Shown piece after piece: positions 1 through 64,000 of a DNA stretch of 64,000 nt. The notes under the pieces are model-generated. The model saw only the letters and a list, made by a program, of their open reading frames with translations. It was not told the DNA's origin and made no database searches. The DNA comes from a bacterium (GTDB taxonomy: Bacteria; Eisenbacteria; RBG-16-71-46). Positions within the stretch are counted from its first letter, which is position 1, and every line of letters begins with the position of its first letter. The stretch is taken from assembly GCA_046076045.1 (NCBI GenBank), contig JBJTRI010000033.1, forward strand, positions 745 through 64,744, read 5' to 3'. The translations under genes and the position numbers were made by a program.

Positions 1-808
<808 letters not shown>

Positions 809-848
809 CCCGGCGCGATCCCCACATCCCCAACCGAAAGGAAGCGGC

Positions 849-1202
849 ATGTTCGTGACCGATGCATTCGCGCAGGCGGCCGGAGCGGCGCCGGTGGACA
901 ACTCGCCCATGGCCCAGTTCTTCGCCGGGGGCCTCAGCTTCCCGGTCATGATGGCGCTCATGTTCGGCATCCTGTACTTCATGGTCATCCGTCCGCAGAA
1001 CGCCGAGCGCAAGAAGCTCCAGCAGCGCATCGACGCGCTCAAGAAGGGCGACTCGGTGCTCACCACGAGCGGCATCTTCGCCACCGTCGTGAGCGTGTCG
1101 GGCGACAGCCTCGTGCTGCGCATCTCCGAGGAGACCAAGGTGACGTTCGCCAAGAGCGCCGTGGCCCAGGTCCTCGAAGACAAGACGCCCAAGGCCAGCT
1201 GA
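849..1202 (+). CDS. yajC: Preprotein translocase subunit YajC
   Basis: ATG at 849. Single TM segment (FFAGGLSFPVMMALMFGILYFMVIRPQ) followed by the conserved KKLQQRIDALKKGDSVLTTSGIFATV motif typical of YajC. Confidence 0.85.
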   Translation: MFVTDAFAQAAGAAPVDNSPMAQFFAGGLSFPVMMALMFGILYFMVIRPQNAERKKLQQRIDALKKGDSVLTTSGIFATVVSVSGDSLVLRISEETKVTFAKSAVAQVLEDKTPKAS

Positions 1203-1762
1203 TGTCCGTCCGTGCCGTGCGCATCTGGGGGGACCCGGTCCTCCGCCAGCGGGCCAAGCCCGTCACCGCGTTCGACGACCCGCTCCGCGAGCTGGTCGCC
1301 GACCTGTTCGACACCATGAAGGTGTACGACGGCTGCGGTCTCGCCGCGCCGCAGGTCGGCGTGTCGCAGCGGCTGTTCGTGGTCGGTTTCGACGACGACG
1401 AGGGCCAGCCGCTGCGGTTGGTGGTGGTGAACCCGGAGCTCTCCGATCGCAAGGGCAAGGACTCCATGGAGGAGGGCTGCCTGTCAATCCCGCACCTGCG
1501 CGGATCGGTGGAGCGGCCCACGCGCGTGGTGCTGCGCGCGCAGGACGAGCACGGTCAGCCCTACGAGGTCGTGGCCGAGGGTTTCCTCGCACGCGTGCTG
1601 CAGCACGAGTACGACCACCTCGAGGGCGTGATGTTCCCCGATCGCATGTCCCCGCTGCGGCGCCAGTTCCTGCGCCGCGACCTCGACGCGCTCGCGCGTG
1701 GCGAGGTCCCCGAGGGCTATCACCCCGGCGAGCCGGATCCTTCGGGCGGGAGGAGCATCTGA
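1202..1762 (+). CDS. def: Peptide deformylase
   Basis: Start ATG overlaps the yajC stop (ATGA). Carries the three Def motifs: GCGLAAPQVG (GxGxAAxQ), EGCLSIP (EGCLS) and QHEYDHLEG (HExxH). Confidence 0.9.
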   Translation: MSVRAVRIWGDPVLRQRAKPVTAFDDPLRELVADLFDTMKVYDGCGLAAPQVGVSQRLFVVGFDDDEGQPLRLVVVNPELSDRKGKDSMEEGCLSIPHLRGSVERPTRVVLRAQDEHGQPYEVVAEGFLARVLQHEYDHLEGVMFPDRMSPLRRQFLRRDLDALARGEVPEGYHPGEPDPSGGRSI

Positions 1763-1773
1763 GCCGTCCCCGG

Positions 1774-2712
1774 GTGGTGTTCATGGGCACGCCGGCGTTC
1801 TCGGTGCCCGCGTTGCGCGCGGTCGCGGCCGCGTGCGACGTCGTCATGGTGGTGACGCAGCCCGACCGTCCGAGCGGACGCGGGCAGCGCACGCACGAGT
1901 CCGAGGTCGCGCGCGTCGCGCACGAGCTCGGGCTGCCCGTGATGCGCCCCGCCGACATGCGCGCGCCCGAGGTGCGCGACGCGCTCGCCGCGCTCGCGGC
2001 CGACGCGTTCGCGGTGGTGGCGTTCGGCGCCATCCTCACGCCCGAGGTGCTGGCGCTGCCGCGGTTCGGTTGCGTCAACCTGCACGGCTCGCTGCTGCCC
2101 GACTACCGCGGCGCCTCGCCTGTGCAACGGGCGCTGTGGGACGGCCACACCACGACCGGCGTGTGCACCATCCTCATGGACGAGGGGATCGACACCGGCG
2201 ACGTGCTCGCCTCGCGCACGGAGGCGATTCGCGACGACGACGATGCGGCTTCGCTGGCCGCGCGGTTGGCCGAGTCGGGCGGGCCGCTGCTCGCCGAGAG
2301 CGTGCTGGCGCTCGTTGCGGGGCGTGCCACGCGCACGCCGCAGGACCGCGCCGCGGGCAGCTACGCGCGCAAGTTGCGCAAGACGGATGGGATCGTGGAC
2401 TGGGCGTTGCCGGCCCGCACGGTGTGGGCGCGCGCGCGTGCCGTCACGCCGTGGCCGGGCGCGACCACCACGTTCCGCGGGCGGCGCGTGCTCCTCGTGC
2501 GCGCACTGCCGGAGGACGGTCCGGGCGGAGTGCCCGGGACACTGCTCGGCGTGGATGCCGGTGGGGTAGGGGTCGCGTGCGGCACGGGTGTGCTGCGCGT
2601 GACGAGGTTGAAGCCGGAGGGGCGCGCGGAACTCGACGCCGCCGAGTGGGCGCGAGGAGCGCGTATCCAGCCGGGTGAACGATTCGAGACCATCCAGGAG
2701 CCGACGACGTGA
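1774..2712 (+). CDS. fmt: Methionyl-tRNA formyltransferase
   Basis: MVFMGTPAFSVPAL N-terminus and NLHGSLLPDYRGASP (formyltransferase SLLP motif). Sits immediately downstream of def. Confidence 0.9.
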   Translation: MVFMGTPAFSVPALRAVAAACDVVMVVTQPDRPSGRGQRTHESEVARVAHELGLPVMRPADMRAPEVRDALAALAADAFAVVAFGAILTPEVLALPRFGCVNLHGSLLPDYRGASPVQRALWDGHTTTGVCTILMDEGIDTGDVLASRTEAIRDDDDAASLAARLAESGGPLLAESVLALVAGRATRTPQDRAAGSYARKLRKTDGIVDWALPARTVWARARAVTPWPGATTTFRGRRVLLVRALPEDGPGGVPGTLLGVDAGGVGVACGTGVLRVTRLKPEGRAELDAAEWARGARIQPGERFETIQEPTT

Positions 2713-4694
2713 CCAGTGATCGACGCAGCACCCCAAGACCGGGCCCCCGGCCCTCCCCGCGCCCCGGCGCACGCCCTCGCAGCGAGGGTGGCTTCGCGCC
2801 GCGTGGTCCGCGTACGGGTCCGCCGCGCGACGGTGGCTACGCGCCGCGTGGTCCGCGCACGGGGCCGCCGCGCGACGGTGGTTACGCGCCGCGTGGTCCG
2901 CGTACGGGCCCGCCGCGCGAGGGTGGCTACGCGCCGCGTGGTCCGCGTACGGGTCCGCCGCGCGACGGTGGTTACGCGCCGCGTGGCCCGCGTACGGGTC
3001 CGCCGCGCGAGGGTGGTTACGCGCCGCGTGGTCCGCGCACGGGTTCACCGCGCGAGGGTGGCTACGCGCCGCGTGGTCCGCGCACGGGCCCGCCGCGCGA
3101 GGGTGGCTTCCGGCCGCGCCCCGACGGGGGTGCGCGCAGCTTCGATCGGCCGCGTCCGTTCACGCGCGATGACGGTCAGGCCGGTGCCGAGAACCGTTCG
3201 AACCCGGCGTACCCGCGACCGGGCCGTACGCGCTATCGGCGTGACGGCACCGCTTCGCCGGCGGCTTCGGGTTGGGCTCGTCCGCAGGACGGGACGCGCG
3301 AGCGCCCGCACCGCGAGTCGCGTCCCGACCAGCGGTCGTGGCCGCCGGTGAGCACCGACGGTCCGTCGCTGCCGGCCGATCCGCGCGAGGCCGCGCTTCG
3401 CATCCTGCACGCCGTGGACACGCGCAGCGCGTTCAGCGACCGCCTTCTAGACGGCGCGCATGCGCGTCCGGGCGCCGACCCGCGCGACAAGGCGCTCCTC
3501 CACGAGCTCGTGAAGGGTTCGCTGCGCTGGCGTGGTCGTCTCGACGCCGCGCTCGATGCCCGCGTGCACGTCGGGCTCGCCAACACGCAGCCGTGGATCC
3601 GCAACATCCTGCGCCTCGGCGCCTACCAGATCCTGTTCCTCGACCGCGTGCCGGCGCACGCGGCCGTGGACGAGTCGGTGAAGCTGGCCCACAAGTACGC
3701 GCACCCCGGTGCGGCCGGACTCGTGAACAGCGTGCTGCGCCGTCTCGCCGAGGAGCGCGACACCATCCGCTGGCCCGAGGCCGACGACGCCGACGCGCTC
3801 GCGGTGTGGGGTTCGCACCCGCGTTGGATCGTCGAGCGCTGGCTCGAGCGCTTCGGGCCCGCCGAGACGCGCGCGCTGCTCGAGGCCGACAACCGCGCCG
3901 TCCCGACCGGGCTGCGCAACAACTCGCTGCGCCAGACGCGGGAGCAGCTCGTCGAGCTGCTCGCGCGCGAGGGTGTCGAGGCCCGCATCGGCACGCTCTC
4001 GCCCGACCTCGTGTGGGTCGAGGGTCATCACTCGCCGGGAGCGCTGCACTGCTTCCAGGCCGGCCTGTGCACCGCGCAGGACGAGAGCGAGGCGCTCGTC
4101 GCCCGCGTCGTCGCCCCGCGCAAGCACGATCGCGTGCTCGACCTGTGCGCGGCCCCCGGCGGCAAGAGCTCGCACCTCGCCGAGCTCATGGGCGACGAGG
4201 GCGAGATCTGGGCGATGGAGCGCGACCCGCACCGGGTCGAGACGCTCGAGGCCACGCTGTCCCGACTCGGCGTGCACTCCGTGCACGTCGCGCAGGGCGA
4301 CGGTCGCACCTACGAGTTCCCGATGCCGTTCGATCGCGCGCTCGTGGATGCCCCGTGCAGCGGCATGGGCGTGCTCGCACGCCGGGCCGACGCGCGCTGG
4401 CGCAAGGGCCCCGAGGTGCTGGCCGAGATGCCGCCCGTGCAGCTCGAGTTGCTGGCGGCCGCGGCGCGACACCTCGCCCCGGGTGGCACGCTGGTCTACA
4501 GCGTGTGCTCGTTCGAGCCCGAGGAGACCGACCACGTCATCGCGCGCTTCCTCGCGACGCACCCCGGCTGGACGCTCGAGAGCGTCGCGGACTCGGTGCC
4601 CGCGAGCGTCGTGACGCCCGAGGGCACCATGCGCGTGCTGCCGCACCTGCACGGTTGCGACGGTGCGTTCGCGGCGAGGTTGCGCAAGCCGTGA
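2709..4694 (+). CDS. rsmB: 16S rRNA (cytosine-C5)-methyltransferase RsmB/Sun: NusB-like and SAM-MTase domains preceded by a ~140-aa Gly/Pro/Arg-rich tandem-repeat N-terminal extension
   Basis: GTG start overlaps the fmt stop (GTGA). Has a NusB-like region (ALRILHAVDTRSAFSD), SAM motifs (LDLCAAPGGKSSHLAE, DAPCSGMGV) and the catalytic PCS/TLVYSVCS motif. def-fmt-rsmB order is conserved. Confidence 0.85.
   Translation: MTSDRRSTPRPGPRPSPRPGARPRSEGGFAPRGPRTGPPRDGGYAPRGPRTGPPRDGGYAPRGPRTGPPREGGYAPRGPRTGPPRDGGYAPRGPRTGPPREGGYAPRGPRTGSPREGGYAPRGPRTGPPREGGFRPRPDGGARSFDRPRPFTRDDGQAGAENRSNPAYPRPGRTRYRRDGTASPAASGWARPQDGTRERPHRESRPDQRSWPPVSTDGPSLPADPREAALRILHAVDTRSAFSDRLLDGAHARPGADPRDKALLHELVKGSLRWRGRLDAALDARVHVGLANTQPWIRNILRLGAYQILFLDRVPAHAAVDESVKLAHKYAHPGAAGLVNSVLRRLAEERDTIRWPEADDADALAVWGSHPRWIVERWLERFGPAETRALLEADNRAVPTGLRNNSLRQTREQLVELLAREGVEARIGTLSPDLVWVEGHHSPGALHCFQAGLCTAQDESEALVARVVAPRKHDRVLDLCAAPGGKSSHLAELMGDEGEIWAMERDPHRVETLEATLSRLGVHSVHVAQGDGRTYEFPMPFDRALVDAPCSGMGVLARRADARWRKGPEVLAEMPPVQLELLAAAARHLAPGGTLVYSVCSFEPEETDHVIARFLATHPGWTLESVADSVPASVVTPEGTMRVLPHLHGCDGAFAARLRKP
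2784..3120 (+). repeat. 42-bp tandem repeat, ~8 copies, encoding GG[YF]APRGPRTG[PS]PR[DE] units inside the rsmB 5' region
   Basis: Near-identical 42-nt units (cggtggctacgcgccgcgtggtccgcg[ct]acgggcccgccgcgcga) are visible directly in the sequence. Confidence 0.9.
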
Positions 4695-5551
4695 GCGACG
4701 AGCGGCCCGATCCGCAGGACGCCCCCGACGCTCGCGTCGCGGGGCCCGGCGGGGAGGGCGGGCCTGCGGACGGGGCCCCTGCGCCCGCGACCCCGGAGCC
4801 GCCCGCGCGGCCCGGGGTCGTGGCGCGCGCGCGGCGGGTGGCGCGCGACCTGTTCGTGACGGTCGGCCTGGTGGGAGCGGCGTTCGTGGTCGGGTTGCTG
4901 CTGTTCAACTTCGCCATCATGCCGCGGTTCGTGCACCACACCGCGGTCGTGCGCGTGCCCGACCTCGTGAACCTCACCTACGAGCAGGCCGAGCAGGTCG
5001 CGGTGCGCGGCGAGGTCACGCTGTCGCGCGCGGGCGAACGCTTCGATCCCGGCGTCGAGCGCGGCCGCATCGTGCAGCAGGACCCGCTGCCGGGCACCCC
5101 GGTGCGCGGTCGGGCGCGCATCGCGGTGGTCGTGAGTCTGGGCGAGGAGTTCAGCAGCGTGCCCGCGTTGCACGGCGAGCCGCGCCGCAGCGCCGAACTG
5201 CTGCTCGAGCGCGCCGGTCTGGTGCGCGGCGGCGTGACGCGCGTGCCGAGCGACGACGAGCCCGAGGGTGCGGTCGTCGCGACCGACCCGCCGGCCGAGA
5301 CCGTGCTGCCGCGCGGCGGCCGCGTCGCGTTGCTGGTGTCGTCGGGCCCCGGTGAGCAGGCGTTCGCGATGCCCGACCTCGTCGGGCGCGAGATCACGCG
5401 CGTCACGCGCCAGCTCGAGGGGCAGGGCTTCACCGTCATCGTGGCGTCGTCGGCGGTCGGTCCGATCGTGTCGCAGGAACCCGCCCCCGGGGCGCGCCTC
5501 ACGCGCGCCGAGACCATCACGCTGCGCGCGGGCAGTCGCGTGATACGCTGA
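4691..5551 (+). CDS. Membrane-anchored PASTA-domain protein (3 PASTA repeats, no kinase or transpeptidase domain)
   Basis: GTG overlaps the rsmB stop (GTGA). Has an N-terminal TM segment (LFVTVGLVGAAFVVGLLLFNF) followed by three ~65-aa PASTA-like repeats (VPDLVNLTYEQAEQ.., VPALHGEPRRSAEL.., MPDLVGREITRVTRQL..). Start assigned by frame continuity and codon bias. Confidence 0.7.
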   Translation: MSDERPDPQDAPDARVAGPGGEGGPADGAPAPATPEPPARPGVVARARRVARDLFVTVGLVGAAFVVGLLLFNFAIMPRFVHHTAVVRVPDLVNLTYEQAEQVAVRGEVTLSRAGERFDPGVERGRIVQQDPLPGTPVRGRARIAVVVSLGEEFSSVPALHGEPRRSAELLLERAGLVRGGVTRVPSDDEPEGAVVATDPPAETVLPRGGRVALLVSSGPGEQAFAMPDLVGREITRVTRQLEGQGFTVIVASSAVGPIVSQEPAPGARLTRAETITLRAGSRVIR

Positions 5552-5598
5552 CGCGGCGCCCGTTCCCACCGCCCTCACGACCGGAGACCGGACCCGTC

Positions 5599-6264
5599 AT
5601 GACCGCCCGTCCGCCCATCATCGCGCCGAGCCTGCTCGCCGCCGACTTCTCGAAGCTCGCCGACGAACTCGCGCTCTGCGATCCCACACGGGACTGGGTC
5701 CACTGCGACGTCATGGACCACCACTTCGTGCCCAACCTCACGTTCGGGCCCATCGTGGTGTCGGCCGCGCGCAAGCTCACCACCGCGACGCTCGACGTCC
5801 ACCTCATGATGGACCGGCCGTGGCTCATGGTGGACGAGTTCCGCAAGGCCGGCGCCGACCTCATCACCGTGCACCTCGAGGCCTGCCGCGAGACGCGCGA
5901 GGTGCTGCGCCAGATCCGTGCCACCGGCGCGCGCGCGGGCCTGGCGATCCGCCCCGGCACGCCGTACGCGGCCGCCGCGCCCTACCTGCCCGACCTCGAC
6001 CTGTTCCTCGTCATGACCGTCGAGCCCGGCTTCGGGGGCCAGTCGTTCATGCCCGACATGATGGAGAAGGTCGCGGCCGCCCGCGAGGAGCGCGCCCGTC
6101 GCAACCTCGGGTTCCTCATCGAGGTGGATGGTGGCATCGCCGCGGACACCGCCCGCACCGCCCGCGAGGCGGGGGCCGACGTGTTCGTGGCCGGCAACGG
6201 CGTGTTCCGCGCCCCCGACCCGCGCGCCGCGCTGGCCGGGATCCGGGCCGCGGTCACCGCCTGA
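5599..6264 (+). CDS. rpe: Ribulose-phosphate 3-epimerase
   Basis: IIAPSLLAADFSKLADEL, HCDVMDHHFVPNLTFGP and MTVEPGFGGQSF are all Rpe signatures. Confidence 0.9.
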   Translation: MTARPPIIAPSLLAADFSKLADELALCDPTRDWVHCDVMDHHFVPNLTFGPIVVSAARKLTTATLDVHLMMDRPWLMVDEFRKAGADLITVHLEACRETREVLRQIRATGARAGLAIRPGTPYAAAAPYLPDLDLFLVMTVEPGFGGQSFMPDMMEKVAAAREERARRNLGFLIEVDGGIAADTARTAREAGADVFVAGNGVFRAPDPRAALAGIRAAVTA

Positions 6265-6350
6265 GACGGGCCCGCGGGCGCATTCCGGGCGGCCTCCGGC
6301 GGCCATGATGTGGTAGTTTCCCCGGTTCCGACATCACCCTAGGGGTTCCC

Positions 6351-7679
6351 GTGTTCGAATCGCTCTCCGACCGGCTGCAAGGCATCCTCCGCAACCTCAG
6401 CGGACAGGGTCGCCTGACGCCGGACAACATCCGCGAGTCGCTGCGAGACGTGCGCCGTGCACTGCTCGAAGCCGACGTGCCCGTCACCGTGGCCAAGGAG
6501 TTCGTGGCCCGGGTCGAGGAGCGCGCGGTCGGCGAGGAGGTGCTGCGCAGCCTCTCGCCCGGACAGCAGGTGGTCGGGGTCGTGCACGAGGAACTGGTGC
6601 GACTGCTCGGCGAGTCGCGCGTCACGCTCGCGGGCTCGCCGCACGTGCCCACCGTGGTGCTGCTCGCCGGCCTGCAGGGCTCGGGCAAGACCACGTTCGC
6701 GGGCAAGCTCGCGGTCTGGCTCAAGGCGCGCGGCAAGCGCACCCTCCTGGTGTCCGCCGACATCTACCGGCCCGCCGCCATCGACCAGCTCGAGCGCGTC
6801 GCGCGCACCGCCGACGCCGGCTTCTGGCGCGCGCCCGACGGCACCTCGCCGCACGACATCGCGGCCGGTGCGCTCGAGCAGGCCCGCACGCGCGGCTTCG
6901 ACTTCCTGCTGCTCGACACCGCCGGCCGCCTGCACGTGGACGACGAGCTCATGGTCGAGCTCGAGGACCTCAAGCGCACCGTGCGCGCGCACCAGGTGCT
7001 GCTCGTGGTGGACGGCATGATCGGGCAGGAGTCGGTGCGCGTCGGGCAGACGTTCGCCGAGCGCATCGGCGTGGACGGTGTCGTGCTGTCCAAGATGGAC
7101 GGCGACGCGCGCGGTGGCGCCGCGCTGTCGCTGCGCCAGGTCACGGGCAAGCCGATCCTGTTCCTCGGCACGGGCGAGAAGCTCGACGGGCTCGAGGTGT
7201 TCGACGCCGGGCGGCTCGCGGGCCGCATCCTCGGCATGGGCGACGTCGTCGGGCTCGTGGAGCGCGCCCAGCAGGCGGTCACCACCGGCGAGGCCGAGCG
7301 GCTGGCCGCCCGCATGCGCAAGTCGGAGTTCACGCTCGAGGACTTCCTCGAGCAGCTCCGGAGCGTCCGCCGCATGGGTCCGCTCGAGGACCTCGTCAAG
7401 ATGATCCCCGGGGCCCCCAAGCAGGCCCTGGAGCGGATGGGCCCGGCCAAGGACCAGCTCAAGCGGTACGAGGCCATCCTCCTCAGCATGACGCTCAAGG
7501 AGCGCCGCCTCCCCCGGGTGCTCGACGGCAGCCGCCGTCGGCGCATCGCGGCGGGCAGCGGCACGTCGGTCCAGGAGGTCAACCGGCTGCTCAAGGACTT
7601 CGAGCAGGCCCGGACCATGATGAAGGCGCTCAAACAGGGCCCCCGGGGGCTTGCAGCCCTCCGCGGCCGGATGCGCTAG
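6351..7679 (+). CDS. ffh: Signal recognition particle protein Ffh
   Basis: GTG start. MFESLSDRLQGILRNL N-terminus, GTPase P-loop LLAGLQGSGKTTFAGKLA, DTAGR motif and a Met-rich M domain. Confidence 0.9.
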   Translation: MFESLSDRLQGILRNLSGQGRLTPDNIRESLRDVRRALLEADVPVTVAKEFVARVEERAVGEEVLRSLSPGQQVVGVVHEELVRLLGESRVTLAGSPHVPTVVLLAGLQGSGKTTFAGKLAVWLKARGKRTLLVSADIYRPAAIDQLERVARTADAGFWRAPDGTSPHDIAAGALEQARTRGFDFLLLDTAGRLHVDDELMVELEDLKRTVRAHQVLLVVDGMIGQESVRVGQTFAERIGVDGVVLSKMDGDARGGAALSLRQVTGKPILFLGTGEKLDGLEVFDAGRLAGRILGMGDVVGLVERAQQAVTTGEAERLAARMRKSEFTLEDFLEQLRSVRRMGPLEDLVKMIPGAPKQALERMGPAKDQLKRYEAILLSMTLKERRLPRVLDGSRRRRIAAGSGTSVQEVNRLLKDFEQARTMMKALKQGPRGLAALRGRMR

Positions 7680-7739
7680 ACTACGCCGAACCCCCGGGCC
7701 GCCCTGCGGCCCCTCGAACCCACAAGGAGAATCCTCAGC

Positions 7740-8150
7740 ATGGCGGTCGTCATTCGCATGATGCGGGCCGGAGCCAAGAAGCGGCCCTTCTATCGGATCG
7801 TGGTGGCGGACTCGCGTCGTCAGCGCGACGGTCGTTTCGTCGAGATCCTGGGTTACTACGACCCGATGGCGAAGCCGTTCGCCGTGAAGATGGACGAGGA
7901 GAAGGTCAAGGCCTGGATCGCGCAGGGCGCGCAGCCCTCGACGCAGGCGGCCTCGCTGTTCCGTCGCGCCGGCATCATCGCCGCGCGTCCGAGCAAGCCG
8001 ACCTCGACCAAGAAGAAGGCCGCGGCCTCGGGTGCGAAGAAGAAGGCCGTCGCGCGCAAGCGTCCCCGCAAGGTGACGGAGCGCAAGGAGAAGGCCAAGG
8101 CGACGCGCGCGAAGCGCAAGGCCACGGCCAAGGCCAAGGCGAAGGCCTGA
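7740..8150 (+). CDS. rpsP: 30S ribosomal protein S16 with a Lys/Ala-rich C-terminal extension
   Basis: [42 protein letters not shown] is the canonical S16 core. SD AAGGAGA lies upstream. The C-terminal ~50 aa are [28 protein letters not shown]. Confidence 0.85.
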
Positions 8151-8243
8151 GTCCGTTCCGGCCCGCCCGCGGCGGGGCCCGGTGCATCGAGTGATGCCCG
8201 AGCCTCCCGCGCGGTGGGCCGGTCCCTATCCGGGAGGCGAGTC

Positions 8244-8894
8244 ATGGCGGATCTGCGTGAGGTGCTCGAGCGCAACCGGGAGTGGGCCGAACGCATGTCG
8301 GCGCAGGACCCCGGGTTCTTCGAGCGGCTGGCCTCCATCCAGAGCCCTCGCATCCTGTGGATCGGCTGCTCCGACAGCCGCGTGCCCGCCAACCAGATCA
8401 CCGGGCACCAGCCGGGCGAGATCTTCGTGCACCGCAACGTCGCGAACGTCGTGGTGCACGCCGACCTCAACTGCCTGTCGGTGATCCAGTTCGCCGTCGA
8501 CGTGCTGCAGGTGCGGCACATCATCGTGTGCGGGCACTACGGGTGTTCCGGCGTGAAGGCCGCGCTCGAGTCGCGCTCGCTCGGACTCATCGACAACTGG
8601 TTGCGGCACGTCGAGGACGTGCGGGACGCCCATCCGGCCGCACTCGAGGCCGTGGAGGGCGCCGAGGCGCGTTGGGACCGCCTGTGCGAGCTCAACGTGG
8701 TCGAGCAGGTGCTGCACGTCTCGCAGACCACCGTCATGCGCGACGCGTGGGAGCGCGGGCAGGACGTCACGGTGCACGGCTGGATCTACTCGCTCACCGA
8801 CGGCCGGTTGCGCGACCTCGCCGTGAGCGCCGACTCCGCGGCCGAGGCCACGCGACGCCACGCCATCGCGGTGCACCCCGAGGCGGCGGTATGA
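8244..8894 (+). CDS. can: Beta-class carbonic anhydrase
   Basis: ATG at 8244 with a GGGAGG SD upstream. CSDSRV zinc-ligand motif and HxxCG (VCGHYGCSG) are beta-CA signatures. Confidence 0.8.
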   Translation: MADLREVLERNREWAERMSAQDPGFFERLASIQSPRILWIGCSDSRVPANQITGHQPGEIFVHRNVANVVVHADLNCLSVIQFAVDVLQVRHIIVCGHYGCSGVKAALESRSLGLIDNWLRHVEDVRDAHPAALEAVEGAEARWDRLCELNVVEQVLHVSQTTVMRDAWERGQDVTVHGWIYSLTDGRLRDLAVSADSAAEATRRHAIAVHPEAAV

Positions 8895-9259
8895 GCCGCC
8901 CGTTCGCCCTGCTCGTGCTGGTCGCGCTCGCCGTGACGGGTTGCGCCGAGGCGCCCCGCACCGCCGATCGCGAGGCGGTCGCGGACTCGCTGCGAGCGCA
9001 GGCGCTCATCGAGGCCGGCAACGCCGCGCTACGCGCCGAGGACGCGGCCACGGCGGCCAAGCGGTTCGCGAGCGCGGCCGTGGTGCGCCCCGACGACCCG
9101 GCGGCGTACTTCGGGCTCGGCATGGCCCTGCAGCGGCTCGGGCGCTCCGACGAGGCGCGCGTCGCCTACGCCAAGGCGCGCGACCTGCAGCGCGGCGCGG
9201 GCACGGCCGGCGCCGATGCGCCGCGCGAGGTGCGCGCCGTCCCCACGGTCCATCCGTAG
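8891..9259 (+). CDS. Small TPR-like lipoprotein
   Basis: ATG overlaps the can stop (ATGA). Signal peptide plus lipobox (LVALAVTGC), then TPR-like Ala-rich helices (AAYFGLGMALQRLGRSDEARVAYAKA). Confidence 0.55.
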   Translation: MSRPFALLVLVALAVTGCAEAPRTADREAVADSLRAQALIEAGNAALRAEDAATAAKRFASAAVVRPDDPAAYFGLGMALQRLGRSDEARVAYAKARDLQRGAGTAGADAPREVRAVPTVHP

Positions 9260-9357
9260 ACCGGCCGCGGCCTTGCGCCGCGTGCGGGATTACGGTTCCA
9301 TGCGGGCGCGTCCGCACGGGTGCGGGCGCCTCCTTCACCCTCTCCGCACGGGCCCCC

Positions 9358-10638
9358 ATGCACGATCCCAAGTTCCTGCGCCAGAACCGCGACAAGGTCG
9401 AGGCCGGTATCGCCCTGAAGGGCGCCAAGCTGGACCTCACGCGCTTCTACCAGATCGAGGAGCGCCGTCTCGCGCTGCTGCACGAGACCGAGCAGCTCAA
9501 GGCCAAGCGGAACGCCGCCAGCGACGAGATCGCGCGCCTCAAGAAGTCGGGGCAGGATGCCGGCGCGCTCATCCTGGACCAGCGCGCCATGGGCGACCGC
9601 GTGAAGGAGCTCGACCAGGAGCTCGGTCAGCTCGAGGAGGAGGCCACCCAGCTCGCGGCGTGGATCCCCAACCTGCCGCACCCCTCGGTGCCGCCGGGTT
9701 CGGACCCCAGCTCGAACCAGGTCGTGCGCACGTGGGGCACGGTGCGCGACTTCGACTTCGAGCCCAAGGCGCACTGGGACCTCGCGACCGACCTCGGACT
9801 GCTCGACTTCGAGCGCGCCACCAAGATCTCGGGCTCGGGCTTCCTGCTCTTCACCGGGCTCGGCGCCAAGCTCGAGCGCGCGCTCATCAACTTCATGCTC
9901 GACTTCCACGTCGAGCGCCACGGCTACACCGAGGTCTCGCCGCCGCACGTCATCCGGCGCGCCGCGCTCTTCGGCACGGGGCAGCTGCCCAAGCTCGAGG
10001 GCGACATGTACCACATCGGCGAGGAGGACCTGTTCCTCAACCCGACCGCCGAGGTGCCCGTCACCAACATCCATCGCGACGAGATCCTCGAGCCCGGCGT
10101 GGTGCCGCGCTACCTCACCGCGTACTGCGCGTCGTACCGGCGCGAGGCCGGTGCGGCGGGGCGTGACACGCGCGGCATGGTGCGCGTGCACCAGTTCGAC
10201 AAGGTCGAGCTCGTCAAGATCGTCGCGCCCGAGACCAGCTACGACGAGCACGAGAAGCTGGCGCGCGACGTCGCCGACATCTTCGAGGCGCTGGAGCTGC
10301 CGTACCGCGTGCTGCTGCTGTGCAGCGGCGACATGAGCTTCGCCGCCTCCAAGTGCTACGACTTCGAGGTCTGGTCGCCGGGCCAGCAGGCATGGCTCGA
10401 GTGCAGCTCGTGCTCGAACTTCGAGGACTTCCAGTCGCGCCGCATGGGCATGCGGTTCCGGCGCGAGGTGGGTTCCAAGGTCGAGTACCCGCACACGCTC
10501 AACGCCTCGGGCGTGGCCCTGCCGCGCACGTTCGCGACGATCCTCGAGAACCACCAGCAGGCCGACGGCTCGGTGGTGATCCCGAAGGCGCTCCGCCCGT
10601 ACCTGGGCGGGCTCGAGGTGTTGCGGCCGCGCGCGTGA
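9358..10638 (+). CDS. serS: Seryl-tRNA synthetase
   Basis: N-terminal coiled-coil arm, class II motifs (FLLFTGLGAKLERALINFMLD, YRREAGAAGRDTRGMVRVHQFDKVE, TLNASGVALPRTF). Confidence 0.9.
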   Translation: MHDPKFLRQNRDKVEAGIALKGAKLDLTRFYQIEERRLALLHETEQLKAKRNAASDEIARLKKSGQDAGALILDQRAMGDRVKELDQELGQLEEEATQLAAWIPNLPHPSVPPGSDPSSNQVVRTWGTVRDFDFEPKAHWDLATDLGLLDFERATKISGSGFLLFTGLGAKLERALINFMLDFHVERHGYTEVSPPHVIRRAALFGTGQLPKLEGDMYHIGEEDLFLNPTAEVPVTNIHRDEILEPGVVPRYLTAYCASYRREAGAAGRDTRGMVRVHQFDKVELVKIVAPETSYDEHEKLARDVADIFEALELPYRVLLLCSGDMSFAASKCYDFEVWSPGQQAWLECSSCSNFEDFQSRRMGMRFRREVGSKVEYPHTLNASGVALPRTFATILENHQQADGSVVIPKALRPYLGGLEVLRPRA

Positions 10639-11981
10639 CGCCCGCGAACGACAGGTCGCGCACAGGCAAGGCCCGGGGCGACTCACCGCTCCGGCGCCCG
10701 GGGGCGGCGCACTCGTCGCGCCGCAAGCAGCTGCTCAAGACCGCGTTGTTCGTGTTCGGCAGTCTGCTCGTCGTGGCCGTGTTCCTGTTCACGCAGAACG
10801 CGGTCGGCCGGCTCACGCAGGAGGTCTCCACGACCTCGGCGCTGCTCGCGCGCGTCGCCGCGCAGGCCACGCTGCCCTCGACCAGCGACCCGCGCATCAA
10901 GGCCCTGCTGCAGGAGATGCAGAGCGGGATCAGCTTCCCCATCGTGATCACCGACACGACCGGCACGCCGCGCGCGTGGAGCCACGTCCCGGTGCGCAGC
11001 GAGGACGTGCCGCCGGAGTCGATCGACAGCCTCGTCGCGGGCTTCCCGGTCTCGCCCGTGATCGCGGCGCGCATCGAGCGCGTGCGCGCCCTCGTGCCGA
11101 CGCTCGACCGCACGCACGCGCGCATCCCGCTGCGCTCGTCGCCGACCGCGCCGGTGACCGGGCACCTGCACTACGGCAACCCGCCGGTGCTCGAGCAGTT
11201 GCGCTGGACGCCGTTCGTGGCGGTGCTGGGCACGGGCTTGCTGCTGCTGCTCGGACTCTCGGGCCTCACCGGCATCCGGCAGGCCGAGAAGCGCGTCATC
11301 TGGGTGGGCATGGCCAAGGAGACCGCGCACCAGCTCGGCACGCCGCTGTCGAGCCTCATGGGTTGGGTGGAGCTGCTGCGCGGCCACGCCGAGAGCGCGG
11401 ACCGCGAGGGCGTGGTGCGCATCCCGCGCGCGGAACTGGCCGAGACGCTCGACGACATGGAGGGCGACATCGACCGCCTCTCGAAGGTCGCGCAGCGCTT
11501 CAGCCACATCGGCTCCGCACCGCAGCTCGTGTTGCAGGACGTCGTGCCGGTCGTGCGCGAGGCGGTCGCCTACGTGCGGCGGCGCGTGCCGCAGGCGAGC
11601 GGCGCGGTCGAGATCCGCGAGCGCTACGAGGAGGTGCCGCCCATCAACCTCAACCGCGAGCTGCTCGAGTGGGTGCTCGAGAACCTGCTCAGCAACGCGC
11701 TCACCGCGCTCGACAAGCCGCAGGGCCTCATCGAGGTGGTTGTGGAGCGCCGCGCCGAGACCGAGGAGGTCGTGATCGCGGTGAGCGACAACGGCCGCGG
11801 CATGTCGCGCGACGAGCAGCGGCGGGCGTTCGATCCCGGCTACAGCACCAAGCGGCGCGGTTGGGGGCTGGGGCTGGCGCTCGCGCGGCGCGTGGTCGAG
11901 GAGTACCACGCGGGTCGCATCGGCATCCGGTTGTCGGCGCCCGGCGAGGGCACCACGATGGAGATCCGCTTCCCGACCTGA
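10635..11981 (+). CDS. Sensor histidine kinase (two TM segments, HisKA + HATPase_c)
   Basis: GTG overlaps the serS stop (GTGA). H-box ETAHQLGTPLSSLMGWVELL, N-box LLEWVLENLLSNAL, G-boxes DNGRGM and GWGLGLAL. Confidence 0.75.
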   Translation: MTPANDRSRTGKARGDSPLRRPGAAHSSRRKQLLKTALFVFGSLLVVAVFLFTQNAVGRLTQEVSTTSALLARVAAQATLPSTSDPRIKALLQEMQSGISFPIVITDTTGTPRAWSHVPVRSEDVPPESIDSLVAGFPVSPVIAARIERVRALVPTLDRTHARIPLRSSPTAPVTGHLHYGNPPVLEQLRWTPFVAVLGTGLLLLLGLSGLTGIRQAEKRVIWVGMAKETAHQLGTPLSSLMGWVELLRGHAESADREGVVRIPRAELAETLDDMEGDIDRLSKVAQRFSHIGSAPQLVLQDVVPVVREAVAYVRRRVPQASGAVEIRERYEEVPPINLNRELLEWVLENLLSNALTALDKPQGLIEVVVERRAETEEVVIAVSDNGRGMSRDEQRRAFDPGYSTKRRGWGLGLALARRVVEEYHAGRIGIRLSAPGEGTTMEIRFPT

Positions 11982-11996
11982 GGTCGGTGGGGGAGG

Positions 11997-12035
11997 CACG
12001 AAGGGCCGGTGCGCGCTGCGCACCGGCCCTTCGTG
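11997..12035. terminator. Bidirectional hairpin between convergent genes
   Basis: Near-perfect ~18-bp inverted repeat cacgaagggccggtgcgc / gcgcaccggcccttcgtg between the kinase (+) and the M28 peptidase (-) stops. Confidence 0.55.
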
Positions 12036-12053
12036 ATGGCTATGGCCGTGGGC

Positions 12054-13736
12054 TCAGGGGCGCGCACCGAAGCGCGTGCCGAAGAAGTCGCCCGCGTTCC
12101 AGTGCGGCGCCCGGGTCGCGTCGGCCGCCAGCCACGTGGCCCAGAACGCCATCGAGGTGAAGCGCGCACCGCTCGGCCAGTCGAACGGCTGCGACAGGTC
12201 GTCGTTCGGTCCGTGGTAGTGGTCCACGCGCCAGCCCGCCACCTCGTCGCGCCCCTCGGGGCTGCCGTCGTGCCCCGACACCGGGAACACCGCGGGGATG
12301 CCCTGACGCACGAACGAGAACTGGTCGCTGCGCACGAACACCACCTCGGCGGGCGTCGGGTCGGGGATGAGCTCGAGTCCCGCGAGCGCGGCCGCGCGCG
12401 CCATCACGCCGGCGAACGAGCTGTGCTCGGCCCCGATCGCGACCACCTTCCGCAGCGGACGCAGCAGCAGCACCATGTCGAGGTTGACGTTGCCCACCAC
12501 GGCCATGCTGTCGGGCGCGGCGTGCTGCGCGAAGTAGTCGGAGCCCTGCAGGCCCTTCTCCTCGCCGGTCACCGCGAGGAACACCACCGAGCGGCGCGGG
12601 CGCGCCCCCGGCGCGGTGAACGCGCGCGCGGCCTCGAGCATCATGGCCACGCCGCTCGCGTTGTCGTAGGCGCCGTTGTGGATGGAGTCGCCGTGCACGG
12701 GTTCGCCGATCCCGAGGTGGTCGAGGTGGGCCGAGACCACGATGCACTCGTCGCGCAGGCGCGGGTCCGAGCCGCGCAGCACGCCGACCACGTTGGGACT
12801 CGAGGCCCGCTCCTGCTCGGTCACGCGCACCGCCTTCACCGTCCACGTGAGCGGGAAGCCCTGCGCGCGGCTCGAGTCGGCGTCGGCGGCCGCGGCGAGT
12901 AAGTCCAGCGCAGCGCCGTCGAACAACCGTTCGGCGGCGGTGCGTCCGACCTGGCCCGAGATCTCGAGCCCGGCGTGCGTCTGCGCGGGCGCCCCGCCGT
13001 CGTCGAGCCAGCGGAAGCCCGGCAGGCGGTTCTGACGCATGTTGCGCGCCCACGGCTGGCGCGCCTCGTCCGAGGGCTTGATCAGGGTGAGCACGCCGAT
13101 CGCGCCCCGCGCCACCGCCATCTGGTCCTTCATCTGCCCGTTCGAGTAGTACGCGCGCTCGTCGTTGGGGAAGCGCGGGGGCGCGCCGCGGAACTGCACC
13201 ACCACCTTGCCGCGCACGTCCACGCCGCCGTAGTCGTCGTAGCCCAGTTCGGGCGCGCTCACGCCGTAGCCCACGAACACGAGCGGCGCCTCGGTGGTCC
13301 ACTTCGTGCGCAGGAAGTCGGGGGACAGCAGCACGTCGCGTCCGACCTCGAGCGGCAGCGCCTCGTCGCCGCGGCGCAGCTCGAACGCGCACGCCTCGGG
13401 CCGCAGCCGCGCGCGCAGCATCGGCACGGGCTGCAGGTAGCCGCCGTCGCCGCCGGGCTCGAGCCCGAGTTCCTGCATCCACTCCGCGACGTAGTGCGCG
13501 GCACGGTCGTAGCCGGGCGTGCCTGTGCCGCGGCCCTCCATGGCGTCGTCGGCGAGCGCGCGCACGTGCGCCTCGAGCCGGGCCGGGTCCACCGCGCGGC
13601 CGGCGGCGAGCACGGCCGCGGGCGGGTGGTCGCTGGCCGCGGATGCGGCGGGGCGGCGGGGCGCTGCCAGCGCGGGGACGACGAGCGTGACGAGCAGGGC
13701 GAGCGCGACGAGTCGGCGATGCGGCATCGGGGGCAT
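12054..13736 (-). CDS. Secreted M28-family metallo-aminopeptidase with PA domain
   Basis: ATG at 13736 chosen as the first Met before a signal peptide (MPPMPHRRLVALALLVTLVVPALAA). HxD and GEEKGLQGS zinc-ligand motifs (AHLDHLG, VTGEEKG). Confidence 0.75.
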   Translation of the reverse strand: MPPMPHRRLVALALLVTLVVPALAAPRRPAASAASDHPPAAVLAAGRAVDPARLEAHVRALADDAMEGRGTGTPGYDRAAHYVAEWMQELGLEPGGDGGYLQPVPMLRARLRPEACAFELRRGDEALPLEVGRDVLLSPDFLRTKWTTEAPLVFVGYGVSAPELGYDDYGGVDVRGKVVVQFRGAPPRFPNDERAYYSNGQMKDQMAVARGAIGVLTLIKPSDEARQPWARNMRQNRLPGFRWLDDGGAPAQTHAGLEISGQVGRTAAERLFDGAALDLLAAAADADSSRAQGFPLTWTVKAVRVTEQERASSPNVVGVLRGSDPRLRDECIVVSAHLDHLGIGEPVHGDSIHNGAYDNASGVAMMLEAARAFTAPGARPRRSVVFLAVTGEEKGLQGSDYFAQHAAPDSMAVVGNVNLDMVLLLRPLRKVVAIGAEHSSFAGVMARAAALAGLELIPDPTPAEVVFVRSDQFSFVRQGIPAVFPVSGHDGSPEGRDEVAGWRVDHYHGPNDDLSQPFDWPSGARFTSMAFWATWLAADATRAPHWNAGDFFGTRFGARP

Positions 13737-13910
13737 GGCGACCTCGGGTGCGGGACGGCGTGGGAGGGGCGAGGCTAGGGGCGCGGGCACGCGAGCGTCA
13801 ACGGTCCGGCATTGTCGAGTGCGTCTCGCGAGCGGTATCGTGCGCGTGTTCGCGCCTCTTCCCCCGGCCTCGTCCCGCGTGGGACGCCGTCCCTTCCCCT
13901 GGAGGTCCTC

Positions 13911-14495
13911 GTGATCCGTCGTCTGCTCGCCCTCGGGCTCCTGCTCTCGGTCCTCGCCGTGCCCGCCGCGCGCGCCCAGAACACCGCATGGGTCGGCATC
14001 GCGGGTGGGGCCAGCATCCCCATGGGCGACTTCGCCGACGTGGCGAAGAACGCGTTCGACCTCGGGCTCACCTACGCCTACCCGCTGGGCGAGACGATCC
14101 TCGTGGGAGTGGACCTCTACAACCACCAGTGGCAGGGCGACGGTGTGGTCGCGCGCCCCGACGGCGTGGCCGGTCAGGTCGGCGTGGACTCCTACCGCGT
14201 CTCGCAGGTCAGCGGTCTCGTGTACTGGGTCCCGGTCTCGGGGCAGACGATCACGCCGTACCTGCGCGTGGGTCCGGGCTACTACCAGTTCCGCACCACC
14301 TACGAGACGCAGTTCGCGCCGGACACGCGCGACCACTTCGGCGTGCTCGGCGGCGGTGGCCTCATGCTCGCGATCACCGACGACTTCGGGCTCACCACCG
14401 ACGTGGTCTGGCACCACGTGGTGCGCAACACCGAGTCGGTGCGCCTGAACGCGGTCAGCGCCACCGCCGGCCTCGTGTTCCGCTTCGGGCTCTAG
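13911..14495 (+). CDS. Outer-membrane beta-barrel protein (OmpA-like/OMP_b-brl family)
   Basis: GTG at 13911 with a GGAGG SD. Signal peptide (LLALGLLLSVLAVPAARAQ), alternating amphipathic strands and a C-terminal aromatic residue (LVFRFGL). Confidence 0.65.
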   Translation: MIRRLLALGLLLSVLAVPAARAQNTAWVGIAGGASIPMGDFADVAKNAFDLGLTYAYPLGETILVGVDLYNHQWQGDGVVARPDGVAGQVGVDSYRVSQVSGLVYWVPVSGQTITPYLRVGPGYYQFRTTYETQFAPDTRDHFGVLGGGGLMLAITDDFGLTTDVVWHHVVRNTESVRLNAVSATAGLVFRFGL

Positions 14496-14648
14496 CCGCG
14501 GCGGGCCACGGCCCACACGCACGGGGGCGGTCCCGGTCCGGGGCCGCCCCCGCGCCGTTCCCGGCCCGCTTGGGGTGGCGCGGGCGCCCGGCTACCATGC
14601 GGGCGACGCCGCTCCCCACCTCCTCCGCGCCCTCGCGCACCCGGGACC

Positions 14649-16241
14649 ATGGCCAACGAGACCACCCGCCGCATCCTCTGGGCCGACGACGAGATCGACC
14701 TCCTCAAGCCGCACATCCGCTTCCTCGAGCAGAAGGGCTACGCGGTCACGCCCGTGCCGAGCGGAAGCGATGCGCTGGCCGCGCTCGAGCGGGAGCGCTA
14801 CGACGTGCTGCTCATCGACGAGATGATGCCGGGCATGGGCGGGCTCGAGACGCTCGACGCACTCAAGCAGCGCGACGTCGCGATGCCGGTCATCCTCATC
14901 ACCAAGAGCGAGGAGGAGACGCTCATGGAGGAGGCGATCGGCAAGCGCATCACGGACTACCTGATCAAGCCCGTGAACCCGTCGCAGGTGTTCCTCGCGT
15001 GCAAGCGCGTGTTCGACGCCCAGAAGCTGCAGGACTCGCAGCGCGCGCGCGACTACGTGGGCGAGATGCGGCGCTGGCAGAGTCTCGACCTGCGCTCGCT
15101 CGACTGGCGCGGCTGGGTGGACCTGGCGGTGGACGTGGCGCGCTGGGACGTGGGGCTGGACGGGGCGCCCGAGGCCGGGTTGCAGCAGGCGCACGGCGAC
15201 TTCCGGCGCGGGCTCAACGCCGACTTCTCGCGCTTCATCGAGGCGCAGTACCCGCGGTGGGTGCGCGCCGCCGCGCAGGGTTCGACCGACGACCGCCCGC
15301 TGCTCTCGACCGACCTCGTGCGTCACGCCGTGGTGCCGCACCTCGCCGCCGGCAAGCGCGTCAACCTGATCGTCATCGACTGCATGCGGCTTGACCAGTG
15401 GTTCACGCTCGAGCCGCTGCTCGAGGACTGGTTCGACATCCAGCGCGAGTACTACTGCTCGATCCTGCCCACCGCCACGCCGTACTCGCGCAACGCCATC
15501 TTCTCGGGCCTGCTGCCGGCGCAGATGTGGAAGAAGCACCCCGACCTGTGGCAGGAGAGCACCGGCGACGAGCGCACGCGCAACCGGTTCGAGCGCAACT
15601 TCCTCGAGCTCCAGTTGGCGCGGCTCAACGCCACCCCGGCCAAGGGGCTCAAGTACCTCAAGATCTACGACGTGGACGAGGCCCACGCGACGCGCCGACA
15701 GATCAACTCGTTCACCGGCCTGTCGCTGGTCGCGATGGTGTTCAACTTCATCGACATCCTCGCGCACGGCCGCAGCGAGAACGAGATCCTGCAGGAGCTG
15801 GCGCCTGACGAGGCCGCCTTCCGAGCGGTCATGAAGGCGTGGTTCACGCACTCGCCGCTCTACGAGATCCTGCAGGCGCTGTCGGCGCAGGACTGCGTCA
15901 CGGTGGTGACGACCGATCACGGTGCGGTGCTCGGCAAGCGCGCCGCCATGGTGCACGGCAACCGCGACACCTCGAGCAACCTGCGCTACAAGTACGGGCT
16001 CAACCTGAACACCGACCCGAAACAGGCCATCATCGTGCGCAAGCCGGCCGACTACCTGCTCCCCGACGACGGCATCAACAAGAACTACGTGCTCGCGCGC
16101 GAGGACTACTTCTTCGTGTACCCCACGAACTTCCACGAGTACGAGCGGCAGTTCCGCGGCTCGTTCCAGCACGGTGGGGTGTCGCTCGAGGAGATGGTGC
16201 TGCCGTTCGTCACCCTGCGGCCGAGGTCGCCGCGCGCGTGA
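14649..16241 (+). CDS. PorX-like response regulator: CheY-like receiver fused to a PglZ (alkaline-phosphatase superfamily) domain
   Basis: Receiver motifs (ILWADDE.., DVLLIDEMMPGMGG, ILITK) plus ~400 aa with a PglZ-like metal-binding core (IVIDCMRLDQW, TDHG). Length (530 aa) and architecture match PorX. Confidence 0.7.
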   Translation: MANETTRRILWADDEIDLLKPHIRFLEQKGYAVTPVPSGSDALAALERERYDVLLIDEMMPGMGGLETLDALKQRDVAMPVILITKSEEETLMEEAIGKRITDYLIKPVNPSQVFLACKRVFDAQKLQDSQRARDYVGEMRRWQSLDLRSLDWRGWVDLAVDVARWDVGLDGAPEAGLQQAHGDFRRGLNADFSRFIEAQYPRWVRAAAQGSTDDRPLLSTDLVRHAVVPHLAAGKRVNLIVIDCMRLDQWFTLEPLLEDWFDIQREYYCSILPTATPYSRNAIFSGLLPAQMWKKHPDLWQESTGDERTRNRFERNFLELQLARLNATPAKGLKYLKIYDVDEAHATRRQINSFTGLSLVAMVFNFIDILAHGRSENEILQELAPDEAAFRAVMKAWFTHSPLYEILQALSAQDCVTVVTTDHGAVLGKRAAMVHGNRDTSSNLRYKYGLNLNTDPKQAIIVRKPADYLLPDDGINKNYVLAREDYFFVYPTNFHEYERQFRGSFQHGGVSLEEMVLPFVTLRPRSPRA

Positions 16242-16714
16242 TGCCCGGGGACCGCAAGCGCACCGGCTCGGTCGAGGCGACCGAGCGACTGGGCGAGGCC
16301 TTCGGACGCGCGCTGCGCGCGGGGGACGTGGTCACGCTCTCGGGCCCGCTCGGTGCGGGCAAGACGCGGCTCGTGGCCGGACTCGCGCGCGCCGTGGCGC
16401 CGGGCTCGCGCGTGCGCAGCCCCTCGTTCACACTCGTCCACGAGGTGCCCGGCGAGCCGTGGCTGTTCCACCTCGACCTGTACCGGCTCGAGTCGGTGCG
16501 CGAGGTGGAGGGCCTGGGGCTCGAGGAGTACGCCGAGCGCGGGGCGTTGGTGGTGGAGTGGGGCGAGCGCCTGCCGGCCGCGTGGCGCGACGACGCGCTC
16601 GCGATCGCCATCGAGCCCGGTGCGGGTGACGAGCGCGTCCTGACCGCGACGGCCTCGGGGGTGCGCGGGGCCGAACTGCTCGCAGCCTGGCGCGCGCTGC
16701 CGGAGGCGTGGTGA
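16241..16714 (+). CDS. tsaE: tRNA threonylcarbamoyladenosine biosynthesis protein TsaE
   Basis: Walker A LSGPLGAGKTRLVAGLA and the SPSFTLVHEV motif. The ATG shares the A of the upstream TGA (alternative GTG at 16238). Confidence 0.8.
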   Translation: MPGDRKRTGSVEATERLGEAFGRALRAGDVVTLSGPLGAGKTRLVAGLARAVAPGSRVRSPSFTLVHEVPGEPWLFHLDLYRLESVREVEGLGLEEYAERGALVVEWGERLPAAWRDDALAIAIEPGAGDERVLTATASGVRGAELLAAWRALPEAW

Positions 16715-17895
16715 GCGCACGACCCGCGTTGGGGCTCGCGCTCGAGACCGCCACCGAGCGCGTCGGCGTGGCGGTGGTGGAGGCCTCCGGCGCCGTGCGG
16801 GCGACCCTCCACGAGGACGTGGGCCACGGGCACACGCGGCGGCTCACGCCCATAGTGGGCCACGTGCTGGCCGAGGCCGGCGTGACGGTGCGTGACCTCG
16901 CGTGGGTGGCGGCCGACGTCGGGCCGGGGTCGTTCACCGGCGTGCGCGTGGGACTGGCGACCGCGAGTGCGCTCGCCATGGTGGCGGGGGCGCGCCGACT
17001 CGGCGCTTCGAGCTTGAGTGCGCTCGCGCATGCGGCGGGCGGCCATCGGCAGTTGCTCGTGACGCTGGTCGGTGCGGGGCGGCGCGACCTGTACGCGGGC
17101 TTCCACCGCGTGGACGCGCGCGGGCGCGTGCACCTGATCGCCGCACCGCGCGTGGACACGCCCGCGGTCCTGCTCGGCGCGGTCGCCGAGTTGCACGCCG
17201 TGCTGCCCGACCACGCGGTGCGGTTCGTGGGGCCGGGCGCGGGGCGCGAGCGCGCCGTGTTCGAGGAGGCGTACCCCGGCAGCACCGCGGACGGCTTCCG
17301 GCACGACGGGTTGTCGGCGCTCGACCTCGCTGCGGTCGCGGTGCTCGACGCCGGTCCCGGTGCGGGCCTGCCCGCTCCCGGGCGCGAGTGCGAGCCGGTC
17401 TACGTGCGACCCGCGCAAGCCGAGGAGAAGGTGCGGCACCGCATCATGGGGCTCACCCCGCCGCTCGTGCGCGCCCTGCAACCGGCCGACCTGCCCGTGG
17501 TGGACGAACTCGAGCACCGGTTGTTCGGCGACCCGTGGCCGCAGCACTTCTTCCTCGACGCGCTCGCCGCTCCCGAGGCCGTCTGCCGCGTGGCCGAGCG
17601 CGGGGGCGAGGTGGCGGGCTACCTCGTGGCCACCGTGCTCGCACCCACCGCCGAGTTGCAGAACGTCGCCACCGCGCCCGAGCATCAGCGCGGCGGCGTC
17701 GCGCGCGCCCTGCTCGACGACCTCGTCGCGACCTGTCGCGCACGCGGCGTGCGCTCGATCGGGCTCGAGGTGCGGGCCTCGAACGCCGCCGCCCAGACCC
17801 TGTATCGTTCCTACGGCTTCCGCGTGAACGGTCTGCGGCGCGGCTACTACGAGTCGCCCGCGGAGGACGCCCTGCTCATGGAGTTCCCATGCTGA
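16708..17895 (+). CDS. tsaB: TsaB (YeaZ)::RimI fusion: N-terminal TsaB domain, C-terminal GNAT ribosomal-protein-alanine acetyltransferase domain
   Basis: GTG overlaps the tsaE stop. The N-terminal half matches TsaB (ALETATERVGVAVV.., GPGSFTGVRVGLA). The C-terminal half has GNAT motifs (VATAPEHQRGGVARALL, LEVRASNAAAQTLYRSYGF). Confidence 0.75.
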   Translation: MVSARPALGLALETATERVGVAVVEASGAVRATLHEDVGHGHTRRLTPIVGHVLAEAGVTVRDLAWVAADVGPGSFTGVRVGLATASALAMVAGARRLGASSLSALAHAAGGHRQLLVTLVGAGRRDLYAGFHRVDARGRVHLIAAPRVDTPAVLLGAVAELHAVLPDHAVRFVGPGAGRERAVFEEAYPGSTADGFRHDGLSALDLAAVAVLDAGPGAGLPAPGRECEPVYVRPAQAEEKVRHRIMGLTPPLVRALQPADLPVVDELEHRLFGDPWPQHFFLDALAAPEAVCRVAERGGEVAGYLVATVLAPTAELQNVATAPEHQRGGVARALLDDLVATCRARGVRSIGLEVRASNAAAQTLYRSYGFRVNGLRRGYYESPAEDALLMEFPC

Positions 17896-19730
17896 CGATC
17901 CGGTCGCGCGTACTCGCGCTCGTGTTGACGATCATGCCCATGCTGGGTGCGAGCCCGCTCGCGGCACAGCCCGTGCCCGACAGCACCCGAGCACGCATTC
18001 CCGCTTCTGCGCCCGCCGCGCTCGCACCTGCGCCCGCGCGCGGCGCGACCGTGCCCGCCCCTTCGCCCGCCACGCTCGCACCTGCACCTGCGCGCGACGC
18101 GCTAGCACCCATGCCCGAGGCGCTCGCACCTGCGCCTGCGTCCAACCTGCTCGTGTCCGACGACGACGGTCCGGTCGCGCGCCCGGAGCGGCCCATCCCG
18201 GTCTTCCTCGGTGGGCGCGAGTTGTTGTCGCTGCACGTCGGTCGGGACGGCATGGGGGTGCGCGACCGTGCGGAGGCCATCCGCGATCGTCTGGTGGTGG
18301 CGGTGGCCGACACCACGCTCGCCGCCTCCGACGTGCAGCTCGTGCCGCGCGCCAACGCGGTCGAGTTCCGGCTCGGGCGCCGACTGCTGTTCGTGCTCGT
18401 GCCCGAGGACCTGCCGCCGCTCGACCGCACCGAGACCGAGGCGTGGCTGCTGCGCCTCGCGCGCGAGGTGAGCGAGGGCATCGTGCGCGAGCGGGCCAGC
18501 CGGGAGCCGAGCGCCCGCCTCACGAGCATCGCGATCGGTGCGGCGTGGACGCTGGGCGCGTGGCTCCTCGCGCTCGCGGTGCTCGCGCTCGGGCGGCGTT
18601 GGCGCTGGTGGTTGCACACCGTGGTGTCGCCGCGCCTGCCCGCCATCCGCGTGCGCAGCACTGAGGTGCTGTCGCGTCGCCAACTCGGGTCCCTGCTGCT
18701 CGGCGTGCTCGGCCGAGCCGACCTGCCGGTGCTGCTCGTGCTGGCCTATACCTGGCTGACGACCGTGTTCGCCCGCTTCCCCGTCACCCAGTCGTGGAGT
18801 TGGGAGTTGCGGCGGTTCGCGGTCGAGCGCTCGTCGGAGCTCGTGCGGGTCGTGCTCGCCTCGCTGCCGGGACTGCTCACGGTCGTGTTCATCCTGTGGG
18901 TGTTCCGCGCCTTCATGCGGCTCTCGGACCGGTTCTTCGACCGCGTCGCGCGCGGCGCCACGACGCTGCCGGGCTTCCATCCCGAGCTCGCGGCCCCCAG
19001 CCGCCGACTCGCCCGCATCGTTCTGGGGCTGGCGGCGATCATCACCGCGTATCCCTACCTGCCGGGCGCGGAGTCCAAGGCCGTGCAGGGCATCTCGGTG
19101 CTCGTCGGCCTCATGGTGTCGCTGGGCTCGTCGGGCATCGTGGGCAACATGATCGCGGGCCTCGTGCTCACCTACTCGCGCAGCTTCAGCATCGGGGACC
19201 GCGTGCGCATCGGGGACCACGTCGGCGACGTCCTCTCGCTCGGCACGTTCGCGACCAAGCTGCGGAGCCTGCGCAACGAGGAGGTCACGCTGCCGAACGG
19301 CGCGATCCTCGCGGGCACCATCCTCAACTACACGCGGCGCACGGCGCAGGAGGGCGGGCTGTGGCTGCACACGCAGGTCACGATCGGCTACGACGCGCCG
19401 TGGCGGCAGGTGCACGCGCTCCTCATCGAGGCCGCGTGCTCGGTGCCCGGCGTCGAGTCGAGCCCCGAGCCCATCGTGTACCAGCGCGCGCTCAACGACT
19501 ATCACGTGAGCTACGAGATCACGTGCCTCACGCACGACTCGCACGCGCAACTCCGGCTCTACAGCGACCTGCATGCCGCCATCCAGGACGCGTTCGCGCG
19601 CGCCGGCGTCGAGATCCTGTCGCCGGCCTACGCCGCGCTGCGCGACGCGAACGCGCAGGTGCTGCCGTCCGAGCCCGCGGGGCCGCGTGAGATGCCCGGC
19701 GGCTTCCGGGTCCGGCGCCCCGGGGAGTGA
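17889..19730 (+). CDS. Mechanosensitive ion channel (MscS family) with a large N-terminal periplasmic/TM extension
   Basis: ATG at 17889 overlaps the tsaB::rimI stop by 7 nt. Signal peptide and several TM segments. MscS pore/beta domain: VLVGLMVSLGSSGIVGNMIAGLVLTYSRSFSIGDRVRIGDHVGDV. Confidence 0.75.
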   Translation: MLTIRSRVLALVLTIMPMLGASPLAAQPVPDSTRARIPASAPAALAPAPARGATVPAPSPATLAPAPARDALAPMPEALAPAPASNLLVSDDDGPVARPERPIPVFLGGRELLSLHVGRDGMGVRDRAEAIRDRLVVAVADTTLAASDVQLVPRANAVEFRLGRRLLFVLVPEDLPPLDRTETEAWLLRLAREVSEGIVRERASREPSARLTSIAIGAAWTLGAWLLALAVLALGRRWRWWLHTVVSPRLPAIRVRSTEVLSRRQLGSLLLGVLGRADLPVLLVLAYTWLTTVFARFPVTQSWSWELRRFAVERSSELVRVVLASLPGLLTVVFILWVFRAFMRLSDRFFDRVARGATTLPGFHPELAAPSRRLARIVLGLAAIITAYPYLPGAESKAVQGISVLVGLMVSLGSSGIVGNMIAGLVLTYSRSFSIGDRVRIGDHVGDVLSLGTFATKLRSLRNEEVTLPNGAILAGTILNYTRRTAQEGGLWLHTQVTIGYDAPWRQVHALLIEAACSVPGVESSPEPIVYQRALNDYHVSYEITCLTHDSHAQLRLYSDLHAAIQDAFARAGVEILSPAYAALRDANAQVLPSEPAGPREMPGGFRVRRPGE

Positions 19731-19895
19731 GCTGCGGGCGTTCCCCCGTGGGCGTGCGCGAGCGCGGTTCCGGGGTGGCGGTGGACCCCCCGCGGTATTA
19801 GACTGCGCCGCCGTGGACCCGTCGCAAGGCGGGAGTCCGCGCCCACGCGTCGGCCGCGGTCGTCGCGTGCCTCACCCGGAGAACGCCCCGCCGCC

Positions 19896-20819
19896 ATGTC
19901 CTGGCTCAATCGCGAACGCACCGGCATCAAGCCGGGTCCCAAGCCCGAGCGGACCGAGGTCCCCGACGGCCTGTGGACCAAGTGCGACGGCTGCGGCGAG
20001 GCGCTGTTCCAGTCCGTGCTCGAGGAGCACCTCTGGACCTGTCGCCACTGCGACCACCACTTCCGGGTCCCGGCGCGCACCTACGTGGACTACCTCGTGG
20101 ACGAGGGCTCGTTCCAGGAGCGCCACACCGGTCTGGTGGCGGGCGACCCGCTCGAGTTCCGCGACGCCAAGCTGCCCTATCCCGAGCGCCTCGCCGCCGC
20201 CCAGCGCGACACGGGCGAGAAGGATGCCGCCATCTGCGGCACCGCGTCGATCGGGGGCGTGCCGGCCAGCGTCGCGCTCATGAACTTCTTCTTCATGGGC
20301 GGCAGCATGGGTTCGGTCGTGGGCGAGAAGGTCGCGCGCACCATCGAGGCCGCGCTCGACGAGCGCCGGGCCTGCATCGTGGTGTCCGCCACCGGCGGTG
20401 CGCGCATGCAGGAGGGCATCCTCTCGCTCATGCAGATGGCCAAGACCAGCGTGCTGCTCGCGCAGCTGCGCGCGGCGCGCCTGCCGTTCGTGTCGGTGCT
20501 CACCGACCCCAGCACGGCCGGCGTGCTCGCCTCGTACGCCTCGCTCGGCGACCTCATCGTGGCCGAGCCGCGCGCGCTCGTGGGTTTCGCGGGCGCCCGC
20601 GTCATCCGGCAGACGATCGGCGAGGACCTGCCGCCCGGCTTCCAGCGCGCCGAGTTCGTGCTCGAGAAGGGGTTCGTGGACCGCATCATCCATCGCAAGC
20701 GCATGCGCGAGGAACTCGGCGCCACGTTGTCGTTGCTCTGGCACTCCACCCGCGGATTCGCTCCCGAGGGCGGCAAGTCGCCGCATCGCTACGACCCGAG
20801 CGCCCTCCGTCCGGCCTGA
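19896..20819 (+). CDS. accD: Acetyl-CoA carboxylase carboxyltransferase subunit beta
   Basis: Zinc ribbon CDGCGEALF..CRHCDHH and carboxyltransferase motifs (FMGGSMGSVVGEK). Confidence 0.9.
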   Translation: MSWLNRERTGIKPGPKPERTEVPDGLWTKCDGCGEALFQSVLEEHLWTCRHCDHHFRVPARTYVDYLVDEGSFQERHTGLVAGDPLEFRDAKLPYPERLAAAQRDTGEKDAAICGTASIGGVPASVALMNFFFMGGSMGSVVGEKVARTIEAALDERRACIVVSATGGARMQEGILSLMQMAKTSVLLAQLRAARLPFVSVLTDPSTAGVLASYASLGDLIVAEPRALVGFAGARVIRQTIGEDLPPGFQRAEFVLEKGFVDRIIHRKRMREELGATLSLLWHSTRGFAPEGGKSPHRYDPSALRPA

Positions 20820-20838
20820 GCGGGAACGCGACCCTCTC

Positions 20839-22140
20839 GTGACGCCGGCACTCCAGCGCCGACTCGAGGCCCTGTGGGGGCTCGAGCGCCGTCACCCCAA
20901 GCTGGGCCTCGACGGCACGCGCGCGCTGCTCGCCGGCCTCGGCCACCCCGAGACGCGCTTCCGCTCCGTGCACGTGGCCGGCACCAACGGCAAGGGCAGC
21001 GTGTGCGCACTGGTCGAGCGCGTGCTGCGCGCCGCCGGGCATCGCACCGGGCTCTACACCTCGCCGCACCTGCTCGACTTCCGCGAGCGCATCCGGGTGG
21101 ACGGCGAGTGGGCCTCCGAGGACGAGTTGCTCGCGCGGCTCGCGGCGATCGAGGCGCTGCCCGACGCCGCGGGCGCCACCTTCTTCGAGGTCGCCACCGC
21201 GCTCGCGTTCGACCGCTTCGCGCGCTCGGGCGTCGAGTGGGCGGTCGTCGAGGTGGGGCTCGGCGGGCGGCTCGACTCCACCAACGTGCTCGCGCCCGCG
21301 GTCTGCGCCATCACCTCGATCGGGCTCGACCACGCCGAGATCCTGGGCGACACGCACACCGCGATCGCGGCCGAGAAGGCCGGCATCCTCAAGCCCGGCG
21401 TGCCCGCGGTGAGCGCGGTCGAGCACGACGCGGCGGCTGCGGTCGTCGCGCACCGCGCGGCCGAGGTCGGTGCCCCGCTCGTGATCGCGCGCAACGCGGT
21501 CGAGGCGACCGTGGTGGCGACGGGCGAGTGGGGGACGCGGCTCGCGGTCGAGTGCGAGCCGTGGGGCCGCTTCCAGCTGCAGATGCGGCTGCTGGGCTCG
21601 CACCAGCGCGACAATGCGCGCACCGCGCTCGCCGTGCTGTCGCGGCTCGCCGCGCAAGATGTGGCGCTGCCGCTCGACGCGGTGCGCACGGGTTTCGCCG
21701 AGGCGCGCTGGCCGGGACGGCTCGAGCCGTGCCCCGCGCGGCCACGGCTGTGGTGGGACGGCGCGCACAACCTCGACGGCATGCGTCGGCTCGCGCAGGC
21801 GTGGACCGACGACCTCGCGCTGCCATCGCCCGCGGCGGTGGTGTTCGCCGCCGGGCGCGACAAGGACGCGGCCGCGCTGCTGCGCCGCCTGCACGCGTTC
21901 GCGCCGCACGCCACGTTGGTCGTGACGCGCACGCACAACGACCGCGCGCGACCCGCCGACGAGTTGGTGACGCTCGCGCACGGCGCGGGCTTCGAGGCGG
22001 TCGCTGCCGACACGGTGGCCGCCGCCATCGAGGCCGCGTTCGCGCGCCACGCCGAGGGCCGCGTGCTGGTGTGCGGTTCGCTGTTCGCGGTCGGCGAGGC
22101 CATGGCCGCGTACGGGGGAGGGCCGGGCGCATGCGTCTGA
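20839..22140 (+). CDS. folC: Folylpolyglutamate synthase / dihydrofolate synthase
   Basis: GTG at 20839. P-loop HVAGTNGKGSV and Mur-ligase motifs. accD-folC order is conserved. Confidence 0.85.
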   Translation: MTPALQRRLEALWGLERRHPKLGLDGTRALLAGLGHPETRFRSVHVAGTNGKGSVCALVERVLRAAGHRTGLYTSPHLLDFRERIRVDGEWASEDELLARLAAIEALPDAAGATFFEVATALAFDRFARSGVEWAVVEVGLGGRLDSTNVLAPAVCAITSIGLDHAEILGDTHTAIAAEKAGILKPGVPAVSAVEHDAAAAVVAHRAAEVGAPLVIARNAVEATVVATGEWGTRLAVECEPWGRFQLQMRLLGSHQRDNARTALAVLSRLAAQDVALPLDAVRTGFAEARWPGRLEPCPARPRLWWDGAHNLDGMRRLAQAWTDDLALPSPAAVVFAAGRDKDAAALLRRLHAFAPHATLVVTRTHNDRARPADELVTLAHGAGFEAVAADTVAAAIEAAFARHAEGRVLVCGSLFAVGEAMAAYGGGPGACV

Positions 22141-25100
22141 GCACGCTCCCACTGCTCGCGTTGCTGGTCGCCGTCGCCGCGCGGGGCGAGGTGCTCATCG
22201 TGCCCTCGCCAGCGCCCGACTCGGCGACGGTCGCATCCGACAGCACCGCGGCCGAGAGCACGCGCGTGGTCGTGCCGACCCCGGCGCCCGCGGTCGTGCC
22301 CGCGCCACGCGCCGCCGCACCGCGACCCGCGGTCGCGCCCGCCCCCGAGCCGCCGTACCGCATCGAGGCCGATCGCATGACCGGCGGCCGCGGGCCCACG
22401 GGTGACGTGCTGTACCTCGAGCAGGTCACCATCACGCGCGGGCGCACGCGCCTGCAGTCCGAGCGCGGGCGCTACGAGCGCGCCACCGGCATGGTGCACG
22501 TCGAGGGACGCGTGCGCATGCGCGACTCGAGCACCACCGTGACCTGCGACGAGGCATCGTTCTCGGAGACTCAGGACCGCCTCGACCTGCGCGGTAACGT
22601 GGTGGTGGTGGACCGCGAGGCACGCCTGCAGGCGCCCTTCGGGTGGTACGACCGGCGCAGCGGCAAGGCCCGCCTGCACGGCGGGGTGCGCGGACAGGAG
22701 CGCAAGCAGCGGTTGGTGGCGCGCGAGGCGTACTACGACCGCGACTCCTCCATGGTCATCGCGGTCGGCGACGTGATCGGCGACGACGACGAGAACCGCA
22801 CGCGCATCGAGGCGCAGCGCGTCGAGTACGACCGGCGCAGCAAGGTCGCGACCGCGACCGGCAGCCCGCTGTTGCGTGCCCGCGACGACGACGGGCACGA
22901 GACGCGGCTGCGCGCCCGCCTGCTGCGCGTCGGCTCCGAGAGCAAGGTCGCCGAGGCGCTGGACTCGGTCGAGGTCGAGCGCGACACGCTGCGCGCGCGC
23001 GCCGACTACGCACGCTTCGACGATGCGCTCGGACGCGGGCTCCTGCTGGGTTCGCCGCGGGCGTGGGACGGCGAGACCACGATCTCCGGCGACACGCTCG
23101 AGACCGTGGGGCGCGACCGCAAGCTCGACCGCATCCTCGTGCGCGGGCGCGCGGGCATCGACTACGCCGGCGCACGCGAGGGCACGCGCGGCGACCGCAG
23201 CCGGCTCACGGGCGAGCAGGTCGAGATGTACGTCACGGGCTCGCGCATCGACAGCCTCGTGGCGACCGGGCAGGCGCGCAACACCTACACGGCCGCGGCC
23301 AAGCCCGGCAAGACCGCCGAGGACAACCGCGCCGAGGGCGACACCATCCTGGTGTTCTTCAAGGACAAGCGCATCGACCGCGCCCGCGTCGTGGGCGGCG
23401 CGACCGGCGCCTACCGACCGCCGGTCGCGGTCGACGACACCACGGCGGCCCGCCTCGAGCGCATCACCTACGAGGCCGCCGGCATCGTGTTCGAGATCCC
23501 GCGCAACCGCATCGTGCTCGACGGTCAGGCCAAGCTGCTGTACCGCGACCTCGAGCTGAGCGCGCGCCGCGTCGAGTTCGACAGTCGCCGCAACACGCTG
23601 GTGGCCGAGGGGCAGCCGTCGCTGGTCGAGAAGGGCGACGAGGTCGAGGGTCAGCTCATGACCTACGACATGGAGCGGCAGGTCGGCACCATCTACCAGG
23701 CCACCACGCAGTACGAGCGCGGGCTCTACCACGGCAAGCGCATCCGCAAGGTGAGCGAGCGCGAGCTCGACGTGCTCGGCGGCTCGTACAGCACCTGCGA
23801 CCTCGCCGAGCCGCACTACCACTTCTCGGCGCGTTGGATGAAGATCTACCTCAAGGACAAGCTGGTCGCGAAGCCGGTCGTGTTCTACCTGCGCAACGTC
23901 CCCGTGCTCGCGCTGCCGTTCTACGTGTTCCCGATCAAGCCCGGGCGGCACTCCGGATTCCTGTTCCCGCAGTTCGAGTTCGGGTTCAACAGCGCGAGCG
24001 GGCAGTTCATCCGCAACGCCGGCTACTACTGGGCCCCCAACGACTACTTCGACTTCACCGGCGCCGGCGACTACTACGCGGCCGATCCGTCGTGGCTGCT
24101 GCGGGGCGAGCTCAACTACAAGCTGCTCTACCGCTTCGAGGGCCGCGCCGACGTGAAGTTCGGGCACGACGAGCGCACCGGGCGCGACGACTACACGTTC
24201 TCGGGCACCCACCAGCAGACGCTCGGTCAGCGTACGCGCCTGTCGGCGCTCGGCAACTTCACCTCGAGTCGCGACTTCAGCACGAGCGGCCAGTCGGGGC
24301 AGTCGTTCCAGCAGCGCTTCGACCGGTTCCTCAACTCGAACCTGCAGCTCACGCACTACGCCGACGGGTTGTCGCTGAGCGCGATCCTCGACCGGCGCCA
24401 GGACCTCGACGCCGACGACGACCTCATCGGCCCGACCGGCAACCTGCTGCCCGTGGGCACGGTCGGCCGCCCCAGCCTGACCGTGTACGAGCCCTCGCTC
24501 GCGGTCTCGCTGCCGCAGCGCACGTTGGGTTCGTACGGCCTCATCAAGGACAACGCGGTCGGGCGCGCGCTCAAGAACACCTACCTGAGCCTCAACGCGC
24601 GCTACCTCGGCTACCGCACCGAGCGGGCGTTCGTCGAGGGCGTGTACGACACGGCCGGGGTGCTCGCCGGCTCGCGCATCGGTCGGCAGCGCGAGACGCG
24701 GCGCGCGGCGACCTCGCAGTTCTCGCTCTCGGACTCGCGCCGCTTGCTGGGCTGGATCAACTTCTCGCCGTCGGTGTTCGGCAACGCGGTGGTATTCGAT
24801 CGCGACGAGCAGGGCAACACCGTCGTGCCGGCCGCGGTCTGGCAGTCGGGCGTCGGCGTCTCGACCACGCTGTACCGCACGCTGTCCACGCCCATCGAGG
24901 GGCTCGCGTTGCGGCACGTCGTGAGTCCGAGCGTGCAGATCTCGTACTCGCCCGACTTCCCCGGGCTGTCGTACACCGACGAGAACGGCATCCTGCGCCC
25001 GCGCTTCAAGGGCTTCGCCGACGTCAACCTGACCTCGGGCGCGCGCTCCACGGTGGGCTCGTTCACGCTGGACCAGCGCCTGCAGGCCAAGCTCACGCGC

Positions 25101-25751
25101 GGCGAGCGCGTCACGCGCCTCGACAACCTGCTGTCGTGGACGACGAGCGGTTCGTACGACTTCCGCTGGCGCGAGAACGGGCGCTCGCACGGGCTCTCGG
25201 CGCTGTCCTCGGCGCTCCGCCTGCAGCCGCCGGGCTGGGTCAACGCCGACGGCAACGCGATCGTGGACCCGTACCAGGGCCGTCCGCTCCGTTCGCTCGG
25301 CTGGAACGTCTACACCTCGTTCGGCAACCGCGGCGGCGGCCGCCCGCAGGCCGCGCGCTCGGCCACCGATAGCGAGCGCGGCGTGAGCGAGGGCGAGGAG
25401 GCCGAGAATGCGTTCCGCGACAACTGGACGGTGTCGCTGGCGTACTCGTCGTCGGGTGGCTACTTCGGTCCGTCGTGGAGTTCGCGCGAGGCGCTCAACG
25501 CGGTGTTCCGCTATCAGATCACCGAGGGCTGGCTGTTCGACTACTCCGCCGGTTACGACCTCACCGATCGCCGCGTGCAGTTGCAGCGCTTCAACCTCAC
25601 GCGCCGCATCCACTGCTGGGACGCGACCTTCACCCGGTCGTTCACGCCCGGGGGCGAGACCGAGTACTACCTGCGATTGGGCATCCGCGAGCAGCGCGAG
25701 ATCTACCTCGAGCGCGGGACGCGCGTGCAGAGCTTCGGTGGCATCCAGTAG
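22131..25751 (+). CDS. lptD: LPS-assembly protein LptD (OstA N-domain + large C-terminal beta-barrel)
   Basis: ATG at 22131 overlaps the folC end by 10 nt. Signal peptide MRLSTLPLLALLVAVAARG. OstA-like jellyroll repeats (YLEQVTITRGRTRLQSERGRY.., LRGNVVVVD) and a long beta-rich C-terminus ending in an aromatic-rich barrel. Confidence 0.75.
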   Translation: MRLSTLPLLALLVAVAARGEVLIVPSPAPDSATVASDSTAAESTRVVVPTPAPAVVPAPRAAAPRPAVAPAPEPPYRIEADRMTGGRGPTGDVLYLEQVTITRGRTRLQSERGRYERATGMVHVEGRVRMRDSSTTVTCDEASFSETQDRLDLRGNVVVVDREARLQAPFGWYDRRSGKARLHGGVRGQERKQRLVAREAYYDRDSSMVIAVGDVIGDDDENRTRIEAQRVEYDRRSKVATATGSPLLRARDDDGHETRLRARLLRVGSESKVAEALDSVEVERDTLRARADYARFDDALGRGLLLGSPRAWDGETTISGDTLETVGRDRKLDRILVRGRAGIDYAGAREGTRGDRSRLTGEQVEMYVTGSRIDSLVATGQARNTYTAAAKPGKTAEDNRAEGDTILVFFKDKRIDRARVVGGATGAYRPPVAVDDTTAARLERITYEAAGIVFEIPRNRIVLDGQAKLLYRDLELSARRVEFDSRRNTLVAEGQPSLVEKGDEVEGQLMTYDMERQVGTIYQATTQYERGLYHGKRIRKVSERELDVLGGSYSTCDLAEPHYHFSARWMKIYLKDKLVAKPVVFYLRNVPVLALPFYVFPIKPGRHSGFLFPQFEFGFNSASGQFIRNAGYYWAPNDYFDFTGAGDYYAADPSWLLRGELNYKLLYRFEGRADVKFGHDERTGRDDYTFSGTHQQTLGQRTRLSALGNFTSSRDFSTSGQSGQSFQQRFDRFLNSNLQLTHYADGLSLSAILDRRQDLDADDDLIGPTGNLLPVGTVGRPSLTVYEPSLAVSLPQRTLGSYGLIKDNAVGRALKNTYLSLNARYLGYRTERAFVEGVYDTAGVLAGSRIGRQRETRRAATSQFSLSDSRRLLGWINFSPSVFGNAVVFDRDEQGNTVVPAAVWQSGVGVSTTLYRTLSTPIEGLALRHVVSPSVQISYSPDFPGLSYTDENGILRPRFKGFADVNLTSGARSTVGSFTLDQRLQAKLTRGERVTRLDNLLSWTTSGSYDFRWRENGRSHGLSALSSALRLQPPGWVNADGNAIVDPYQGRPLRSLGWNVYTSFGNRGGGRPQAARSATDSERGVSEGEEAENAFRDNWTVSLAYSSSGGYFGPSWSSREALNAVFRYQITEGWLFDYSAGYDLTDRRVQLQRFNLTRRIHCWDATFTRSFTPGGETEYYLRLGIREQREIYLERGTRVQSFGGIQ

Positions 25752-26934
25752 CGGCGCGCGCTGGCGGGTCGCGTGCGACCGGTGCGAGGCGTCGGCCTGG
25801 ACCGGGCCGGCGTCCGACGGGCACGACGTCTGGTGCGAGGCCTGTCAGGTCGCGCACCACCTCGCGGCCGCACCCGGTGCGGGCACGCGCTGTCCGCGCT
25901 GCGACGCGCCGTTGCCCGCCGCACCGCGCTTCATCGAGGTGTGGGGGGCGCTCCAGCACCTCGATGCCGTGCTGGCGGCATGGGCGGGCGACCCCGCGCC
26001 GCTCGCGCGCCTGCTGCCCGAGCGGCCGCGGTTCGTGACCGACCTCGACCCGCCGCAGGCGCGGCCCGACGACCCCGCGCCGCTCGCGGACGCGATCGCC
26101 GCCTGCGCGCACGGCGACTTCCGCGCCGTGCCCGCGCCCGGCCCGGGCGACGACCCGCGCGCGCACGCGGCGTACGCCATCGCGTGCGAGCGCCTCGGCG
26201 ACCCCGCACGCGCAGTGCTCGCGTGGGACGCCGTGCTCGCGGCCGGGGACGACGCTCGCGCGCGACTCGCGCGCGGTTCGCTGCACGCGCGCGCCGGACG
26301 GCTCGACGCCGCGCGTGCCGACCTCGCGCTCGCCGGTCCCGCCTTCCCCGCGCGAGGGGACCGCGCCGCGCTCGCGGTGCACGCCGCGGTCGCCGGCGCC
26401 GAGGCCGCGCCCGATCCGGGCCCGCTCGCTGCGGCGCGCGCCGAGGCGGGCGAGGCGTCGTCGTACTGGAGCGACCCCACCGTGGGGCGCTTGCTGTGGT
26501 CGTTGCTCGTCGAGCGCGCCGTCGCCCGCGTGGTCGAGGGTGGGCCCGACCCGCGCGATCGCGAGGCGTTGCGCGCGGCCGAGTCGGAGTTCGAGCACGC
26601 GACGTTCTGGGACCGCGCCATGCGCATCGTGGGCTGGGTGCGCGTCGGCGCGCTCGATGAGGCCGCGCGCATCGCCGCTCCGCTCGCGCGCGACGGCGCT
26701 GCGGAACTGTTGGACGAGCCCGCGCTGCGCGGGCCTGCCCTCGCCTCGGTCGCGGCCGCGGTCACCATCGCCCGGGCGGGGATGGACGCCGGCGACCCGG
26801 TCTCGGCCCGGCACGCCCTCGCCGAGGCGCTGGCGCGCCAGGACCTGCAGCGGTTCCGCATCCCCTGCCTGCGCTGCGGGCGCGGGTCGGTGGGGTTGGA
26901 TGAGACCGCCGACGGGCCCGACCCCGAGGACTGA
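25738..26934 (+). CDS. Hypothetical protein with an N-terminal double CxxC zinc-ribbon and an Ala/Arg/Asp-rich helical (TPR-like) body
   Basis: Coding frame assigned from strong GC3 bias. The first in-frame start is GTG 25738 (overlapping the lptD end by 14 nt). CDRCE..CEAC..CPRCD at the N-terminus and CLRCGRG at the C-terminus. Confidence 0.5.
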   Translation: MASSSGARWRVACDRCEASAWTGPASDGHDVWCEACQVAHHLAAAPGAGTRCPRCDAPLPAAPRFIEVWGALQHLDAVLAAWAGDPAPLARLLPERPRFVTDLDPPQARPDDPAPLADAIAACAHGDFRAVPAPGPGDDPRAHAAYAIACERLGDPARAVLAWDAVLAAGDDARARLARGSLHARAGRLDAARADLALAGPAFPARGDRAALAVHAAVAGAEAAPDPGPLAAARAEAGEASSYWSDPTVGRLLWSLLVERAVARVVEGGPDPRDREALRAAESEFEHATFWDRAMRIVGWVRVGALDEAARIAAPLARDGAAELLDEPALRGPALASVAAAVTIARAGMDAGDPVSARHALAEALARQDLQRFRIPCLRCGRGSVGLDETADGPDPED

Positions 26935-27109
26935 CGGGACGGCAGGTCGGTCCGGTCCGCGTCAAGTGTGCGGTCGGGTCCTCGTCGCCCCGTGGACAAT
27001 CGGCCGATACATCGGCCATGCTTGGCAGGCCCCGGCGGACCCGCCGGTGGGCATCGCACCGGCACGGTCCACGCGCGGCGATCGCGCGTTCACGGGGAAG
27101 GAGGACGCG

Positions 27110-27505
27110 ATGCGTTTCAGGCTGTCGTGGCGTCCGTCCGTGCTCGTGGCGCTCGCGCTCCTGGTGAGCGGGCAGTTCTGCATGCTCACGACCTGTCTGC
27201 CGCGCCTCGCGCGCGCCTCCGACACGGCCCACGCCTGCTGCCGCGCTTCGGGTCGCGGCGAGACGCCCGCGCCGGCGCCGACCGCGGCGCACACGATGCC
27301 GTGCGGCCAGCACCTCGTGACCTCCGACGCGCCGAGCGTGCCCGATGCGCCCGAGACGAGCCTCGTGCTCGCCACGGTGCTCGAGGCGCCCCGCGTCCTC
27401 GCGTCGCCCGTCGCGGGCGTCGCGTTCGCCCGCGCCGACGGCGGTCCGCCGCCCGAGCACGGTCGCACCGCTCCCGCGGGACTGCGCGCCCCTCCGGCCG
27501 CCTGA
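27110..27505 (+). CDS. Small secreted Cys/His-containing protein at the head of the metal-efflux cluster (CzcI-like position)
   Basis: Strong SD GGAAGGAGG 8 nt upstream of the ATG. Signal peptide MRFRLSWRPSVLVALALLVSG, followed by CMLTTC, HACC and MPCGQH motifs. Confidence 0.55.
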   Translation: MRFRLSWRPSVLVALALLVSGQFCMLTTCLPRLARASDTAHACCRASGRGETPAPAPTAAHTMPCGQHLVTSDAPSVPDAPETSLVLATVLEAPRVLASPVAGVAFARADGGPPPEHGRTAPAGLRAPPAA

Positions 27506-27616
27506 TCCGTCCGCGGCCCGCTCCCGGGCTCGCTGCGGCGCCGCGCGTGTGCGCGGCGTGTGCGTGACCGGCGCGCTCGCGCGCCACCGACCCCCGCACC
27601 CAACCGGAGTGTCCGC

Positions 27617-28951
27617 ATGTCCCGAATCCTTCCCATGACGCCGTGGTCGTTCGTGGTCGCCGCTGCGCTCGCGGTCGGCGCCACGTGCGCCTCGGCCGCC
27701 ACGGCGCCCACGCTCGACCTCGAGCGCGCGCTCGCCGAGGTCGCAGCGCAGGACCCGCTGCTGCAGGCCCAGCGCCACGAGGTCACGGCCGCGCGTGCCC
27801 GTGCGGTGCGCGCCGGTGCGGGCGAGGCCCCCATGCTGGAGTTCATGCTCGAGAACGTGCCTGTAGGCGGCGGCTTCGACATGGACGAGATGACCATGCG
27901 CACGGTGGGCGTGCAGCAGCGCCTCGGGGTGAACGGTGCGCGCGGCTACGCGCGCCGTGCCGCGCAGCACGAGGCGCGCGCCCGCGAGGCGCGCGTGGAC
28001 GACACGCGTTGGCAGCGGCTCGCCGCCGCGTGGGAGGCGTACGCCGACGCGTACCACTCGGCCGAGCGCGCCGCCGCGGCCCGCGAGCATCGTGCGATCA
28101 TGCAGCGCATGGCGGGCGCGGCCCGGGCGCGCTACGAGTCGGGGCGCGGCCGGTTCGAGGACCTGCTGCGGGTCGAGGCCGAGCGCGCGCGCATCGAGGC
28201 CGATGCGGTGACGTTCGAGTCCGAGGAACTCGCCGCGCGGGCGCGACTCGCGCAGTTGCGCGGGCTCGGGGGGGACGGCGCGAGCGAGGTGCTCGCCGCC
28301 CCGAATGGAGCGCTCGCGCCCGACAGTGCGGCCGGTTGGGCGGGTGCGGTGGCGGGTCATCCGCGCGTCGCGATGGCCGGTCACCTCGAGCGTTCGCGGC
28401 GCGACGCCGCGAGTTCGATGCGCCGCATGGCGTGGCCCGACCTCACGCTGCGCGCCTCCTACGGCTACCGCGGCACGCTCCACGAGGGACTGCACGACCT
28501 CGACGACATGTGGAGTGCGGGCGTGGCGGTGATGCTGCCGGTCGGCTTCGGCTCGCGCGAGGGCGCCGAGGCGCGCGAGATGGACGCCATGGCCGACGCC
28601 GCGCTCGCCGAGCGCCGCGCCGAGGCCCTGGCGCTCGAGCGCGAGATGCGCGCGCTCCGGCTCGAGGCGCGCGCCGCGGCGCGCACCGCGACCCTGCTCG
28701 CCGACACCGTGGCGGTCGCCGACCGCAAGGCGCTGGCCGCCGCGTGGAGCGCGTACGAGACGGGTGCCACCGACCTCGCCGGCGTGTTCGAGGCGGCGCA
28801 TGCGTTGTACACCGAGGAGATCGACGTGACGCGCGCGCGGCAGGCCCACGCGCGCGCATTGGCCCGGCTGCTCGCGATCACCGCGGACGGCTCGTTGGTG
28901 GGGGTGCGCGTGCCGGTCGCGGACGCGCCGAGCGGGAGGGATGCGCGATGA
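27617..28951 (+). CDS. Outer-membrane efflux protein (TolC family; CusC/CzcC-like)
   Basis: Signal peptide, two repeated coiled-coil/beta halves typical of OEP-family proteins. Positioned first in an RND tripartite operon. Confidence 0.7.
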   Translation: MSRILPMTPWSFVVAAALAVGATCASAATAPTLDLERALAEVAAQDPLLQAQRHEVTAARARAVRAGAGEAPMLEFMLENVPVGGGFDMDEMTMRTVGVQQRLGVNGARGYARRAAQHEARAREARVDDTRWQRLAAAWEAYADAYHSAERAAAAREHRAIMQRMAGAARARYESGRGRFEDLLRVEAERARIEADAVTFESEELAARARLAQLRGLGGDGASEVLAAPNGALAPDSAAGWAGAVAGHPRVAMAGHLERSRRDAASSMRRMAWPDLTLRASYGYRGTLHEGLHDLDDMWSAGVAVMLPVGFGSREGAEAREMDAMADAALAERRAEALALEREMRALRLEARAAARTATLLADTVAVADRKALAAAWSAYETGATDLAGVFEAAHALYTEEIDVTRARQAHARALARLLAITADGSLVGVRVPVADAPSGRDAR

Positions 28952-30312
28952 GTGACGATCTCGAGCGGAACGATGCGCCGGGGCAGCCCCCGGCGGGTGC
29001 GGCGTTCATGAACGCGGTGCGCTGGGGCATGTTCGGCGTACTCGCGCTGTTGGCGGTGATCTCGATCGCGAGCTGGGTCGCGTGGCGGGTCGAGGAGGGG
29101 CGGCTGGCCAAGGGCGGCGCCACGGCCGAGCGCACCTCGGTGTGGCTGTGCCCCATGCACCCCAGCTACACGAGCGACAAGCCGGGCGAGTGTCCGATCT
29201 GCAACATGAACTTCGAGCCCGCGCCCGAGTCCGAGGGGCCGGTCGCCGAGGTCGAGGGCGGCGTCCCGGGTCTGGTCGCGGTGACCGTGCCGGCCGAGCG
29301 CACGCAGCTCATCGGCGTGCGGCTCGCGCGCGTCGAGCGCTCGTCGCTCGGGGCGGGAGCGCCGCTCATCGGGTTCGTCGCGCCGGACGAGACGCGTCTG
29401 CGCCGCGTCCAGTTGCGCGTCTCGGGCTGGGTGCAGTCGGTCGCCATGGACCGCACCGGCGAGACCGTGCGCGCAGGCCAGCCCATGCTTTCGTTGTACA
29501 GCCCCGAGCTCGTGCAGAGCGAGCAGGAGTACCTGATCGCGATGGGCGAGGGCGAGGGGGGCGCGGGGCACGACGCGGGCGCGCACGACGCGGCGCGCGA
29601 GCGCCTGCGCCGGCTCGGGGTGCCCGACGACGAGGTCGAGCGTCTCGAGCGCGAGCGCAAGCCGTCGTCACGCCTCACGCTGCGTTCGCCGGTCACCGGC
29701 ACGGTGCTCGAGCGCAACGTGGTCGAGGGTCAGTACGTGGGCGCCGACACGCCGTTGTTCACGGTCGCCGACCTCACGCGCATCTGGGTGCTCGTGGACC
29801 TGTACGAGATGGACCTCGGGCGCGTGCGCGTGGGCGATCGGGCGCGCTTCACCGCCGACGCGCTGCCCGGCCGCACGTTCGAGGCGGCGATCGACTTCGT
29901 GTACCCCACCGTCTCCAGCGAGACGCGCACGCTCAAGGCGCGCCTGTCGCTCGCCAACCCGGACGGGTTGCTGCGCCCCGGCATGTACGGTCAGGTCGAG
30001 GTCGCGAACCGCGCCGCGACGACCGCGCTCGTGGTCCCGTCCGAGGCCGTGGTCAACACCGGCGACGTCTCGTACGTGTTCCTCGCGCGCGGTGACGGAC
30101 GCTTCGAGCCGCGCCGGGTGTGGACCGGGCGCGGCGACGGCGACCGCATCACCGTGCTGCGCGGGCTCGCCGCCGGCGACACCGTGGTCGCGAGCGCGTC
30201 GTTCCTGATCGACTCCGAGAGCCGACTCAAGGCGGCCATCGCCGGCATCGGCGGGGCCTCGTCCGCGAAGCCGGGTGCCGCGCCGTCCGCGGCCAAGCCG
30301 GCTCGTCCGTGA
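28948..30312 (+). CDS. Efflux RND periplasmic adaptor (CusB/CzcB family) with N-terminal heavy-metal-binding domain
   Basis: ATGA overlap with the upstream gene. TM anchor, CPMHP..CPICNM metal-binding motif and the biotinyl-lipoyl-like / beta-barrel domains of MFP adaptors. Confidence 0.75.
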   Translation: MSDDLERNDAPGQPPAGAAFMNAVRWGMFGVLALLAVISIASWVAWRVEEGRLAKGGATAERTSVWLCPMHPSYTSDKPGECPICNMNFEPAPESEGPVAEVEGGVPGLVAVTVPAERTQLIGVRLARVERSSLGAGAPLIGFVAPDETRLRRVQLRVSGWVQSVAMDRTGETVRAGQPMLSLYSPELVQSEQEYLIAMGEGEGGAGHDAGAHDAARERLRRLGVPDDEVERLERERKPSSRLTLRSPVTGTVLERNVVEGQYVGADTPLFTVADLTRIWVLVDLYEMDLGRVRVGDRARFTADALPGRTFEAAIDFVYPTVSSETRTLKARLSLANPDGLLRPGMYGQVEVANRAATTALVVPSEAVVNTGDVSYVFLARGDGRFEPRRVWTGRGDGDRITVLRGLAAGDTVVASASFLIDSESRLKAAIAGIGGASSAKPGAAPSAAKPARP

Positions 30313-30319
30313 GGCCCCG

Positions 30320-33300
30320 ATGATCGCGCGACTCATCGAATGGTGCGCCACCCGGCGCACGCTCGTGGTGGTGCTGTCCATGGTGGCGTTCGTGGGATCC
30401 CTGCTCGTCATGCGCAAGGTCCCGCTCGACGCCATCCCCGACCTCTCCGATCCGCAGGTCATCGTGTTCACGGAGTGGATGGGCCGCAGCCCCGACCTCG
30501 TCGAGGACCAAGTCACGTACCCGATCGTCTCGAGCCTGCTCGCCGCGCCCAAGGTGGCGGCGGTGCGCGGGCAGAGCATGTTCGGGATGAGCTTCATCTA
30601 CGTCATCTTCGAGGAGGGCACCGACCCGTACTGGGCGCGCAGTCGCGTGCTCGAGTACCTGAGCACCATCCGCACGCAGCTGCCGCAGGGCGTCGCGCCG
30701 CAGCTCGGCCCCGACGCCTCGGCCGTGGGCTGGGTGTACCAGTACGTGCTCGAGGATCGGAGCGGCAAGCACGACCTCGCCGAGCTGCGCGCGTTCCAGG
30801 ACTTCCACCTGCGCTACGCGCTCGCCAGCGTGCCGGGGGTGGCCGAGGTGGCCTCGGTCGGCGGCTACGAGCGCCAGTACCAGGTCGAGGTGGACCCGGC
30901 GCGGCTGCACGCGCACGGCCTGTCGGTGGCCGACGTCACCGCCGCGCTGCGTCGCAGCAACCGCGAGGTCGGTGGCCGCGTCATCGAGATGTCGGGGCGC
31001 GAGTACTTCGTGCGCGGGCGCGGCTACATCCGCTCGCTCGACGACCTGCGCCGCGTCTCGGTCGGCGTGGACCGCCGCACCGGCACGCCCATCCGCATCG
31101 CCGACGTCGGTCGCGTGTCGTTCGGTCCCGACATCCGGCGCGGCGTCGCCGAACTGGACGGCGTCGGCGAGGCGGTGGGCGGCACCATCGTGATGCGCTA
31201 CGGCGAGAACGCCGCCGACGTCATCGCGCGCGTCCAGCGCAAGATCGACGAGCTGCGCCCCTCGTTCCCGGAGGGCGTGCGCTTGCGCACGGTGTACGAC
31301 CGCTCGTCGCTCATCCACCGCGCCATCGACACGCTCAAGCACACGCTGATCGAGGAGGCCGTCGTCGTGAGCCTCGTCATCTTCGTGTTCCTGCTCCACC
31401 TGCGCAGCACGCTGGTGCCGGTGCTCACCCTGCCGGTGGCGGTCGCGCTCGCGTTCCTGCCCATGGCGTGGCTGCGCATCGACTCCAACATCATGAGCCT
31501 CGGCGGCATCGCGATCGCCATCGGCGCCATGGTGGACGCCGCCATCGTGCTGGTCGAGAACGCGCACAAGCACCTCGAGCAGGCCAGGCCCGGGGACGAC
31601 CGCAAGCGCATCGTGATCGAGGCGGCGAAGGAGGTCGGGCCCCCCATCTTCTTCTCGCTGCTCGTGATCACCGTGTCGTTCCTGCCCATCTTCGCGCTCA
31701 ACGGTCAGGCCGGCCGGTTGTTCAGCTCGTTGGCGTGGACGAAGACGTTCGCCATGGGCTTCGCCGCGCTCGTCTCGGTGACGCTGGCGCCCGCCCTCAT
31801 GACGTTCTTCGTGCGCGGACGCGTGCGTGCCGAGCGCGACCATCCGGTCTCGCGCGCCCTCATCGCGGTCTACCAGCCGTTCGTGTGGGTCGCGCTCCGC
31901 AACCCGCGCACCACCATCGCGCTCGGGCTGGCGGCGGTGCTGTCGGCGGTGCCCATGGCCGCGCGGCTCGGGCACGAGTTCATGCCGCCCCTGCAGGAGG
32001 GCGACATCCTCTACATGCCGACCACGTTCCCGAACCTCTCGATCGAGGAGGCCAAGCGCAGCCTGCAGATCCAGGACCAGCTCATCCAGCGCTTCCCCGA
32101 GGTCGAGCGCGTCTTCGGCAAGGCGGGGCGCGCCAACACCGCCACCGACCCGGCGCCGCTGTCGATGGCCGAGACGGTCGTGAAGCTGAAGCCGCGCGAC
32201 CAGTGGCGCATGGTCGAGACGCGGCGGTGGTGGAGCGGGCGCGTGCCGGCGTGGACCGAACCCGCGCTGCGCGTGGTGTGGCCCGACCGGCATCGCATGA
32301 CCTACGACGAGCTCGTCGCCGAACTCGACCGCACCGTGCGCCTGCCCGGGTGGACGAACGCCTGGACGATGCCCATCAATACGCGCATCGACATGCTCTC
32401 GACCGGCGTGCGCACCCCGATCGGCGTCAAGGTGTTCGGCCCCGACCTCGACGTGATCGAGCGCATCGGCGTGGACCTGGAGCACGCGCTCGCGGCCGTA
32501 CCGCACACGCGCAGCGTGTACTCCGACCGCAACACGGGCGGGCTGTACGTGGACATCGTGCCCGACCGCGAGGCGCTGGCGCGCTACGGGTTGTCGCTCG
32601 GCGACGTGCAGGACGTGGTCGAGGCCGCGATCGGTGGCGAGCCGATCGAGGTCACGGTCGAGGGCCGCGAGCGCTTCACCATCAACGTGCGCTACCCGGC
32701 GGCGCTGCGGCAGGACGTCGAGCGCCTGCGTCAGGTCCTCGTGCCGCTGCATCGCGGCGCACGCTCGGGGCCCGCGGGCGCCATGGACGACGGCATGGGA
32801 GCGGATGCCCCGGGGACGCTCGACGCCGCGCTGCTGCTGGCCTCGAACGGGCTGTCCGACATGGGGGATGCCATGCCCGGCATGGGCGGCGCGTCGCGCC
32901 CGGCCAGCGGTGCGAGCGGCGGCATGCCCGGCATGGGCGGTCGCGGTCTCGCGACGGGTTCGCCGAGCGGTTCGCCGTCCGCCAGCCCCGCGCCCGCGGT
33001 CTCGCTCGAGCGCTGGGCGACCTCGGGCGGCGCGTACGTGCCGCTCGGGCAGGTCGCGCACATCGAGGTCTCGAGCGGACCGCCCATGATCCGCGACGAG
33101 GCCGGCATGCTGGTGGGCTACGTGTACGTGGACATGGACGCCGGCCGCCGCGACATCGGGCACTACGTCGAGGACGCCAAGCGCGCGGTCGCGCGCAGCG
33201 TCACGCTGCCGCCCGGCTACTTCCTCAAGTGGACCGGGCAGTACGAGTTGCTCGAGCAGATGCAGGCGCGCATGCGCTGGCTCGTGCCGCTCACGCTGCT

Positions 33301-33811
33301 GCTCATCGTGCTCCTGCTCTACGCGCACTTCGGGCGCCTCGTGCCGGTGCTCATCGTGCTGTGCTCGGTGCCGTTCTCGCTCGTCGGCAGCGTCTGGCTC
33401 ATCACCGCGCTCGGCTACCACCTGTCCACCGCGGTCTGGGTCGGGTTCATCGCGCTGGTCGGGCTCGCCACGCAGACCGGTGTCGTCATGGTGGTGTACC
33501 TCGACTCGGCCTACGAGCGCGCCAGGCGCGAGGGCCGCATCCACGGCTACGACGACATCGTCGCCGCCGTCATCGAGGGCTCGGTGCAGCGCGTGCGGCC
33601 CAAGCTCATGACCGTCGCCACCACGCTCATCGGTCTGTTGCCGCTGCTGTGGTCGGACGGTGCCGGGGCCGACGTCATGAAGCGCGTCGCCGCGCCCATG
33701 GTGGGCGGCCTGCTCACCTCGGCGTTCCTGACGCTCGAGATCATCCCGGTCGTGTACGCGTGGTGGCGCCACCGCGAGTGGCGACGCGAGACCGCGCGTG
33801 CGAGGGTCTGA
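30320..33811 (+). CDS. Heavy-metal efflux RND transporter (CusA/CzcA family, HME-RND), 1163 aa, with a Met/Gly-rich insertion
   Basis: 12-TM RND architecture, HME signatures (conserved Asp/Glu in TM4 region AIGAMVDAAIVLVEN) and Met residues. Insertion ..DMGDAMPGMGGASRPASGASGGMPGMGGRG.. within the periplasmic domain. Confidence 0.85.
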   Translation: MIARLIEWCATRRTLVVVLSMVAFVGSLLVMRKVPLDAIPDLSDPQVIVFTEWMGRSPDLVEDQVTYPIVSSLLAAPKVAAVRGQSMFGMSFIYVIFEEGTDPYWARSRVLEYLSTIRTQLPQGVAPQLGPDASAVGWVYQYVLEDRSGKHDLAELRAFQDFHLRYALASVPGVAEVASVGGYERQYQVEVDPARLHAHGLSVADVTAALRRSNREVGGRVIEMSGREYFVRGRGYIRSLDDLRRVSVGVDRRTGTPIRIADVGRVSFGPDIRRGVAELDGVGEAVGGTIVMRYGENAADVIARVQRKIDELRPSFPEGVRLRTVYDRSSLIHRAIDTLKHTLIEEAVVVSLVIFVFLLHLRSTLVPVLTLPVAVALAFLPMAWLRIDSNIMSLGGIAIAIGAMVDAAIVLVENAHKHLEQARPGDDRKRIVIEAAKEVGPPIFFSLLVITVSFLPIFALNGQAGRLFSSLAWTKTFAMGFAALVSVTLAPALMTFFVRGRVRAERDHPVSRALIAVYQPFVWVALRNPRTTIALGLAAVLSAVPMAARLGHEFMPPLQEGDILYMPTTFPNLSIEEAKRSLQIQDQLIQRFPEVERVFGKAGRANTATDPAPLSMAETVVKLKPRDQWRMVETRRWWSGRVPAWTEPALRVVWPDRHRMTYDELVAELDRTVRLPGWTNAWTMPINTRIDMLSTGVRTPIGVKVFGPDLDVIERIGVDLEHALAAVPHTRSVYSDRNTGGLYVDIVPDREALARYGLSLGDVQDVVEAAIGGEPIEVTVEGRERFTINVRYPAALRQDVERLRQVLVPLHRGARSGPAGAMDDGMGADAPGTLDAALLLASNGLSDMGDAMPGMGGASRPASGASGGMPGMGGRGLATGSPSGSPSASPAPAVSLERWATSGGAYVPLGQVAHIEVSSGPPMIRDEAGMLVGYVYVDMDAGRRDIGHYVEDAKRAVARSVTLPPGYFLKWTGQYELLEQMQARMRWLVPLTLLLIVLLLYAHFGRLVPVLIVLCSVPFSLVGSVWLITALGYHLSTAVWVGFIALVGLATQTGVVMVVYLDSAYERARREGRIHGYDDIVAAVIEGSVQRVRPKLMTVATTLIGLLPLLWSDGAGADVMKRVAAPMVGGLLTSAFLTLEIIPVVYAWWRHREWRRETARARV

Positions 33812-33814
33812 GGC

Positions 33815-36145
33815 ATGTCCACGTTCATCCCGCTGACCGCGATCCGGCGCGAGGGCGAGGCCGCTCCGCCGGTCGAGACCGTGCGGCTGCGCATCTCGGG
33901 CATGCACTGCGCCTCGTGCGTGGGGCGCGTCGAGCGTGCGCTGGTCGGGGTCGCGGGCGTGCAGGCGGCGCGCGTGAACCTCGCCACCCAGCGGGCCGAG
34001 GCCGACGTCGCGCAAGGGGCGGGCGAGGGCGCGATGCCGGCGCTCGTCGAGGCGGTGCGCGGGGTGGGCTACGAGGCGCACCCGGTGAGCGCGCCCGTCG
34101 CCGACGATCGCGAGACCGCCGAGCGCGCCGCCGAGGAGGCCGCCGAGCGCCGACGCTTCGCGCTCGCGGCCGGCTTCGGGGCCGGCGTGTTCGTGCTCGC
34201 GCACGTCGGACTGGTCGCGCCGGGGGTCCTGCCCGGCACGCCGTGGCAGCAGGGCGTGGCGCAGGCGCTGCTCGCCATCCCGGTGCAGTTCGTGGCGGGT
34301 GCGCCCTTCCTGCGGGGGCTCGTGCGCGGCGTGTGGCACCGGCGCCCCGACATGGACACGCTCGTCGGGTTGGGCACGCTGACCGCGTTCCTGTACTCGG
34401 TGTGGGTGCTCGCCGCCCGGCCGGTCGTGGCGCACGCGGGCCACGGCATGCTCGACCTGTACTTCGACACCTCGGCCACCATCGTGGCGTTGGTGCTGCT
34501 CGGTCGCGTGCTCGAGGCGCGCGCTCGAACCGGCACCTCGCGCGCGTTGCGGGCGCTGCTCGAGTTGCGCCCGCGCACCGCGCAGCGCGTGCGTGCGGGG
34601 CACGAGGAGACGGTGGCGCTCGACGACGTGCGGCCCGGCGACGAACTCGTGGTGCGTCCCGGCGAGCGCATCCCGGTGGACGGCCGCGTGCGCGAGGGTC
34701 GCACCGCGGTGGACCGCTCGCTCGTGACCGGCGAGAGCCTGCCGGTCGAGGTCGGCCCGGGCGACGTCGTGACCGGTGGCACGCTCAACGGCCACGCCGC
34801 GTTCACCATGACGGCCGAGCGTGTGGGCGCCGACACGGTGCTGCTGCAGGTGGTCGCCCTGGTCGAACGCGCGCAGACCAGCAAGGCGCAGGTGCAGCGG
34901 CTCGCCGACCGGATCGCCGCGGTGTTCGTGCCGGCGGTGGTCGCGGTCGCGATCCTGACCTTCGCCGTCTGGTGGGCCGCGGGCGCTCCGCTCGACGAGG
35001 CGCTGCCGCGACTGGTCGCGGTGCTCATCGTGGCCTGTCCCTGCGCGCTGGGGCTCGCCACGCCCACGGCGCTCGTCACCGCCACCGGACGCGGCGCGCA
35101 GTTGGGCGTGCTCGCCCGCGACGCGGGCGCGCTCGAGCGCGCCGAACGCGTGGATCGCATCGTGTTCGACAAGACGGGCACGCTCACGCAGGGCGCGCCG
35201 CAGTTGGTGGACGTGGTGGCCGCACCCGGCGTGGAGTCCGCGCGTCTGCTCGAGGTCGCGGCCACGGTGGAGCGTCGCAGCGAGCACCCGCTCGCGCTCG
35301 CGGTGCTGCGGGGCGCGCGCGAGCGCGGCGTGGAGCCGCGCGCGGTGGAGTCGTCGGGTGCCACGCCCGGTCGCGGCGTGTGGGCGCGCGTCGCGGGTCG
35401 CGAGTGGGTGGCCGGCACGAGCGCGCTGCTCGCTGGGCACGGCGTGTCCGACGCCTCGCTCGCCGACGATCGCGAGCGACTCGAGGCGCAGGGACGCACC
35501 GTGGTGGCCGTGGCCGAGGACGGCACGCTCATGGGGCTGCTCGGGCTCGCGGACACGCTGCGCCCCGAGGCGCCCGCGGTCGTGCGCGCGCTCGTCGCGT
35601 CGGGGTACGAGGTCTGGATGATCACCGGGGACCACGCCCGCACTGCGGCGACCGTGGCGGCGGCCGTGGGCATCGCGCCCGAGCGCGTGCTCGCCGGTGT
35701 GGAGCCCGCGGGCAAGAGCGCGGCGATCGAGCGCCTGCAGGCGGAGGGGAAGCGCGTGGCGATGGTGGGCGACGGGCTCAACGACGCGCCCGCGCTCGCG
35801 CGCGCCGACGTGGGGCTGGCCATGGCGAGCGGCACCGACGTCGCCATGGCCGCGAGCGCGTTCACGCTGGTGCGAGGCGACCTCGGTGCGGTCCCCGATG
35901 CGCTTCGCCTGGCGCGCCGCACGCTGCAGGTGGTGCGTCAGAACCTGTTCTGGGCGTTCGCCTACAACGTCGTCCTCATCCCCGTCGCGGCCGGTGTGCT
36001 GGTGCCGCTGCTGCGGACCGGTGGCCCCGTGGGCCCGGTGCTCGGTTGGTCGGGCGCCCTGCATCCCATGCTCGCCTCGTTGGCCATGGCGCTCTCGAGC
36101 GTCTCCGTCGTGTCGTCGTCGCTGCGTCTACGCTCGTTCCGATGA
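33815..36145 (+). CDS. copA: Copper(I)-translocating P1B-type ATPase
   Basis: N-terminal HMA domain [15 protein letters not shown] in TM6, [19 protein letters not shown] (TM7) and MxxSS (TM8: MALSSVSVV), which is the Cu+-specific P1B-1 signature. Confidence 0.85.
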
Positions 36146-36222
36146 ACCGCTTCCCGATGTCGTAATGTCCCATCACCCGACCGTCGCACCCGCGGCGGTC
36201 CCCACCCGAGAGGAGATCCCCG

Positions 36223-36558
36223 ATGCGTCGTCCGTTCGTCCTCGTCGCGCTGCTCGCCCTCGTCGCCGTGACCGGTTGCACCCCTGCGGGCCCGAAGGAG
36301 CTGCAGGTCACCGTCACCGACCTCGGCTTCGAGCCCAAGGAGCTCGTCATCCCCAAGGGTGGGGCCGCCGTCGTGGTGATGACGCGCAAGAGCGACAACA
36401 CCTGTGCCACCGAGGCGATCTTCGCCGAGACCGGCAAGCGCTACGACCTGCCGCTCAACACGCCGGTGCGCGTGGACCTGACGGGCGTGAGCCCCGGCAC
36501 GCTGCACTACGGCTGCGCGATGAACATGATGGAGAAGGGCACCATCGTCATCGAGTGA
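36223..36558 (+). CDS. Cupredoxin-like copper-binding lipoprotein
   Basis: SD GAGAGGAG. Lipobox LVAVTGC. ~95-aa beta-sandwich with C-terminal HYGCAMNMM candidate Cu ligands (His/Cys/Met). Confidence 0.6.
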   Translation: MRRPFVLVALLALVAVTGCTPAGPKELQVTVTDLGFEPKELVIPKGGAAVVVMTRKSDNTCATEAIFAETGKRYDLPLNTPVRVDLTGVSPGTLHYGCAMNMMEKGTIVIE

Positions 36559-36573
36559 CGCGTCCCGTCACCC

Positions 36574-36630
36574 GTGGACACGGCGAGAGGCGTCCGGCGA
36601 CGAGCCGGACGCCCCTTCGTCGTGTCCACA
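36574..36630. terminator. Nested GC hairpin (bidirectional terminator) between convergent genes
   Basis: cgtggacacg...ggcgtccggc-gacga-gccggacgcc...cgtcgtgtccac lies between the cupredoxin (+) and the low-GC gene (-). Confidence 0.5.
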
Positions 36631-36633
36631 TCG

Positions 36634-37044
36634 TCAGGGTCGGAAGGAGGAGCCCTGTCCCCAATAGCTGTAACTGTCCAAGCCCAGCGTCAGGACCTCG
36701 ATGTAGAGGAAGCCGATCGGAGTGCCCGACGAAAGGGCGGACGTGTCCATGACCTTGACGAACCCCGCCCCATCCACCGCGATGAAGTAGTGGTGGGGAC
36801 CGCTTGTGGTGTGAGCCATCAATCGGCGGTCGCGCGAGACCCAGTAGTAGTCATCGCCTTCCTTCTCGATGATGCACTTGTATCGAGTGCGGTCCTTGCT
36901 GGACAGCACGACACGCTTCGTGTCCTGCATGCTGCTGACGACACCGGTCTCCGGGGTGCCTGAGAAGACCGTGGTCGCGGCAAGAGCCGTCGAGGCGAAG
37001 AGGAGTGCGAGCCCGACCGGCACGAGGTAACGGGGAATCGACAT
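36634..37044 (-). CDS. Hypothetical secreted protein in a low-GC (~58%) island
   Basis: ATG at 37044 with a perfect AGGAGG SD. Signal peptide MSIPRYLVPVGLALLFASTALAA. Tyr/Ser-rich mature protein. Codon usage is atypical for this genome. Confidence 0.6.
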   Translation of the reverse strand: MSIPRYLVPVGLALLFASTALAATTVFSGTPETGVVSSMQDTKRVVLSSKDRTRYKCIIEKEGDDYYWVSRDRRLMAHTTSGPHHYFIAVDGAGFVKVMDTSALSSGTPIGFLYIEVLTLGLDSYSYWGQGSSFRP

Positions 37045-37089
37045 GCCAAACCCTCCTTTCAAGTACAGGTGGGAGAGGCGATATCGATA

Positions 37090-37920
37090 TCAAGCCAGCC
37101 CGAGGTCGTCGAGCTCGTCCTCGTCGAGGCCCATGAGGTGGCCGACCTCGTGCAGCACCGTGATGCGCACCTCGCGCGCCAACTCGTCGAGGTCGCGGCA
37201 GTGCCGCAGCAGGTTGCGCCGGAACAGGAAGATCGCGCCCGGGGCGTCGGGCGGGGCGCTCGTACCCTGCGCGAAGATGTGACGGCCCACGAACAGCCCG
37301 AGCAGGTCGGGGGAGAGCGGCGGATTCTCCTCCGACAGCATCTCCGCGGTCGGGAGCGGCTGCACCAGCACGGGCAGCTCCTCGAGCTCGGCACGGATGC
37401 GCTCGGGCAGCTCGCTGACCGCGCGCTCGACGAGCGCGTCGAACGTGTCGTCGTCCACCGTGAGCGGCTCGGGGAAGCGCTCGGCGTCGAGCCCGGCCGC
37501 GACCTCGGCGGCCGCCGCGGCGCCCTCGGGATCGCCCAGGTGCTCGAGCGTGCGCGACAGCAGGTCGTGCGAGAACCCGTCGTCGGTATGCACGGCGAGC
37601 GCGCGGCGCACGTCGGACTCGGTCTCGGCGAAGTGCGCGAGCTCGTAGTGGCAGGTGGCACGCAGCGCGAAGAAGCGCGCGGGGTCGGCCGAACGCTCGG
37701 CGCCCGCGAGCGCGGCCAACGCCTGGTGCGGTTCGCCCTCCTCGAGCTTGAGCGCGGCGTCCTCGACCAGCAGGTCGGGGTGGCGCGGGCGCTTGCGCAT
37801 GAGCCGGTCGAGCGCACTGCGCGCGTCCTCGACCTCGCCGTCGTCGAGCAGCTCGGCGATGCGGTCCACCTCGGCCCAGTCGGTCTCGTCCAGCGTCTCG
37901 TAGGGTTCGTTCCGGTCCAT
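37090..37920 (-). CDS. Zn-dependent metallopeptidase-family protein (HExxH), acidic N-terminal domain
   Basis: HEXXH motif VLHEVGHLMGLDEDE near the C-terminus (metallopeptidase family with a C-terminal zincin motif). First Met chosen at 37920. Confidence 0.6.
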   Translation of the reverse strand: MDRNEPYETLDETDWAEVDRIAELLDDGEVEDARSALDRLMRKRPRHPDLLVEDAALKLEEGEPHQALAALAGAERSADPARFFALRATCHYELAHFAETESDVRRALAVHTDDGFSHDLLSRTLEHLGDPEGAAAAAEVAAGLDAERFPEPLTVDDDTFDALVERAVSELPERIRAELEELPVLVQPLPTAEMLSEENPPLSPDLLGLFVGRHIFAQGTSAPPDAPGAIFLFRRNLLRHCRDLDELAREVRITVLHEVGHLMGLDEDELDDLGLA

Positions 37921-38047
37921 CCCGGTAGGGTATCGGAGTCGCGTCCGGCGCGCATGGCGCGGGGGTGGCCGCGGGCGGCGGGCACGGCTATGGTTCCCGA
38001 CCCGGCCGCCCGGCCGGGCCCGTCCCCACCCGCCGAGGAGCCCCGCG

Positions 38048-40498
38048 ATGCGTCCCTTCCTCCTGATCGTGCTGCTCGCCCTCGCGTCCGCCCCGGTCGT
38101 TCGAGCCGCGGACGAGCCCATCTACCGCACGCCGCCGTCGGTGGTCGCCGACCTGCTCACCGCCCCACGCGTCCCGCGCGGCGCTCCCAACGCCTCGCCC
38201 GACGGGGCGTGGCTCGCCGTGCCCGACCTGCGCTCGCTCATCCCGGTCGCCACGCTCGCCGAACCGGTGCAGCGGTTGGCCGGGCTCGAGGTGCTGCCGG
38301 GCCTGTGGGCCAACCGCGCATCGCTCAAGAACGCCGCGGCCGGGCTCACGTTCTACCGCGTCGCCGACGGTTCGCAGGTGCGCGCGCAGCTGCCGGCCGA
38401 CGTGCGCATGGGGCCGGTGCGCTGGTCGAGCCGCGGCGACCGCGTCGCGGTGGTGGCCTACGCCGAGGGCGGCGGTGAGCTGTGGATCGTGACCGCCGCC
38501 ACGGGCGAGGCGCGCCGTCTCGAGGGCGTGCGCCTGCACACGGTGAGCGGCGTACTCGAGTGGTCGAACGACGACTCGGCGCTGCTCGTCTCGCTGGTGG
38601 TGGACCGACCCGCGCCCGCCGCGTCGTCGCGCGTGCCCGAGGGGCCGGCCGTGCGGCGCTCGGCGGGGCGCCCGACGCCGCAGCGCGTCGCGCGTGACGT
38701 GCTGCGCACGCCCGAGGACCAGGCCGCGTTCGAGCACGTCGTGACCGCGCAGTTGGCGTGGGTGCCCGCTGCCGGCGGTGCGCCGCGTCCGTGGGGCGAG
38801 CCGGTCGCGCTCGCGGGTGCCACGCTGTCGCCCGACGAGCGCGTGCTGCTGGTGCGGCGGTTCGCGCGCCCGGCGCCGATCGGGTTCCCGGTCTCGTTGT
38901 TCCCGCGCCGGGTCGAGTTGTGGTCGGCCGACGGCGGTCCCGCGATCGTCGTGGGCGACGTGCCGCTCAACGACCGCAGTGCGATCGCGAGCGTGGCCCC
39001 GCTCGGGCCGCGCGAGTTCGCGTTCGCACCCGACGGTCGGTCGCTCTGGTACGTGAGCTGGCGCGACACGCCGGGGGCGAAGCCGCAGGCCGCGGTGCGC
39101 GACACCGCGCTGCCGCCGCCCGGCGACGACGTCGTGCTGCGGCTCGACGCGCCGTTCACGGGGGCCCCCGTCGAGGTCACCCGCACGACGTTCCCGGTCG
39201 AGGGCCTCATGTTCATCGCCGACGGTCGCAAGCTGATCGTCGAGGAGGGCTACGAGCCGCGCCGCGTCGAGCGCCAGTCGTGGCTGGATCCGCGCGACCC
39301 CGGCAAGCGACACACGCTCGTGTACCGTTCGACCGAGGGCGCGTACGACGCGCCGGGCGGGTTCGCGATGCGGCCCGCGCGTCACGGCTGGACGGTGTGG
39401 ACGACCGCCGACGGTCGCGCCTTCTACCGCATCGGTGAGGGCTATCGCGCCGACGGCCAGCGCCCGTTCCTCGACCGCGTCGCATTCGACGGCGGCGCGC
39501 GCACGCGCCTGTTCGAGAGCGCGCCCGACCGCCTCGAGGCCCCGGTGACGCTGCTGTCGGCCGACGGCCGCCGCTTCCTCACCCTGTCGCAGACCGCGAC
39601 CGAGACCCCGAACTGGTTCCTGCGCCGCGCCGGCGAGTCGAGCGCGGTCGCGGTGAGCGCGTTCCCCAACCCGGCCGAGGCGCTGTCGCGCGCCCAGCGC
39701 GACAAGTTCACGTTCCAGCGCGCGGACAGCGTCAATCTCAACGCCGAGGTCGTGCTGCCGCCGGGCTGGAAGCCCGCCGACGGCCCGCTGCCGACCGTGT
39801 TCTGGATCTACCCGAACGACTTCCGCTCGGCCGCGGCCGCATCGGAGAACCGCAGCTCGCCGCACCGCTTCCCGTCGCAGAGCGCGCTCAACCCCGAGGT
39901 GCTCGTCACGCAGGGCTACGCGGTGGTGAAGCCCGACCTCGCGATCGTCGGCACCAACGACCGTTACGTCGAGGAGCTGCAGCGCTCGGCGCAGGCGGCG
40001 GTGGACGAGTGCGTGCGTCGCGGGTTCACCGACCGCGACCGCATCGCGGTGGGCGGCCACTCGTACGGCGCGTTCTCGAGCGTCAACCTGCTCGCGCACA
40101 CGCGCCTGTTCCGGGCCGGGCTGGCGAGCGACGGCGCCTACAACCGCACGCTCACCCCGTTCACGTTCCAGGCCGAGACGCGCAACCTGTGGGAGGCGCG
40201 CGACACCTACCTGGGCATGTCGCCGTTCCTGTACGCCGACCGCATCGAGGCGCCGCTGCTGCTCATCCACAACCTCGACGACACCAACGTGGGTACGCAC
40301 CCCATGCAGAGCCAGCGGCTCTACGAGGCGCTGAACGGCCTCGGCAAGACCACGCTGCTCGTGGAGTACCCGTACGAGGATCACGGTCCGGTCGCGCGCG
40401 AGACCGTTCTCGACTACTGGGCGCGCGCTCTCGAGTGGTTCGACCGCTACGTGAAGGGCGCGGCCCCGCGCCCGGCGGGCGAGTCGCCGCGGCCCTGA
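38048..40498 (+). CDS. Secreted S9-family serine peptidase (beta-propeller + alpha/beta-hydrolase; prolyl oligopeptidase / acylaminoacyl-peptidase-like)
   Basis: Signal peptide. WSSRGDRVAVV-type propeller blades. Catalytic GGHSYGAF (GxSxG), with Asp/His in LIHNLDDTNV and YEDHGP. Confidence 0.8.
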   Translation: MRPFLLIVLLALASAPVVRAADEPIYRTPPSVVADLLTAPRVPRGAPNASPDGAWLAVPDLRSLIPVATLAEPVQRLAGLEVLPGLWANRASLKNAAAGLTFYRVADGSQVRAQLPADVRMGPVRWSSRGDRVAVVAYAEGGGELWIVTAATGEARRLEGVRLHTVSGVLEWSNDDSALLVSLVVDRPAPAASSRVPEGPAVRRSAGRPTPQRVARDVLRTPEDQAAFEHVVTAQLAWVPAAGGAPRPWGEPVALAGATLSPDERVLLVRRFARPAPIGFPVSLFPRRVELWSADGGPAIVVGDVPLNDRSAIASVAPLGPREFAFAPDGRSLWYVSWRDTPGAKPQAAVRDTALPPPGDDVVLRLDAPFTGAPVEVTRTTFPVEGLMFIADGRKLIVEEGYEPRRVERQSWLDPRDPGKRHTLVYRSTEGAYDAPGGFAMRPARHGWTVWTTADGRAFYRIGEGYRADGQRPFLDRVAFDGGARTRLFESAPDRLEAPVTLLSADGRRFLTLSQTATETPNWFLRRAGESSAVAVSAFPNPAEALSRAQRDKFTFQRADSVNLNAEVVLPPGWKPADGPLPTVFWIYPNDFRSAAAASENRSSPHRFPSQSALNPEVLVTQGYAVVKPDLAIVGTNDRYVEELQRSAQAAVDECVRRGFTDRDRIAVGGHSYGAFSSVNLLAHTRLFRAGLASDGAYNRTLTPFTFQAETRNLWEARDTYLGMSPFLYADRIEAPLLLIHNLDDTNVGTHPMQSQRLYEALNGLGKTTLLVEYPYEDHGPVARETVLDYWARALEWFDRYVKGAAPRPAGESPRP

Positions 40499-40629
40499 GA
40501 GGCTCGCTCGGGTGTCCCGGGGCCCGGGGGGCATGCCCCTCGGGCCCTTGGGCTTGCCGGGGTGCGCTGCGGTGGCGGGGCGCGCTGGCCGATGACGGTG
40601 GCACAAGCCGCACCGGGACTTGACCTTGA

Positions 40630-40665
40630 CCCTTCGCGGGCGCGGTCCCTAGACTCATCCGACGC
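40630..40665 (+). promoter_or_regulatory. Putative sigma70-like promoter upstream of paralog A
   Basis: Tandem TTGACC TTGACC, then an 18-nt spacer and TAGACT, ~55 nt upstream of the ATG at 40721. Confidence 0.35.
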
Positions 40666-40720
40666 GCTTCCCGCAGTTCCCCCGTCCGGGCCTCCCGGCC
40701 CGCTCCGGAGATCCCACCCG

Positions 40721-42178
40721 ATGAAGTCCCTGCTCTCGCGTTGGCTGGCGGTCGTCGCGGCCCTCGCGCTCGCCGCGTCCGTGCTCGGCGCGGCCACGAC
40801 CCCCCGCAAGGTGGTCGAGCCCGACAAGCTGATCATCCTGTCCACCACCGACGTCAAGGGCAAGAACGAGCCCTGTGGTTGACACACCCCCAAAGGGGGT
40901 CTCGCCCGGCGGGCGAGTTTCGCGGACAGCATCAAGGTGCAGTACGGGCAGGTCCTGCTCGTGGACAATGGCGGCTTCTTCCCCGAGGAGCCGGACAGCC
41001 TGTACCGGGACAAGGCGTGGTTCCTGATGGACGGCGCCGTGCTCCTGGGTACGGACGCGACCGGCATGAGCGAGAAGGAGCTCAAGTACGGCCGTGGCTG
41101 GCTGCTGGCGCAGCTCAAGCGCTCGCGCCTGCCTATGGTGTGCGCCAACGTCTGGGACAAGACCACCAAGAAGACGCTCGTGCAGCCCTACACGATCGTG
41201 CGCAAGGGCACGGTCAACGTGGGCATCTTCGCGCTCACGAGCGACAAGGTGGACATGGGCCCGGCGCGGGACTCGCTCACGGTCGAGGACCCGGCCGTCG
41301 CCGCGCAGCGCACCGTCGCCGAGCTGCGCAAGAAGGGCGCGACCGTCATCGTGCTGCTCTCGAGCCTCGGCAAGGTCGAGAGCGAGGACCTGGTGACCGC
41401 CGTGGACGGCATCGACGTGCTCGTCGCGGGCCGCAACGTGCCGGTGGTGCAGCGCGGTCGCATGATCAAGAACACCATCGCGTGCTACGGCGGCGAGCAG
41501 GGCCAGCACATCGGCCGCACCATCGTGACGCTCGATGCCGCACGCCGCATGACCACGGGTGAGAACGACGTGTTCGTGCTCGGGCCCGAGGTGGGCGAGA
41601 AGCCCGAGATCCTGCAGCTCGTGAAGAGCTTCAACGACGCCTTCAACGACAAGATGCGCAAGATCGAGAAGGAGCGCGCGGCCCGCGCGGCCCTGCAGAC
41701 GGGCGGCGAGACCAACGCGCAGGCGCAGATGTCGGCCGACCACTACGTCGGCATGGAGGTCTGCATCCGCTGCCACCAGCCCGAGTACCAGCAGTGGCTC
41801 AAGACCGGTCACGCCAAGGCGTGGGAGACGCTGGTCGAGGACAAGAAGGAGTCCACGCCCGAGTGCATCGGCTGCCACGTCGTGGGCTACAAGCAGCCGG
41901 GTGGGTTCCAGACCGCGGACGACGCCCCGAAGCTGGCCGACGTCCAGTGCGAGAACTGCCACGGCATGGGCACGCAGCACGAGGCGTACGCCACGGTGCC
42001 GCAGAAGGTGACCGAGGCGACGTGCGTGAGCTGCCACAACGCCACGACGAGCCCCAACTTCAGCTTCGCGGTGTTCCAGCCGCACGTGGTGCACAGGCCG
42101 CCCGCCGTGCTGCCGCCGCTGCCGGTCAATCCCGCCAAGATGAAGATGAAGCAGGGCACGATGGGCGGTTCGAAGTAA
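40721..42178 (+). CDS. Paralog A: secreted fusion of a degenerate 5'-nucleotidase/metallophosphoesterase-like domain and a C-terminal tetraheme cytochrome c (4 CxxCH); contains an in-frame TGA (codon 54, nt 40880-40882) aligned to Cys in paralog B, i.e. a candidate selenocysteine, otherwise a pseudogene
   Basis: ATG at 40721 (GGAG upstream) and signal peptide MKSLLSRWLAVVAALALAAS. Sequence runs PCG-TGA-HTPKGGLARRASF in A versus PCGCHTPKGGLARRATF in B. The frame continues with full-length paralog similarity and heme motifs CIRCH, CIGCH, CENCH, CVSCH. Confidence 0.6.
40883..40917 (+). other. Two consecutive stable hairpins immediately 3' of the in-frame UGA (SECIS-like candidate)
   Basis: acccccaaagggggt (6-bp stem) then ctcgccc-ggc-gggcgag (7-bp stem, G-rich apical loop), with the second apex ~27 nt after the UGA. 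The equivalent region in paralog B is less structured. Confidence 0.35.
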
Positions 42179-42204
42179 CCGTCGTCCCACCGGAGTGATC
42201 CCGG

Positions 42205-42234
42205 AGCCCCCGCGGACCCGCGTCCGCGGGGGCT
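42205..42234 (+). terminator. Intrinsic-terminator-like hairpin after paralog A
   Basis: agcccccgcggac-ccgc-gtccgcgggggct (13-bp perfect stem) followed by tcc/ttc. Confidence 0.5.
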
Positions 42235-42353
42235 TCCGGTCGTCACGCTTGACGCTCGTTCCGGCGCGCACCTAACTTGCCCTCGGCCCAGAGCATGCGG
42301 CCCCCGACGCACCCGGGGCGCGCCGGCCGCTCCCATGTCCCATCCCCTTCCTC

Positions 42354-43757
42354 ATGGAGCGACCCGTGAAGACCCTCGAGGGCGTCCAGTACTTCGAGTC
42401 CATCCTCGACACCGTCGGCCACACCCCGCTCGTCCGCCTGCGCAAGGTCGCGGCGGGCCTGCCCTGCCCGGTGCTCGCCAAGGTCGAGTTCTTCAACCCC
42501 GGCGGGAGCGTGAAGGACCGCATCGGGCTCGCCATGGTGGAGGCGGCCGAGCGCGAGGGGCGGCTCAAGCCGGGCGGCACGATCGTGGAGTGCACCTCGG
42601 GTAACACCGGGCTCGGCTTGGCCATGGTCGCCGCGGTCAAGGGCTACCGCGCGGCGTTCTGCATGCCCGACAAGGTCTCGAGCGAGAAGGTCAACCTGCT
42701 CAAGGCGTTCGGCGCCGAGGTGTTCCTGAGCCCCACGGCCGTCGAGCCTGAGCACCCGGACAGCTACTACAGCGTCGCCAAGCGCATCTCGTCGGAGCGC
42801 CCCGGCGCGGTGCTCATGAACCAGTACCACAACCCCGCGAACCCGGCCGCGCACTACCGCAGCACGGGCCCCGAGTTGTGGGAACAGACGAAGGGCCGCA
42901 TCACGCACTTCGTCGCCGGCATGGGGACGGGGGGCACGATCAGCGGCACCGGCCGATACCTGAAGGAGCGCAATCCCAAGGTGCAGGTGATCGGGGCCGA
43001 CCCCGTGGGCTCGATCCTCAAGCACTACAAGGAGACGGGCGAGATGTCCGAGGCGCACACCTACAAGATCGAGGGTGTGGGCGAGGACTTCATCCCGACC
43101 GCGACCGACTTCGACGTGGTGGACCGCGTCCTGAGTTGCAACGACCACGACGGCCTCAACATGGCCCGCACACTGGCACGCGAGGAGGCCATCTTCGTGG
43201 GTGGTTCGGCCGGCATGGCGGCGTGGGTCGCGCTCGAGGTCGCGAAGGACTGCGGTCCCGACGACCTCGTGGTGGTGCTGCTGCCCGACACCGGCGAGCG
43301 CTACCTCACCAAGGTGCACAACGACGAGTGGATGCGCGACAACCACCTGCTCGACCCGCGCTCGATCCGCGTCGGGACCATCGCCTCGGGCAAGGCGGCG
43401 CGCGTGCGCACGCTGTTCAAGGTCGAAGCGGGCGAGCCGATCAAGCGCGCGCTCGCGCTCATCCAGCAGCACGACGTCTCGCAGTTGCCGGTGTTCCGCG
43501 GCGCCGAGGTGGTGGGTACGCTCGAGGAGAGCGACGTGCTGCGCACCGCGCTCGCCGATCCCGGCTCGATCGATCGTCCGGTGGACTCCATCATGGCGCC
43601 GGCGCTCCCCGTCGTGGGTGCGGCCGAGCCGGCCGACGTGGTCGCCAAGCTGCTCGCGTCGCGGCACCCGGCGGTGCTGGTGCGCGGTGAGAGCGGCGTG
43701 GTGCAGGGCATCCTGACGCGCTTCGACATGCTGCAGTTCATCGCGGGAGGGGAGTGA
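42354..43757 (+). CDS. Cystathionine beta-synthase (PLP cysteine-synthase fold + tandem CBS domains)
   Basis: PLP-lysine motif GGSVKDR, glycine loop GMGTGGTISG, and a C-terminal Bateman pair (two CBS motifs). A possible promoter TTGACG-N17-CTAACT sits at ~42250-42285. Confidence 0.8.
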   Translation: MERPVKTLEGVQYFESILDTVGHTPLVRLRKVAAGLPCPVLAKVEFFNPGGSVKDRIGLAMVEAAEREGRLKPGGTIVECTSGNTGLGLAMVAAVKGYRAAFCMPDKVSSEKVNLLKAFGAEVFLSPTAVEPEHPDSYYSVAKRISSERPGAVLMNQYHNPANPAAHYRSTGPELWEQTKGRITHFVAGMGTGGTISGTGRYLKERNPKVQVIGADPVGSILKHYKETGEMSEAHTYKIEGVGEDFIPTATDFDVVDRVLSCNDHDGLNMARTLAREEAIFVGGSAGMAAWVALEVAKDCGPDDLVVVLLPDTGERYLTKVHNDEWMRDNHLLDPRSIRVGTIASGKAARVRTLFKVEAGEPIKRALALIQQHDVSQLPVFRGAEVVGTLEESDVLRTALADPGSIDRPVDSIMAPALPVVGAAEPADVVAKLLASRHPAVLVRGESGVVQGILTRFDMLQFIAGGE

Positions 43758-44923
43758 TGGCGCACGTCCACGACAAGTCCGGGATCGGCACCAAGGCGAT
43801 CCACGCGGGCCAGCATCCCGACCCCACGACCGGCGCCGTGATGACGCCCATCTACCAGACGAGCACCTACGCCCAGGAGGCGCTCGGGCGCCACAAGGGT
43901 TTCGAGTACGCGCGCACGCACAACGCCACGCGCGCCGCGCTCGAGGGCAACCTCGCCGGGCTCGAGGGTGCGCGCCACGGGCTGTCGTTCGGCTCGGGGC
44001 TCGCGGCCACCAACGCGCTCATGCAGACGCTGTCCGCGGGCGACCACGTCGTGTGCGGGCAGAACACCTACGGCGGCACGTTCCGCCTGTTCGACAAGGT
44101 CTGGAAGCGCCACGGTCTGTCGTTCACGTTCGTGGACGCGACCTCGACCGAGGCCATCGCGGCCGCGTTCCAGCCCACCACCCGCATGGTGTTCGTCGAG
44201 ACGCCCACCAACCCGCTCATGCAGCTCACCGACATCGCCGCGGTGGTGGCGGTCGCGAAGCCGCGCGGCATCACGGTGGTGGTGGACAACACGTTCATGA
44301 CGCCGTACTTCCAGCGGCCGCTCGAGCTGGGTGCCGACGTGGTGTTCCACTCGGTGACCAAGTACCTGAACGGGCACAGCGACATGATCGGCGGCGCGCT
44401 GCTCACGAGCGACGACGCGCTGCACGAGCAGCTGCGGTTCCTGCAGAACGCCGCCGGTGCGGTGCCGGGACCCATGGACTGCTTCCTGTGCCTGCGTGGC
44501 ACCAAGACGCTGGCGGTCCGCATGCAGCGTCACGACGAGAACGCGCGCGAACTGGCGGCGCGGCTCGAGCGTCACCCCAAGGTCTCGAAGGTGTTCTACC
44601 CCGGGCTCGTCAGCCATCCGCAGCACGAGCTCGCCAAGCGTCAGGCGAGTGGTTTCGGCGGCATGATCTCGTTCGTGCCCGGCGACGGCTCGCTCGACGC
44701 GGGGCGTGCGGTGTTCGACCGCTTCCGGTTGTTCACGCGCGCCGAGAGTCTGGGCGGCGTCGAGAGTCTGGTCTGTCACCCGGCCTCGATGACGCACGCC
44801 TCGGTGCCGCGCGAGCGTCGGCTCGCGATGGGCTTCCCCGACGGGTTGTTGCGGTTGTCGGTCGGCATCGAGGACCTCGCCGACCTGACCGAGGATCTGG
44901 GGTATGCGCTCGGTTCGGCCTGA
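43757..44923 (+). CDS. Cystathionine gamma-lyase / gamma-synthase family PLP enzyme
   Basis: Start overlaps the CBS stop (GTG 43754 or ATG 43757; SD GGGAGGGGAG). PLP-lysine motif SVTKYLNGHSD. Cys/Met-metabolism PLP family. Confidence 0.8.
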   Translation: MAHVHDKSGIGTKAIHAGQHPDPTTGAVMTPIYQTSTYAQEALGRHKGFEYARTHNATRAALEGNLAGLEGARHGLSFGSGLAATNALMQTLSAGDHVVCGQNTYGGTFRLFDKVWKRHGLSFTFVDATSTEAIAAAFQPTTRMVFVETPTNPLMQLTDIAAVVAVAKPRGITVVVDNTFMTPYFQRPLELGADVVFHSVTKYLNGHSDMIGGALLTSDDALHEQLRFLQNAAGAVPGPMDCFLCLRGTKTLAVRMQRHDENARELAARLERHPKVSKVFYPGLVSHPQHELAKRQASGFGGMISFVPGDGSLDAGRAVFDRFRLFTRAESLGGVESLVCHPASMTHASVPRERRLAMGFPDGLLRLSVGIEDLADLTEDLGYALGSA

Positions 44924-46304
44924 CCTCGTCCGCGGGCTCGTGCTCGTCGCGCTGCTCGTGGGGGGCGCGGGGTGCGCGCGTCCGCGTGGCGGGTTGGTGG
45001 TGGCGACCAGCAACGACCTGCAGGGCAAGACGAGCCCGTGCGGCTGCCACACGCCCAAGGGCGGGCTCGCGCGCCGGGCCACGTTCGTGGACAGCCTGCG
45101 CGCCGCGGGGCGCGAGGTGCTGGTGCTCGACGCGGGCGGGTTCTTCCCGGTCACCGACGACGAGCGCGACGCGGGGCCGTTCGTGCTCGAGGAACTGGGG
45201 CGTCAGGGCACCGTGGCCGCGGGCGTGGGGCCGAACGAACTGCGCTTCGGCTACTCGTTCGTGCGCGAGCGCGCCCGCGCCGCCGACGTGGCCCTGCTGT
45301 GCGCGAACCTGGTGCGGTTCGAGACCGGCGCGCCCGCGTTCGAGGGCTGGCGCACGTTCGAACGTGCCGGGGTGCGGGTGGGCGTGTTCGGCCTCATGGC
45401 TGAGGGCGCCGACATGGGCCCGGCGCGCGACTCGCTGCGCGTGGACCCGGTCGAGCCGGCGGCCCGGCGCGCGGTCGAGGCGCTGCGCGCCGACGGGGCG
45501 CAGGTCGTGGTGCTGCTCTCGCAGCTCGGGCGCGCCCAGGGCGAGAGCCTCGCGGTGCGCGTGCCCGGGATCGACCTCGTGGTGGGCGGCGGCGGCGTGC
45601 CGCACCTCGACGACGGGGTGCGCGTGGGCGACGCGACCGCGGTGTACGGCGGGCACCAGGGTTGGTACATGGGGGTGACCGAGGTGCGGGCGGCAGGGAC
45701 GGGCCGCGCGGAGCTCGCGGTCCGCACCCACATGCTCGGACCCGGCGTGCGCGACCAGCGCGCGACCGCGGCCGCGGTGAAGGTGTTCGAGGACTCGCTC
45801 AACGCCCGCATGCGGCGACGCGACGCCGAACTCGCCGCCGGGACGAAGCCGGGGGCGCGCCCCGAGCACTACGTGGGCATGTCGAACTGCGTCCGCTGCC
45901 ACAAGCAGGAGTACGCGCAGTGGGCCACCACGGCCCACGCCCGCGCGTGGAAGACGCTGGTGGACCTGCAGAAGGAGTCCACGCCCGCGTGCGTGGGCTG
46001 CCACGTGACCGGCTACCGCCAGCCGGGCGGGTTCCGCACCGCCGAGGACGCGGCGCGTCTGGCCAACGTGCAGTGCGAGTCGTGCCACGGCATGGGGACC
46101 GACCATCGCGAGTGGCAGGAGAACGGCAACACGGTGGCCGAGGCGGTCTGCCGCACCTGTCACACCCCCACGACCAGTCCCGGGTTCACCATGGCGGCGT
46201 ACCGCCCGCACGTGCTGCACACCCCGCCGGCCGACCTGCGACCGCTGCCCGAGAGCCCCGCGAAGAAGCTCATGCGGGAAGGGGCCGACCCGCACGGGAA
46301 GTGA
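44904..46304 (+). CDS. Paralog B: lipoprotein fusion of a degenerate 5'-nucleotidase-like domain and a C-terminal tetraheme cytochrome c, with Cys (CGCH) at the position of the TGA in paralog A
   Basis: ATG at 44904 overlaps the upstream gene end by 20 nt. Lipobox LLVGGAGC. NDLQGK..GGLARRATF..GPNELRF echoes the 5'-NT motifs without the His ligands. Heme motifs CVRCH, CVGCH, CESCH, CRTCH. Confidence 0.65.
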   Translation: MRSVRPDLVRGLVLVALLVGGAGCARPRGGLVVATSNDLQGKTSPCGCHTPKGGLARRATFVDSLRAAGREVLVLDAGGFFPVTDDERDAGPFVLEELGRQGTVAAGVGPNELRFGYSFVRERARAADVALLCANLVRFETGAPAFEGWRTFERAGVRVGVFGLMAEGADMGPARDSLRVDPVEPAARRAVEALRADGAQVVVLLSQLGRAQGESLAVRVPGIDLVVGGGGVPHLDDGVRVGDATAVYGGHQGWYMGVTEVRAAGTGRAELAVRTHMLGPGVRDQRATAAAVKVFEDSLNARMRRRDAELAAGTKPGARPEHYVGMSNCVRCHKQEYAQWATTAHARAWKTLVDLQKESTPACVGCHVTGYRQPGGFRTAEDAARLANVQCESCHGMGTDHREWQENGNTVAEAVCRTCHTPTTSPGFTMAAYRPHVLHTPPADLRPLPESPAKKLMREGADPHGK

Positions 46305-46463
46305 CGATCCGCCGAACGGGCTGCGGTGACCGGACCAGCGGCGTCGGGGTCGCCCGCCACGGAGGAGGGACGAGCGGTCAGCGGTCCCTAACCGTCTATG
46401 TCAAGGTTTTGTCAGGGTTTGATTCCCGGCCCTTGCTGCGGCCCTTGCCGGGGGCCGGTCGGG

Positions 46464-46492
46464 TTGACAAGGTCCGGGGTGGAACATAGCCT
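46464..46492 (+). promoter_or_regulatory. Putative sigma70-like promoter in the low-GC intergenic region
   Basis: Consensus -35 TTGACA, 17-nt spacer, then TAGCCT (T1, A2, T6 conserved). Upstream are tandem TGTCA(A/G)GGTTT half-sites at 46398-46419. A ~200-nt leader would precede the ATG at 46712. Confidence 0.35.
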
Positions 46493-46711
46493 GCAACCGC
46501 TTCGAGGGAGGGTGTCCACCTCGCGAGAGGGGCGCCTTGGCCGCGATCAAAACCGCATACGCGCATGGACGCAGCCTGCCCGACACCGCTCGAGGTTCTA
46601 CAGTGGTGTCTTTTCATGGGCACCCATTGTCATCGAAAACACTGGAAAACACGGCCGTTCCCGGCGAATGCCCGGAGGACGGCAGCGTGGAAGGAGGTGA
46701 ACGTGCACACG

Positions 46712-46894
46712 ATGCGTAAGCTCTTTGCTCTGGCGCTCATGGCCCTGGCCCTCGCGTTCGTCGCGGTGGGTTGTGGCAACAAGACCGAGACGCCTGCCGA
46801 GACCGCCACGGAGGCTCCTTCGGAGACGGTCGATACGACGGCTATGGCTGCGGATACCACCGCCGCCGCTGCCGATACGACGGCGGCCCACTAA
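46712..46894 (+). CDS. Tiny lipoprotein (60 aa) with a Thr/Ala-rich repetitive tail
   Basis: Perfect SD AAGGAGGTGA (alternative GTG start at 46703). Lipobox AFVAVGC. Tail TTAMAADTTAAAADTTAAH. TAA stop and lower GC3 than the rest of the genome. Confidence 0.6.
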   Translation: MRKLFALALMALALAFVAVGCGNKTETPAETATEAPSETVDTTAMAADTTAAAADTTAAH

Positions 46895-46921
46895 GGTCGA
46901 CGTTGGCACGTGTGTCACCCG

Positions 46922-46960
46922 GGGGGAGTCGCGTTCCACGCGACTCCCCTTCGGCTTTCC
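46922..46960 (+). terminator. Rho-independent terminator
   Basis: ggggggagtcgcg-ttcca-cgcgactcccc (11-12 bp stem) followed by ttcggctttcc, starting 28 nt after the TAA. Confidence 0.65.
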
Positions 46961-47153
46961 GGCCCCGATGCAACCCGGCCGTCGCCACGCGCGTAGCACG
47001 AACATGTGGTCGCGTTCCCGTGCCCTCCGGCGTACCCGGTGCGGCAGGGGCGTCCGCCCCCTCGGACCGGGGCAGCGTTCCCGGTCCGGCGCCGGATCAC
47101 CGGACGGGGGTGGGGGCCCGAATCCCCAGTCGAAGCGACGAGCGGAGGTTGCC

Positions 47154-48383
47154 ATGAAGCGCCGACTCCTCGAACCCGTCTCGATCGGTCTCACCCTCCT
47201 CGTCCTCGCCCTCTCGTTCGGCCACGGCTCAGCGGGCGCCGAGGAGCGCCGGATGCGCTTCCGCCCGGTGCCCGCCGAGAGCGTGGCCGCGGTCGAGGCT
47301 CGCGACCGCGCGTCCGCCGCCGCCCGCGACGCGGCGAAGGCGACCGACGACGCTCGCGGAGTGGCCGACCTCTCCGTCGAGGTCTCCGACGTCTCCGACT
47401 CGACCGACACCACCGAGGCCGTCGAGGACGAGCCCAGGAGCCGCTCCACGACCGGCGAGATCATGCGCTTCGGCAGCGACGTCACCGTGCGCGCCCGGCA
47501 GATCGTCTCGGGCGACGTGGTCTCGTTCGGGGGCGACGCCGACATCCGCGGCACGGTGCGCGGGGACGTCGTGGTGATGGGCGGCGACGTCACGCTGCGT
47601 CAGGGCGCGGTCGTCGAGGGCGACGTGGTCTGCATGGGCGGCACGCTCACCGAGCACCCGGGCTCGGTCGTGAAGGGTCAGCGCGTCACCGCGCCCCGTT
47701 CGCCGGGCGGCAAGCTGTTCATGCCCATGCTGGCCCTGGTCGGGACCGGCGTGCAGTTGGTGCTCAACGTCGTCGGGCTGTTGCTCGCGATCGCGGTCGC
47801 GTGGCTGGTGGCCAAGCTCGCGCCCCGGCGCACGCAGTCCGCCCTCGACCAGATCGACACCGCTGCGGGGGCCTCGTTCCTCACCGGCCTCGCCGTGTGG
47901 GCGCTCCTCATCCCCAGCGTGGTCGCGCTCGCCCTGGTGATCGCGCTGCTCTGCATCACCATCATCGGCATCCCCCTCGCCGCGGTCGTGGTGCTGGCCT
48001 ACGTGCTGTTCTTCGCCATCTCGGCGCTCTGGGGGGCGGTCGTGGGCTTCGCGCTCTTCGGTCGCATGCTCCACGCCCGCTTCAAGGGTACGGCGGCCCC
48101 GCTCGCGACCGCGGTCGTGTGGGGTGCGGTCGCGGTGCACGGTGCGGCCATCGTGGCCGACCTGTTCGACATCGTGCCCATGTTCGGTTTCGTGGGCGTG
48201 CTGCTCATGGTCGTCCACTACGTGCTGCTCTCGGCCCTCGCCACGCTCGGGGCCGGCGCGCTCATCCACAGCGAGTACCGGCGGCGCTGGCTGCAGGAGT
48301 GGTGGCAGCGCATCCGACCCGCGCGCCCGAACGACCCGCTGCCGCCGCCGCCCGCCCCACCCGGGGCCGGCATCGCGGGCTGA
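47154..48383 (+). CDS. Membrane protein with an N-terminal bactofilin-like (polymer-forming, beta-helix) repeat domain and a C-terminal polytopic TM domain
   Basis: ATG with GGAGG 5 nt upstream. Signal/TM segment, then GDVVSFGGDADIRGTVRGDVVVMGGDVTLRQGAVVEGDVVCMGG repeats, then 4-5 hydrophobic helices and a Pro-rich tail. Confidence 0.55.
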   Translation: MKRRLLEPVSIGLTLLVLALSFGHGSAGAEERRMRFRPVPAESVAAVEARDRASAAARDAAKATDDARGVADLSVEVSDVSDSTDTTEAVEDEPRSRSTTGEIMRFGSDVTVRARQIVSGDVVSFGGDADIRGTVRGDVVVMGGDVTLRQGAVVEGDVVCMGGTLTEHPGSVVKGQRVTAPRSPGGKLFMPMLALVGTGVQLVLNVVGLLLAIAVAWLVAKLAPRRTQSALDQIDTAAGASFLTGLAVWALLIPSVVALALVIALLCITIIGIPLAAVVVLAYVLFFAISALWGAVVGFALFGRMLHARFKGTAAPLATAVVWGAVAVHGAAIVADLFDIVPMFGFVGVLLMVVHYVLLSALATLGAGALIHSEYRRRWLQEWWQRIRPARPNDPLPPPPAPPGAGIAG

Positions 48384-48402
48384 TCGCTCGCGCGCATCCC
48401 AG

Positions 48403-48435
48403 GGGGCCCGGTCGCGTCGCAGGCGACCGGGCCCC
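48403..48435 (+). terminator. GC hairpin after the bactofilin-like gene
   Basis: ggggcccggtcgc-gtcgcag-gcgaccgggcccc, a 13-bp perfect stem. Confidence 0.45.
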
Positions 48436-48454
48436 ATGCGTCTTCGCCGCCTTG

Positions 48455-49093
48455 CCCGTGGCCGCGGGCTGCGTCAGTCTCGGGTGTCCCTTCGTCATCC
48501 CCACCGGAGGCCCCGTGCTCGGCCTGCTGCCCAACCTGCTCTCCGACCTCCAGCGCATCGCCCCGCCCGACCTGCCGCTCCCGGTCGTGTGCCTCATGCT
48601 GTTCGTGGACAACGCCACCTTCGCCGCGCTCTCCACGCCCATCCTGCTCACCTATGCGCCGCGTTTCGAGCCGTGGCAGATCGGCGTGTTCGGCGCCGCC
48701 TCGGCCGGCGCCGGCAGCACGGTGCAGTTGCTGGTCTTCCGCTGGCTGCTCGCCTCGAACTGGGCCTGGGCCCGCCGGCTCACGCCGTCGCGCGAGGCGG
48801 TGGCGCGTGCGCTCTCGGCCTCGCCCTCGGCCTCGTTCCTCGCCATCGTGCTGGCCCGCGCCACGCCGATCCCCGACGCGCCCATCAAGCTCGTCGCCGC
48901 GGCCGGCCGCTACCCGCTCCCGCGTTACTTCCTCGCGGTGCTCATCGGTGGCATCCCGTACTTCGCGCTGCTGTCGTGGCTCGGACACGAGTTCCCGATC
49001 CCGCCGTGGGTCCTGCTCCTGGTGGTGGCCGCGGTCGGGTTGCTGTTCGTGTTCGAGCGCTGGAGGACGCGTGGCCGCACGCCGCGCGCCTGA
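48455..49093 (+). CDS. Small polytopic membrane protein (DedA/VTT-like?)
   Basis: Frame set by GC3 bias. GTG 48455 is the first in-frame start (alternatives: GTG 48515, ATG 48596). 4-5 TM helices. RYPLPRYFLAVLIGGIPY resembles the VTT/DedA core. Confidence 0.4.
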   Translation, partial: PVAAGCVSLGCPFVIPTGGPVLGLLPNLLSDLQRIAPPDLPLPVVCLMLFVDNATFAALSTPILLTYAPRFEPWQIGVFGAASAGAGSTVQLLVFRWLLASNWAWARRLTPSREAVARALSASPSASFLAIVLARATPIPDAPIKLVAAAGRYPLPRYFLAVLIGGIPYFALLSWLGHEFPIPPWVLLLVVAAVGLLFVFERWRTRGRTPRA

Positions 49094-51095
49094 CCGCGCG
49101 GCCACTCCACGCCCGGTCGCGGACGCGGTCGGGGTGGACACCGGCGGCACGTTCACCGACGTGGTCGCCTGGCGTGCGGGACGGCGGGTGGCGTTCAAGG
49201 TGCCCTCGACCCCGCGCGACCCCGCGGCCGCGGTGGCCGAGGCCCTCGAGCGAGCCGGTGCGGGGCCGGGCACGCGCGTGCGACACGGTTCCACGGTCGC
49301 GACCAACGCCCTGCTCGAACGCAAGGGAGCGCGTGTCGCGTTCGTGACCACCGCGGGGTTCGAGGACCTGCTCGCGATCGGGCGGCAGGACCGCCCCGAC
49401 CTGTACGCGCTGCGGCCGCGCCGCACCCCTCCGCTGGTCCCGCGCGAGCGTCGCGTCGGGGTGCGCGAGCGCGTCGCGGCCGGTGGGCGCGTCGCGCGCG
49501 CGCTCACCGCCGTCGAGGTGGCGCGAGTGGTGCGTCGCGTGCGCGCGCTGCGCCCCGAGGCGGTGGCGGTGGGGCTTCTGCACTCGTGGTCGGCGCCCGC
49601 GCACGAGCGGCGTCTCGTGCGCGCGCTCGCCGCGCTCGGGGTGCCGGTGTGCGCGTCGTCGGCGCTGGTGCCCGAGATCCGCGAGTACGAGCGCTTCGCC
49701 ACCACCGCGGCCAACGCGTTCCTGTTGCCGCGCGTGGGGCGGTACCTCGCGCGTGTCGCGGCCGCGGGCCGTGGCGCCGACCTGCAGGTGGTGCTGTCGC
49801 ACGGCGGCACCGCACCGGCTGCGCAGGCCGCGCGCGAGCCCGTGCGCCAGTTGCTCTCGGGGCCGGCGGCCGGATTGCGCGCCGCGCTCGCTGCGGCGCG
49901 CGCCTGCGGGTACGAGCGCGCGCTCACGCTCGACGTGGGCGGGACCTCGACCGACTGCGCGTTCCTCGGCGGGCGCGACACGGGTGACGACGGTCTGCCG
50001 CGCCGCCGCGCGCGCGAGGTGGCGGGTGTGCCCGTGCTCGGGCCCACGCTCGACGTGCACACGGTCGGCGCGGGCGGCGGTTCGATCGCGCGGCTCGATG
50101 CGGGCGGTGTGCTGTGCGTGGGGCCCGAGAGCGCGGGCGCCGACCCGGGCCCCGCGTGCTACGGGCGCGGCGGGCCCGCCACGGTCACCGACGCGCTCGT
50201 CGTGCTCGGGCTCATCGCGGCCGAGTCGCTCGCGGGCGGGGCGCGGCCGCTCGACCGGGCCGCGGCCCGGCGTGCGCTCGCGGACCTCGCCCACGCCATG
50301 CGTGCGCCGTCGCCCGAGGCGGCCGCGGCCGGGGTGCTGCGCGTGGCCGAGGCCCGCATGGAGGCCGCGCTGCGCACCGTTTCGGTGGGCTGCGGCGAGG
50401 ACCCGCGCGGCGCGGCGCTGGTGGTGTTCGGTGGTGCGGGCGGGCTGCACGCCTGCGCGCTCGCGCACGCGCTCGGCATGCCGGCCGCGATCTGGCCGCG
50501 CGACGCCGGGGTGCTGTGCGCGCTCGGTGCACTCGAGGGCGGCTCGCGGCGCGAACGCTCGCGCAGCCTGCTGGTGGACGCCCGCGACACGGCCGCGCTG
50601 CGCCGCGCGTTCGCGACCCTCGAGCGCGAGGTGCGTGCGTCGTTCGCGCCCGCCGAGCGCGCGCGGGTGACGATCGAACGGCGGGCCGAGTTGCGCGTGC
50701 GCGGTCAGGCGCACGAGTTGGCGGTGCCGGCGTGGCCGCTCGCATGGCTCGCCGAGCGCTTCCATGACGCGCACGAGCGGCGCTACGGGTTCGCCGATCG
50801 CACCGCGCTGCTCGAGGTGGTGACGGTCGAGGTCGGCGGCGTGCTGGCGAGCGTGCCGCCGCGCGAGCGGCGCACGGCGCGCTCGAGTGCCGCCCGCACG
50901 CGCGTGCGCGTGCGACACGACGGCCGGACGTGGTCGGCGTGGGCGCTCGATCGCGACGCGCTCGCGCCCGGCGAGAGCGTGGCGGGGCCCGCGGTGCTCA
51001 CCGACGACGGCGCCACGCTGTGGGTCGCGCCGGACTGGCGAGCGCGGCGCCATGCGGGCGGTGCGGTGGTGCTCACGCCGCGGGGGCGGGCATGA
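49071..51095 (+). CDS. Hydantoinase / oxoprolinase family subunit A (HyuA-like)
   Basis: VDTGGTFTDVVAW N-terminal motif of the Hydantoinase_A family. Start uncertain: in-frame GTG 49071 (23-nt overlap with the upstream gene) or GTG 49134. Confidence 0.7.
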   Translation: MAARRAPDRAATPRPVADAVGVDTGGTFTDVVAWRAGRRVAFKVPSTPRDPAAAVAEALERAGAGPGTRVRHGSTVATNALLERKGARVAFVTTAGFEDLLAIGRQDRPDLYALRPRRTPPLVPRERRVGVRERVAAGGRVARALTAVEVARVVRRVRALRPEAVAVGLLHSWSAPAHERRLVRALAALGVPVCASSALVPEIREYERFATTAANAFLLPRVGRYLARVAAAGRGADLQVVLSHGGTAPAAQAAREPVRQLLSGPAAGLRAALAAARACGYERALTLDVGGTSTDCAFLGGRDTGDDGLPRRRAREVAGVPVLGPTLDVHTVGAGGGSIARLDAGGVLCVGPESAGADPGPACYGRGGPATVTDALVVLGLIAAESLAGGARPLDRAAARRALADLAHAMRAPSPEAAAAGVLRVAEARMEAALRTVSVGCGEDPRGAALVVFGGAGGLHACALAHALGMPAAIWPRDAGVLCALGALEGGSRRERSRSLLVDARDTAALRRAFATLEREVRASFAPAERARVTIERRAELRVRGQAHELAVPAWPLAWLAERFHDAHERRYGFADRTALLEVVTVEVGGVLASVPPRERRTARSSAARTRVRVRHDGRTWSAWALDRDALAPGESVAGPAVLTDDGATLWVAPDWRARRHAGGAVVLTPRGRA

Positions 51096-52714
51096 GCGCG
51101 CGCAGCGCCCGACGCGCGGCCGCGCGGCGTCCCGACCCGGTCGCGCTCGCGCTCTTCCGTGGGTTGTTCACGGCGTGCGCCGAGGAGATGGGGGCCACGC
51201 TCATGCGCGCGGCGCACTCGCCCAACATCACCGAGCGCCTCGACCACTCGTGCGCGGTGTTCGACGCGCGCGCGCGCCTGGTGGCGCAGGCCGCGCACAT
51301 CCCGGTGCACCTCGGCAGCATGCCGCGCGCGGTCGAGGCCGCGCTCGCGGTGGGGCCGCTGCGGCCCGGCGACGTGGTGCTGCTCAACGACCCGTTCGAG
51401 GGCGGCACGCACCTGCCCGACCTCACGCTCGTCTCGCCGGTGTTCCTGCCGGGTCGTCGCACGCCGTCGTTCCTGGTCGCCAGCCGCGCGCACCACGCCG
51501 ACGTAGGCGGCTCCGCGCCGGGGTCGCTGCCGATCGCGAGCGAGGTGTACGAGGAGGGGCTGCGCATCCCGCCGGTGTTCGTGCGGCGGGCCGGGCGCGA
51601 CGTGCCCGACGTGCTGCGACTGGTGCTCGCCAACGTGCGCACCCCGCACGAGCGCCGCGCCGACCTCGCGGCGCAGTTGGGGGCGCAGGTCACGGGGGAG
51701 CGGCGCCTGCGCGAACTCTCCGCGCGTCGGGGCGCCCGTGCGCTCAAGGACGCGGCCGCCGCACTGCTCGACGCCACGGAGCGGCACGCGCGCGCGGCGA
51801 TCGCGCGCCTGCCGCGCGGCCGGTTCACGTTCGAGGACGTGCTCGACGACGACGGTCGCGGGCACGGCCCGCTCACGGTGCGCGTCGCGCTCACCTTGGG
51901 GGGCGGTCGTGTGGTCGCCGACTTCACCGGCACCGACCCGCAAACGGCGGGCCCGGTCAACGCGGTGCGAGCCGTCACCACGGCCGCGGTGCTCTACGCC
52001 ACGCGCTGCGTGCTCGCCGAGGACGTGGCGGTGAACGACGGGCTGCTGCGCGCGATCGAGGTCGTGACCCCGCGCGGCAGCCTGGTCGATCCGGTGCCAC
52101 CCGCCGCGGTGGGCGCGGGCAACGTCGAGACCTCGCAACGCATCGTGGACGTGGTGCTGGGCGCGTACGCGCGCGCCCTGCCCGACCGCGTGCCGGCCGC
52201 GAGCGCGGGCACCATGAACAACCTGCTCGTCGGCGGGTACGACCCGCAGCGCGGCCGGGCGTTCGCCTACTACGAGACGCTCGGCAGCGGGCACGGGGGC
52301 GGGCCCGAGGGTCCGGGCGAGGACGCCATGCAGGCGCACATGACGAACACGCGCAACACGCCGGTCGAGTCGCTCGAGCACGCCTACCCGCTCGAGGTGG
52401 TCTCGACCCGCATCCGTCGCGGCAGCGGCGGGCGCGGGCGGGCGCGTGGCGGCGACGGGATCGAGCGGCGCGTGCGCCTGCTCGTGCCGGCCCGCGTCAC
52501 CGTGCTCGCCGAGCGTCGTCGGCGCGGCCCGTACGGGCTCGCGGGTGGGGCGGCGGGTGCTCCCGGGGTGACGCGCGTCGAGGTCGCCGGCCGCACGCGC
52601 ACCATGCCGGCCAAGTTCACGGCCGACCTGCCCGCAGGCGCGGTGGTGACGGTGGCCAGTCCGGGCGGGGGTGGGTTCGGCGCGCCGCGGCGGACGCGCC
52701 GCCGACGCTCCTAG
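51092..52714 (+). CDS. Hydantoinase B / oxoprolinase family subunit B (HyuB-like)
   Basis: ATGA overlap with hyuA. Hydantoinase_B motifs (LNDPFEGGTHLPD, NNLLVGG). Confidence 0.75.
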   Translation: MSARSARRAAARRPDPVALALFRGLFTACAEEMGATLMRAAHSPNITERLDHSCAVFDARARLVAQAAHIPVHLGSMPRAVEAALAVGPLRPGDVVLLNDPFEGGTHLPDLTLVSPVFLPGRRTPSFLVASRAHHADVGGSAPGSLPIASEVYEEGLRIPPVFVRRAGRDVPDVLRLVLANVRTPHERRADLAAQLGAQVTGERRLRELSARRGARALKDAAAALLDATERHARAAIARLPRGRFTFEDVLDDDGRGHGPLTVRVALTLGGGRVVADFTGTDPQTAGPVNAVRAVTTAAVLYATRCVLAEDVAVNDGLLRAIEVVTPRGSLVDPVPPAAVGAGNVETSQRIVDVVLGAYARALPDRVPAASAGTMNNLLVGGYDPQRGRAFAYYETLGSGHGGGPEGPGEDAMQAHMTNTRNTPVESLEHAYPLEVVSTRIRRGSGGRGRARGGDGIERRVRLLVPARVTVLAERRRRGPYGLAGGAAGAPGVTRVEVAGRTRTMPAKFTADLPAGAVVTVASPGGGGFGAPRRTRRRRS

Positions 52715-54135
52715 GCCGCGCTCCCGGCGCGCAGCGAGGCGAGTCGTTCCGCCACCACGCGCCGCGTGAGCGGCGTGCAGTCGGCGGCCGAGACGCGCAG
52801 CGCGGCCTCTGGCACCGCGTCGAGGAAGCGGTCGTTCTGCAGCCCCACCAGCACCGTGGGGCGTGCAGCGGCGTGCGCACGCAGTGCGGCGATGCGTTCG
52901 GGCGTGAGCGGCACGCGCGACGCGATCGCGATGACGTCGGTGCTCGCGGCCGCGCCGCCGTCGGGCACGCCGGCCTCGCGCAGCGACTGCGCGAAGCTCG
53001 GCCCGTGCTTCCACTCGCTCTCCTCGACCACGCGCCAGCCGCCGTCGGGTGCGCGGCCGGTCACCTGCAGCGCGCGTGCGACGAGGTCGGTGAGGCGCGC
53101 CTCCCAACCCTCGGGCGTGAGCGCGGTGAGCGGCGTCGCGAGTTCCTCGGGCGTGGGCTCGGGGTGGGCGGCGTCGAACGCGGCGAGTCGCGGGCGCGTC
53201 GCGTCGAACAGCGTGCGGTCCACGCTGCCCGCGGTCACGGCCTCGGCGATCGCATAGCGCCCGCGCCGCACCTCCTCGTTCCAGTGCGCGTAGAGCAGCA
53301 GGTCGCAGCCCGCCGACAGCGCGGCGAGGCCCGCCTCGGCCGGGGTGCGGCCCGCGGCGGCGCCCTGCATCTCGAGCGCGTCGGTGATCACCACGCCGCG
53401 GAAGCCCAGCCGCTCGCGCAGCACGCCCTGCACGATGCGGCGCGAGAACGTCGCGGGCACGCCGGGGTCGAGCGCGGGATAGACGACGTGCGCGGTCATG
53501 AGCGACGCCGCGTTGGGGTGGGCCGCGAACGGCACGAACTCGCGCGTCGCGAGGGTGGCCTCGGGCTGGTCGCACACCGGCAGTGCCAGATGCGAGTCGG
53601 TGCGCGTGTCCCCGTGGCCGGGGGCGTGCTTGATGCAGCCCGCGAGCCCGGTGCCCACCAGGCCGTCGAGCCACGCGCCCACGTTGGCCGCGACCTGCGC
53701 GGGCGAGGTGCCCCACGCGCGCGGGCCGATCACCGGGTTGTCGGGCTCGCTGTGCACGTCGGCCACCGGCGCGAAGTCCCAGTCGAAGCCCACGGCGCGC
53801 AGGCGGCGCGCGGTGACGTTCGCGATCCAGGCCAGCGTGGGGGCGTCGGCCACGCGCGCCAGCGTGGCGGCGTTGGGCGGCACCACGAGGTGACCGGCCA
53901 GCTGCGAGACCCAGCCACCCTCCTCGTCGAGCGACACGAACAGCCGCCGCGGACGGGCCAGCTCGCGCAGGCGGGCGATGAGCCGGCGGGCGTCCTCGAG
54001 GTCGCGGAAGTCGCGCGCGAACAGGATGACCCCGGCGGGCGGGAACTGGGCGAAGTCCTTCTCGAAGGCGGGGTTCAGGCCTTCGGGGGGGATCCCGATC
54101 ACCATGCGGCGCGAGACGATGTGCTGGGCGTCCAT
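52711..54135 (-). CDS. Glycoside hydrolase family 3 beta-N-acetylhexosaminidase (NagZ-like) with a C-terminal extension
   Basis: GH3 N-domain motifs: catalytic-Asp region GVVITDALEMQGA, KHAPGHGDTRTDSH. Its stop overlaps the hyuB stop within CCTAGG. Confidence 0.75.
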   Translation of the reverse strand: MDAQHIVSRRMVIGIPPEGLNPAFEKDFAQFPPAGVILFARDFRDLEDARRLIARLRELARPRRLFVSLDEEGGWVSQLAGHLVVPPNAATLARVADAPTLAWIANVTARRLRAVGFDWDFAPVADVHSEPDNPVIGPRAWGTSPAQVAANVGAWLDGLVGTGLAGCIKHAPGHGDTRTDSHLALPVCDQPEATLATREFVPFAAHPNAASLMTAHVVYPALDPGVPATFSRRIVQGVLRERLGFRGVVITDALEMQGAAAGRTPAEAGLAALSAGCDLLLYAHWNEEVRRGRYAIAEAVTAGSVDRTLFDATRPRLAAFDAAHPEPTPEELATPLTALTPEGWEARLTDLVARALQVTGRAPDGGWRVVEESEWKHGPSFAQSLREAGVPDGGAAASTDVIAIASRVPLTPERIAALRAHAAARPTVLVGLQNDRFLDAVPEAALRVSAADCTPLTRRVVAERLASLRAGSAA

Positions 54136-54243
54136 GCGGGCGCACGGTGGGGGAGTCGTCGCCGACTGTCAACGCGGTGTGAGATGTGGCCGGGCCCGCG
54201 GACATGGGTTGGGCGCGGGTGCGTGGCGCGGTAGACTCGCCCC

Positions 54244-54912
54244 ATGTTCCGCCCCTCTCGCCCCGTGTCCCCAAGCCCCCGTGCCGTGCTGGTCGCCCTC
54301 GTGCTCGCGTCCGTCGCGCTCCTCGTCGGCGCCGCGCCGGCCGGCGCCCAGGGCAAGCCCGCCGCACCGCCCTCCGAGGTGCGCGTGGGGCCCGGCTCGT
54401 CGGCCGCGCCCGGTGCGCGCAAGGCGCTCGTGGTCGAGGGCGACAACCACCTGTTCATGGTCTCGGCGCCCGAGGGCTGGGTGCTCGACGACACCTCGGG
54501 CATGGGATCGCGCATCCGGTGCGTGTTCTACCCGAAGGGGCAGAAGTGGGCGACATCGCCCACCGTCATGTACGTCAACCCGCTGCACGGGTTCTCGGCC
54601 AAGGAGCGCAAGGTCTCGGCGCTCATCGCCGACAGTCAGAAGCAGTTCCTCAAGCGCTCGCCGCGCGGTCGCGTCACCGACGCCGGGACGCTGCCCACCA
54701 GCGTGACGGGCAAGAACGCCATCGTGCGCTACTTCTCCGAGGACGGCGGCCCGCCGCACGAGGCCGTGGCCTATGTGCCCGAGAAGGACCTCGTCATGCT
54801 CATCGTGCTCTCGTCGCGCACCCCGGCCGGGTTCCAGAAGGCGCTGCCCGCGTTCCGGGAGCTGGTGTCGTTCTACGCCTGGGTCGGCACCAACAAGGAA
54901 TTCGGCCGATGA
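54244..54912 (+). CDS. Hypothetical secreted protein
   Basis: Signal peptide (AVLVALVLASVALLVGAAPAGAQG). No recognisable motifs. Coupled (ATGA) to the downstream aminotransferase. Confidence 0.5.
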   Translation: MFRPSRPVSPSPRAVLVALVLASVALLVGAAPAGAQGKPAAPPSEVRVGPGSSAAPGARKALVVEGDNHLFMVSAPEGWVLDDTSGMGSRIRCVFYPKGQKWATSPTVMYVNPLHGFSAKERKVSALIADSQKQFLKRSPRGRVTDAGTLPTSVTGKNAIVRYFSEDGGPPHEAVAYVPEKDLVMLIVLSSRTPAGFQKALPAFRELVSFYAWVGTNKEFGR

Positions 54913-56111
54913 GCGGGCGTCCCCGCGTCTCGCGCAAGAGCCTGTGCTTCAACGAGAGCGTCATCCGCGGCATGACGCGGCTCGCCAACCAGCACGGCGC
55001 GGTCAACCTGTCGCAGGGCTTCCCCGACTTCCCCGCGCCCGAGCCGGTCAAGGCCGAGGCCGCGCGCGCGGTGATGGCCGACGTGAACCAGTACGCGATC
55101 ACGTGGGGCGCCAAGCGCCTGCGCGACGCGCTGGTCGCCAAGCACGAACGCTTCACCGGTCTGCGCTACGACCCCGAGCGCGAGGTCGTGGTGTGCTGCG
55201 GCTCCACCGAGTGCATGGCGTCGGTCATGCTGGCGCTCGTGGACCCGGGCGACGAGGTGGTGGTGTTCGAGCCGTTCTACGAGAACTACGGCCCCGACGC
55301 CATCCTGTCCGGTGCGGTGCCGCGCTTCGTGCAGCTGCGCGCCCCCGACTGGTCGTACGACCCCGCCGAGCTCGAGGCCGCGTTCTCGGACCGCACGCGC
55401 GTCATCGTGGTGAACACGCCGAACAACCCGACCGGCAAGGTCTTCACGCGCGCCGAGCTCGAGCACATCGCCGCGCTGTGCCGGAAGTGGGACGTCATCG
55501 CGGTCACCGACGAGATCTACGAGCACATCCTGTACGACGGGGCCGAGCACATCGGGCTCGCGACCCTCGACGGGATGCGCGAGCGCACGGTCACGGTCTC
55601 GGGGCTCTCGAAGACCTGGAGCCTCACGGGCTGGCGCGTCGGTTGGTGCCTGGCGCCGCCCGACCTCACCGACGCCATCCGCAAGGTGCACGACTTCCTC
55701 ACCGTGGGCGCCCCGGCGCCCTTGCAGGAGGCGGCCGCGGTCGCGCTCGCCATGCCGGACTCCTACTACGAGGAGCTGGCCGCGCGGTATCGCGAACGTC
55801 GGGACTACCTCGTGCCGATACTGGAGCAGGCCGGTTTCCGCCCCATCGCTCCCCGGGGTGCGTACTACGTGATGACCGACCTGTCCGGGTTCGGCTTCCC
55901 CGACGACGTCACGTTCGCGCACTGGCTGGTGCGCGAGGTCGGGGTCGCCGGGGTGCCCGGGTCCAGCTTCCACTCCAACCCCGCGGACGGCTCGCAGCGC
56001 CTGCGCTTCCATTTCGCCCGGAAGCGCGAGACGCTGGAGGCCGCCGCCGAACGTCTGCAGTCCCTGCGGTCGCGCCTGCCGGCGCGGCCCGCGTCCCTCA
56101 CTCGGGGGTAG
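54909..56111 (+). CDS. Class I/II PLP aminotransferase (methionine/aspartate aminotransferase-like)
   Basis: NLSQGFPDFP, NTPNNPTGKVF and PLP-lysine SGLSKTWSLTGWRVGW motifs. Confidence 0.8.
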   Translation: MSGRPRVSRKSLCFNESVIRGMTRLANQHGAVNLSQGFPDFPAPEPVKAEAARAVMADVNQYAITWGAKRLRDALVAKHERFTGLRYDPEREVVVCCGSTECMASVMLALVDPGDEVVVFEPFYENYGPDAILSGAVPRFVQLRAPDWSYDPAELEAAFSDRTRVIVVNTPNNPTGKVFTRAELEHIAALCRKWDVIAVTDEIYEHILYDGAEHIGLATLDGMRERTVTVSGLSKTWSLTGWRVGWCLAPPDLTDAIRKVHDFLTVGAPAPLQEAAAVALAMPDSYYEELAARYRERRDYLVPILEQAGFRPIAPRGAYYVMTDLSGFGFPDDVTFAHWLVREVGVAGVPGSSFHSNPADGSQRLRFHFARKRETLEAAAERLQSLRSRLPARPASLTRG

Positions 56112-56118
56112 TGTCCGC

Positions 56119-57741
56119 ATGATCCCGCGTCGCCGTCGTCCCATCGGTCCGCTCGTCATCGCCATGGCGCTCTCGCTGCTGCTCGGTTTCGGCTTCGCGC
56201 GCGTGCTCTCCGCGACCGACGACCTGCGCACCCAGCTCGACCTGTTCTCGCAGGTGCTCTACACCGTGCAGAACAACTACGTCGAGCCGCCGGACAACGA
56301 GAAGCTCATCAAGGGCGCCATCGACGGCATGCTGCGCACGCTCGACCCGCACACGAACTTCCTGCCCAAGCAGCGCGCGGCCGCCATGGACGAGAACTTC
56401 CGCGCCGAGTACTCGGGCATCGGCGTGCAGTTCGACATCGTGGACAACAAGATCGTCGTGCTCTCGCCCATCGAGGGCACGCCGGCCTACCGCCTCGGCA
56501 TCCGCGCCGGCGACAAGATCGTCCAGGTCGACGGCAAGCCGCTCAAGAAGGGGCTCGTCAACGACGACGTGTTCAAGCTCCTCAAGGGCCCGACCGGCAC
56601 GCAGGTGGGCGTGGATATCGAGCGCCCCGGCGAGGACGAGCTGCTGCACTTCAAGATCGAGCGCGCCAAGATCCCGATCGAGTCGCTGCCCTACGCCTAC
56701 ATGATCCGCCCGGGTGTGGGCTACGTGCGCATGGTGCGCTTCGCGGCCACGACCGGCGAGGAGTTGGAGAACGCCGTCGCCAAGCTGCGCGCCCAGGGCA
56801 TGCGCAGCCTGCTCATCGACCTGCGCTCGAACTCGGGCGGTCTGCTCACGCAGGCCGTGGACGTGCTCGACCAGCTCGTGCCCGCCGACCAGCGCCTCGT
56901 GTACACGCGCGGCCGCATCAACTCGGCGAACGCCGACTACTACTCGACCGCACGCCCCAACAAGTTCCTCGACGGCCCCATCGTGGTGCTGGTGGACCAC
57001 GGCAGCGCGTCGGCCTCGGAGATCGTCTCGGGCGGCCTGCAGGACCTCGACCGCGGTCTCGTGGTGGGGCTCAACACGTTCGGCAAGGGGTTGGTGCAGA
57101 ACCAGATCAACCTCACCGAGGGCAAGCTGCTGCTCACCGTGGCCCGTTACTACACTCCGAGCGGCCGCGGCATCCAGCGCGACTACGGCAAGTTCGAGGA
57201 CGTCACGGACTACCAGACCGAGGCGTACAAGGAGGAGGTGCCGACCGACTCCGTGCTCGCGACCCGGCCCAAGTTCAAGACCGGGACCGGTCGCACGGTG
57301 TACGGCGGTGGCGGCATCTACCCCGACGTCATCGTGAAGGACTCGCCGCGCCTGACGCGCGTCGAGGTGGACATGATCCAGAAGCGCGCGTTCTTCGACT
57401 ACGCCAACCGGCGCGTGCAGCACCTCGCCACGCCGATGAAGCCCGAGATGCTGGCGCGCGACCGGTTCCGCCTGAGCGACGACGAGTGGCGCGACCTGCG
57501 GACCGCGATCGCCGACAAGGGCGTGCGCATGGACGACTCCACGTGGACGGCCGAGCAGCCGTTCGTGATGCACCAGTTGCGGGCCGAGTTGGCCGCCCAG
57601 ACGCTGGGGCCGCTCGAGCGCTACAAGATCGCCGTCGAGGAGGACACCCAGCTCTCGAGCGCGTTGGAGCTGTTCCCGCAGGCCCAGAAGCTCATGGCCT
57701 CGGCGCCGCGCCGCGCGGCCGGGCGCACCGGGACGCGCTGA
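56119..57741 (+). CDS. ctpA: Carboxyl-terminal processing (tail-specific) protease, S41 family, with PDZ domain
   Basis: TM anchor. PDZ (GIGVQFDIVDNKIVVLSPIEGTPAYRLGIRAGDKIVQVDG). Catalytic Ser (LIDLRSNSGG, DHGSASASE) and Lys (FGKG). Confidence 0.85.
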   Translation: MIPRRRRPIGPLVIAMALSLLLGFGFARVLSATDDLRTQLDLFSQVLYTVQNNYVEPPDNEKLIKGAIDGMLRTLDPHTNFLPKQRAAAMDENFRAEYSGIGVQFDIVDNKIVVLSPIEGTPAYRLGIRAGDKIVQVDGKPLKKGLVNDDVFKLLKGPTGTQVGVDIERPGEDELLHFKIERAKIPIESLPYAYMIRPGVGYVRMVRFAATTGEELENAVAKLRAQGMRSLLIDLRSNSGGLLTQAVDVLDQLVPADQRLVYTRGRINSANADYYSTARPNKFLDGPIVVLVDHGSASASEIVSGGLQDLDRGLVVGLNTFGKGLVQNQINLTEGKLLLTVARYYTPSGRGIQRDYGKFEDVTDYQTEAYKEEVPTDSVLATRPKFKTGTGRTVYGGGGIYPDVIVKDSPRLTRVEVDMIQKRAFFDYANRRVQHLATPMKPEMLARDRFRLSDDEWRDLRTAIADKGVRMDDSTWTAEQPFVMHQLRAELAAQTLGPLERYKIAVEEDTQLSSALELFPQAQKLMASAPRRAAGRTGTR

Positions 57742-57813
57742 CCGCGCGGGTCGGACGAACGCACACGGAGCCCCGGCGGGCGGACCCGCTGGGGCTCCAG
57801 GCGTGACAGGGGG

Positions 57814-58239
57814 TCAGTAGATGGGCGGCGGCGCGTCGTGGCGCGACTTCATGAACGCGATGCCGGGTGCGAGGACCCGGCGCCACACCGCGAGCACCTC
57901 GGTGTCGGCCTCGGGGTCGAACTCGGTCACGACCTGCAGCAGCGACTCCAGCCAGACGTCGTAGAGCGCCGCCGGGATGTCGTGGCCGTGGCGGCCGTGG
58001 ACCGACGCGATGCGCTCCATGTGCACCTGGCCCTCGGGCTTCTCGCCCGCGCTCAGCATCATGAGCACGAGCGAGGCCTTGAGCATGCGGCGCTGCTTGG
58101 CGAGGTCGGTGTTCGCGAACTTCTCCCGCGCCTCGGGGGAGGCGGCGAGGAACACCTCGTAGAACCGCTCGAGGAAGCGCGGCTCCGCGTAGCAGCGCGC
58201 GAGGCTGTCGTCGAAGATCGCGACGTCGTCGTGGGGCAC
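57814..58239 (-). CDS. Globin-like haem protein (bacterial globin family)
   Basis: GTG at 58239 with a GGAGG SD. ~140-aa all-helical protein with FYEVFLAASPEAREKF and a proximal-His candidate (HMERIASVHGRHGHDI). No in-frame ATG exists upstream. Confidence 0.45.
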   Translation of the reverse strand: MPHDDVAIFDDSLARCYAEPRFLERFYEVFLAASPEAREKFANTDLAKQRRMLKASLVLMMLSAGEKPEGQVHMERIASVHGRHGHDIPAALYDVWLESLLQVVTEFDPEADTEVLAVWRRVLAPGIAFMKSRHDAPPPIY

Positions 58240-58253
58240 GGGTCCTCCGGGGA

Positions 58254-60389
58254 TCAGGGTTCGGGGTCGAAGACCCCGAGCGTGTTCAGGATCCACGCGT
58301 AGTCGAACGCCGTCTCGTGCAGCGCGTCGTAGCGTCCCGACGCCCCGCCGTGCCCGGCGCCCATGTTGCACTTGAACAGGATGGGGCGACCGCCGGTGTC
58401 GAGGGTGCGCATGCGCGCCACCCACTTGGCCGGCTCCCAGTAGCCCACCTGGCTGTCGTTGAGGCTCGTCTGCACGAGCATGGCGGGGTAGGAGGTGCGG
58501 GTGAGGTTGTCGTACGGCGAGTAGCGCCGCATGACCTCGAAGTCCTCCTTCACCTTCGGGTTCCCCCACTCCTCGAACTCGCCCACGGTGAGCGGCAGCG
58601 ACTCGTCGAGCATGGTGTTGATGACGTCCACGAACGGGACGTCGGCGACCACGCCCGTGAACAGGTCGGGACGCAGGTTGGTGACCGCGCCCATGAGCAG
58701 ACCGCCGGCGCTACCGCCCTGCACGACGAGCCGCTGGGGCGAGCAGACGCGCTCCGACACGAGCCACTCGGCGCACGCGATGAAGTCGGTGAACGAGTTC
58801 ATCTTGTTGCGCATGCGGCCCTGGTCGTGCCACGCCTTGCCGAGGTCGCCGCCGCCGCGGATGTGAGCGAGCGCGAACACCACGCCGCGGTCCACGAGGC
58901 TGAAGCGCGCCGAGCTGAACGTGACGTTCGACGAGATGCCGTACGAACCGTAGGCGTAGAGCAGCGCGGGCGCCTCGCCGGTCCGCTTGACGTCCTTGCG
59001 GTGCAGCAGCGTGACGGGGATGCGCGTGCCGTCGGGTGCGGTGGCGTGCACGCGCTCCATGGCGTAGCGCGACGGGTCCCAGCCGCCGAGCACCGGCGTG
59101 CGCTTGAGCAGCTTGGAGCCGAGCGTGGCGAGGTCCAGGTCGAACACGCTCGCCGGCGTGAGGAACGACTGGTAGCCGTAGCGGAACGTGGTCGTGGCGT
59201 ACTCGGCGTTGGCCGCCGGGCCGACCGAGTAGGCGGGCTCGGGGAACTCGACGCGCCGGGTCCGCTTGGCCTCGGGTTCGAGCACGGTGATGCGGGGCAG
59301 CGCGTCCTCACGCTCGGTGAGCACGACCGCGCTCGCGAAGCAGTCGTGGTCGGCGATCGTCACGTTCGCGCGGTGCGGCACGACCTCGACCCAGTGCTCG
59401 GGCGACGGGGTCGCGGTGGCGGTGCGCACGAGTCGGAACTCGCGCCCCTGATCGTTGGTGCGGATCCAGAACTCGTCGCGGCGGTGGTCCACGTAGTACT
59501 CGACGTCCTGCTGGCGCGGCGCGATCGTGGAGAACGCCTGGTAGGGCTGGTCGGCACGCAGGACGCGGACCTCGGACGTGGTGTGGCTCGAGACCGTGTA
59601 GAACAGCCACTCGCCGCTGCGCGACAGGCTCACGTCGACGTCGAAGCGCTCGTCGCGCTCCTCGTCGCGCGCGACCGGGCGCGGGGCGGTGAGCTCGCGG
59701 TGCAGCAGGCGGTAGCTGCGCTTCGAGACCGCGTCCTCCTGCGTGTAGAACAGCGAGCGGCTGTCGGCGGCCCACGCGATGCTCGTGACGCGCTCGTCGG
59801 TGACCGGCAGCGTGTCGCCGATCGCGAGGTCCTTCACGTGCAGGCGGTACTGGCGGTAGCCGTTGTCGTCGGTCGTGTAGGCCAGCATCTGGCCGTCGGG
59901 GCTCACCTCGAAGTCGCCGATCGACATGAAGCTGTGCCCCTCGGCGAGCACGTTGAGGTCGAGCAGCACCTGCTCGGGCGCGTTCTCGTCGCGCTTGCGG
60001 CAGTAGAGCGGGTACTGGCTGCCCTCGACCGTGCGCGAGTAGTAGAGCCAACCGCCCTTGCGGTACGGCACCGAGAGGTCGGTCTGCTGGATGCGGTTCA
60101 GCATCTCCAGGTAGAGCCGCTCGCGCATGGGCTGCTGCGCGGCCAGCGTCTGCTCGGTGTAGGCGTTCTCGGCTTCCAGGTGGCGGATCACCGTGGTGTC
60201 CTGCTTGTCGCGCAACCAGGCGTAGTCGTCGGTGAAGCGCTCACCGTGCAGCGTGTACGTGGTGGGGCGCTTCTCGGCGATGGGCGGCTTCGCGGTCGGG
60301 GCGTTGGGTGCGGACATGGACGGGCTTCCCCACAGGGTCAGGAGGGTCAGCGACAGGACGGCGCGCACGACGAGGCGGGACGGGGGCAT
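58254..60389 (-). CDS. ptrB: Oligopeptidase B (S9A prolyl oligopeptidase family)
   Basis: Signal peptide from ATG 60389. Propeller and catalytic domains: GGSAGGLLMG (GGSxGG), DSQV and GHGG. Confidence 0.85.
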   Translation of the reverse strand: MPPSRLVVRAVLSLTLLTLWGSPSMSAPNAPTAKPPIAEKRPTTYTLHGERFTDDYAWLRDKQDTTVIRHLEAENAYTEQTLAAQQPMRERLYLEMLNRIQQTDLSVPYRKGGWLYYSRTVEGSQYPLYCRKRDENAPEQVLLDLNVLAEGHSFMSIGDFEVSPDGQMLAYTTDDNGYRQYRLHVKDLAIGDTLPVTDERVTSIAWAADSRSLFYTQEDAVSKRSYRLLHRELTAPRPVARDEERDERFDVDVSLSRSGEWLFYTVSSHTTSEVRVLRADQPYQAFSTIAPRQQDVEYYVDHRRDEFWIRTNDQGREFRLVRTATATPSPEHWVEVVPHRANVTIADHDCFASAVVLTEREDALPRITVLEPEAKRTRRVEFPEPAYSVGPAANAEYATTTFRYGYQSFLTPASVFDLDLATLGSKLLKRTPVLGGWDPSRYAMERVHATAPDGTRIPVTLLHRKDVKRTGEAPALLYAYGSYGISSNVTFSSARFSLVDRGVVFALAHIRGGGDLGKAWHDQGRMRNKMNSFTDFIACAEWLVSERVCSPQRLVVQGGSAGGLLMGAVTNLRPDLFTGVVADVPFVDVINTMLDESLPLTVGEFEEWGNPKVKEDFEVMRRYSPYDNLTRTSYPAMLVQTSLNDSQVGYWEPAKWVARMRTLDTGGRPILFKCNMGAGHGGASGRYDALHETAFDYAWILNTLGVFDPEP

Positions 60390-60511
60390 GGCAGGGGTCT
60401 CCGGGGACCGGGGCAGGATAGCCGAGGGGTCCGGGGCACGCACCGCCGCGGGGGGCATCGGCCGCGCGCGGGCGCGACTTCAGGGTGCGAAGGTGGAGTG
60501 CGTCCGGCGGC

Positions 60512-61315
60512 TCAGGTGCGGCGCCGGACCACCACCGCGTCGCCCTCGCCGAGTCCGAGCCGGTCGGTGGCCGCACCGCCGACCTGCGCGATCTCGAGCC
60601 GGCCGCTCGACCCCAGCAGGGCCACCAGCGTGCCGACCGGGGCGTCGCCGTACGAGCGCGAGATCCCGGGGATGACGCGCTCGAGCACCGCGACCTCGTA
60701 GGCGGTGTCGGGGGCGGTCTCGCCGAACGCGGCGGCGAGTGCGGAGCCGGTGAGGTTGGTGAGCGCGTTGCCGAACCGGTCCACGAACACGACCTGACCC
60801 ACCAGCGTCTCGCCACGGCGGGACGGCTCGTGCGCGGGCAGGCGCACGGGGTCGTGCACGCGCGGGCCGAACGAGGCGATGGGTTCGCCGCACGCGAGTG
60901 CGGCGGCCACCGGCGCGAACACGTCGCGGCCGTGGAACGTGCGGCTCACGGGGGTGCGGAAGAAGCGCGTCTCGGTGAGCACGTGCACGCGGGCCTCGGG
61001 CGAGCAGAACGCCCACTCGAGCAGGCCGTTGTCGGGGCCCACGAAGAACTGGCCGTGCGACTCGACTGCGAGCGCGCGTCGGTCGGTGCCCACGCCGGGG
61101 TCCACGACCGCGAGGTGCACGGTGCCCGGTGGGAAGTCGTGCGCGGCGGCCTCCAGCATGAACGCGGCGCGCGCGACGTGCGCGGGCGGGATGGAGTGCG
61201 ACAGGTCCACCACGTGCGCCTCGGGCGCGCGCGAGTGCAGCACGCCGTGCACCACGCCCACGAACCAGTCGCTGTGCCCGAAGTCGGACAGGAAGGTCAC
61301 GATGGGACGTGGCAT
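60512..61315 (-). CDS. S-adenosyl-L-methionine hydroxide adenosyltransferase (fluorinase/chlorinase-like, DUF62 family)
   Basis: ATG 61315 with a GGAGG SD. IVTFLSDFGHSDWFVGVVHGV and VDPGVGT motifs characteristic of SalL/FlA/SAM-hydroxide adenosyltransferases. Confidence 0.75.
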   Translation of the reverse strand: MPRPIVTFLSDFGHSDWFVGVVHGVLHSRAPEAHVVDLSHSIPPAHVARAAFMLEAAAHDFPPGTVHLAVVDPGVGTDRRALAVESHGQFFVGPDNGLLEWAFCSPEARVHVLTETRFFRTPVSRTFHGRDVFAPVAAALACGEPIASFGPRVHDPVRLPAHEPSRRGETLVGQVVFVDRFGNALTNLTGSALAAAFGETAPDTAYEVAVLERVIPGISRSYGDAPVGTLVALLGSSGRLEIAQVGGAATDRLGLGEGDAVVVRRRT

Positions 61316-61347
61316 GGGACCTCCGGAGCGGGTGGACCGCCACCCTA

Positions 61348-62364
61348 TCATGCGCGCGGCGCGAGCATCGGGGCGAGGCGCGCCCACGCGCCCTCGACCG
61401 TGAGGCGCGCGAGGCAGCGCAGGTCGTCGCACACGTCGCGGTCGCACGGCGAGCACTCGACGCGCTCCCAGTAGGCGCGGTGTCCGTCGTGCTCGGGGTA
61501 GGGGAAGAACATGGCCGGACGATTCCGGCTCATGAGCCCCAACGTGGGCGCACCCGACGCCACCGCGGTGTGCACCGGCCCGGTGTCGCCGCACACGAAC
61601 GCGGCGCACAGCGACTGCAGCGCGACGAAGCGCGCGATCGGCCAGCCCTCGACGAGGTGCGCGCGCTCGCGCGGCAGGTGCTCGAGCACGGCGCGCGCCA
61701 TGGCGCCCTCGCCCGGTCCCGCGCTCACCAGCGCGACGAGGTCGGGATGGGCCGCCAGCGCACGCGCCGCGAGGGCCGCGAAGCGTTCGGGCGCCCAGCG
61801 CCGCGTGGGCCAGCGTGCCCCGGGGTGCAGCCCGAGCAGGCGCGCGCCCGCCGGCACCCCGAGCGCGTCGAGCGCGGCGCGGGCCTCGTGGCGCGCGGCT
61901 CCGGGCAGCGCGAGTCGCGGCGAGACGTCGCCCGCGGGCACGTCCCAACCGAGCGCGGCGACCGAGGCGAGGTGGAAGCCCACGCTCGAGAGCGTGCGCG
62001 GCCGGGCGTGGTGCGTGTAGAGCGCCGAGCGCCAGCCCTTGTGGGGATAGCCCACGCGCACGCGCGCGACCGAGGCGAACGTCCACACCGCGGTGCGCGG
62101 GTTGCAGAACAGGTCGAACACCACGTCGGGCGCGAACGCGCGCACGCGTGCGAGGAGCGCGAGCGTCTGGCGGGCGTCGGGCCGCGGTGGGACCGCGATC
62201 ACCTCGGCGAAGCGCGGGTCGTGCGCGAGCAGCGGCGCGAGCGGGGCCTCGGTGAGGTAGGCGGCGCGCGCTCCGGGGCAGGCCGCGAGCGCGGCGTCCA
62301 CCGCGGGCAGCGTGAGGCACACGTCCCCGAGGAAGCGGGGTCGCACGAACAGGATCCGGCGCAC
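61348..62364 (-). CDS. Glycosyltransferase family 9 (ADP-heptose:LPS heptosyltransferase-like)
   Basis: ILFVRPRFLGDVCLTLPAVDAL N-terminal motif and GDTGPVHTAVASGAPTLGL C-terminal nucleotide-sugar motif. Start GTG 62364 (no in-frame ATG). Confidence 0.7.
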   Translation of the reverse strand: MRRILFVRPRFLGDVCLTLPAVDAALAACPGARAAYLTEAPLAPLLAHDPRFAEVIAVPPRPDARQTLALLARVRAFAPDVVFDLFCNPRTAVWTFASVARVRVGYPHKGWRSALYTHHARPRTLSSVGFHLASVAALGWDVPAGDVSPRLALPGAARHEARAALDALGVPAGARLLGLHPGARWPTRRWAPERFAALAARALAAHPDLVALVSAGPGEGAMARAVLEHLPRERAHLVEGWPIARFVALQSLCAAFVCGDTGPVHTAVASGAPTLGLMSRNRPAMFFPYPEHDGHRAYWERVECSPCDRDVCDDLRCLARLTVEGAWARLAPMLAPRA

Positions 62365-62455
62365 GTCGTCGCCGCGGACTGGCTTCACGGGCGGGGCTCG
62401 CTCACTATGGGGCGACCGTAGCGAATGCCGCCCACCCCCGCCACCCGAGGTGCCC

Positions 62456-63634
62456 ATGTCGCACGACCATCCCGGACTCGAGACGCTCGCCGTGCACGGC
62501 CCGCACCTCGGTGGCGCCGGCCCCGTGAGCACGCCGCTCGTGCACAGCGCGACGTTCGGCTTCGAGTCGCTCGCCGCGATGGTGGCCGCGCAGGAGGCGG
62601 GGCCCGCGGGCGCGATGTACCAGCGCATCGGCCACCCGACCGTGCGCGCGGTCGAGGAGAAGCTCGCCGCGCTCGAGGGCGCCGAGGAGGCGCTGCTGTT
62701 CCCGTCGGGGATGGGGGCGATCTCGGCCGCGTTCCTGGCGCTGCTGCGCGCCGGCGACCACGTGGTGTGCGTGGACCCGTGTTACGGCGGCACGCAGGCG
62801 CTGCTGCAGTGGGGCGCGGATCGTCTGGGGTGGAGCCACACCTACGTGGACGCGCGGCGTCCCGAGACGTGGGCGGCGGCGTTCCGACCGAACACCCGGT
62901 TGCTGCACCTCGAGACCCCCATCAACCCCACGCTCGTGTGCTTCGACATCGCCGAGGCCGCGCGTCTGGGGCACGCGCACGGCGCGCAGGTGACGCTCGA
63001 CAACACGGTCGCCTCGCCGATCGGTCAGCGCCCGGGCGAACTCGGCGTGGACGTGTCGCTGTACTCGGCCACCAAGTCCATCGCCGGTCACAGCGACCTC
63101 CTGGCCGGCGCGGTCATGGGCACGCGCACCGCACTCGCGGGCGTGCACGCCGCGCGCACGGTGTTCGGCCCCACGCTCGACCCCACGAGCGCGTGGCTCA
63201 TCGAGCGCAGCCTCAAGACCATGCCGCTGCGTGTGCGGGCCGCCAACGCCAACGCGCTCGAACTGGCGCGCCGCCTGCGCGAGCACCCGCGCGTCTCGCA
63301 GGTGTTCTACCCGGGTCTGCCCGAGCACCCGACGCACGCCGTCGCCGCGCGCCAGATGCGCGAGGGCTTCGGTCCGCTGCTGGGCTTCGAGGTCCGCGAC
63401 GGCGCCGAGGCCGCGCTGCGCGTGGTCGAGCGCCTGCGCGTGTTCCGTCACGCCGCCAGCCTGGGCGGGGTGGAGTCGCTCGCCAACCTGGCCGCGTTCA
63501 CCTCGCACAAGGTGATCGGCCCCGAGGGCCGCGCCCGGGCGGGGATCCCCGAGGGGCTGGTCCGGGTGTCGGCGGGGGTGGAGTCGATCGAGGACCTGTG
63601 GGCCGACCTCGCCGAGGGTCTGGCCGGGTCCTGA
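62456..63634 (+). CDS. Cys/Met-metabolism PLP-dependent enzyme (cystathionine beta-lyase / methionine gamma-lyase family)
   Basis: PLP-lysine motif SATKSIAGHSDLLAG. Second member of this family in the window (paralog of 43757-44923). Confidence 0.8.
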   Translation: MSHDHPGLETLAVHGPHLGGAGPVSTPLVHSATFGFESLAAMVAAQEAGPAGAMYQRIGHPTVRAVEEKLAALEGAEEALLFPSGMGAISAAFLALLRAGDHVVCVDPCYGGTQALLQWGADRLGWSHTYVDARRPETWAAAFRPNTRLLHLETPINPTLVCFDIAEAARLGHAHGAQVTLDNTVASPIGQRPGELGVDVSLYSATKSIAGHSDLLAGAVMGTRTALAGVHAARTVFGPTLDPTSAWLIERSLKTMPLRVRAANANALELARRLREHPRVSQVFYPGLPEHPTHAVAARQMREGFGPLLGFEVRDGAEAALRVVERLRVFRHAASLGGVESLANLAAFTSHKVIGPEGRARAGIPEGLVRVSAGVESIEDLWADLAEGLAGS

Positions 63635-63689
63635 ACCCGGCCCCGGGCCCGGTTTTCAGGGTCTAACCCGTTGCCTGTCAACCCCTTGG

Positions 63690-63815
63690 TTGTGCGGCGA
63701 AGAGTGTTGATGCGCCCGGGGCGGCCCCGGAAGTCCTTGTCGCGCTGGCCGGATCGGTCCGGGACCGGGCCCGTAACCCCTTGTCCCGGGGCTATCAACA
63801 ATCTTCGCCGCACAA
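63690..63815. repeat. 22-bp imperfect inverted repeat flanking an 82-bp palindrome-rich spacer (operator / small structured element)
   Basis: ttgtgcggcgaagagtgttgat (63690-63711) vs atcaacaatcttcgccgcacaa (63794-63815), 21/22 complementary. Spacer contains ccggggcggccccgg and ggtcccgggacc palindromes. aacccctTG repeated at 63681 and 63775. Confidence 0.6.
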
Positions 63816-63871
63816 GGTAGACTGGACCGGTGGCTGTCCCATCGTCGACCCGACCGTCGGAGGTTCGTCCC

Positions 63872-64000
63872 GTGATCCGTCCCGCCCTCGTCCTCGTCCT
63901 GCTGGCCGTCCTCGCCGCCCCCTCGGCCCGGGCCGCCACCGCCCCGTCCACCGCCAAGGTCACGCCGGGCGTGGTCACCGACTCGCTCGCGATCCTCGAG
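63872..64000 (+). CDS. Secreted protein, N-terminal fragment (3'-truncated by the window edge)
   Basis: GTG with a GGAGGT SD. Signal peptide VIRPALVLVLLAVLAAPSARAATAP. Confidence 0.5.
   Translation, partial: MIRPALVLVLLAVLAAPSARAATAPSTAKVTPGVVTDSLAILE

Follow-up and report, generated by a model that had tools for sequence, protein, structure and literature searches.

A constrained, cationic N-terminal arm on the Eisenbacteria rRNA methyltransferase RsmB and its possible role as an RNA tether

In a 64,000-nucleotide stretch of DNA from an uncultured member of the Eisenbacteria (the window), the 16S rRNA methyltransferase RsmB carries a cationic N-terminal arm of 223 residues, part of which is encoded by a 45-bp tandem array. 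Evolutionary comparison indicates that the arm is translated and held under constraint, and structure prediction that it is disordered. We lean, with modest confidence, towards a reading in which this maintained extension acts as a multivalent rRNA-binding tether, a role in RNA binding that we infer from the company in which its repeat peptide is found. In RsmB of this phylum such an arm is the rule, with repeats constrained like the catalytic core.

RESULTS

The rsmB gene and its start site

Domain content and equivalog scores identify the window protein as RsmB, the 16S rRNA cytosine967-C5 methyltransferase (NF011494, 382.5 bits against a cut-off of 319; TIGR00563, 343.1 against 269.05). The core occupies residues 224–660 of the 661-aa ORF (Pfam/NCBIfam) and comprises a NusB-like domain (residues 225–347, PF01029, E 7.2e-31), a ferredoxin-like domain (residues 370–438) and an RsmB/F methyltransferase domain (residues 467–659, PF01189, E 1.2e-56). 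Both cysteine motifs, VDAPCSGMG and YSVCSFEPEE, are present in the translation, and P549, C550, S551, G552 and C600 are invariant across 26 orthologues; in the RsmB/F family the catalytic motifs are PC in DAPCSG and a second cysteine in motif VI.

The start overlapping the fmt stop (Table 1) is supported by related loci, in 8/8 of which both a GGAG at the same distance and the GTGA overlap are kept, and by the N-terminal peptide V/M-[TS]-x-[DE]-R-R, conserved among the relatives' RsmB. The NCBI record of the identical protein (P0001) opens instead with MSTDGPS, at residue 214 of the ORF, and leaves the arm out. On reading the sequence, no purine run resembling a Shine-Dalgarno site was seen upstream of that internal GTG, and no promoter-like or terminator-like site was found between fmt and the RsmB core. 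Two overlapping ORFs, at 2716–3351 (+) and 1720–3048 (−), were set aside as typical high-GC open frames, since substitutions, whether among units or among genomes, track third positions of the RsmB frame. A Tat signal, suspected from the N-terminal SDRRS, was also dropped, there being no hydrophobic segment behind it.

Table 1. Features of the rsmB locus, in positions of the window
Feature	Position	Strand	Description
def	1202–1762		With fmt and rsmB forms the gene string def-fmt-rsmB
fmt (methionyl-tRNA formyltransferase)	1774–2712	+	ORF; Pfam Formyl_trans_N/C; TGA stop 2710–2712 overlaps the rsmB GTG
Shine-Dalgarno AGGAG	2696–2700	+	8 nt 5' of the GTG start; read from the sequence
rsmB ORF	2709–4694	+	Uninterrupted, 661 aa; contains the array
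rsmB true start, GTG	2709–2711	+	GTGA overlap with the fmt stop
Arm leader, residues 1–25	2709–2783	+	VTSDRRSTPRPGPRPSPRPGARPRS; like the MSTDRRST/MSTERRST N-termini of P0003–P0010
Array, seven full 45-bp (15-codon) units	2784–3098	+	Encode [E/D]GG[Y/F]APRGPRTG[P/S]PR; TRF and codon-register dissection
Start of a degenerate eighth unit, EGGFRPRP	3099–3122	+	Array terminus; TRF end at 3108
Phylum-conserved motif	3174–3212	+	GQAGAENRSNPAY; consensus GQxGA[VI]NRSRPxY
Second conserved patch, RYRRDGTASP	3231–3260	+	Subclade consensus [VT]R[WY]RRDGKPSP
Internal GTG	3348–3350	+	NCBI start for the identical protein (P0001, 448 aa); unlikely to be the true start
RsmB catalytic core with stop codon	3378–4694	+	Pfam, NCBIfam and confident AF2 fold

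The tandem array

TRF places an array at 2782–3108 with a period of 45, 7.3 copies, 92% matches, no indels and a score of 542, compared with 113 for the second-ranked array of the 64-kb window and at most 94 when the codons of the arm were shuffled 200 times. A first-pass annotation of this DNA had described eight 42-bp repeats at 2784–3120 within an N-terminal extension of RsmB. A strong array is indeed found there, and it does lie in such an extension, the Pfam/NCBIfam core beginning at residue 224; but the period is 45 bp, as also follows from the annotation's own unit of 15 residues, and the full units number seven. The figure of eight equals the number of GG[F/Y] starts.

The units are 89–98% identical in DNA (1–5 differences per 45 nt), with a longest exact repeat of 42 nt, and six of the eight variable columns are third codon positions. 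Each unit holds three Arg and one Tyr with Pro/Gly spacers between them. GC3 is 0.70 in the repeat, against 0.93 in the RsmB core; among the arms more widely it is 0.65–0.78, the cores having 0.84–0.94. Mean distances between units are 3.5 within the same genome, 3.9 for positional orthologues and 4.3 for non-orthologous units across genomes; the signal of concerted evolution is weak, some variants being common to adjacent units of one genome. When JGI metagenome contigs were scanned with a degenerate DNA pattern, the exact unit GGYAPRGPRTGPPR gave 0 matches. The Rfam scan reported no RNA family in the whole window, and the array is thus not a known RNA element.

Composition and predicted disorder of the arm

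The arm (residues 1–223) contains 46 Arg, 0 Lys, 49 Pro, 41 Gly and 12 Tyr/Phe, with a net charge of +26. It is predicted to be intrinsically disordered: in the AlphaFold model residues 1–217 have pLDDT values below 50 and, two isolated single-residue beta-bridges aside, essentially no secondary structure, while the core is confident. The model gives no hint of the conserved motif folding onto the core (motif pLDDT 31–37). Net-cationic, of low complexity, predicted to be disordered and adjoining a folded RNA-acting core, the arm has the outward features of the disordered auxiliary RNA-binding tails of bacterial RNA enzymes, a functional class and not a family by homology. Its basicity, due to Arg only, is not forced by GC content; the tail of ribosomal protein S16 in the same window is Lys/Ala-rich.

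The Gly/Pro/Arg/Tyr-rich, low-complexity character noticed at first pass is therefore what the array encodes, but the likeness then drawn to RGG/RG segments does not extend to the motif itself. RGG boxes are defined by clustered RGG/RG at most four residues apart; scored as di-/tri-RGG or RG with ≤4 residues between, the window arm has 0 boxes of either kind, with no RGG tripeptide and seven RG dipeptides spaced 15 residues apart; the counts of PR and RP are 28 and 12. Among 16 other orthologue arms, none carries a di-/tri-RGG box, seven have closely spaced RG pair(s) and two a tri-RG. RNA binding as such stays plausible through the peptide shared with other proteins, described below.

Constraint and repeat turnover

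The closest genome (L001) is a different species-level genome with ∼95% DNA identity in flanking genes, assembled independently in another study. Its array is collinear with that of the window, the seven full units being the same and identically ordered, and the repeats differ by 23 synonymous and four non-synonymous changes (dN/dS 0.064), which implies that the array is under purifying selection. The corresponding dN/dS is 0.058 for the catalytic core and 0.129 for the non-repeat arm. Since dS in the repeats (0.29) is at least equal to that in the core (0.20) and the arrays are collinear, the array is older than the split of the two genomes. These values run against the recent expansion or ongoing slippage supposed at first pass. 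Two indels separate the window from L001, both in-frame 21-bp partial-unit pieces, and across 15 related arms every strong TRF array has a period divisible by 3. Taken together, these comparisons of sequence indicate that the arm is coding, translated and under constraint.

A period that is a multiple of 3 also means that slippage cannot switch rsmB on or off, contrary to the contingency locus suggested earlier; the array lies wholly within the ORF, and its tract length shifts neither frame nor promoter. The expectation of variable copy number fared better: while the window and L001 share the same seven units, the arms of L012 and L013 differ by 75 aa (∼six units) with cores 97% identical in DNA, although assembly collapse could account for this pair. 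In L031, units have been swapped wholesale despite 87% core identity. A slower version of the claim, repeat turnover between lineages, holds. Because of this wholesale replacement and the non-repeat dN/dS of 0.13, the exact sequence of the arm appears to matter little, a pattern that a weakly selected spacer would show as well. Within a lineage, the arm likely lengthens as units duplicate in frame, wholly or in part, and purifying selection then maintains it; between lineages, units would be exchanged while composition, the N-terminal peptide and GQxGAVNRSRPxY stay constant.

Distribution and conserved motifs

Eisenbacteria RsmB orthologues generally have arms, of about 80–450 aa, in which the repeat units vary and the composition is uniform. 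In the 44 orthologues with arms ≥120 aa, the fractions are R 0.22, K 0.01, G 0.16, P 0.16 and D+E 0.12, with a net charge of +0.11 per residue. When loci were read from stop to stop, an arm was present in every orthologue with upstream DNA available, and such an arm is a general feature of RsmB in this phylum. For RsmB at large, the core begins within ∼35 residues of the N-terminus in ∼140 of the 150 best cluster representatives, which have no arm, in agreement with the earlier remark that such an extension is unusual on RsmB. Where RsmB of another lineage does have an arm, which is rare, the arm is basic irrespective of genome composition, as in the K-rich P0219 and the N/K-rich P0240.

The GQxGAVNRSRPxY motif was detected in 79 proteins, with Q157, A160, N162, R163, S164 and Y168 invariant or near-invariant in alignment A2.

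Two observations concern the records of related genomes. In L031 a spurious out-of-frame ORF is called across the arm, and short-read contigs of relatives often end inside it. Together with the armless P0001, this means that database views of RsmB arms are biased, and annotation is a practical issue, as public records often miss the arms of Eisenbacteria RsmB.

The unit peptide on other proteins

A protein search with the array only gave 25 word-sharing candidates, none of them significant. A pattern scan, blind to function, returned five non-RsmB proteins with the EGG[FY]APRG peptide. It lies in the C-terminal tails of three DEAD-box helicases, the N-terminal region of an IF2 and the N-terminal arm of a SpoU-type rRNA methyltransferase, so that 5/5 are proteins working on RNA or the ribosome. 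The association is drawn from a small sample, five loci and a single peptide pattern.

DISCUSSION

Our results provide a basis for considering what the arm does. Since the EGG[FY]APRG peptide is shared with helicases, IF2 and a SpoU methyltransferase, an RNA-binding tether is the most likely role. The arm would act as a multivalent, sequence-unspecific tether in which the Arg and Tyr of each unit are offered between Pro/Gly. The NusB-like domain of E. coli RsmB is an RNA-binding domain, and an arm placed directly N-terminal to such a domain may help the enzyme to catch 16S rRNA while it is naked or nascent, as well as early pre-30S particles. The arm may in addition act as an RNA-folding chaperone or enrich RsmB at ribosome assembly sites, and the conserved motif is probably a docking site for one particular partner.

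Other explanations account for part of the data. That the extension is not protein, the NCBI start at GTG 3348 being right and the array a non-coding spacer or an assembly artefact, is strongly disfavoured and, in our view, barely credible: the 448-aa NCBI product of the identical sequence, the lower GC3 of the repeat and the many related contigs ending within the arm region speak for it, but the synonymous-dominated substitutions match the RsmB frame, the indels are in-frame with periods in multiples of 3 at 15 loci, the Shine-Dalgarno site, GTGA overlap and N-terminal peptide are all conserved, L001 has a collinear array in an independent assembly, and neither terminator nor promoter lies between fmt and the core. 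A contingency (hypervariable) locus, in which frequent slippage would alter RsmB expression or properties among strains, is very improbable. A frame shift by slippage is impossible with a period of 15 codons, the repeats are under purifying selection, L001 and the window keep seven full units in identical order despite the repeat dS, and the unit is absent from all other public metagenome contigs scanned; these points weigh against the near-identity of the units, with their 42-nt internal repeat, the two partial-unit indels relative to L001 and the ∼six-unit difference between L012 and L013. We also consider it unlikely that replication slippage in a very GC-rich genome left the arm behind as a tolerated by-product, a low-complexity filler at a permissive N-terminus with no specific function. 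Units wholly different between lineages, even at 87% core identity, would be expected of filler, as would the wide span of arm length, the L012/L013 difference in copy number and the GC-rich codons of Arg, Gly, Pro and Ala. Filler does not, however, account for a repeat dN/dS as low as that of the catalytic core, a near-constant composition in 44 orthologues, an arm in every orthologue with upstream DNA available or a conserved motif within it, and Lys is almost absent from the arm, yet the same genome makes a Lys-rich S16 tail.

It is likewise unlikely that the arm is mainly a scaffold for protein–protein contact or localisation (with RNA polymerase, the rrn antitermination complex, a ribosomal protein, the nucleoid or the membrane as partner) and that RNA binding is secondary. 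Pro-rich extended segments are frequent protein binders, and GQxGAVNRSRPxY is a short linear motif conserved inside a region of predicted disorder. The disordered region of RhlE2 offers a precedent, as it binds RNase E too (PMC11260450). Against this, the bulk of the arm consists of variable polycationic repeats and not of motifs, the common denominator of the proteins that share the unit peptide is RNA, and the sequence points to no nameable partner. A more far-reaching idea, which we regard as doubtful, is that the arm is an independent bacterial counterpart of the eukaryotic nucleolar arrangement, placing RsmB in an RNA-driven condensate or at the transcribing rrn operon with the motif docking an assembly or antitermination partner. 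Were this true, the arm would be an organiser of co-transcriptional 30S biogenesis instead of a simple affinity booster.

The rRNA tether remains the reading we prefer. Among bacterial proteins, helicases, RNase E, Rho and IF2 are known to have basic disordered tails; for RsmB, our literature search found no account of an N-terminal or disordered extension. The Eisenbacteria arms form a natural series with one composition, many repeat designs and one fixed motif, which lends itself to testing how sequence-unspecific Arg/Pro/Gly/Tyr arms aid rRNA enzymes, in parallel to the GAR domain of fibrillarin.

Comparison with known systems

The closest solved structure to the window core is that of E. 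coli Fmu/RsmB (1SQF, E 5.8e-56). E. coli RsmB/Fmu (Sun), the 16S rRNA m5C967 methyltransferase of PDB 1SQF/1SQG, has the same NusB-like, ferredoxin-like and RsmB/F methyltransferase core, and its gene order, def-fmt-rsmB, equals that of the window. It differs in having 429 aa and no N-terminal arm, whereas the window protein has 223 additional residues, predicted to be disordered, before the NusB-like domain.

The C-terminal tails of RhlE-type DEAD-box helicases resemble the arm in being basic, Gly/Arg/aromatic-rich, repetitive and disordered, and REGG[FY]APRG stands in tandem repeats in helicase tails of Bordetella ansorpii (L026, L027) and a gammaproteobacterium (L030). Unlike the window arm, these tails are C-terminal on a helicase and contain Lys, more Phe/Gly and less Pro; past the short peptide, the array-only search demonstrated no homology between them. 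The N-terminal region of bacterial IF2 is likewise of variable length, Pro/Arg/Gly-rich, repetitive and carried by a ribosome-binding factor, and the proteobacterial IF2 in L028 contains PPRREGGFAPRGDRPQGDRP, but this region sits on a GTPase.

Among eukaryotic enzymes, Nop2/NSUN1 is homologous to RsmB in its m5C methyltransferase core. The part that aligns to the window core begins, in solved pre-60S structures, at about residue 230–274, so Nop2/NSUN1 also have long N-terminal extensions. In contrast to the window protein, they target 25S/28S rRNA, give no alignment to the NusB-like domain and have an extension of independent origin. Fibrillarin is an rRNA methyltransferase with an N-terminal Gly/Arg-rich disordered arm that is absent from its archaeal counterpart (PMC7194090), although as a 2'-O-methyltransferase it belongs to a different enzyme family. 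Its GAR domain is defined by closely spaced RGG/RG repeats, >10 in number, with mostly Phe between them (PMC9957100). The window arm similarly places aromatic residues between Arg; it is not a GAR domain, however, having no RGG and seven RG in a Pro/Gly/Thr/Ala/Tyr-rich 15-mer spacing in which Pro is the most abundant residue.

A coding tandem array within rsmB

Tandem Repeats Finder (TRF) run on the whole 64 kb places an array at 2782-3108 with period 45, 7.3 copies, 92% matches, no indels and a score of 542; the runner-up array scored 113, and the highest score from 200 codon shuffles of the N-terminal arm (aa 1-223 of RsmB) was 94. TRF and reading in the ORF frame agree with the coordinates and peptide unit of the first-pass annotation, but replace its eight copies of 42 bp by seven full 45-bp units and a degenerate eighth start. 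The units vary at 8 of 45 columns, six of them third codon positions, and amino-acid variation is limited to D/E, one F/Y and one P/S.

Features of the rsmB region and further features of the window
Feature	Nucleotides	Residues	Strand	Remarks
def	1202-1762			upstream of rsmB
fmt	1774-2712			upstream of rsmB
rsmB ORF, containing the array	2709-4694	661 aa	+	ORF reading
Seven full 45-bp units	2784-3098		+	rsmB frame; encode [E/D]GG[Y/F]APRGPRTG[P/S]PR
Degenerate eighth unit start, EGGFRPRP	after 3098		+	read in frame of long ORF
Arm motif variant GQAGAENRSNPAY	3174-3212	156-168	+
NusB-like domain of RsmB		225-347		Pfam
RsmF/B ferredoxin-like domain of RsmB		370-438		Pfam
RsmB/F methyltransferase domain of RsmB		467-659		Pfam
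Gene 3' of rsmB	4691-5551		+	overlaps rsmB stop; membrane-anchored product, three PASTA domains
Ribosomal protein S16	7740-8150	136 aa	+	Pfam S16 domain aa 9-67, then 69-residue Lys/Ala-rich tail (end AKAKAKA)
MscS-type channel gene	~17892-19730
Coding tandem repeat in MscS-type gene	18007-18136		+	period 27, 3.8 copies
Further TRF rows	22259-22361			periods 24 and 38, scores 54 and 113

The window protein scores over the cut-off of two NCBIfam RsmB equivalog models. Its GTG start shares GTGA with the fmt stop, with AGGAG 8 nt before it; the GGAG spacing and the GTGA overlap recur, as does a similar N-terminal peptide, at all eight related loci with upstream DNA, and the ATG-start gene calls of relatives open with MSTDRRST, MSTERRST or MTTERRST. 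The stretch from fmt to the core contains no promoter-like or terminator-like site, and an Rfam scan of the entire window matched no family. Overlapping open frames on either strand were rejected, being ordinary at this GC content and contradicted by the third-position pattern. The order rsmB-PASTA-rpe-ffh is common to the window and three related loci (L031, L032 and L033). The repeat of the MscS-type gene encodes an Ala/Pro-rich linker (LAPAPARGATVPAPSPATLAPAPARDALAP) following a signal-like N-terminus.

Selection and tempo of repeat change

L001, the nearest relative among the species-representative genomes, is a Candidatus Eisenbacteria MAG from a separate study, with DNA identity to the window of 94.9% in fmt and 94.6% in the rsmB core. 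Its array is collinear with that of the window and equal in full-unit count: it has the same seven, plus a further two partial units of 21 bp, both in frame. By Nei-Gojobori counting, the repeats differ by 23 synonymous and 4 non-synonymous substitutions (dS 0.29, dN/dS 0.064), the rest of the arm by 17 and 7 (dS 0.30, dN/dS 0.129) and the catalytic core by 58 and 11 (dS 0.20, dN/dS 0.058); the repeat peptide is thus as strictly conserved as the enzyme. L001 also lacks 22 codons (DGPSLPADPREAALRILHAVD) at ~3700-3720, equivalent to window 3354-3419, where the NusB-like domain begins, and with them the first helix of that domain; either a genuine deletion or a mistake in assembly could account for this.

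These comparisons bear on several readings of the array. That it is a non-coding spacer or an assembly artefact is strongly disfavoured by the data; the same array in the independent L001 assembly argues against the latter. Among the arms of 15 loci, the strong TRF arrays all have periods divisible by three (15 to 210 bp), and rows with other periods score 63 or less. Neutral filler is a rival reading that would have to accommodate the low dN/dS of the repeats. The recent expansion and contingency locus proposed from a first reading are not supported: the array predates the split of the window and L001 lineages, a 45-bp period makes frameshift switching impossible, and a contingency locus is strongly disfavoured by the data. 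Copy number does differ between L012 and L013, two related loci with 97.0% identical core DNA, whose arms differ by 75 residues in whole-unit blocks (28 versus 22 RGPR units); this may reflect real turnover or short-read assembly collapse. Concerted evolution leaves only a weak sign in the mean unit distances, which are 3.5 among units of one genome, 3.9 for positional orthologues and 4.3 otherwise; several unit variants are common to neighbouring units of one genome. The overall picture is that in-frame repeats are gained and lost slowly while selection acts on them, with no rapid switching.

Distribution and nature of the arm

Named relatives are nearly all Candidatus Eisenbacteria, and Arg-rich N-terminal arms are found across this group. 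Orthologues of 600-888 aa carry arms with quite different tandem units (for example REGYKPREGYAPRGRATSAP, PRFERARPERSHGER, GDAPRGRSFDRAPRS, EGGGGYNRGPRP, GGDRAPRPY and REGGFAPRREGGFSPRPSGG), and stop-to-stop reading of the DNA reveals open arms of 200-520 codons at every locus with upstream sequence. At L031, where the core is 87% identical to that of the window, the arm is ~390 aa and built of a 26-residue unit. Public gene calls mishandle the arm: NCBI record P0001, identical to the window sequence, is a 448-aa protein starting at internal GTG 3348 and therefore lacks the whole arm, while at L031 a spurious 355-aa ORF without Pfam match (1937-3004) covers the arm in another frame and the RsmB call is cut back to the V of AVNRSRP. 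The same stop-to-stop reading finds eight contigs terminating within the arm, as would be expected if tandem repeats break short-read assemblies, and database arm lengths and copy numbers are therefore biased low. The 5' ends of L002, L003, L004, L006, L008, L009, L012, L025, L032 and L033 stop inside or just past the arm.

Outside this group the arm is rare, bearing out the suggestion that it is unusual for RsmB: when the 150 best-matching representatives of clusters at 50% identity are compared, about 140 start the core within the first ~35 residues. The few N-extended exceptions have basic arms whose composition tracks their genomes (R/P/S/D-rich in P0128, K/A/P-rich in P0219, N/K-rich in P0240).

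In an AlphaFold2 model built with 26 orthologues the core is confident, but aa 1-217 have pLDDT <50 and essentially no secondary structure; DSSP assigns just two isolated single-residue beta-bridges there, at residues 176 and 182. The window arm contains 46 Arg, no Lys, 49 Pro, 41 Gly, 8 Tyr and 4 Phe, with a net charge of +26 and +2 per repeat unit. Composition is much the same in the 44 arms that reach 120 aa or more (R 0.22, K 0.01, G 0.16, P 0.16, D+E 0.12, aromatic residues 0.04), and the net charge per residue is +0.11. The RGG/RG-like RNA-binding arm proposed earlier is partly borne out, since the window arm is Arg-rich, predicted to be disordered and probably RNA-binding, but it is no canonical RGG/RG box: it has no RGG tripeptide and seven RG dipeptides 15 residues apart, its top dipeptides being PR (28) and RP (12), with an aromatic-x-Pro-Arg pattern occurring 8 times.

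GC3 of the arm (0.65-0.78) falls below that of the core (0.84-0.94) at all 12 loci tested (window 2709-3377 and 11 others), with CGT and GGT codons 2-6 fold enriched in the arms. With the S16 tail, the window genome has a second ribosome-component appendage that is basic and disordered, Lys-based where the RsmB arm is Arg-based; since Lys is used there, the Arg-only chemistry of the RsmB arm looks like a choice and not a consequence of GC content.

Within this otherwise fast-changing disordered arm, the motif GQxGA[VI]NRSRPxY is nearly invariant, occurring in 79 related RsmB proteins 55-100 residues ahead of the core. A look-alike, PVNRSKP, lies in the Lys-rich arm of P0219, an unrelated N-extended RsmB.

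Likely function

A function-blind pattern scan of species-representative genomes returned five non-RsmB proteins that share the EGG[FY]APRG peptide of the window arm, in repeats. Three are DEAD-box helicases with the peptide in their C-terminal tails, two of them from Bordetella ansorpii and the third from a gammaproteobacterium; the others are a proteobacterial IF2, which has it in its N-terminal region, and a SpoU-type rRNA methyltransferase of Fibrobacterota, which has it in an N-terminal arm. Each of the five works on RNA or on the ribosome. The arm immediately precedes the NusB-like domain. It most likely serves as a multivalent tether or chaperone that binds rRNA without sequence specificity, in which GQxGA[VI]NRSRPxY would form a separate docking element for a partner; a protein scaffold is a rival reading of the arm.

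Our results describe a disordered basic arm present throughout a lineage on an otherwise well-known enzyme; we found no description of such an arm on RsmB in the literature. In eukaryotes, the rRNA methyltransferase fibrillarin has acquired a Gly/Arg-rich domain at its N-terminus, absent from the archaeal counterpart (PMC7194090). The RsmB homologue Nop2, judged from the alignment start of solved chains, also has a long N-terminal extension.

Follow-up and report, generated by a model that had tools for sequence, protein, structure and literature searches.

Why should a gene for a PorX-type regulator stand at the head of a chain of genes for t6A tRNA modification and a mechanosensitive channel? 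The question is raised by a locus from Eisenbacteria that lies in a 64,000-nucleotide stretch of DNA (the window), and a sequence-only reading had considered it unusual for PorX to lead an operon with t6A genes. The four open reading frames concerned, all on the plus strand, were confirmed between positions 14649 and 19730 and are listed with their surroundings in Table 1.

Table 1. Features of the porX locus and the surrounding block, in window coordinates.
Feature	Position	Strand	Description
serS	9358..10638	+	Pfam Seryl_tRNA_N + tRNA-synt_2b; marks the upstream end of the conserved Eisenbacterial block
Sensor histidine kinase	10635..11981	+	HATPase_c, H-box, two predicted TM helices, ~135-residue periplasmic loop
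M28 peptidase	12054..13736	-	Pfam Peptidase_M28; between kinase and porX
Small outer-membrane beta-barrel protein (OMP)	13911..14495	+	Pfam OMP_b-brl; between kinase and porX
Perfect 14-bp GC hairpin	14522..14552	+	3′ of the OMP gene; terminator-like, no T tract
porX	14649..16241	+	530 aa; receiver domain, helical linker, PglZ/alkaline-phosphatase-superfamily domain
tsaE (UbK/YjeE family P-loop ATPase)	16238..16714	+	start GTG 16238 or ATG 16241
tsaB::rimI fusion	16708..17895	+	395 aa; TIGR03725 + TIGR01575
MscS-family channel	17889..19730	+	613 aa; PF00924 + PF21082 at residues 417-576
accD, folC, LptD_2-type outer-membrane protein	19896..25751	+	Pfam; downstream end of the conserved block

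The chaining of the four genes by overlapping stops and starts, proposed from the letters alone, is borne out, all three junctions having been read directly. The porX stop (TGA 16239-16241) shares one nucleotide with the tsaE start at ATG 16241 (TGATG), or four (GTGA) if the in-frame GTG 16238 is used, the junction reading GTGATG. The tsaE stop (TGA 16712-16714) overlaps the tsaB::rimI start at GTG 16708 by 7 nt (GTGGTGA), or by 4 nt with the alternative start at GTG 16711, and the tsaB::rimI stop (TGA 17893-17895) overlaps ATG 17889 of the channel gene by 7 nt (ATGCTGA). The gene caller places stop/start overlaps at ~10 of ~40 same-strand junctions, and because overlapping junctions are common in this window of 73% GC, the three overlaps are consistent with an operon and unremarkable in themselves. 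A scan of the GC-rich window DNA for promoters and terminators gave none callable and was uninformative. RNA folding of 14496-14640 returned 14 consecutive pairs with z = -2.48; the hairpin there, which may act in the manner of a terminator, leaves ~95 nt as room for the promoter and 5′ UTR of porX. No structure was found on folding the RNA 3′ of the channel gene. Together with the three overlaps and the hairpin upstream of porX, this would be indirect evidence for one transcript across the four genes.

The description of the first product as a PorX-like receiver-PglZ regulator proved too cautious. It scores 624.1 bits against the NCBIfam equivalog NF052313 (T9SS_RR_PorX; cutoff 300) over profile positions 2-513 of 513, and residues 8-526 align end to end with P. 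gingivalis PorX (PDB 7PV7, E 3e-126) and also match PDB 8TED/8P6F (E ~1e-125). The two Pfam models suggested at that time as a check, Response_reg (PF00072, 83.8 bits) and PglZ (PF08665, 68.9 bits), are above their curated thresholds, as are all domain assignments of the four genes. D57, T85, Y104 and K107 align with P. gingivalis D58, T86, Y105 and K108, while T277, D244, D369, H373, D423 and H424 align with T272, D239, D361, H365, D415 and H416; H508 is likewise conserved. The roles of the phospho-acceptor, switch, catalytic threonine and zinc-ligand residues have been described (PMC9757075). Across 81 PorX sequences, the window's included, the phospho-acceptor, switch and catalytic residues are kept in 80-81 (counting Tyr or Phe at the aromatic switch, where there are 79 Tyr and 2 Phe), and the receiver Asp, Thr and Lys are invariant in 81/81. 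Judged by these alignments, the product is a full-length PorX orthologue.

The TsaE call also holds, with scores above the cutoffs for PF02367 (111 bits) and TIGR00150 (87.4 against 60.1), and with a Walker A motif GPLGAGKT, SPSF, HLDLYR and EW (VVEWG) that align with T. maritima TsaE (6N9A). In P. gingivalis the TsaE protein is UbK1, whose gene follows porX in 81 strains and which phosphorylates PorX at Tyr79 in vitro (Saran et al, J Biol Chem 2026, PMC13241743). The window resembles that species in having a single TsaE/UbK-family gene directly 3′ of a PorX orthologue on the same strand, in the architecture and the catalytic and phospho-acceptor residues of PorX, and in the four TsaE motifs (Walker A, SPT/S, HxDxYR, EW). 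It differs in coming from Eisenbacteria with 73% GC, in the overlap of porX and tsaE, and in the presence of tsaB::rimI 3′ of tsaE, an order absent from the Bacteroidota loci examined. The window also encodes a likely cognate kinase nearby, whereas PorY of P. gingivalis is an orphan encoded apart from PorX, and the position of the UbK1 target Tyr79 is occupied by Ala, being Tyr in only 1 of the 81 PorX sequences.

We compared 80 PorX loci from Eisenbacteria, Gemmatimonadetes, Latescibacterota, LCP-89, Calditrichota, Chlorobi relatives, Rhodothermales, Balneolaceae and Bacteroidota, 78 of which were informative for porX-tsaE adjacency. In 59 of the 78, from at least eight phylum-level lineages, tsaE lies directly 3′ of porX on the same strand within 350 nt, and in five more it lies 0.8-5 kb downstream. 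The remaining 14 retain porX with no nearby tsaE; nine are labelled Dyadobacter, Arcicella, Leadbetterella, Lacihabitans, Emticicia or Persicitalea, and the others are four Rhodothermales and one Bacteroidota MAG. When neighbouring ORFs of the 80 loci were clustered, PorX was found in 80, TsaE in 67 and the next most widespread family in 20. The supposed unusualness finds no support here: porX with tsaE is the majority state, and the pair had already been published, with a biochemical link, as porX-ubK1 in P. gingivalis (PMC13241743). On the sampled gene orders, porX followed by tsaE is the normal and ancient arrangement across the Bacteroidota-related (FCB) phyla.

It would seem probable that the window carries the Eisenbacterial copy of this ancient FCB-wide pair, working as a unit in the way outlined below. 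The pairing could instead be pure operon hitchhiking, in which a small essential tsaE relies on the porX promoter and the adjacency is kept by descent and expression convenience, with no interplay of the PorX and TsaE proteins outside P. gingivalis. The pair is dispensable, because 14 of the 78 loci keep porX with no tsaE close by, and a PorX-TsaE fusion protein was sought in the 80 loci and none was found. In other phyla tsaE also shares mixed operons with various unrelated genes, for example in E. coli, where it adjoins amiB. Tyr79 is not conserved, and its mutation in P. gingivalis gave no secretion phenotype (PMC13241743). On the other hand, at least eight phylum-level lineages have kept the pair with all of its other neighbours changed. 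A tsaE followed by tsaB and rimI was limited to Eisenbacteria, Calditrichota, LCP-89, SM23_31 and a handful of MAGs without a label; in the other loci these biochemical partners have moved off and tsaE has stayed beside porX. The phosphorylation of PorX by UbK1 in vitro, moreover, depends on the catalytic residues of UbK1 (PMC13241743), and with these points in hand we regard hitchhiking as rather unlikely, though still to be reckoned with.

The third gene encodes a fusion, as had been read from the sequence, with both equivalog models above cutoff in one ORF: TsaB at residues 10-234 (TIGR03725, 125.7 against 69.3) and RimI at residues 263-391 (TIGR01575, 111.4 against 86.4), where an acetyl-CoA motif QRGGVA can be read. 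Its order after tsaE is that of the tsaE-tsaB-rimI(-tsaD) operons of B. subtilis, where the operon is ydiB-ydiC-ydiD-ydiE, and M. tuberculosis; unlike those operons, the window has tsaB and rimI fused, porX upstream and no tsaD next, accD being next in relatives. The M. tuberculosis order is tsaE-tsaB-rimI-tsaD, rimI being Rv3420c (PMC4926160, PMC5335608), and the rimI context is conserved in ~20% of bacterial genomes (PMC4926160). The yeaZ-rimI neighbourhood joined by the fusion is long known, as had been suggested. TsaB-RimI fusions have been noted in Bordetella and Mycobacterium leprae (PMC4926160), with, as here, an N-terminal TsaB/YeaZ and a C-terminal RimI GNAT in one polypeptide.

The distribution of the fusion had been named as worth checking. 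In deeper Eisenbacteria tsaB and rimI are separate ORFs, closely spaced or overlapping, and they are separate and adjacent in loci L011-L013, L016, L018, L028, L031 and L061; one indel between such close genes would then be enough to give the look of a fusion. That the fusion is an artefact of assembly or of a frameshift is nevertheless effectively refuted, since the same fused ORF of 394-399 aa recurs in nine or more relatives whose assemblies are independent (L006-L009, L083-L086, L088). Among the best 150 50%-identity cluster representatives, moreover, ~115 are long enough for a fusion (>=340 aa), most of these matching both query halves, end to end or in two stretches, and several carrying dual YeaZ/RimI names, for example WP_109714255.1. 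By these matches the fusion is confined within Eisenbacteria to the window's subclade and recurs widely elsewhere. Because deeper Eisenbacteria still have two genes, it likely arose independently of the Bordetella and M. leprae fusions.

For the fourth gene the channel call and the overlap stand (PF00924, MS_channel_2nd, 66.5 against 20.2; PF21082, MS_channel_3rd, 43.2 against 21), and the product aligns with E. coli MscS residues 88-270. The sequence can be read as a signal peptide, an Ala/Pro-rich linker, an N-terminal periplasmic domain, ~5 TM helices and the MscS core, the TM count and topology being part of that reading. The C-terminal core (pore helix, beta domain, C-terminal domain) is shared with E. 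coli YnaI, MscK and MscM, which also have additional N-terminal parts; unlike in those channels, the N-terminal ~380 residues, holding the signal peptide, the linker, a further domain and extra TM helices, had no match in the Pfam, NCBIfam and PDB searches run. Over the first ~85 codons, which are Ala/Pro-rich, the codon statistics give an ambiguous picture; a start at ATG 17889 yields an N-terminus resembling a signal peptide, and in the relative L086 the orthologue has a clear signal peptide and a GTGA overlap at its start.

What does not stand is conserved membership of the channel gene in the unit. Among the related loci examined its orthologue was found only in L086, at the same position, and with 62% identity, against 89% for PorX, it diverges much faster. 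No MscS homologue was found in the 80 PorX loci; in relatives with 86-88% PorX identity this slot holds a beta-helix protein or msrP/msrQ-like genes, and in more distant ones accD directly. By this pattern the gene is a lineage-specific insertion in a variable slot and no conserved member of the unit. A novel, integrated four-gene unit wiring a T9SS regulator to t6A synthesis and a mechanosensitive channel, as the sequence-only reading had it, would fit the three consecutive overlapping junctions and the overlap with tsaB::rimI in L086; with a slot so changeable, and with porX-tsaE and tsaE-tsaB-rimI links that are old and known, we consider it very improbable. Relative to the porX-tsaE arrangement, both the TsaB-RimI fusion and the channel gene are later changes of an ordinary kind.

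In the reading as an ancient pair, porX-tsaE would here still be joined to the classical partners of tsaE, tsaB and rimI (fused in this subclade), and embedded in a housekeeping block of serS, sensor kinase, porX, tsaE, tsaB, rimI, accD, folC and lptD, a synteny that holds across Eisenbacteria. The gene serS is syntenic in L005, L007-L013, L083, L084 and L087, and accD, folC and the LptD_2-type gene directly follow rimI in L006-L009 and L011-L013. Two slots are variable, one between kinase and porX (M28 peptidase and OMP genes) and one between rimI and accD (MscS), and their contents vary among close relatives. The M28 peptidase gene, which L005, L009, L010 and L083-L088 have and L008 and L011-L013 lack, is on this comparison an insertion relative to deeper lineages. 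A tblastn comparison with 32 loci gave no match to the OMP gene, and none was called in the relatives' annotated loci.

The kinase, whose start codon is uncertain (relatives begin ~60 nt past serS), has a PorY-like architecture and is encoded 2.7 kb upstream of porX. In 13 loci of Eisenbacteria, Gemmatimonadetes and Latescibacterota a full-length homologue lies 6-190 nt 5′ of porX in the same orientation. NCBIfam gave generic histidine-kinase matches only, with no PorY-specific model among the best 25 of 61, all far below cut-offs. From its position it is likely the cognate kinase of PorX. Neither T9SS genes nor CTD-bearing cargo were found within the 64-kb window, and a literature search returned no paper mentioning Eisenbacteria together with T9SS.

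By homology, the membrane kinase would phosphorylate PorX on Asp57, upon which PorX would dimerise and its zinc-dependent phosphodiesterase domain and regulatory output would be switched on. The overlapping stop and start codons would cause TsaE to be made in step with PorX. TsaE would serve t6A synthesis with TsaB(-RimI) and TsaD and would probably also act with PorX or upon it, in the manner of UbK1 in P. gingivalis, though not via Tyr79, which is absent; the channel gene would be a passenger using the operon's transcription.

All four gene families, the porX-tsaE pair and the tsaE-tsaB-rimI order were already known, TsaB-RimI fusions are common, and the channel gene is an incidental insert. 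What is added is breadth: a pair reported in 2026 in one species holds in at least eight phylum-level lineages and the mapped phosphosite does not, which argues for an old relationship between PorX and TsaE that Tyr79 does not account for. The loci also provide PorX and TsaE sequences in natural pairs for co-variation analysis or complex prediction, and a candidate cognate kinase is pointed out beside porX in three phyla, unlike in P. gingivalis. More tentatively, and with considerable doubt, porX-tsaE may be an ancestral functional module of the FCB superphylum that predates the radiation of the sampled phyla and is not specific to P. gingivalis virulence, TsaE/UbK contacting PorX at some conserved interface that is not Tyr79. 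Eisenbacteria would then have kept a near-original layout (kinase, porX, tsaE, tsaB, rimI), and the first job of PorX may have been in translation or nucleotide signalling, control of the T9SS being a later recruitment. If so, the ancestral layout would tie a two-component oligonucleotide-phosphodiesterase regulator to the t6A tRNA-modification machinery.

The coordinates and all three junctions of the four genes, all on the plus strand, were confirmed by direct reading, and the sequence-only reading had described the ORFs and their chain of overlaps accurately. The PorX stop codon TGA (16239–16241) is overlapped by the TsaE start, either ATG at 16241 or the in-frame GTG at 16238. The motif GTGGTGA contains the TsaE TGA (16712–16714) and two possible TsaB starts, and ATGCTGA contains the TsaB::RimI TGA (17893–17895) and the start of the MscS gene. 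Overlaps occur at about 10 of about 40 same-strand junctions in the window, as called by a custom-written codon-usage gene caller; those from porX to MscS fit an operon, yet given this frequency they are unremarkable by themselves. At the GC content of about 73% that holds along the entire window, scans of 13700–20100 for sigma-70 promoters (zero matches) and intrinsic terminators (one terminator-like match, at chance level) were uninformative. Scanning the entire window for Rfam families and for tRNA genes gave no matches.

Positions of the features, in the window unless a porX locus from a relative (L handle) is named
Feature	Locus	Position	Strand
porX	window	14649–16241	+
tsaE	window	16241 (or 16238)–16714	+
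tsaB::rimI	window	16708 (or 16711)–17895	+
MscS-family channel	window	17889–19730	+
Histidine kinase	window	10635–11981	
tsaB::rimI–accD slot: MscS	window	17889–19895	
tsaB::rimI–accD slot: MscS orthologue	L086	6734–7885	
tsaB::rimI–accD slot: msrP/msrQ-like pair	L083	11267–13007	opposite
tsaB::rimI–accD slot: msrP/msrQ-like pair	L087	11397–13290	opposite
tsaB::rimI–accD slot: msrP/msrQ-like pair and 892-aa beta-helix protein	L084	11467–15914	
tsaB::rimI–accD slot: msrP/msrQ-like pair and 892-aa beta-helix protein	L085		
tsaB::rimI–accD slot: empty	L006–L009		
Outer-membrane protein gene after porX–tsaE	L017	8906–10432	
Outer-membrane protein gene after porX–tsaE	L051	8916–9884	
Copper/silver-type resistance island	window	27635–36558	
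c554-type multihaem cytochrome	window	40937–42178	
PALP enzyme with CBS domain	window	42366–43757	
Cys/Met-metabolism PLP enzyme	window	43754–44923	
c554-type multihaem cytochrome	window	44940–46304	
Hydantoinase/caprolactamase-like A and B subunits	window	49134–52714	
No gene call by codon usage (635 nt)	window	2713–3347	
No gene call by codon usage (849 nt)	window	46305–47153	

The PorX architecture proposed for gene 1 was borne out. Pfam Response_reg and PglZ both matched, the NCBIfam equivalog for the T9SS response regulator signal transducer PorX matched over the whole length with 624 bits (cutoff 300), and the protein aligns end to end with the P. gingivalis PorX crystal-structure sequence 7PV7 (E 3e-126). 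It also aligns with the 8TED and 8P6F chains, whose labels say no more than response regulator receiver protein. Across 82 aligned PorX sequences the phospho-acceptor Asp57, the switch residues Thr85, Tyr104 and Lys107, the catalytic Thr277 and the zinc ligands Asp244, Asp369, His373, Asp423 and His424 are present in the window PorX and essentially invariant, their roles being taken from PMC9757075. At the residue level both the receiver and the PglZ phosphodiesterase active site are intact. Gene 2 is TsaE (PF02367; TIGR00150 at 87.4 against a cutoff of 60.1), and the Walker A, SPS/F, HLDLYR and EW motifs line up with their counterparts in T. maritima TsaE and in YdiB of B. subtilis; the ATPase/kinase motif set is likewise intact. 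The nearest named PorX homologues (72–99% identity) are mostly labelled Candidatus Eisenbacteria, which at NCBI is the phylum Candidatus Eiseniibacteriota. Identical copies of the window PorX turned up only on two short Logan contigs, and none of the MscS protein did.

A profile made from the aligned PorX proteins of the window, P. gingivalis and four Eisenbacterial homologues was scanned against GTDB with one genome per species. The 80 loci compared, with flanks of up to 7 kb on each side, are those with the best scores among at least 591 confirmed relatives. Their record titles name Eisenbacteria, Gemmatimonadetes, Latescibacterota, LCP-89, SM23_31, Calditrichota, Chloroherpetonaceae, Rhodothermales, Balneolaceae and several Bacteroidota orders; these are MAG record labels and some contigs are probably mis-binned, such as those titled Limnocylindria, Chromatiales and Thalassomonas. 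HMMs built from the window proteins were run against six-frame ORFs of all loci. Downstream sequence sufficed for the comparison in 78 loci. In 59 of these tsaE follows porX on the same strand at a distance of no more than 350 nt, with gaps of −4 to +30 nt at many junctions, as estimated from start codons that are themselves estimates rather than annotation. A further five have tsaE 0.8–5 kb downstream, and 14 have none: four from Rhodothermales, one Bacteroidota MAG and nine labelled Dyadobacter, Arcicella, Leadbetterella, Lacihabitans, Emticicia or Persicitalea. Unsupervised clustering of the ORFs within 5 kb recovered PorX in 80 loci and TsaE in 67, the next family reaching 20; a cluster antisense to porX in 65 loci was regarded as spurious and left aside. 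No PorX–TsaE or TsaE–TsaB fusion ORF was found in the 80 loci.

Gene order in these genomes demonstrates a porX–tsaE linkage that spans phyla. Because of the adjacency in 59 of 78 loci and the presence of TsaE in 67, porX heading tsaE is the rule and not an oddity, and the earlier view that it is unusual for PorX to head an operon with t6A genes does not hold. A different conserved block surrounds porX–tsaE in 17 Bacteroidota-type loci (for example L063, L067, L074 and L081), labelled Pedobacter, Flavobacteriales, Crocinitomicaceae, Marinoscillum, Flammeovirgaceae, Penaeicola, Bacteroidota or Thalassomonas. These have an alanine-dehydrogenase-like gene downstream (TIGR00518 at 308 bits, cutoff 392) and, upstream and divergent, a conserved gene of about 450 aa, whose trimmed 404-aa sequence had no NCBIfam match.

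Literature searches for PorX together with TsaE, UbK or YjeE found one work, Saran et al, J Biol Chem 2026 (PMC13241743). In that work 81 P. gingivalis strains carry ubK1, the only member of the TsaE family in the species, downstream of porX, the gene-pair survey covering that species only, and UbK1 phosphorylates the PorX receiver in vitro at Tyr79, a residue that is not broadly conserved and whose mutation leaves gingipain secretion unaffected (PMC13241743). Whereas P. gingivalis PorX has this target tyrosine, the window PorX has alanine, and the position is tyrosine in only one of 81 compared sequences in our alignment. Since the linkage spans phyla and the tyrosine does not, the pairing is much more ancient, and much better conserved, than the phosphosite mapped in P. 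gingivalis.

It would seem probable that porX and tsaE form a conserved functional module. By homology, a sensor kinase would phosphorylate PorX at Asp57, upon which PorX would dimerise and become active as a phosphodiesterase and regulator, as its P. gingivalis counterpart does (PMC9757075), and TsaE would cycle the TsaB–TsaD t6A complex. From the linkage and the one P. gingivalis experiment we infer that TsaE probably also has PorX as a target or partner, by a route other than Tyr79. Simple hitchhiking within an operon, in which PorX and TsaE have no link at the protein level, is the chief alternative; set beside the breadth of the linkage and the in vitro phosphorylation on one side, and the alanine in the window PorX on the other, it seems the less likely of the two.

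The likely cognate kinase of PorX is the 448-aa histidine kinase upstream, since full-length homologues adjoin porX in 13 loci (L008, L011–L017, L019–L022 and L051, from Eisenbacteria, Gemmatimonadetes and Latescibacterota), ending 6–190 nt upstream on the same strand. It has a HATPase_c domain and, by reading of the sequence, an H-box and two transmembrane helices around a loop of about 135 residues; the best 25 of 61 NCBIfam matches are generic histidine-kinase ones far below their cutoffs, with no PorY-specific model among them. In P. gingivalis PorX and its sensor kinase PorY are encoded apart, whereas in these related phyla the kinase adjoins porX, which makes it a candidate for the ancestral cognate kinase. 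The kinase–porX interval is empty in L008 and L011–L013, holds an M28 peptidase gene with or without DUF4097 in others, and in the window holds M28 and an outer-membrane barrel.

Gene 3 encodes TsaB (TIGR03725, residues 10–234) and RimI (TIGR01575, residues 263–391) in one ORF, as had been proposed, with both domains intact. The order tsaE–tsaB–rimI(–tsaD) is the classical one in B. subtilis. It is also that of M. tuberculosis (PMC4926160, PMC5335608). About 20% of bacterial genomes retain this setting of rimI, and in Bordetella and M. leprae the gene forms a fusion with tsaB (PMC4926160). Among our loci tsaB and rimI follow tsaE in Eisenbacteria, Calditrichota, LCP-89, SM23_31 and a few unlabelled MAGs, and do not in those of Bacteroidota, Balneolaceae, Latescibacterota and Gemmatimonadetes. 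Within this set of loci the fusion is found only in the subclade of the window, in L006–L009 (PorX identity to the window 72–74%) and in L083–L086 and L088 (86–89%). This recurrence led us to reject an assembly artefact. In deeper Eisenbacteria and in other phyla the two genes remain separate, either closely spaced or overlapping, so the fusion here is recent and real. As a reason for interest it falls away, the architecture being common: when 1.84 billion cluster representatives were searched, about 115 of the best 150 matches were at least 340 aa long, most covered both halves of the query, and some carry dual YeaZ/RimI names.

Gene 4 has MscS beta and C-terminal domains at residues 417–576, aligning with E. 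coli MscS residues 88–270, and no family match in its first 380 or so residues. The GTG at 18153 preferred by the codon-usage caller was rejected in favour of ATG 17889, which gives a signal-peptide-like N-terminus, fits an N-out topology and overlaps as in the L086 orthologue, whose GTG start shares the sequence GTGA with the tsaB::rimI stop and which encodes a clear signal peptide. The channel had been counted as a member of the unit of interest. It has no homologue in the 80 loci and is shared only with L086, the sole close relative to have it, at just 62% identity against 89% for PorX. As the slot varies among close relatives, MscS is a lineage-specific insertion rather than a conserved partner, probably borrowing the expression of the putative operon.

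No T9SS components or cargo domains were found in the window proteins scanned, and literature searches for Eisenbacteria with T9SS gave nothing. The L084 beta-helix protein has a weak FlgD_ig-like C-terminus and no T9SS sorting-domain match at E ≤ 0.01. In L014, L015, L017, L019–L022 and L051, from Gemmatimonadetes and Latescibacterota, two outer-membrane protein genes follow porX–tsaE. One product, of 437 aa, has N-terminal matches to BamG (57.7 of 250 bits) and PorV/PorQ (53.4 of 90 bits); these being sub-threshold, we did not accept it as PorV.

The window is rich in housekeeping genes. It runs tgt, yajC, def, fmt, rsmB, rpe, ffh, rpsP, carbonic anhydrase, a TPR protein, serS, the histidine kinase, the M28 peptidase (minus strand), a small outer-membrane protein and the four genes, then accD, folC, an LptD_2-type protein, the copper-type efflux island and assorted metabolic genes. 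The island encodes an outer-membrane efflux protein, a CusB-like adaptor with a heavy-metal-binding domain, an AcrB/CusA-type RND pump, a P-type ATPase with an HMA domain and a cupredoxin. The two c554-type cytochromes are paralogues (43% identity) with the PALP and PLP enzyme genes between them, and the hydantoinase-like pair matches far below equivalog cutoffs. The shorter stretch lacking a gene call may be an N-terminal extension of rsmB, because an ORF is open from 2679 to 4694.

We hold the structural and evolutionary description of the locus with high confidence. The gene pair and the classical tsaE–tsaB–rimI order were already known, and the host phylum is little studied. What remains of interest is the breadth of the porX–tsaE linkage and the kinase adjoining porX, of which we found no mention in the literature searched; together they sharpen the question raised in 2026.

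Follow-up and report, generated by a model that had tools for sequence, protein, structure and literature searches.

We found that positions 46399-46959 of the 64-kb stretch of DNA analysed here (the window) are, as judged by comparison with related sequences, one conserved expression unit of Candidatus Eisenbacteria and no chance cluster of signals. The unit consists of a promoter, a leader of ~205 nt, an SD sequence, the ORF of a small lipoprotein and a hairpin terminator, and this same module was recovered from more than 70 genome and metagenome loci. The leader itself is a structured, conserved RNA according to its pattern of base changes. We propose, with a probability of about 45%, that it is a new cis-acting attenuator-type RNA, in which a hairpin called P3 would serve as a terminator within the leader and would gate or tune the lipoprotein gene. 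The original prediction for this region was a dedicated promoter, a long non-coding leader, a monocistronic gene for a tiny lipoprotein and a terminator of its own. That arrangement is conserved in relatives, and a comparison aimed at the leader and the small ORF found both of them conserved.

A conserved unit from promoter to terminator

The block from promoter to terminator was matched by blastn in 10 relatives with E values of 1e-44 to 1e-99, although the flanking protein is just 59-68% identical. Matches of this strength, despite the divergence of the flanks, place the arrangement of the parts far beyond chance. Additionally, a covariance model of the 5′ half of the leader scored 70 bits in the window (E 1.4e-15) and found one copy per locus. 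Sixteen loci were fetched through a neighbouring protein, without reference to the P3 arms, and serve as our unbiased set; 50 more (L026-L075) came from a pattern search that required the promoter and P3, and L077, L078 and L080-83 are protein-anchored as well. The module always lies 5′ of a single gene family, and each of the 52 distinct complete ORFs is preceded by the leader.

In the window, the stop codon of the upstream cytochrome gene lies at 46302-46304, and there is no conserved ORF between it and the small gene. Across the loci, the upstream neighbour is a Cys/Met PLP enzyme, with or without the cytochrome, and the downstream neighbours are a bactofilin-like membrane protein, VTT and hydantoinase. 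The same neighbours are kept in lineages whose proteins are just 50-68% identical. Because of these conserved neighbours, and with synteny extending across deep Eisenbacteria lineages, we conclude from the comparison that the module has been passed on vertically.

The promoter (46464-46492, + strand) has the -35 hexamer TTGACA at 46464-46469, a 17-nt spacer, the -10 hexamer TAGCCT at 46487-46492 and then a GC-rich GCN discriminator. The hexamers and their 17-nt spacing do not vary among the 16/16 protein-anchored loci, apart from one GTGACA, while the spacer sequence drifts; the promoter is again present in L077, L078 and L080-83. The original prediction had named a consensus -35 and a -10-like hexamer. 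The hexamers and their spacing are as described: the -35 fits the consensus at 6/6 positions, and the -10 fits TATAAT at 3/6. As our scan asks for at least 4/6 matches in each hexamer, the -10 kept it from making a call here, and on both strands of 45800-47400 it found no site resembling a consensus promoter. Conservation is what supports the element as a sigma-70-type promoter. Taking the usual 7-nt distance to the -10, the transcription start site (TSS) would be at ~46499. TTGACA-17-TAGCCT followed by GCG offers a first inferred promoter consensus for Eisenbacteria.

At approximately -100 to -79 from this putative TSS lies the element TGTCAAGGTTT TGTCAGGGTTT (46399-46420, + strand), which had been read as tandem operator-like half-sites. 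This reading did not survive the comparison, as the exact tandem 11-mers are confined to the two closest relatives (L001 and L036). The element is the local version of a looser, positionally conserved pattern, CAA-N4-TT-N6-CA-N4-GTT, which is common: in ungapped displays anchored on the -35, CAA, TT, CA and GTT recur with an unchanged offset in almost every one of the 57 modules. In deep clades the Cys/Met PLP-enzyme gene extends at its 3′ end into this region.

At the other end of the unit, the gene terminator (46919-46959, + strand) has the core GGGGAGUCGCG/CGCGACUCCCC and the tail UUCGGCUUUC. Its hairpin (46919-46954) is as strong as had been claimed, at -29.7 kcal/mol (z = -4.8, 0/200 shuffles as good), but the tail in the window is interrupted and fails the consensus terminator scan. 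The terminator is conserved, with a compensatory change from U-A to C-G in L003 and L009, and its counterpart in L011 passes the scan. Canonical terminators in 30-50 kb are at the chance level (4 found, 4.0 expected). The module is evidence for SD-led translation and for hairpin/U-tract terminators in Eisenbacteria, to our knowledge an uncultured phylum known from metagenomes only. Among the 15 listed titles out of 80 papers that name the phylum, we found no work on its RNAs or gene regulation.

Structure of the leader RNA

The ~205-nt leader is made up of four helices, P1-P4, and P1, P2 and P4 are preserved by compensatory changes. P1, the long 5′ hairpin (46509-46538, + strand), is present in the minimum-free-energy fold of the window. 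Across 59 distinct sequences, 11/11 of its model pairs change on both sides (examples of pair types are AU 18, CG 17 and GC 5, or UA 22 and CG 13), and the pairs with the highest mutual information are P1 pairs. P2 (46539-46576, + strand) is a second stem, GGC.GCG ... CGC.GCC, around the CA-rich interior AUCAAAACCGCAUA; its helices 3-5 are paired at 84-91%, and 6/7 pairs changed on both sides. In the covariation analysis, 92% of cells were paired compared with 29-62% in slid controls, and double-change cells numbered 140 compared with 17-34, where P1 and P2 required a model-guided alignment that is biased towards the model's structure. A plain MAFFT alignment of all clades followed by RNAalifold recovers P3 only. 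The P1 loop and the P2 interior vary by clade, with CACAAC.GCAUA, ACACCC.. or GCCAGGUCC-type loops. The deep-clade P1 loop GCCAGGUCC recalls SRP RNA, a candidate that was dropped as the Rfam scan gave no SRP match.

P4 (46650-46689, + strand) is a hairpin that ends 1-3 nt 5′ of the SD. It folds at -23.6 kcal/mol (z = -2.65), and its pairs are kept at 78-100% in 50 distinct sequences, with compensatory types such as CG 23 and GC 14, or CG 42 and UA 4. The SD is unpaired next to P4 and is never sequestered. An A-rich spacer (46635-46652, + strand) carries two copies of GAAAACAC (46635-42 and 46645-52), both complementary to the P3 3′ arm and U run. The folding energy of the leader as a whole is ordinary (z = -1.35). 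The universal invariants of the module, as RNA or DNA, are the promoter, GCUUY, the P3 arms and the SD.

P3 (46582-46617, + strand) is formed by the arm GACACCGCU (46582-90), an 11-nt loop and the arm AGUGGUGUC (46602-10), and is followed by UUUUCAU (46611-17). The stem has 9 bp in the window and 8-9 bp across the module, contains G+C and is nearly invariant in sequence; with its flanks it folds at -19.6 kcal/mol (z = -3.5). The arms ACACCGCU/AGUGGUG are identical in 16/16 loci of the unbiased set, and L077 retains the pairing with an arm that reads ACACCAC. Within L026-L075 the invariance of P3 is circular because the search pattern demanded it. A conserved G.U pair in P3 would read C.A on the opposite strand, which places the RNA on the + strand; this pair and a weaker minus-strand fold counter a minus-strand reading. 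The original prediction did not include P3 (46582-46610 and the U run), the key feature of the leader.

In most clades a tract of U6-7 follows P3, ~90 nt before the start codon, and clades 1, 3 and 4 share the same hairpin and U7 despite drift in the adjoining spacer. Relatives have a P3 loop of 7-9 nt and a U7 tail, and the L011 site passes the terminator scan. The window copy has four consecutive U and was not reported by the scan, because its 11-nt loop exceeds 8 nt. Given this short U run (UUUU) and long loop, termination in the window copy would probably be only partial. The hairpin is retained in deep clades (L012-L018 and half of clade 7) that lack the U tract or have a degenerate one. 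Thus, P3 cannot have had termination as its ancestral role, nor can termination be its role in all lineages.

Several other readings of the leader were considered and rejected. The in-frame ATG at 46565 (109-aa ORF), which would give a leader peptide or an N-terminal extension, is unconserved, with AAGGAC or CAGGGA in relatives, and leader segment lengths differ by non-multiples of three. In L027 and L010, the extreme 5′ end (CGGNUCG) could plausibly pair over a long range with the bases immediately 5′ of P3. The helix has mismatches in most clades, though, and its position is probably upstream of the TSS. Pairing of the 5′-end CGCUUY with the SD GAGGUG is weak, with 3 G.U pairs, and both sides are invariant, so that covariation is uninformative. 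A helix around P3 and its U tract (UGCCCG/UGGGCA in the window) is not general, at 4.18 bp compared with 4.19 in shuffles. Only in clades 2 and 4 does the duplex between the U tract and the downstream GAAAACAC exceed shuffles, by ~1.5 standard deviations, and deep clades lack it. Inspection of the spacer sequences by eye revealed no conserved pattern of a second promoter (sigma-70, sigma-54 or ECF type) in 46618-46690. Short public contigs, considered as proxies for transcripts, were set aside as metagenome assemblies.

The leader matches no described RNA family in Rfam 15 (4227 models), the scan that had been suggested for this region. Nothing in the whole window reached the gathering threshold, 45800-47400 gave just two chance-level matches to miRNA models (E 5-9), and six loci of different clades gave nothing at E <= 1. 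The leader RNA is ready for Rfam-style curation, as more than 55 distinct sequences are available and three of its helices covary. The finding overturns no concept; new leader motifs of unknown function are regularly discovered.

The small lipoprotein and its relatives

The translation initiation region (46691-46714, + strand) contains the SD AAGGAGGTGA at 46691-46700, a GTG at 46703-05 and an ATG at 46712-14. In the relatives, AGGAGGTGA is followed by a GTG or ATG start and a lipoprotein of 60-63 aa. The SD had been called canonical and rare. AAGGAGGTGA is indeed found once in the 64-kb window, but GGAGG-type SDs precede many window ORFs, and the sole unique item is the 9-10-mer. The stretch AGGAGGTGAACGTGCACACGATGCGTAAGC, which lies outside the search pattern, is identical in every main-clade sequence. 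The gene (46703-46894, + strand) likely starts at GTG 46703, 5 nt after the SD, and would encode 63 aa. The 60-aa lipoprotein that had been described would start at ATG 46712, 14 nt past GGAGG; its ORF, lipobox and TAA stop (46892-46894) stand, but its length probably does not. Gene callers choose the GTG (MHTMRKLF), and ACG replaces the ATG in the relative L043. The first codons are AT-enriched and invariant.

The protein has a basic region, M(HTM)RK, followed by the hydrophobic LFALALMALALAFV and the lipobox A-V-G-C; the mature tail, ~40 aa long, contains three D-T-T motifs and ends in AAH. The lipobox Cys and the preceding G/A/S are retained in all 52 distinct homologues. The small protein thus has the signal peptide and lipobox of a bacterial lipoprotein, an Lgt/LspA substrate, and is predicted to be lipidated. 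There are 71 homologues, none characterised.

The best family match is NCBIfam PG1828_fam_lipo (NF050142), with 29.4 bits (E 9.6e-7) over profile positions 1-59/59 and below the cutoff of 50; 39/43 Eisenbacteria homologues match this profile at E <= 0.1. By its profile score, the lipoprotein falls below the threshold of the Bacteroidota PG1828 family of small lipoproteins but is related to it. It resembles PG1828 in its size of ~60 aa, its lipoprotein signal peptide and its short low-complexity tail, and it aligns over the full 59-position profile. Unlike members of the family, it scores 29 bits against a cutoff of 50, and the likeness is partly one of signal peptide and low complexity. A Bacteroidota homologue (P0070) scores 46.6 bits to the same profile, and Cytophagia-type Bacteroidota homologues have the C-terminus ADTTAAAADTTAAH in common with the Eisenbacteria proteins. 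The Bacteroidota locus that we examined differs in having only 74 nt upstream, without such a leader. LptM/YifL (NF047847), a JGI autolabel on some homologues, was rejected at 19 bits compared with a cutoff of 27.7, with a match restricted to residues 4-27, which span just the signal peptide and lipobox region. Braun lipoprotein Lpp gave no match, and OsmB gave E 0.11 and 12 bits compared with a cutoff of 98.

In Porphyromonas gingivalis, PG1828 is an outer-membrane lipoprotein; it is triacylated and activates TLR2, and LPS preparations from PG1828-deficient mutants show weaker TLR2 activation (PMC10126205, PMC13466725). The Bacteroidota O-glycosylation motif is D-(S/T)-(A/L/V/I/M/T) in a non-cytoplasmic region (PMC12871550). 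In 52 proteins we counted 2.63 such motifs per mature peptide (~40 aa) compared with 0.46 in composition-preserving shuffles. The tail is therefore enriched in the motif, which makes the lipoprotein a candidate substrate. This tiny lipoprotein family, with a tail packed with the O-glycosylation motif, connects Eisenbacteria with Bacteroidota, and the link bears on the origin of the O-glycosylation system within the FCB group.

A model for the leader and its alternatives

In our model, the sigma-70-type promoter would begin an mRNA at ~46499, and the leader would fold into a 5′ domain (P1 and P2), P3 and P4. P3 with its U tract would form an intrinsic terminator inside the leader. Transcription may stop at P3, which would free an RNA of ~118 nt, or it may continue to give an mRNA of ~460 nt. 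Translation of this mRNA would be efficient, given an SD that stays free next to P4 and AT-enriched first codons. P3 may be recognized by a factor acting in trans, most probably a protein, that sets read-through or mRNA stability; such recognition is suggested by the invariant stem sequence, which is kept even without the U tract. A more ambitious version of the model is possible, although we hold it only tentatively. The leader may be a new class of regulatory RNA confined to Eisenbacteria, with P3 as the operator for an RNA-binding regulator or as part of a new sensor, which would decide between the ~118-nt RNA and the complete mRNA of an envelope lipoprotein that resembles PG1828 and is probably O-glycosylated. 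The short RNA may have a role in trans as well.

Known attenuating leaders with an intrinsic terminator in the 5′ UTR include riboswitches, T-boxes and protein-dependent leaders such as the PyrR or LicT targets. The module is like them in its promoter, its structured leader of ~200 nt, its hairpin and U tract tens of nt before the SD and its covarying helices. It is unlike them in that it matches none of the 4227 Rfam models, that the terminator stem and not an upstream sensor is most conserved, that the U tract is missing in some lineages, that one gene family is controlled, and that no antiterminator was found. Folds truncated before the P3 3′ arm gave no consistent antiterminator partner save GCGGU, and this 5′ GCGGU:ACCGC pairing is probably located 5′ of the putative TSS.

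The leader could instead be a constitutive 5′ UTR that stabilizes and enhances an abundant mRNA without any switching, which we consider rather unlikely. P1 and P4 would then guard the mRNA from 5′-end-dependent decay, P3 would serve as a hairpin for structure or protein binding, and translation would be enhanced by the U-rich and A-rich stretches. The 5′ UTR of Escherichia coli ompA, with its stabilizing stem-loops on an abundant envelope-protein mRNA, is a precedent. Like ompA, our gene is monocistronic, encodes a presumably highly expressed envelope protein, and has a strong terminator of its own, one hairpin near the 5′ end and another directly before an accessible SD. Unlike ompA, it has an internal terminator-like hairpin with U7, lies in an uncultured FCB-group host and shows no sequence relationship. 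The unsequestered SD adjoining P4 agrees with such a role, and high expression seems to have been selected for, judging by the consensus -35, the perfect SD and the first codons, which are invariant and AT-enriched. It would also explain that P3 stays without a U tract in deep clades, that the U run in the window is weak, and that the P2 interior varies by clade, so that no shared sensing core is visible. The relative PG1828 co-purifies with LPS preparations and adds to their TLR2 activity (PMC13466725), which is also consistent with a constitutive 5′ UTR. However, a hairpin with U7 that is unchanged in clades 1, 3 and 4 and scores as a terminator would be costly for a UTR that is purely constitutive, and stabilizer hairpins do not need an invariant stem sequence.

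It is quite unlikely that the promoter serves two genes, with ~46499-46616 as a trans-acting sRNA of ~118 nt that is ended by P3 and with the mRNA made by read-through only. Promoter, structured domain, hairpin and U7 are the anatomy of a bacterial sRNA gene, and the covariation of P1 and P2 resembles that of a stable RNA. The single-stranded, CA-rich CACAAC.GCAUA, a possible seed, is found in clades 2-4 and in part of clade 1, but this putative seed is unconserved between clades and no target was identified. Additionally, deep clades without the U tract would have no discrete sRNA 3′ end, and the 5′ domain was never seen apart from the lipoprotein gene in searches that needed either the promoter pattern or the neighbouring protein. 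The Listeria RNAs SreA and SreB are riboswitch-derived sRNAs that arise by premature termination in a leader. The predicted ~118-nt product ending at P3 would likewise be a 5′-UTR-derived RNA; unlike SreA and SreB, it is a prediction only and has no known ligand.

The leader had been suggested to be a riboswitch or an sRNA. It is a structured, conserved RNA as this implied, but a metabolite riboswitch with P1 and P2 as the aptamer and P3 as a terminator expression platform is improbable. Riboswitches typically take the form of a long, folded leader with a terminator hairpin, P1 and P2 covary, and a leader outside Rfam could be a new class. Against this, the unpaired nucleotides of the P1 loop and the P2 interior vary by clade and leave no common core, no mutually exclusive antiterminator was found, and the sole linked gene family has no metabolic link. 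Conservation is also highest in the stem of the supposed platform, whereas riboswitches usually show the reverse.

Last, we give almost no credence to the module as a horizontally acquired low-GC expression cassette, an origin raised in the original prediction, because non-coding sequence and an AT-enriched initiation region account for the lower GC relative to the flanks, the neighbours are the same across lineages with proteins 50-68% identical, and there are no mobile-element features. The GC content does fall as described, but the drop is modest and not sharp, with 61-68% in the low-GC stretch compared with a window mean of 73%.

The unit and its promoter

The features listed in the original prediction were all found when 45700-47500 was read. 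A multihaem cytochrome gene (Cytochrome_C554; 44904-46304, + strand) ends at the stop codon 46302-46304, and a conserved ORF is absent over the ~400 nt between this stop and the small ORF. On the same strand there follow a tandem TGTCAAGGTTT/TGTCAGGGTTT (46399-46420), a -35 TTGACA (46464-46469), a -10 TAGCCT (46487-46492) after a 17-nt spacer, a Shine-Dalgarno (SD) sequence AAGGAGGTGA (46691-46700), two candidate start codons, GTG (46703) upstream and ATG (46712) downstream, the TAA of the small ORF (46892-46894) and a strong terminator hairpin (46919-46954) with the tail UUCGGCUUUC. The sharp drop in GC content that had been described is real, but modest in size (61-68% over 46300-46900 vs 73% for the whole window).

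Searching species-representative genomes with the upstream protein gave 25 loci, almost all under the label Candidatus Eisenbacteria, with locus L001 as the top match (94% identity). When 46305-46960 was compared with these loci by blastn, the segment from the -35 through the terminator aligned in 10, with 71-77% of nucleotides identical (96% for L001) and E-values of 1e-44 to 1e-99, while the neighbouring protein was only 59-68% identical. In five deeper lineages the module lies ~3 kb further downstream, directly 3' of a Cys/Met PLP-enzyme gene. A metagenome scan for promoter plus hairpin added 50 loci, mostly soil and rhizosphere contigs, and the module is also carried by L077, L078 and L080-L089, which were fetched through the small protein alone. 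A small lipoprotein ORF follows every sequence-complete module; L040, L031 and L056 run off the ends of their contigs, and at the end of L075 (6224-6614) an assembly artefact, an inverted duplication of the small-ORF start (reverse complement ..GCAAAAAGCTTACGCATCGTGTGCACG), truncates the ORF. The comparison of relatives suggested earlier thus showed that leader and small ORF are conserved across Eisenbacteria loci. Promoter, structured leader and small gene, one of each, are conserved together.

In 16 of 16 loci fetched through the neighbouring protein, without reference to promoter or P3 sequence, TTGACA and TAGCCTGC recur unchanged with exactly 17 nt between them (one locus has GTGACA). The sequence of the spacer varies among loci, and such constancy of hexamers and spacing around a variable spacer appears to be the signature of a used promoter. 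The predicted consensus -35 and -10-like TAGCCT are therefore present and conserved, but the consensus promoter scan did not report the site, as its -10 is too far from TATAAT. By the usual 7-nt rule, transcription would start at ~46499. The proposed operator-like half-sites survive only in a looser form. Outside the window, the exact tandem 11-mers occur only in L001 and L036. A pattern CAA-N4-TT-N6-CA-N4-GTT is found more widely at a fixed offset from the -35; in deep clades these positions belong to the 3' end of the preceding coding gene. The stretch that separates this element from the -35 holds a direct repeat, GGCCCTTGC-TGC-GGCCCTTGC (46428-46448), which the window shares with L001 and L036 only. 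Promoter-like sites were also seen in L011 (8509-8481, minus strand; TTGACA-17-TAGAAT, 11/12 matches) and at window 40626-40655 (TTGACC-18-TAGACT), and these may help to define the promoter consensus of the phylum.

Structure of the leader RNA

Plain alignments recovered only one helix of the leader. A covariance model seeded from one clade found a single copy at each locus, the window's scoring 70 bits (E 1.4e-15). Across 59 distinct sequences, compared with controls in which pairing partners were slid by 1-3 columns, standard pairs filled 92% of pair cells (29-62% in controls), changes on both sides affected 17/27 pairs (7-10) and double-change cells numbered 140 (17-34), counts that lean towards the structure because the alignment was fitted to the model. 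The slid controls and per-sequence folds agree with the modelled structure. Thus the structured leader RNA offered as a possibility in the original prediction is supported by covariation in three of its helices (P1, P2 and P4). All four helices lie on the + strand. P1 (46509-46538) covaries most strongly and supplies the top mutual-information pairs; P2 (46539-46576) has moderate support and an interior that differs between clades; P3 (46582-46610) is nearly invariant in sequence; P4 (46650-46689) also covaries (50 distinct sequences; pair types e.g. CG 23 / GC 14). The 3' end of P4 falls just ahead of the SD, which stays unpaired in the fold.

The leader is non-coding, because its segment lengths vary by non-multiples of three and relatives do not keep the in-frame upstream ATG at 46565. 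As for the strand, a conserved G.U pair in P3 would turn into a C.A mismatch if the RNA were read from the minus strand, and the minus-strand fold is weaker; the RNA is therefore on the + strand. No Rfam 15 family (4227 models) reached its gathering threshold in the window, and none matched at E <= 1 in six loci from different clades. The P1 loop of deep clades has an invariant GCCAGGUCC motif (L013 8243-8290; also L012, L029, L030, L032 and L063), which is not seen in the window's clade. It was considered as SRP RNA domain IV; the likeness came with no Rfam match, and this assignment was rejected.

P3 and a proposed model of attenuation

The P3 arms ACACCGCU/AGUGGUG(U) are identical in 16/16 of the loci fetched through the neighbouring protein, around a loop that varies in length (7-13 nt) and sequence. 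L077 has the arm ACACCAC and still keeps the pairing. Identity of P3 in the 50 metagenome loci is circular, as the search pattern required it. A U6-U7 tract follows P3 in clades 1, 3, 4 and part of clade 2, and in L011 the terminator scan reported both P3 and the gene's own terminator; elsewhere, over 20 kb of the window, such sites were no more frequent than expected by chance. The hairpin is unchanged in deep clades (L012-L018 and half of clade 7), where the U tract is either degenerate or absent. The window's P3 (9-bp stem, 11-nt loop, tail UUUUCAU) was not reported by the scan and is probably a weak terminator at best. Directly 3' of the U tract, CUGAGUCCCGGACUU is kept in clades 1 and 4 (e.g. 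L011 5557-5575, L010) while the rest of the spacer drifts. At the DNA level it is palindromic, AGTCC-N-GGACT; the corresponding window stretch (46618-46630) differs.

We propose, with a probability of about 0.45, that the leader is an attenuator. P3 and the U tract would stop a fraction of transcripts, giving an RNA of ~118 nt, and read-through would give an mRNA of ~460 nt; its SD is free and its first codons are AT-enriched, which would favour strong translation. As no conserved promoter pattern was found in the P3-P4 spacer, the small ORF would be reached by read-through. A search for an antiterminator holding across clades found none. We hypothesize that a trans-acting factor recognises the P3 stem, rather than termination alone being at work, because the stem sequence is invariant and is retained even without a U tract. 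Alternatively, the leader may be a constitutive UTR that stabilises its transcript, which we consider unlikely, or an sRNA gene with read-through into the lipoprotein gene, which seems slightly less probable still. The riboswitch of the original prediction, in the true sense of a metabolite sensor, is improbable. As an attenuator, the leader would work like known terminator-containing leaders, but it belongs to no described RNA family. Among the papers listed for the phylum, we found no work on the RNAs of Eisenbacteria. The leader is a well-supported new RNA motif and offers a first regulatory anatomy for an uncultured phylum.

The small lipoprotein and its neighbours

AGGAGGTGAACGTGCACACGATGCGTAAGC is identical in every main-clade sequence, though it was in no search pattern. 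GTG lies 5 nt past the SD, and ATG 14 nt past GGAGG. GTG is likely the start in the main clade, giving a product of 63 aa rather than the predicted 60, because gene callers begin there (MHTMRKLF) and because in L043 (minus strand; module start at 198 of the oriented sequence) the ATG reads ACG, with the upstream GTG intact. The SD is present and strong, but not rare in this genome as had been claimed: GGAGG precedes many other ORFs of the window.

The protein starts with a lipoprotein signal peptide (lipobox A-V-G-C); its mature tail of ~40 aa is rich in A, T, S, D and M, with H or K as the last residue. Its 71 homologues are all uncharacterised. More distant homologues, from Cytophagia-type Bacteroidota (Ohtaekwangia, Chryseolinea, Marivirga), also end in ADTTAAAADTTAAH (P0069-P0071; L076 3001-3186). 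The best family match is the NCBIfam 'PG1828 family lipoprotein', full length at E 1e-6 and 29 bits, below the cutoff of 50; the score of the Bacteroidota homologue is 46.6 bits. The P. gingivalis protein PG1828, a triacylated outer-membrane lipoprotein, activates TLR2, and LPS preparations from PG1828-deficient mutants activate TLR2 less (PMC10126205, PMC13466725). The motif D-(S/T)-(A/L/V/I/M/T), the O-glycosylation motif of Bacteroidota (PMC12871550), occurs on average 2.63 times per tail vs 0.46 expected from composition. This tail, dense in D-(S/T)-(A/T/M) triplets, and the family shared with Cytophagia-type Bacteroidota suggest a Bacteroidota-type O-glycosylated lipopeptide in Eisenbacteria. 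The leader looks specific to Eisenbacteria, since the one Bacteroidota locus examined has just 74 nt upstream and a TAnnTTTG-type promoter.

Stable neighbours are the Cys/Met PLP enzyme, plus the cytochrome in some clades, upstream, and a bactofilin-like membrane protein, a VTT-domain protein and a hydantoinase downstream. It follows from this stability that the unit is vertically inherited within the phylum. The horizontal acquisition raised in the original prediction is highly implausible, as the same neighbours flank the module across lineages. In the window, the cytochrome gene overlaps the end of the PLP-enzyme gene (43754-44923) by 20 nt; in L077 (39-2668) it is missing between that gene and the module, and in the deep clade (L013 3836-8156) it lies upstream of paired CBS-like and PLP-enzyme genes. 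The cytochrome gene has therefore changed place around a module that stayed fixed. The product of the next gene of the window (47154-48383) is 409 aa long; its N-terminal part is weakly bactofilin-like (E 1.8e-4, below cutoff) and its C-terminal half is hydrophobic. In all loci examined this gene comes after that of the small lipoprotein, and its product may be a functional partner.
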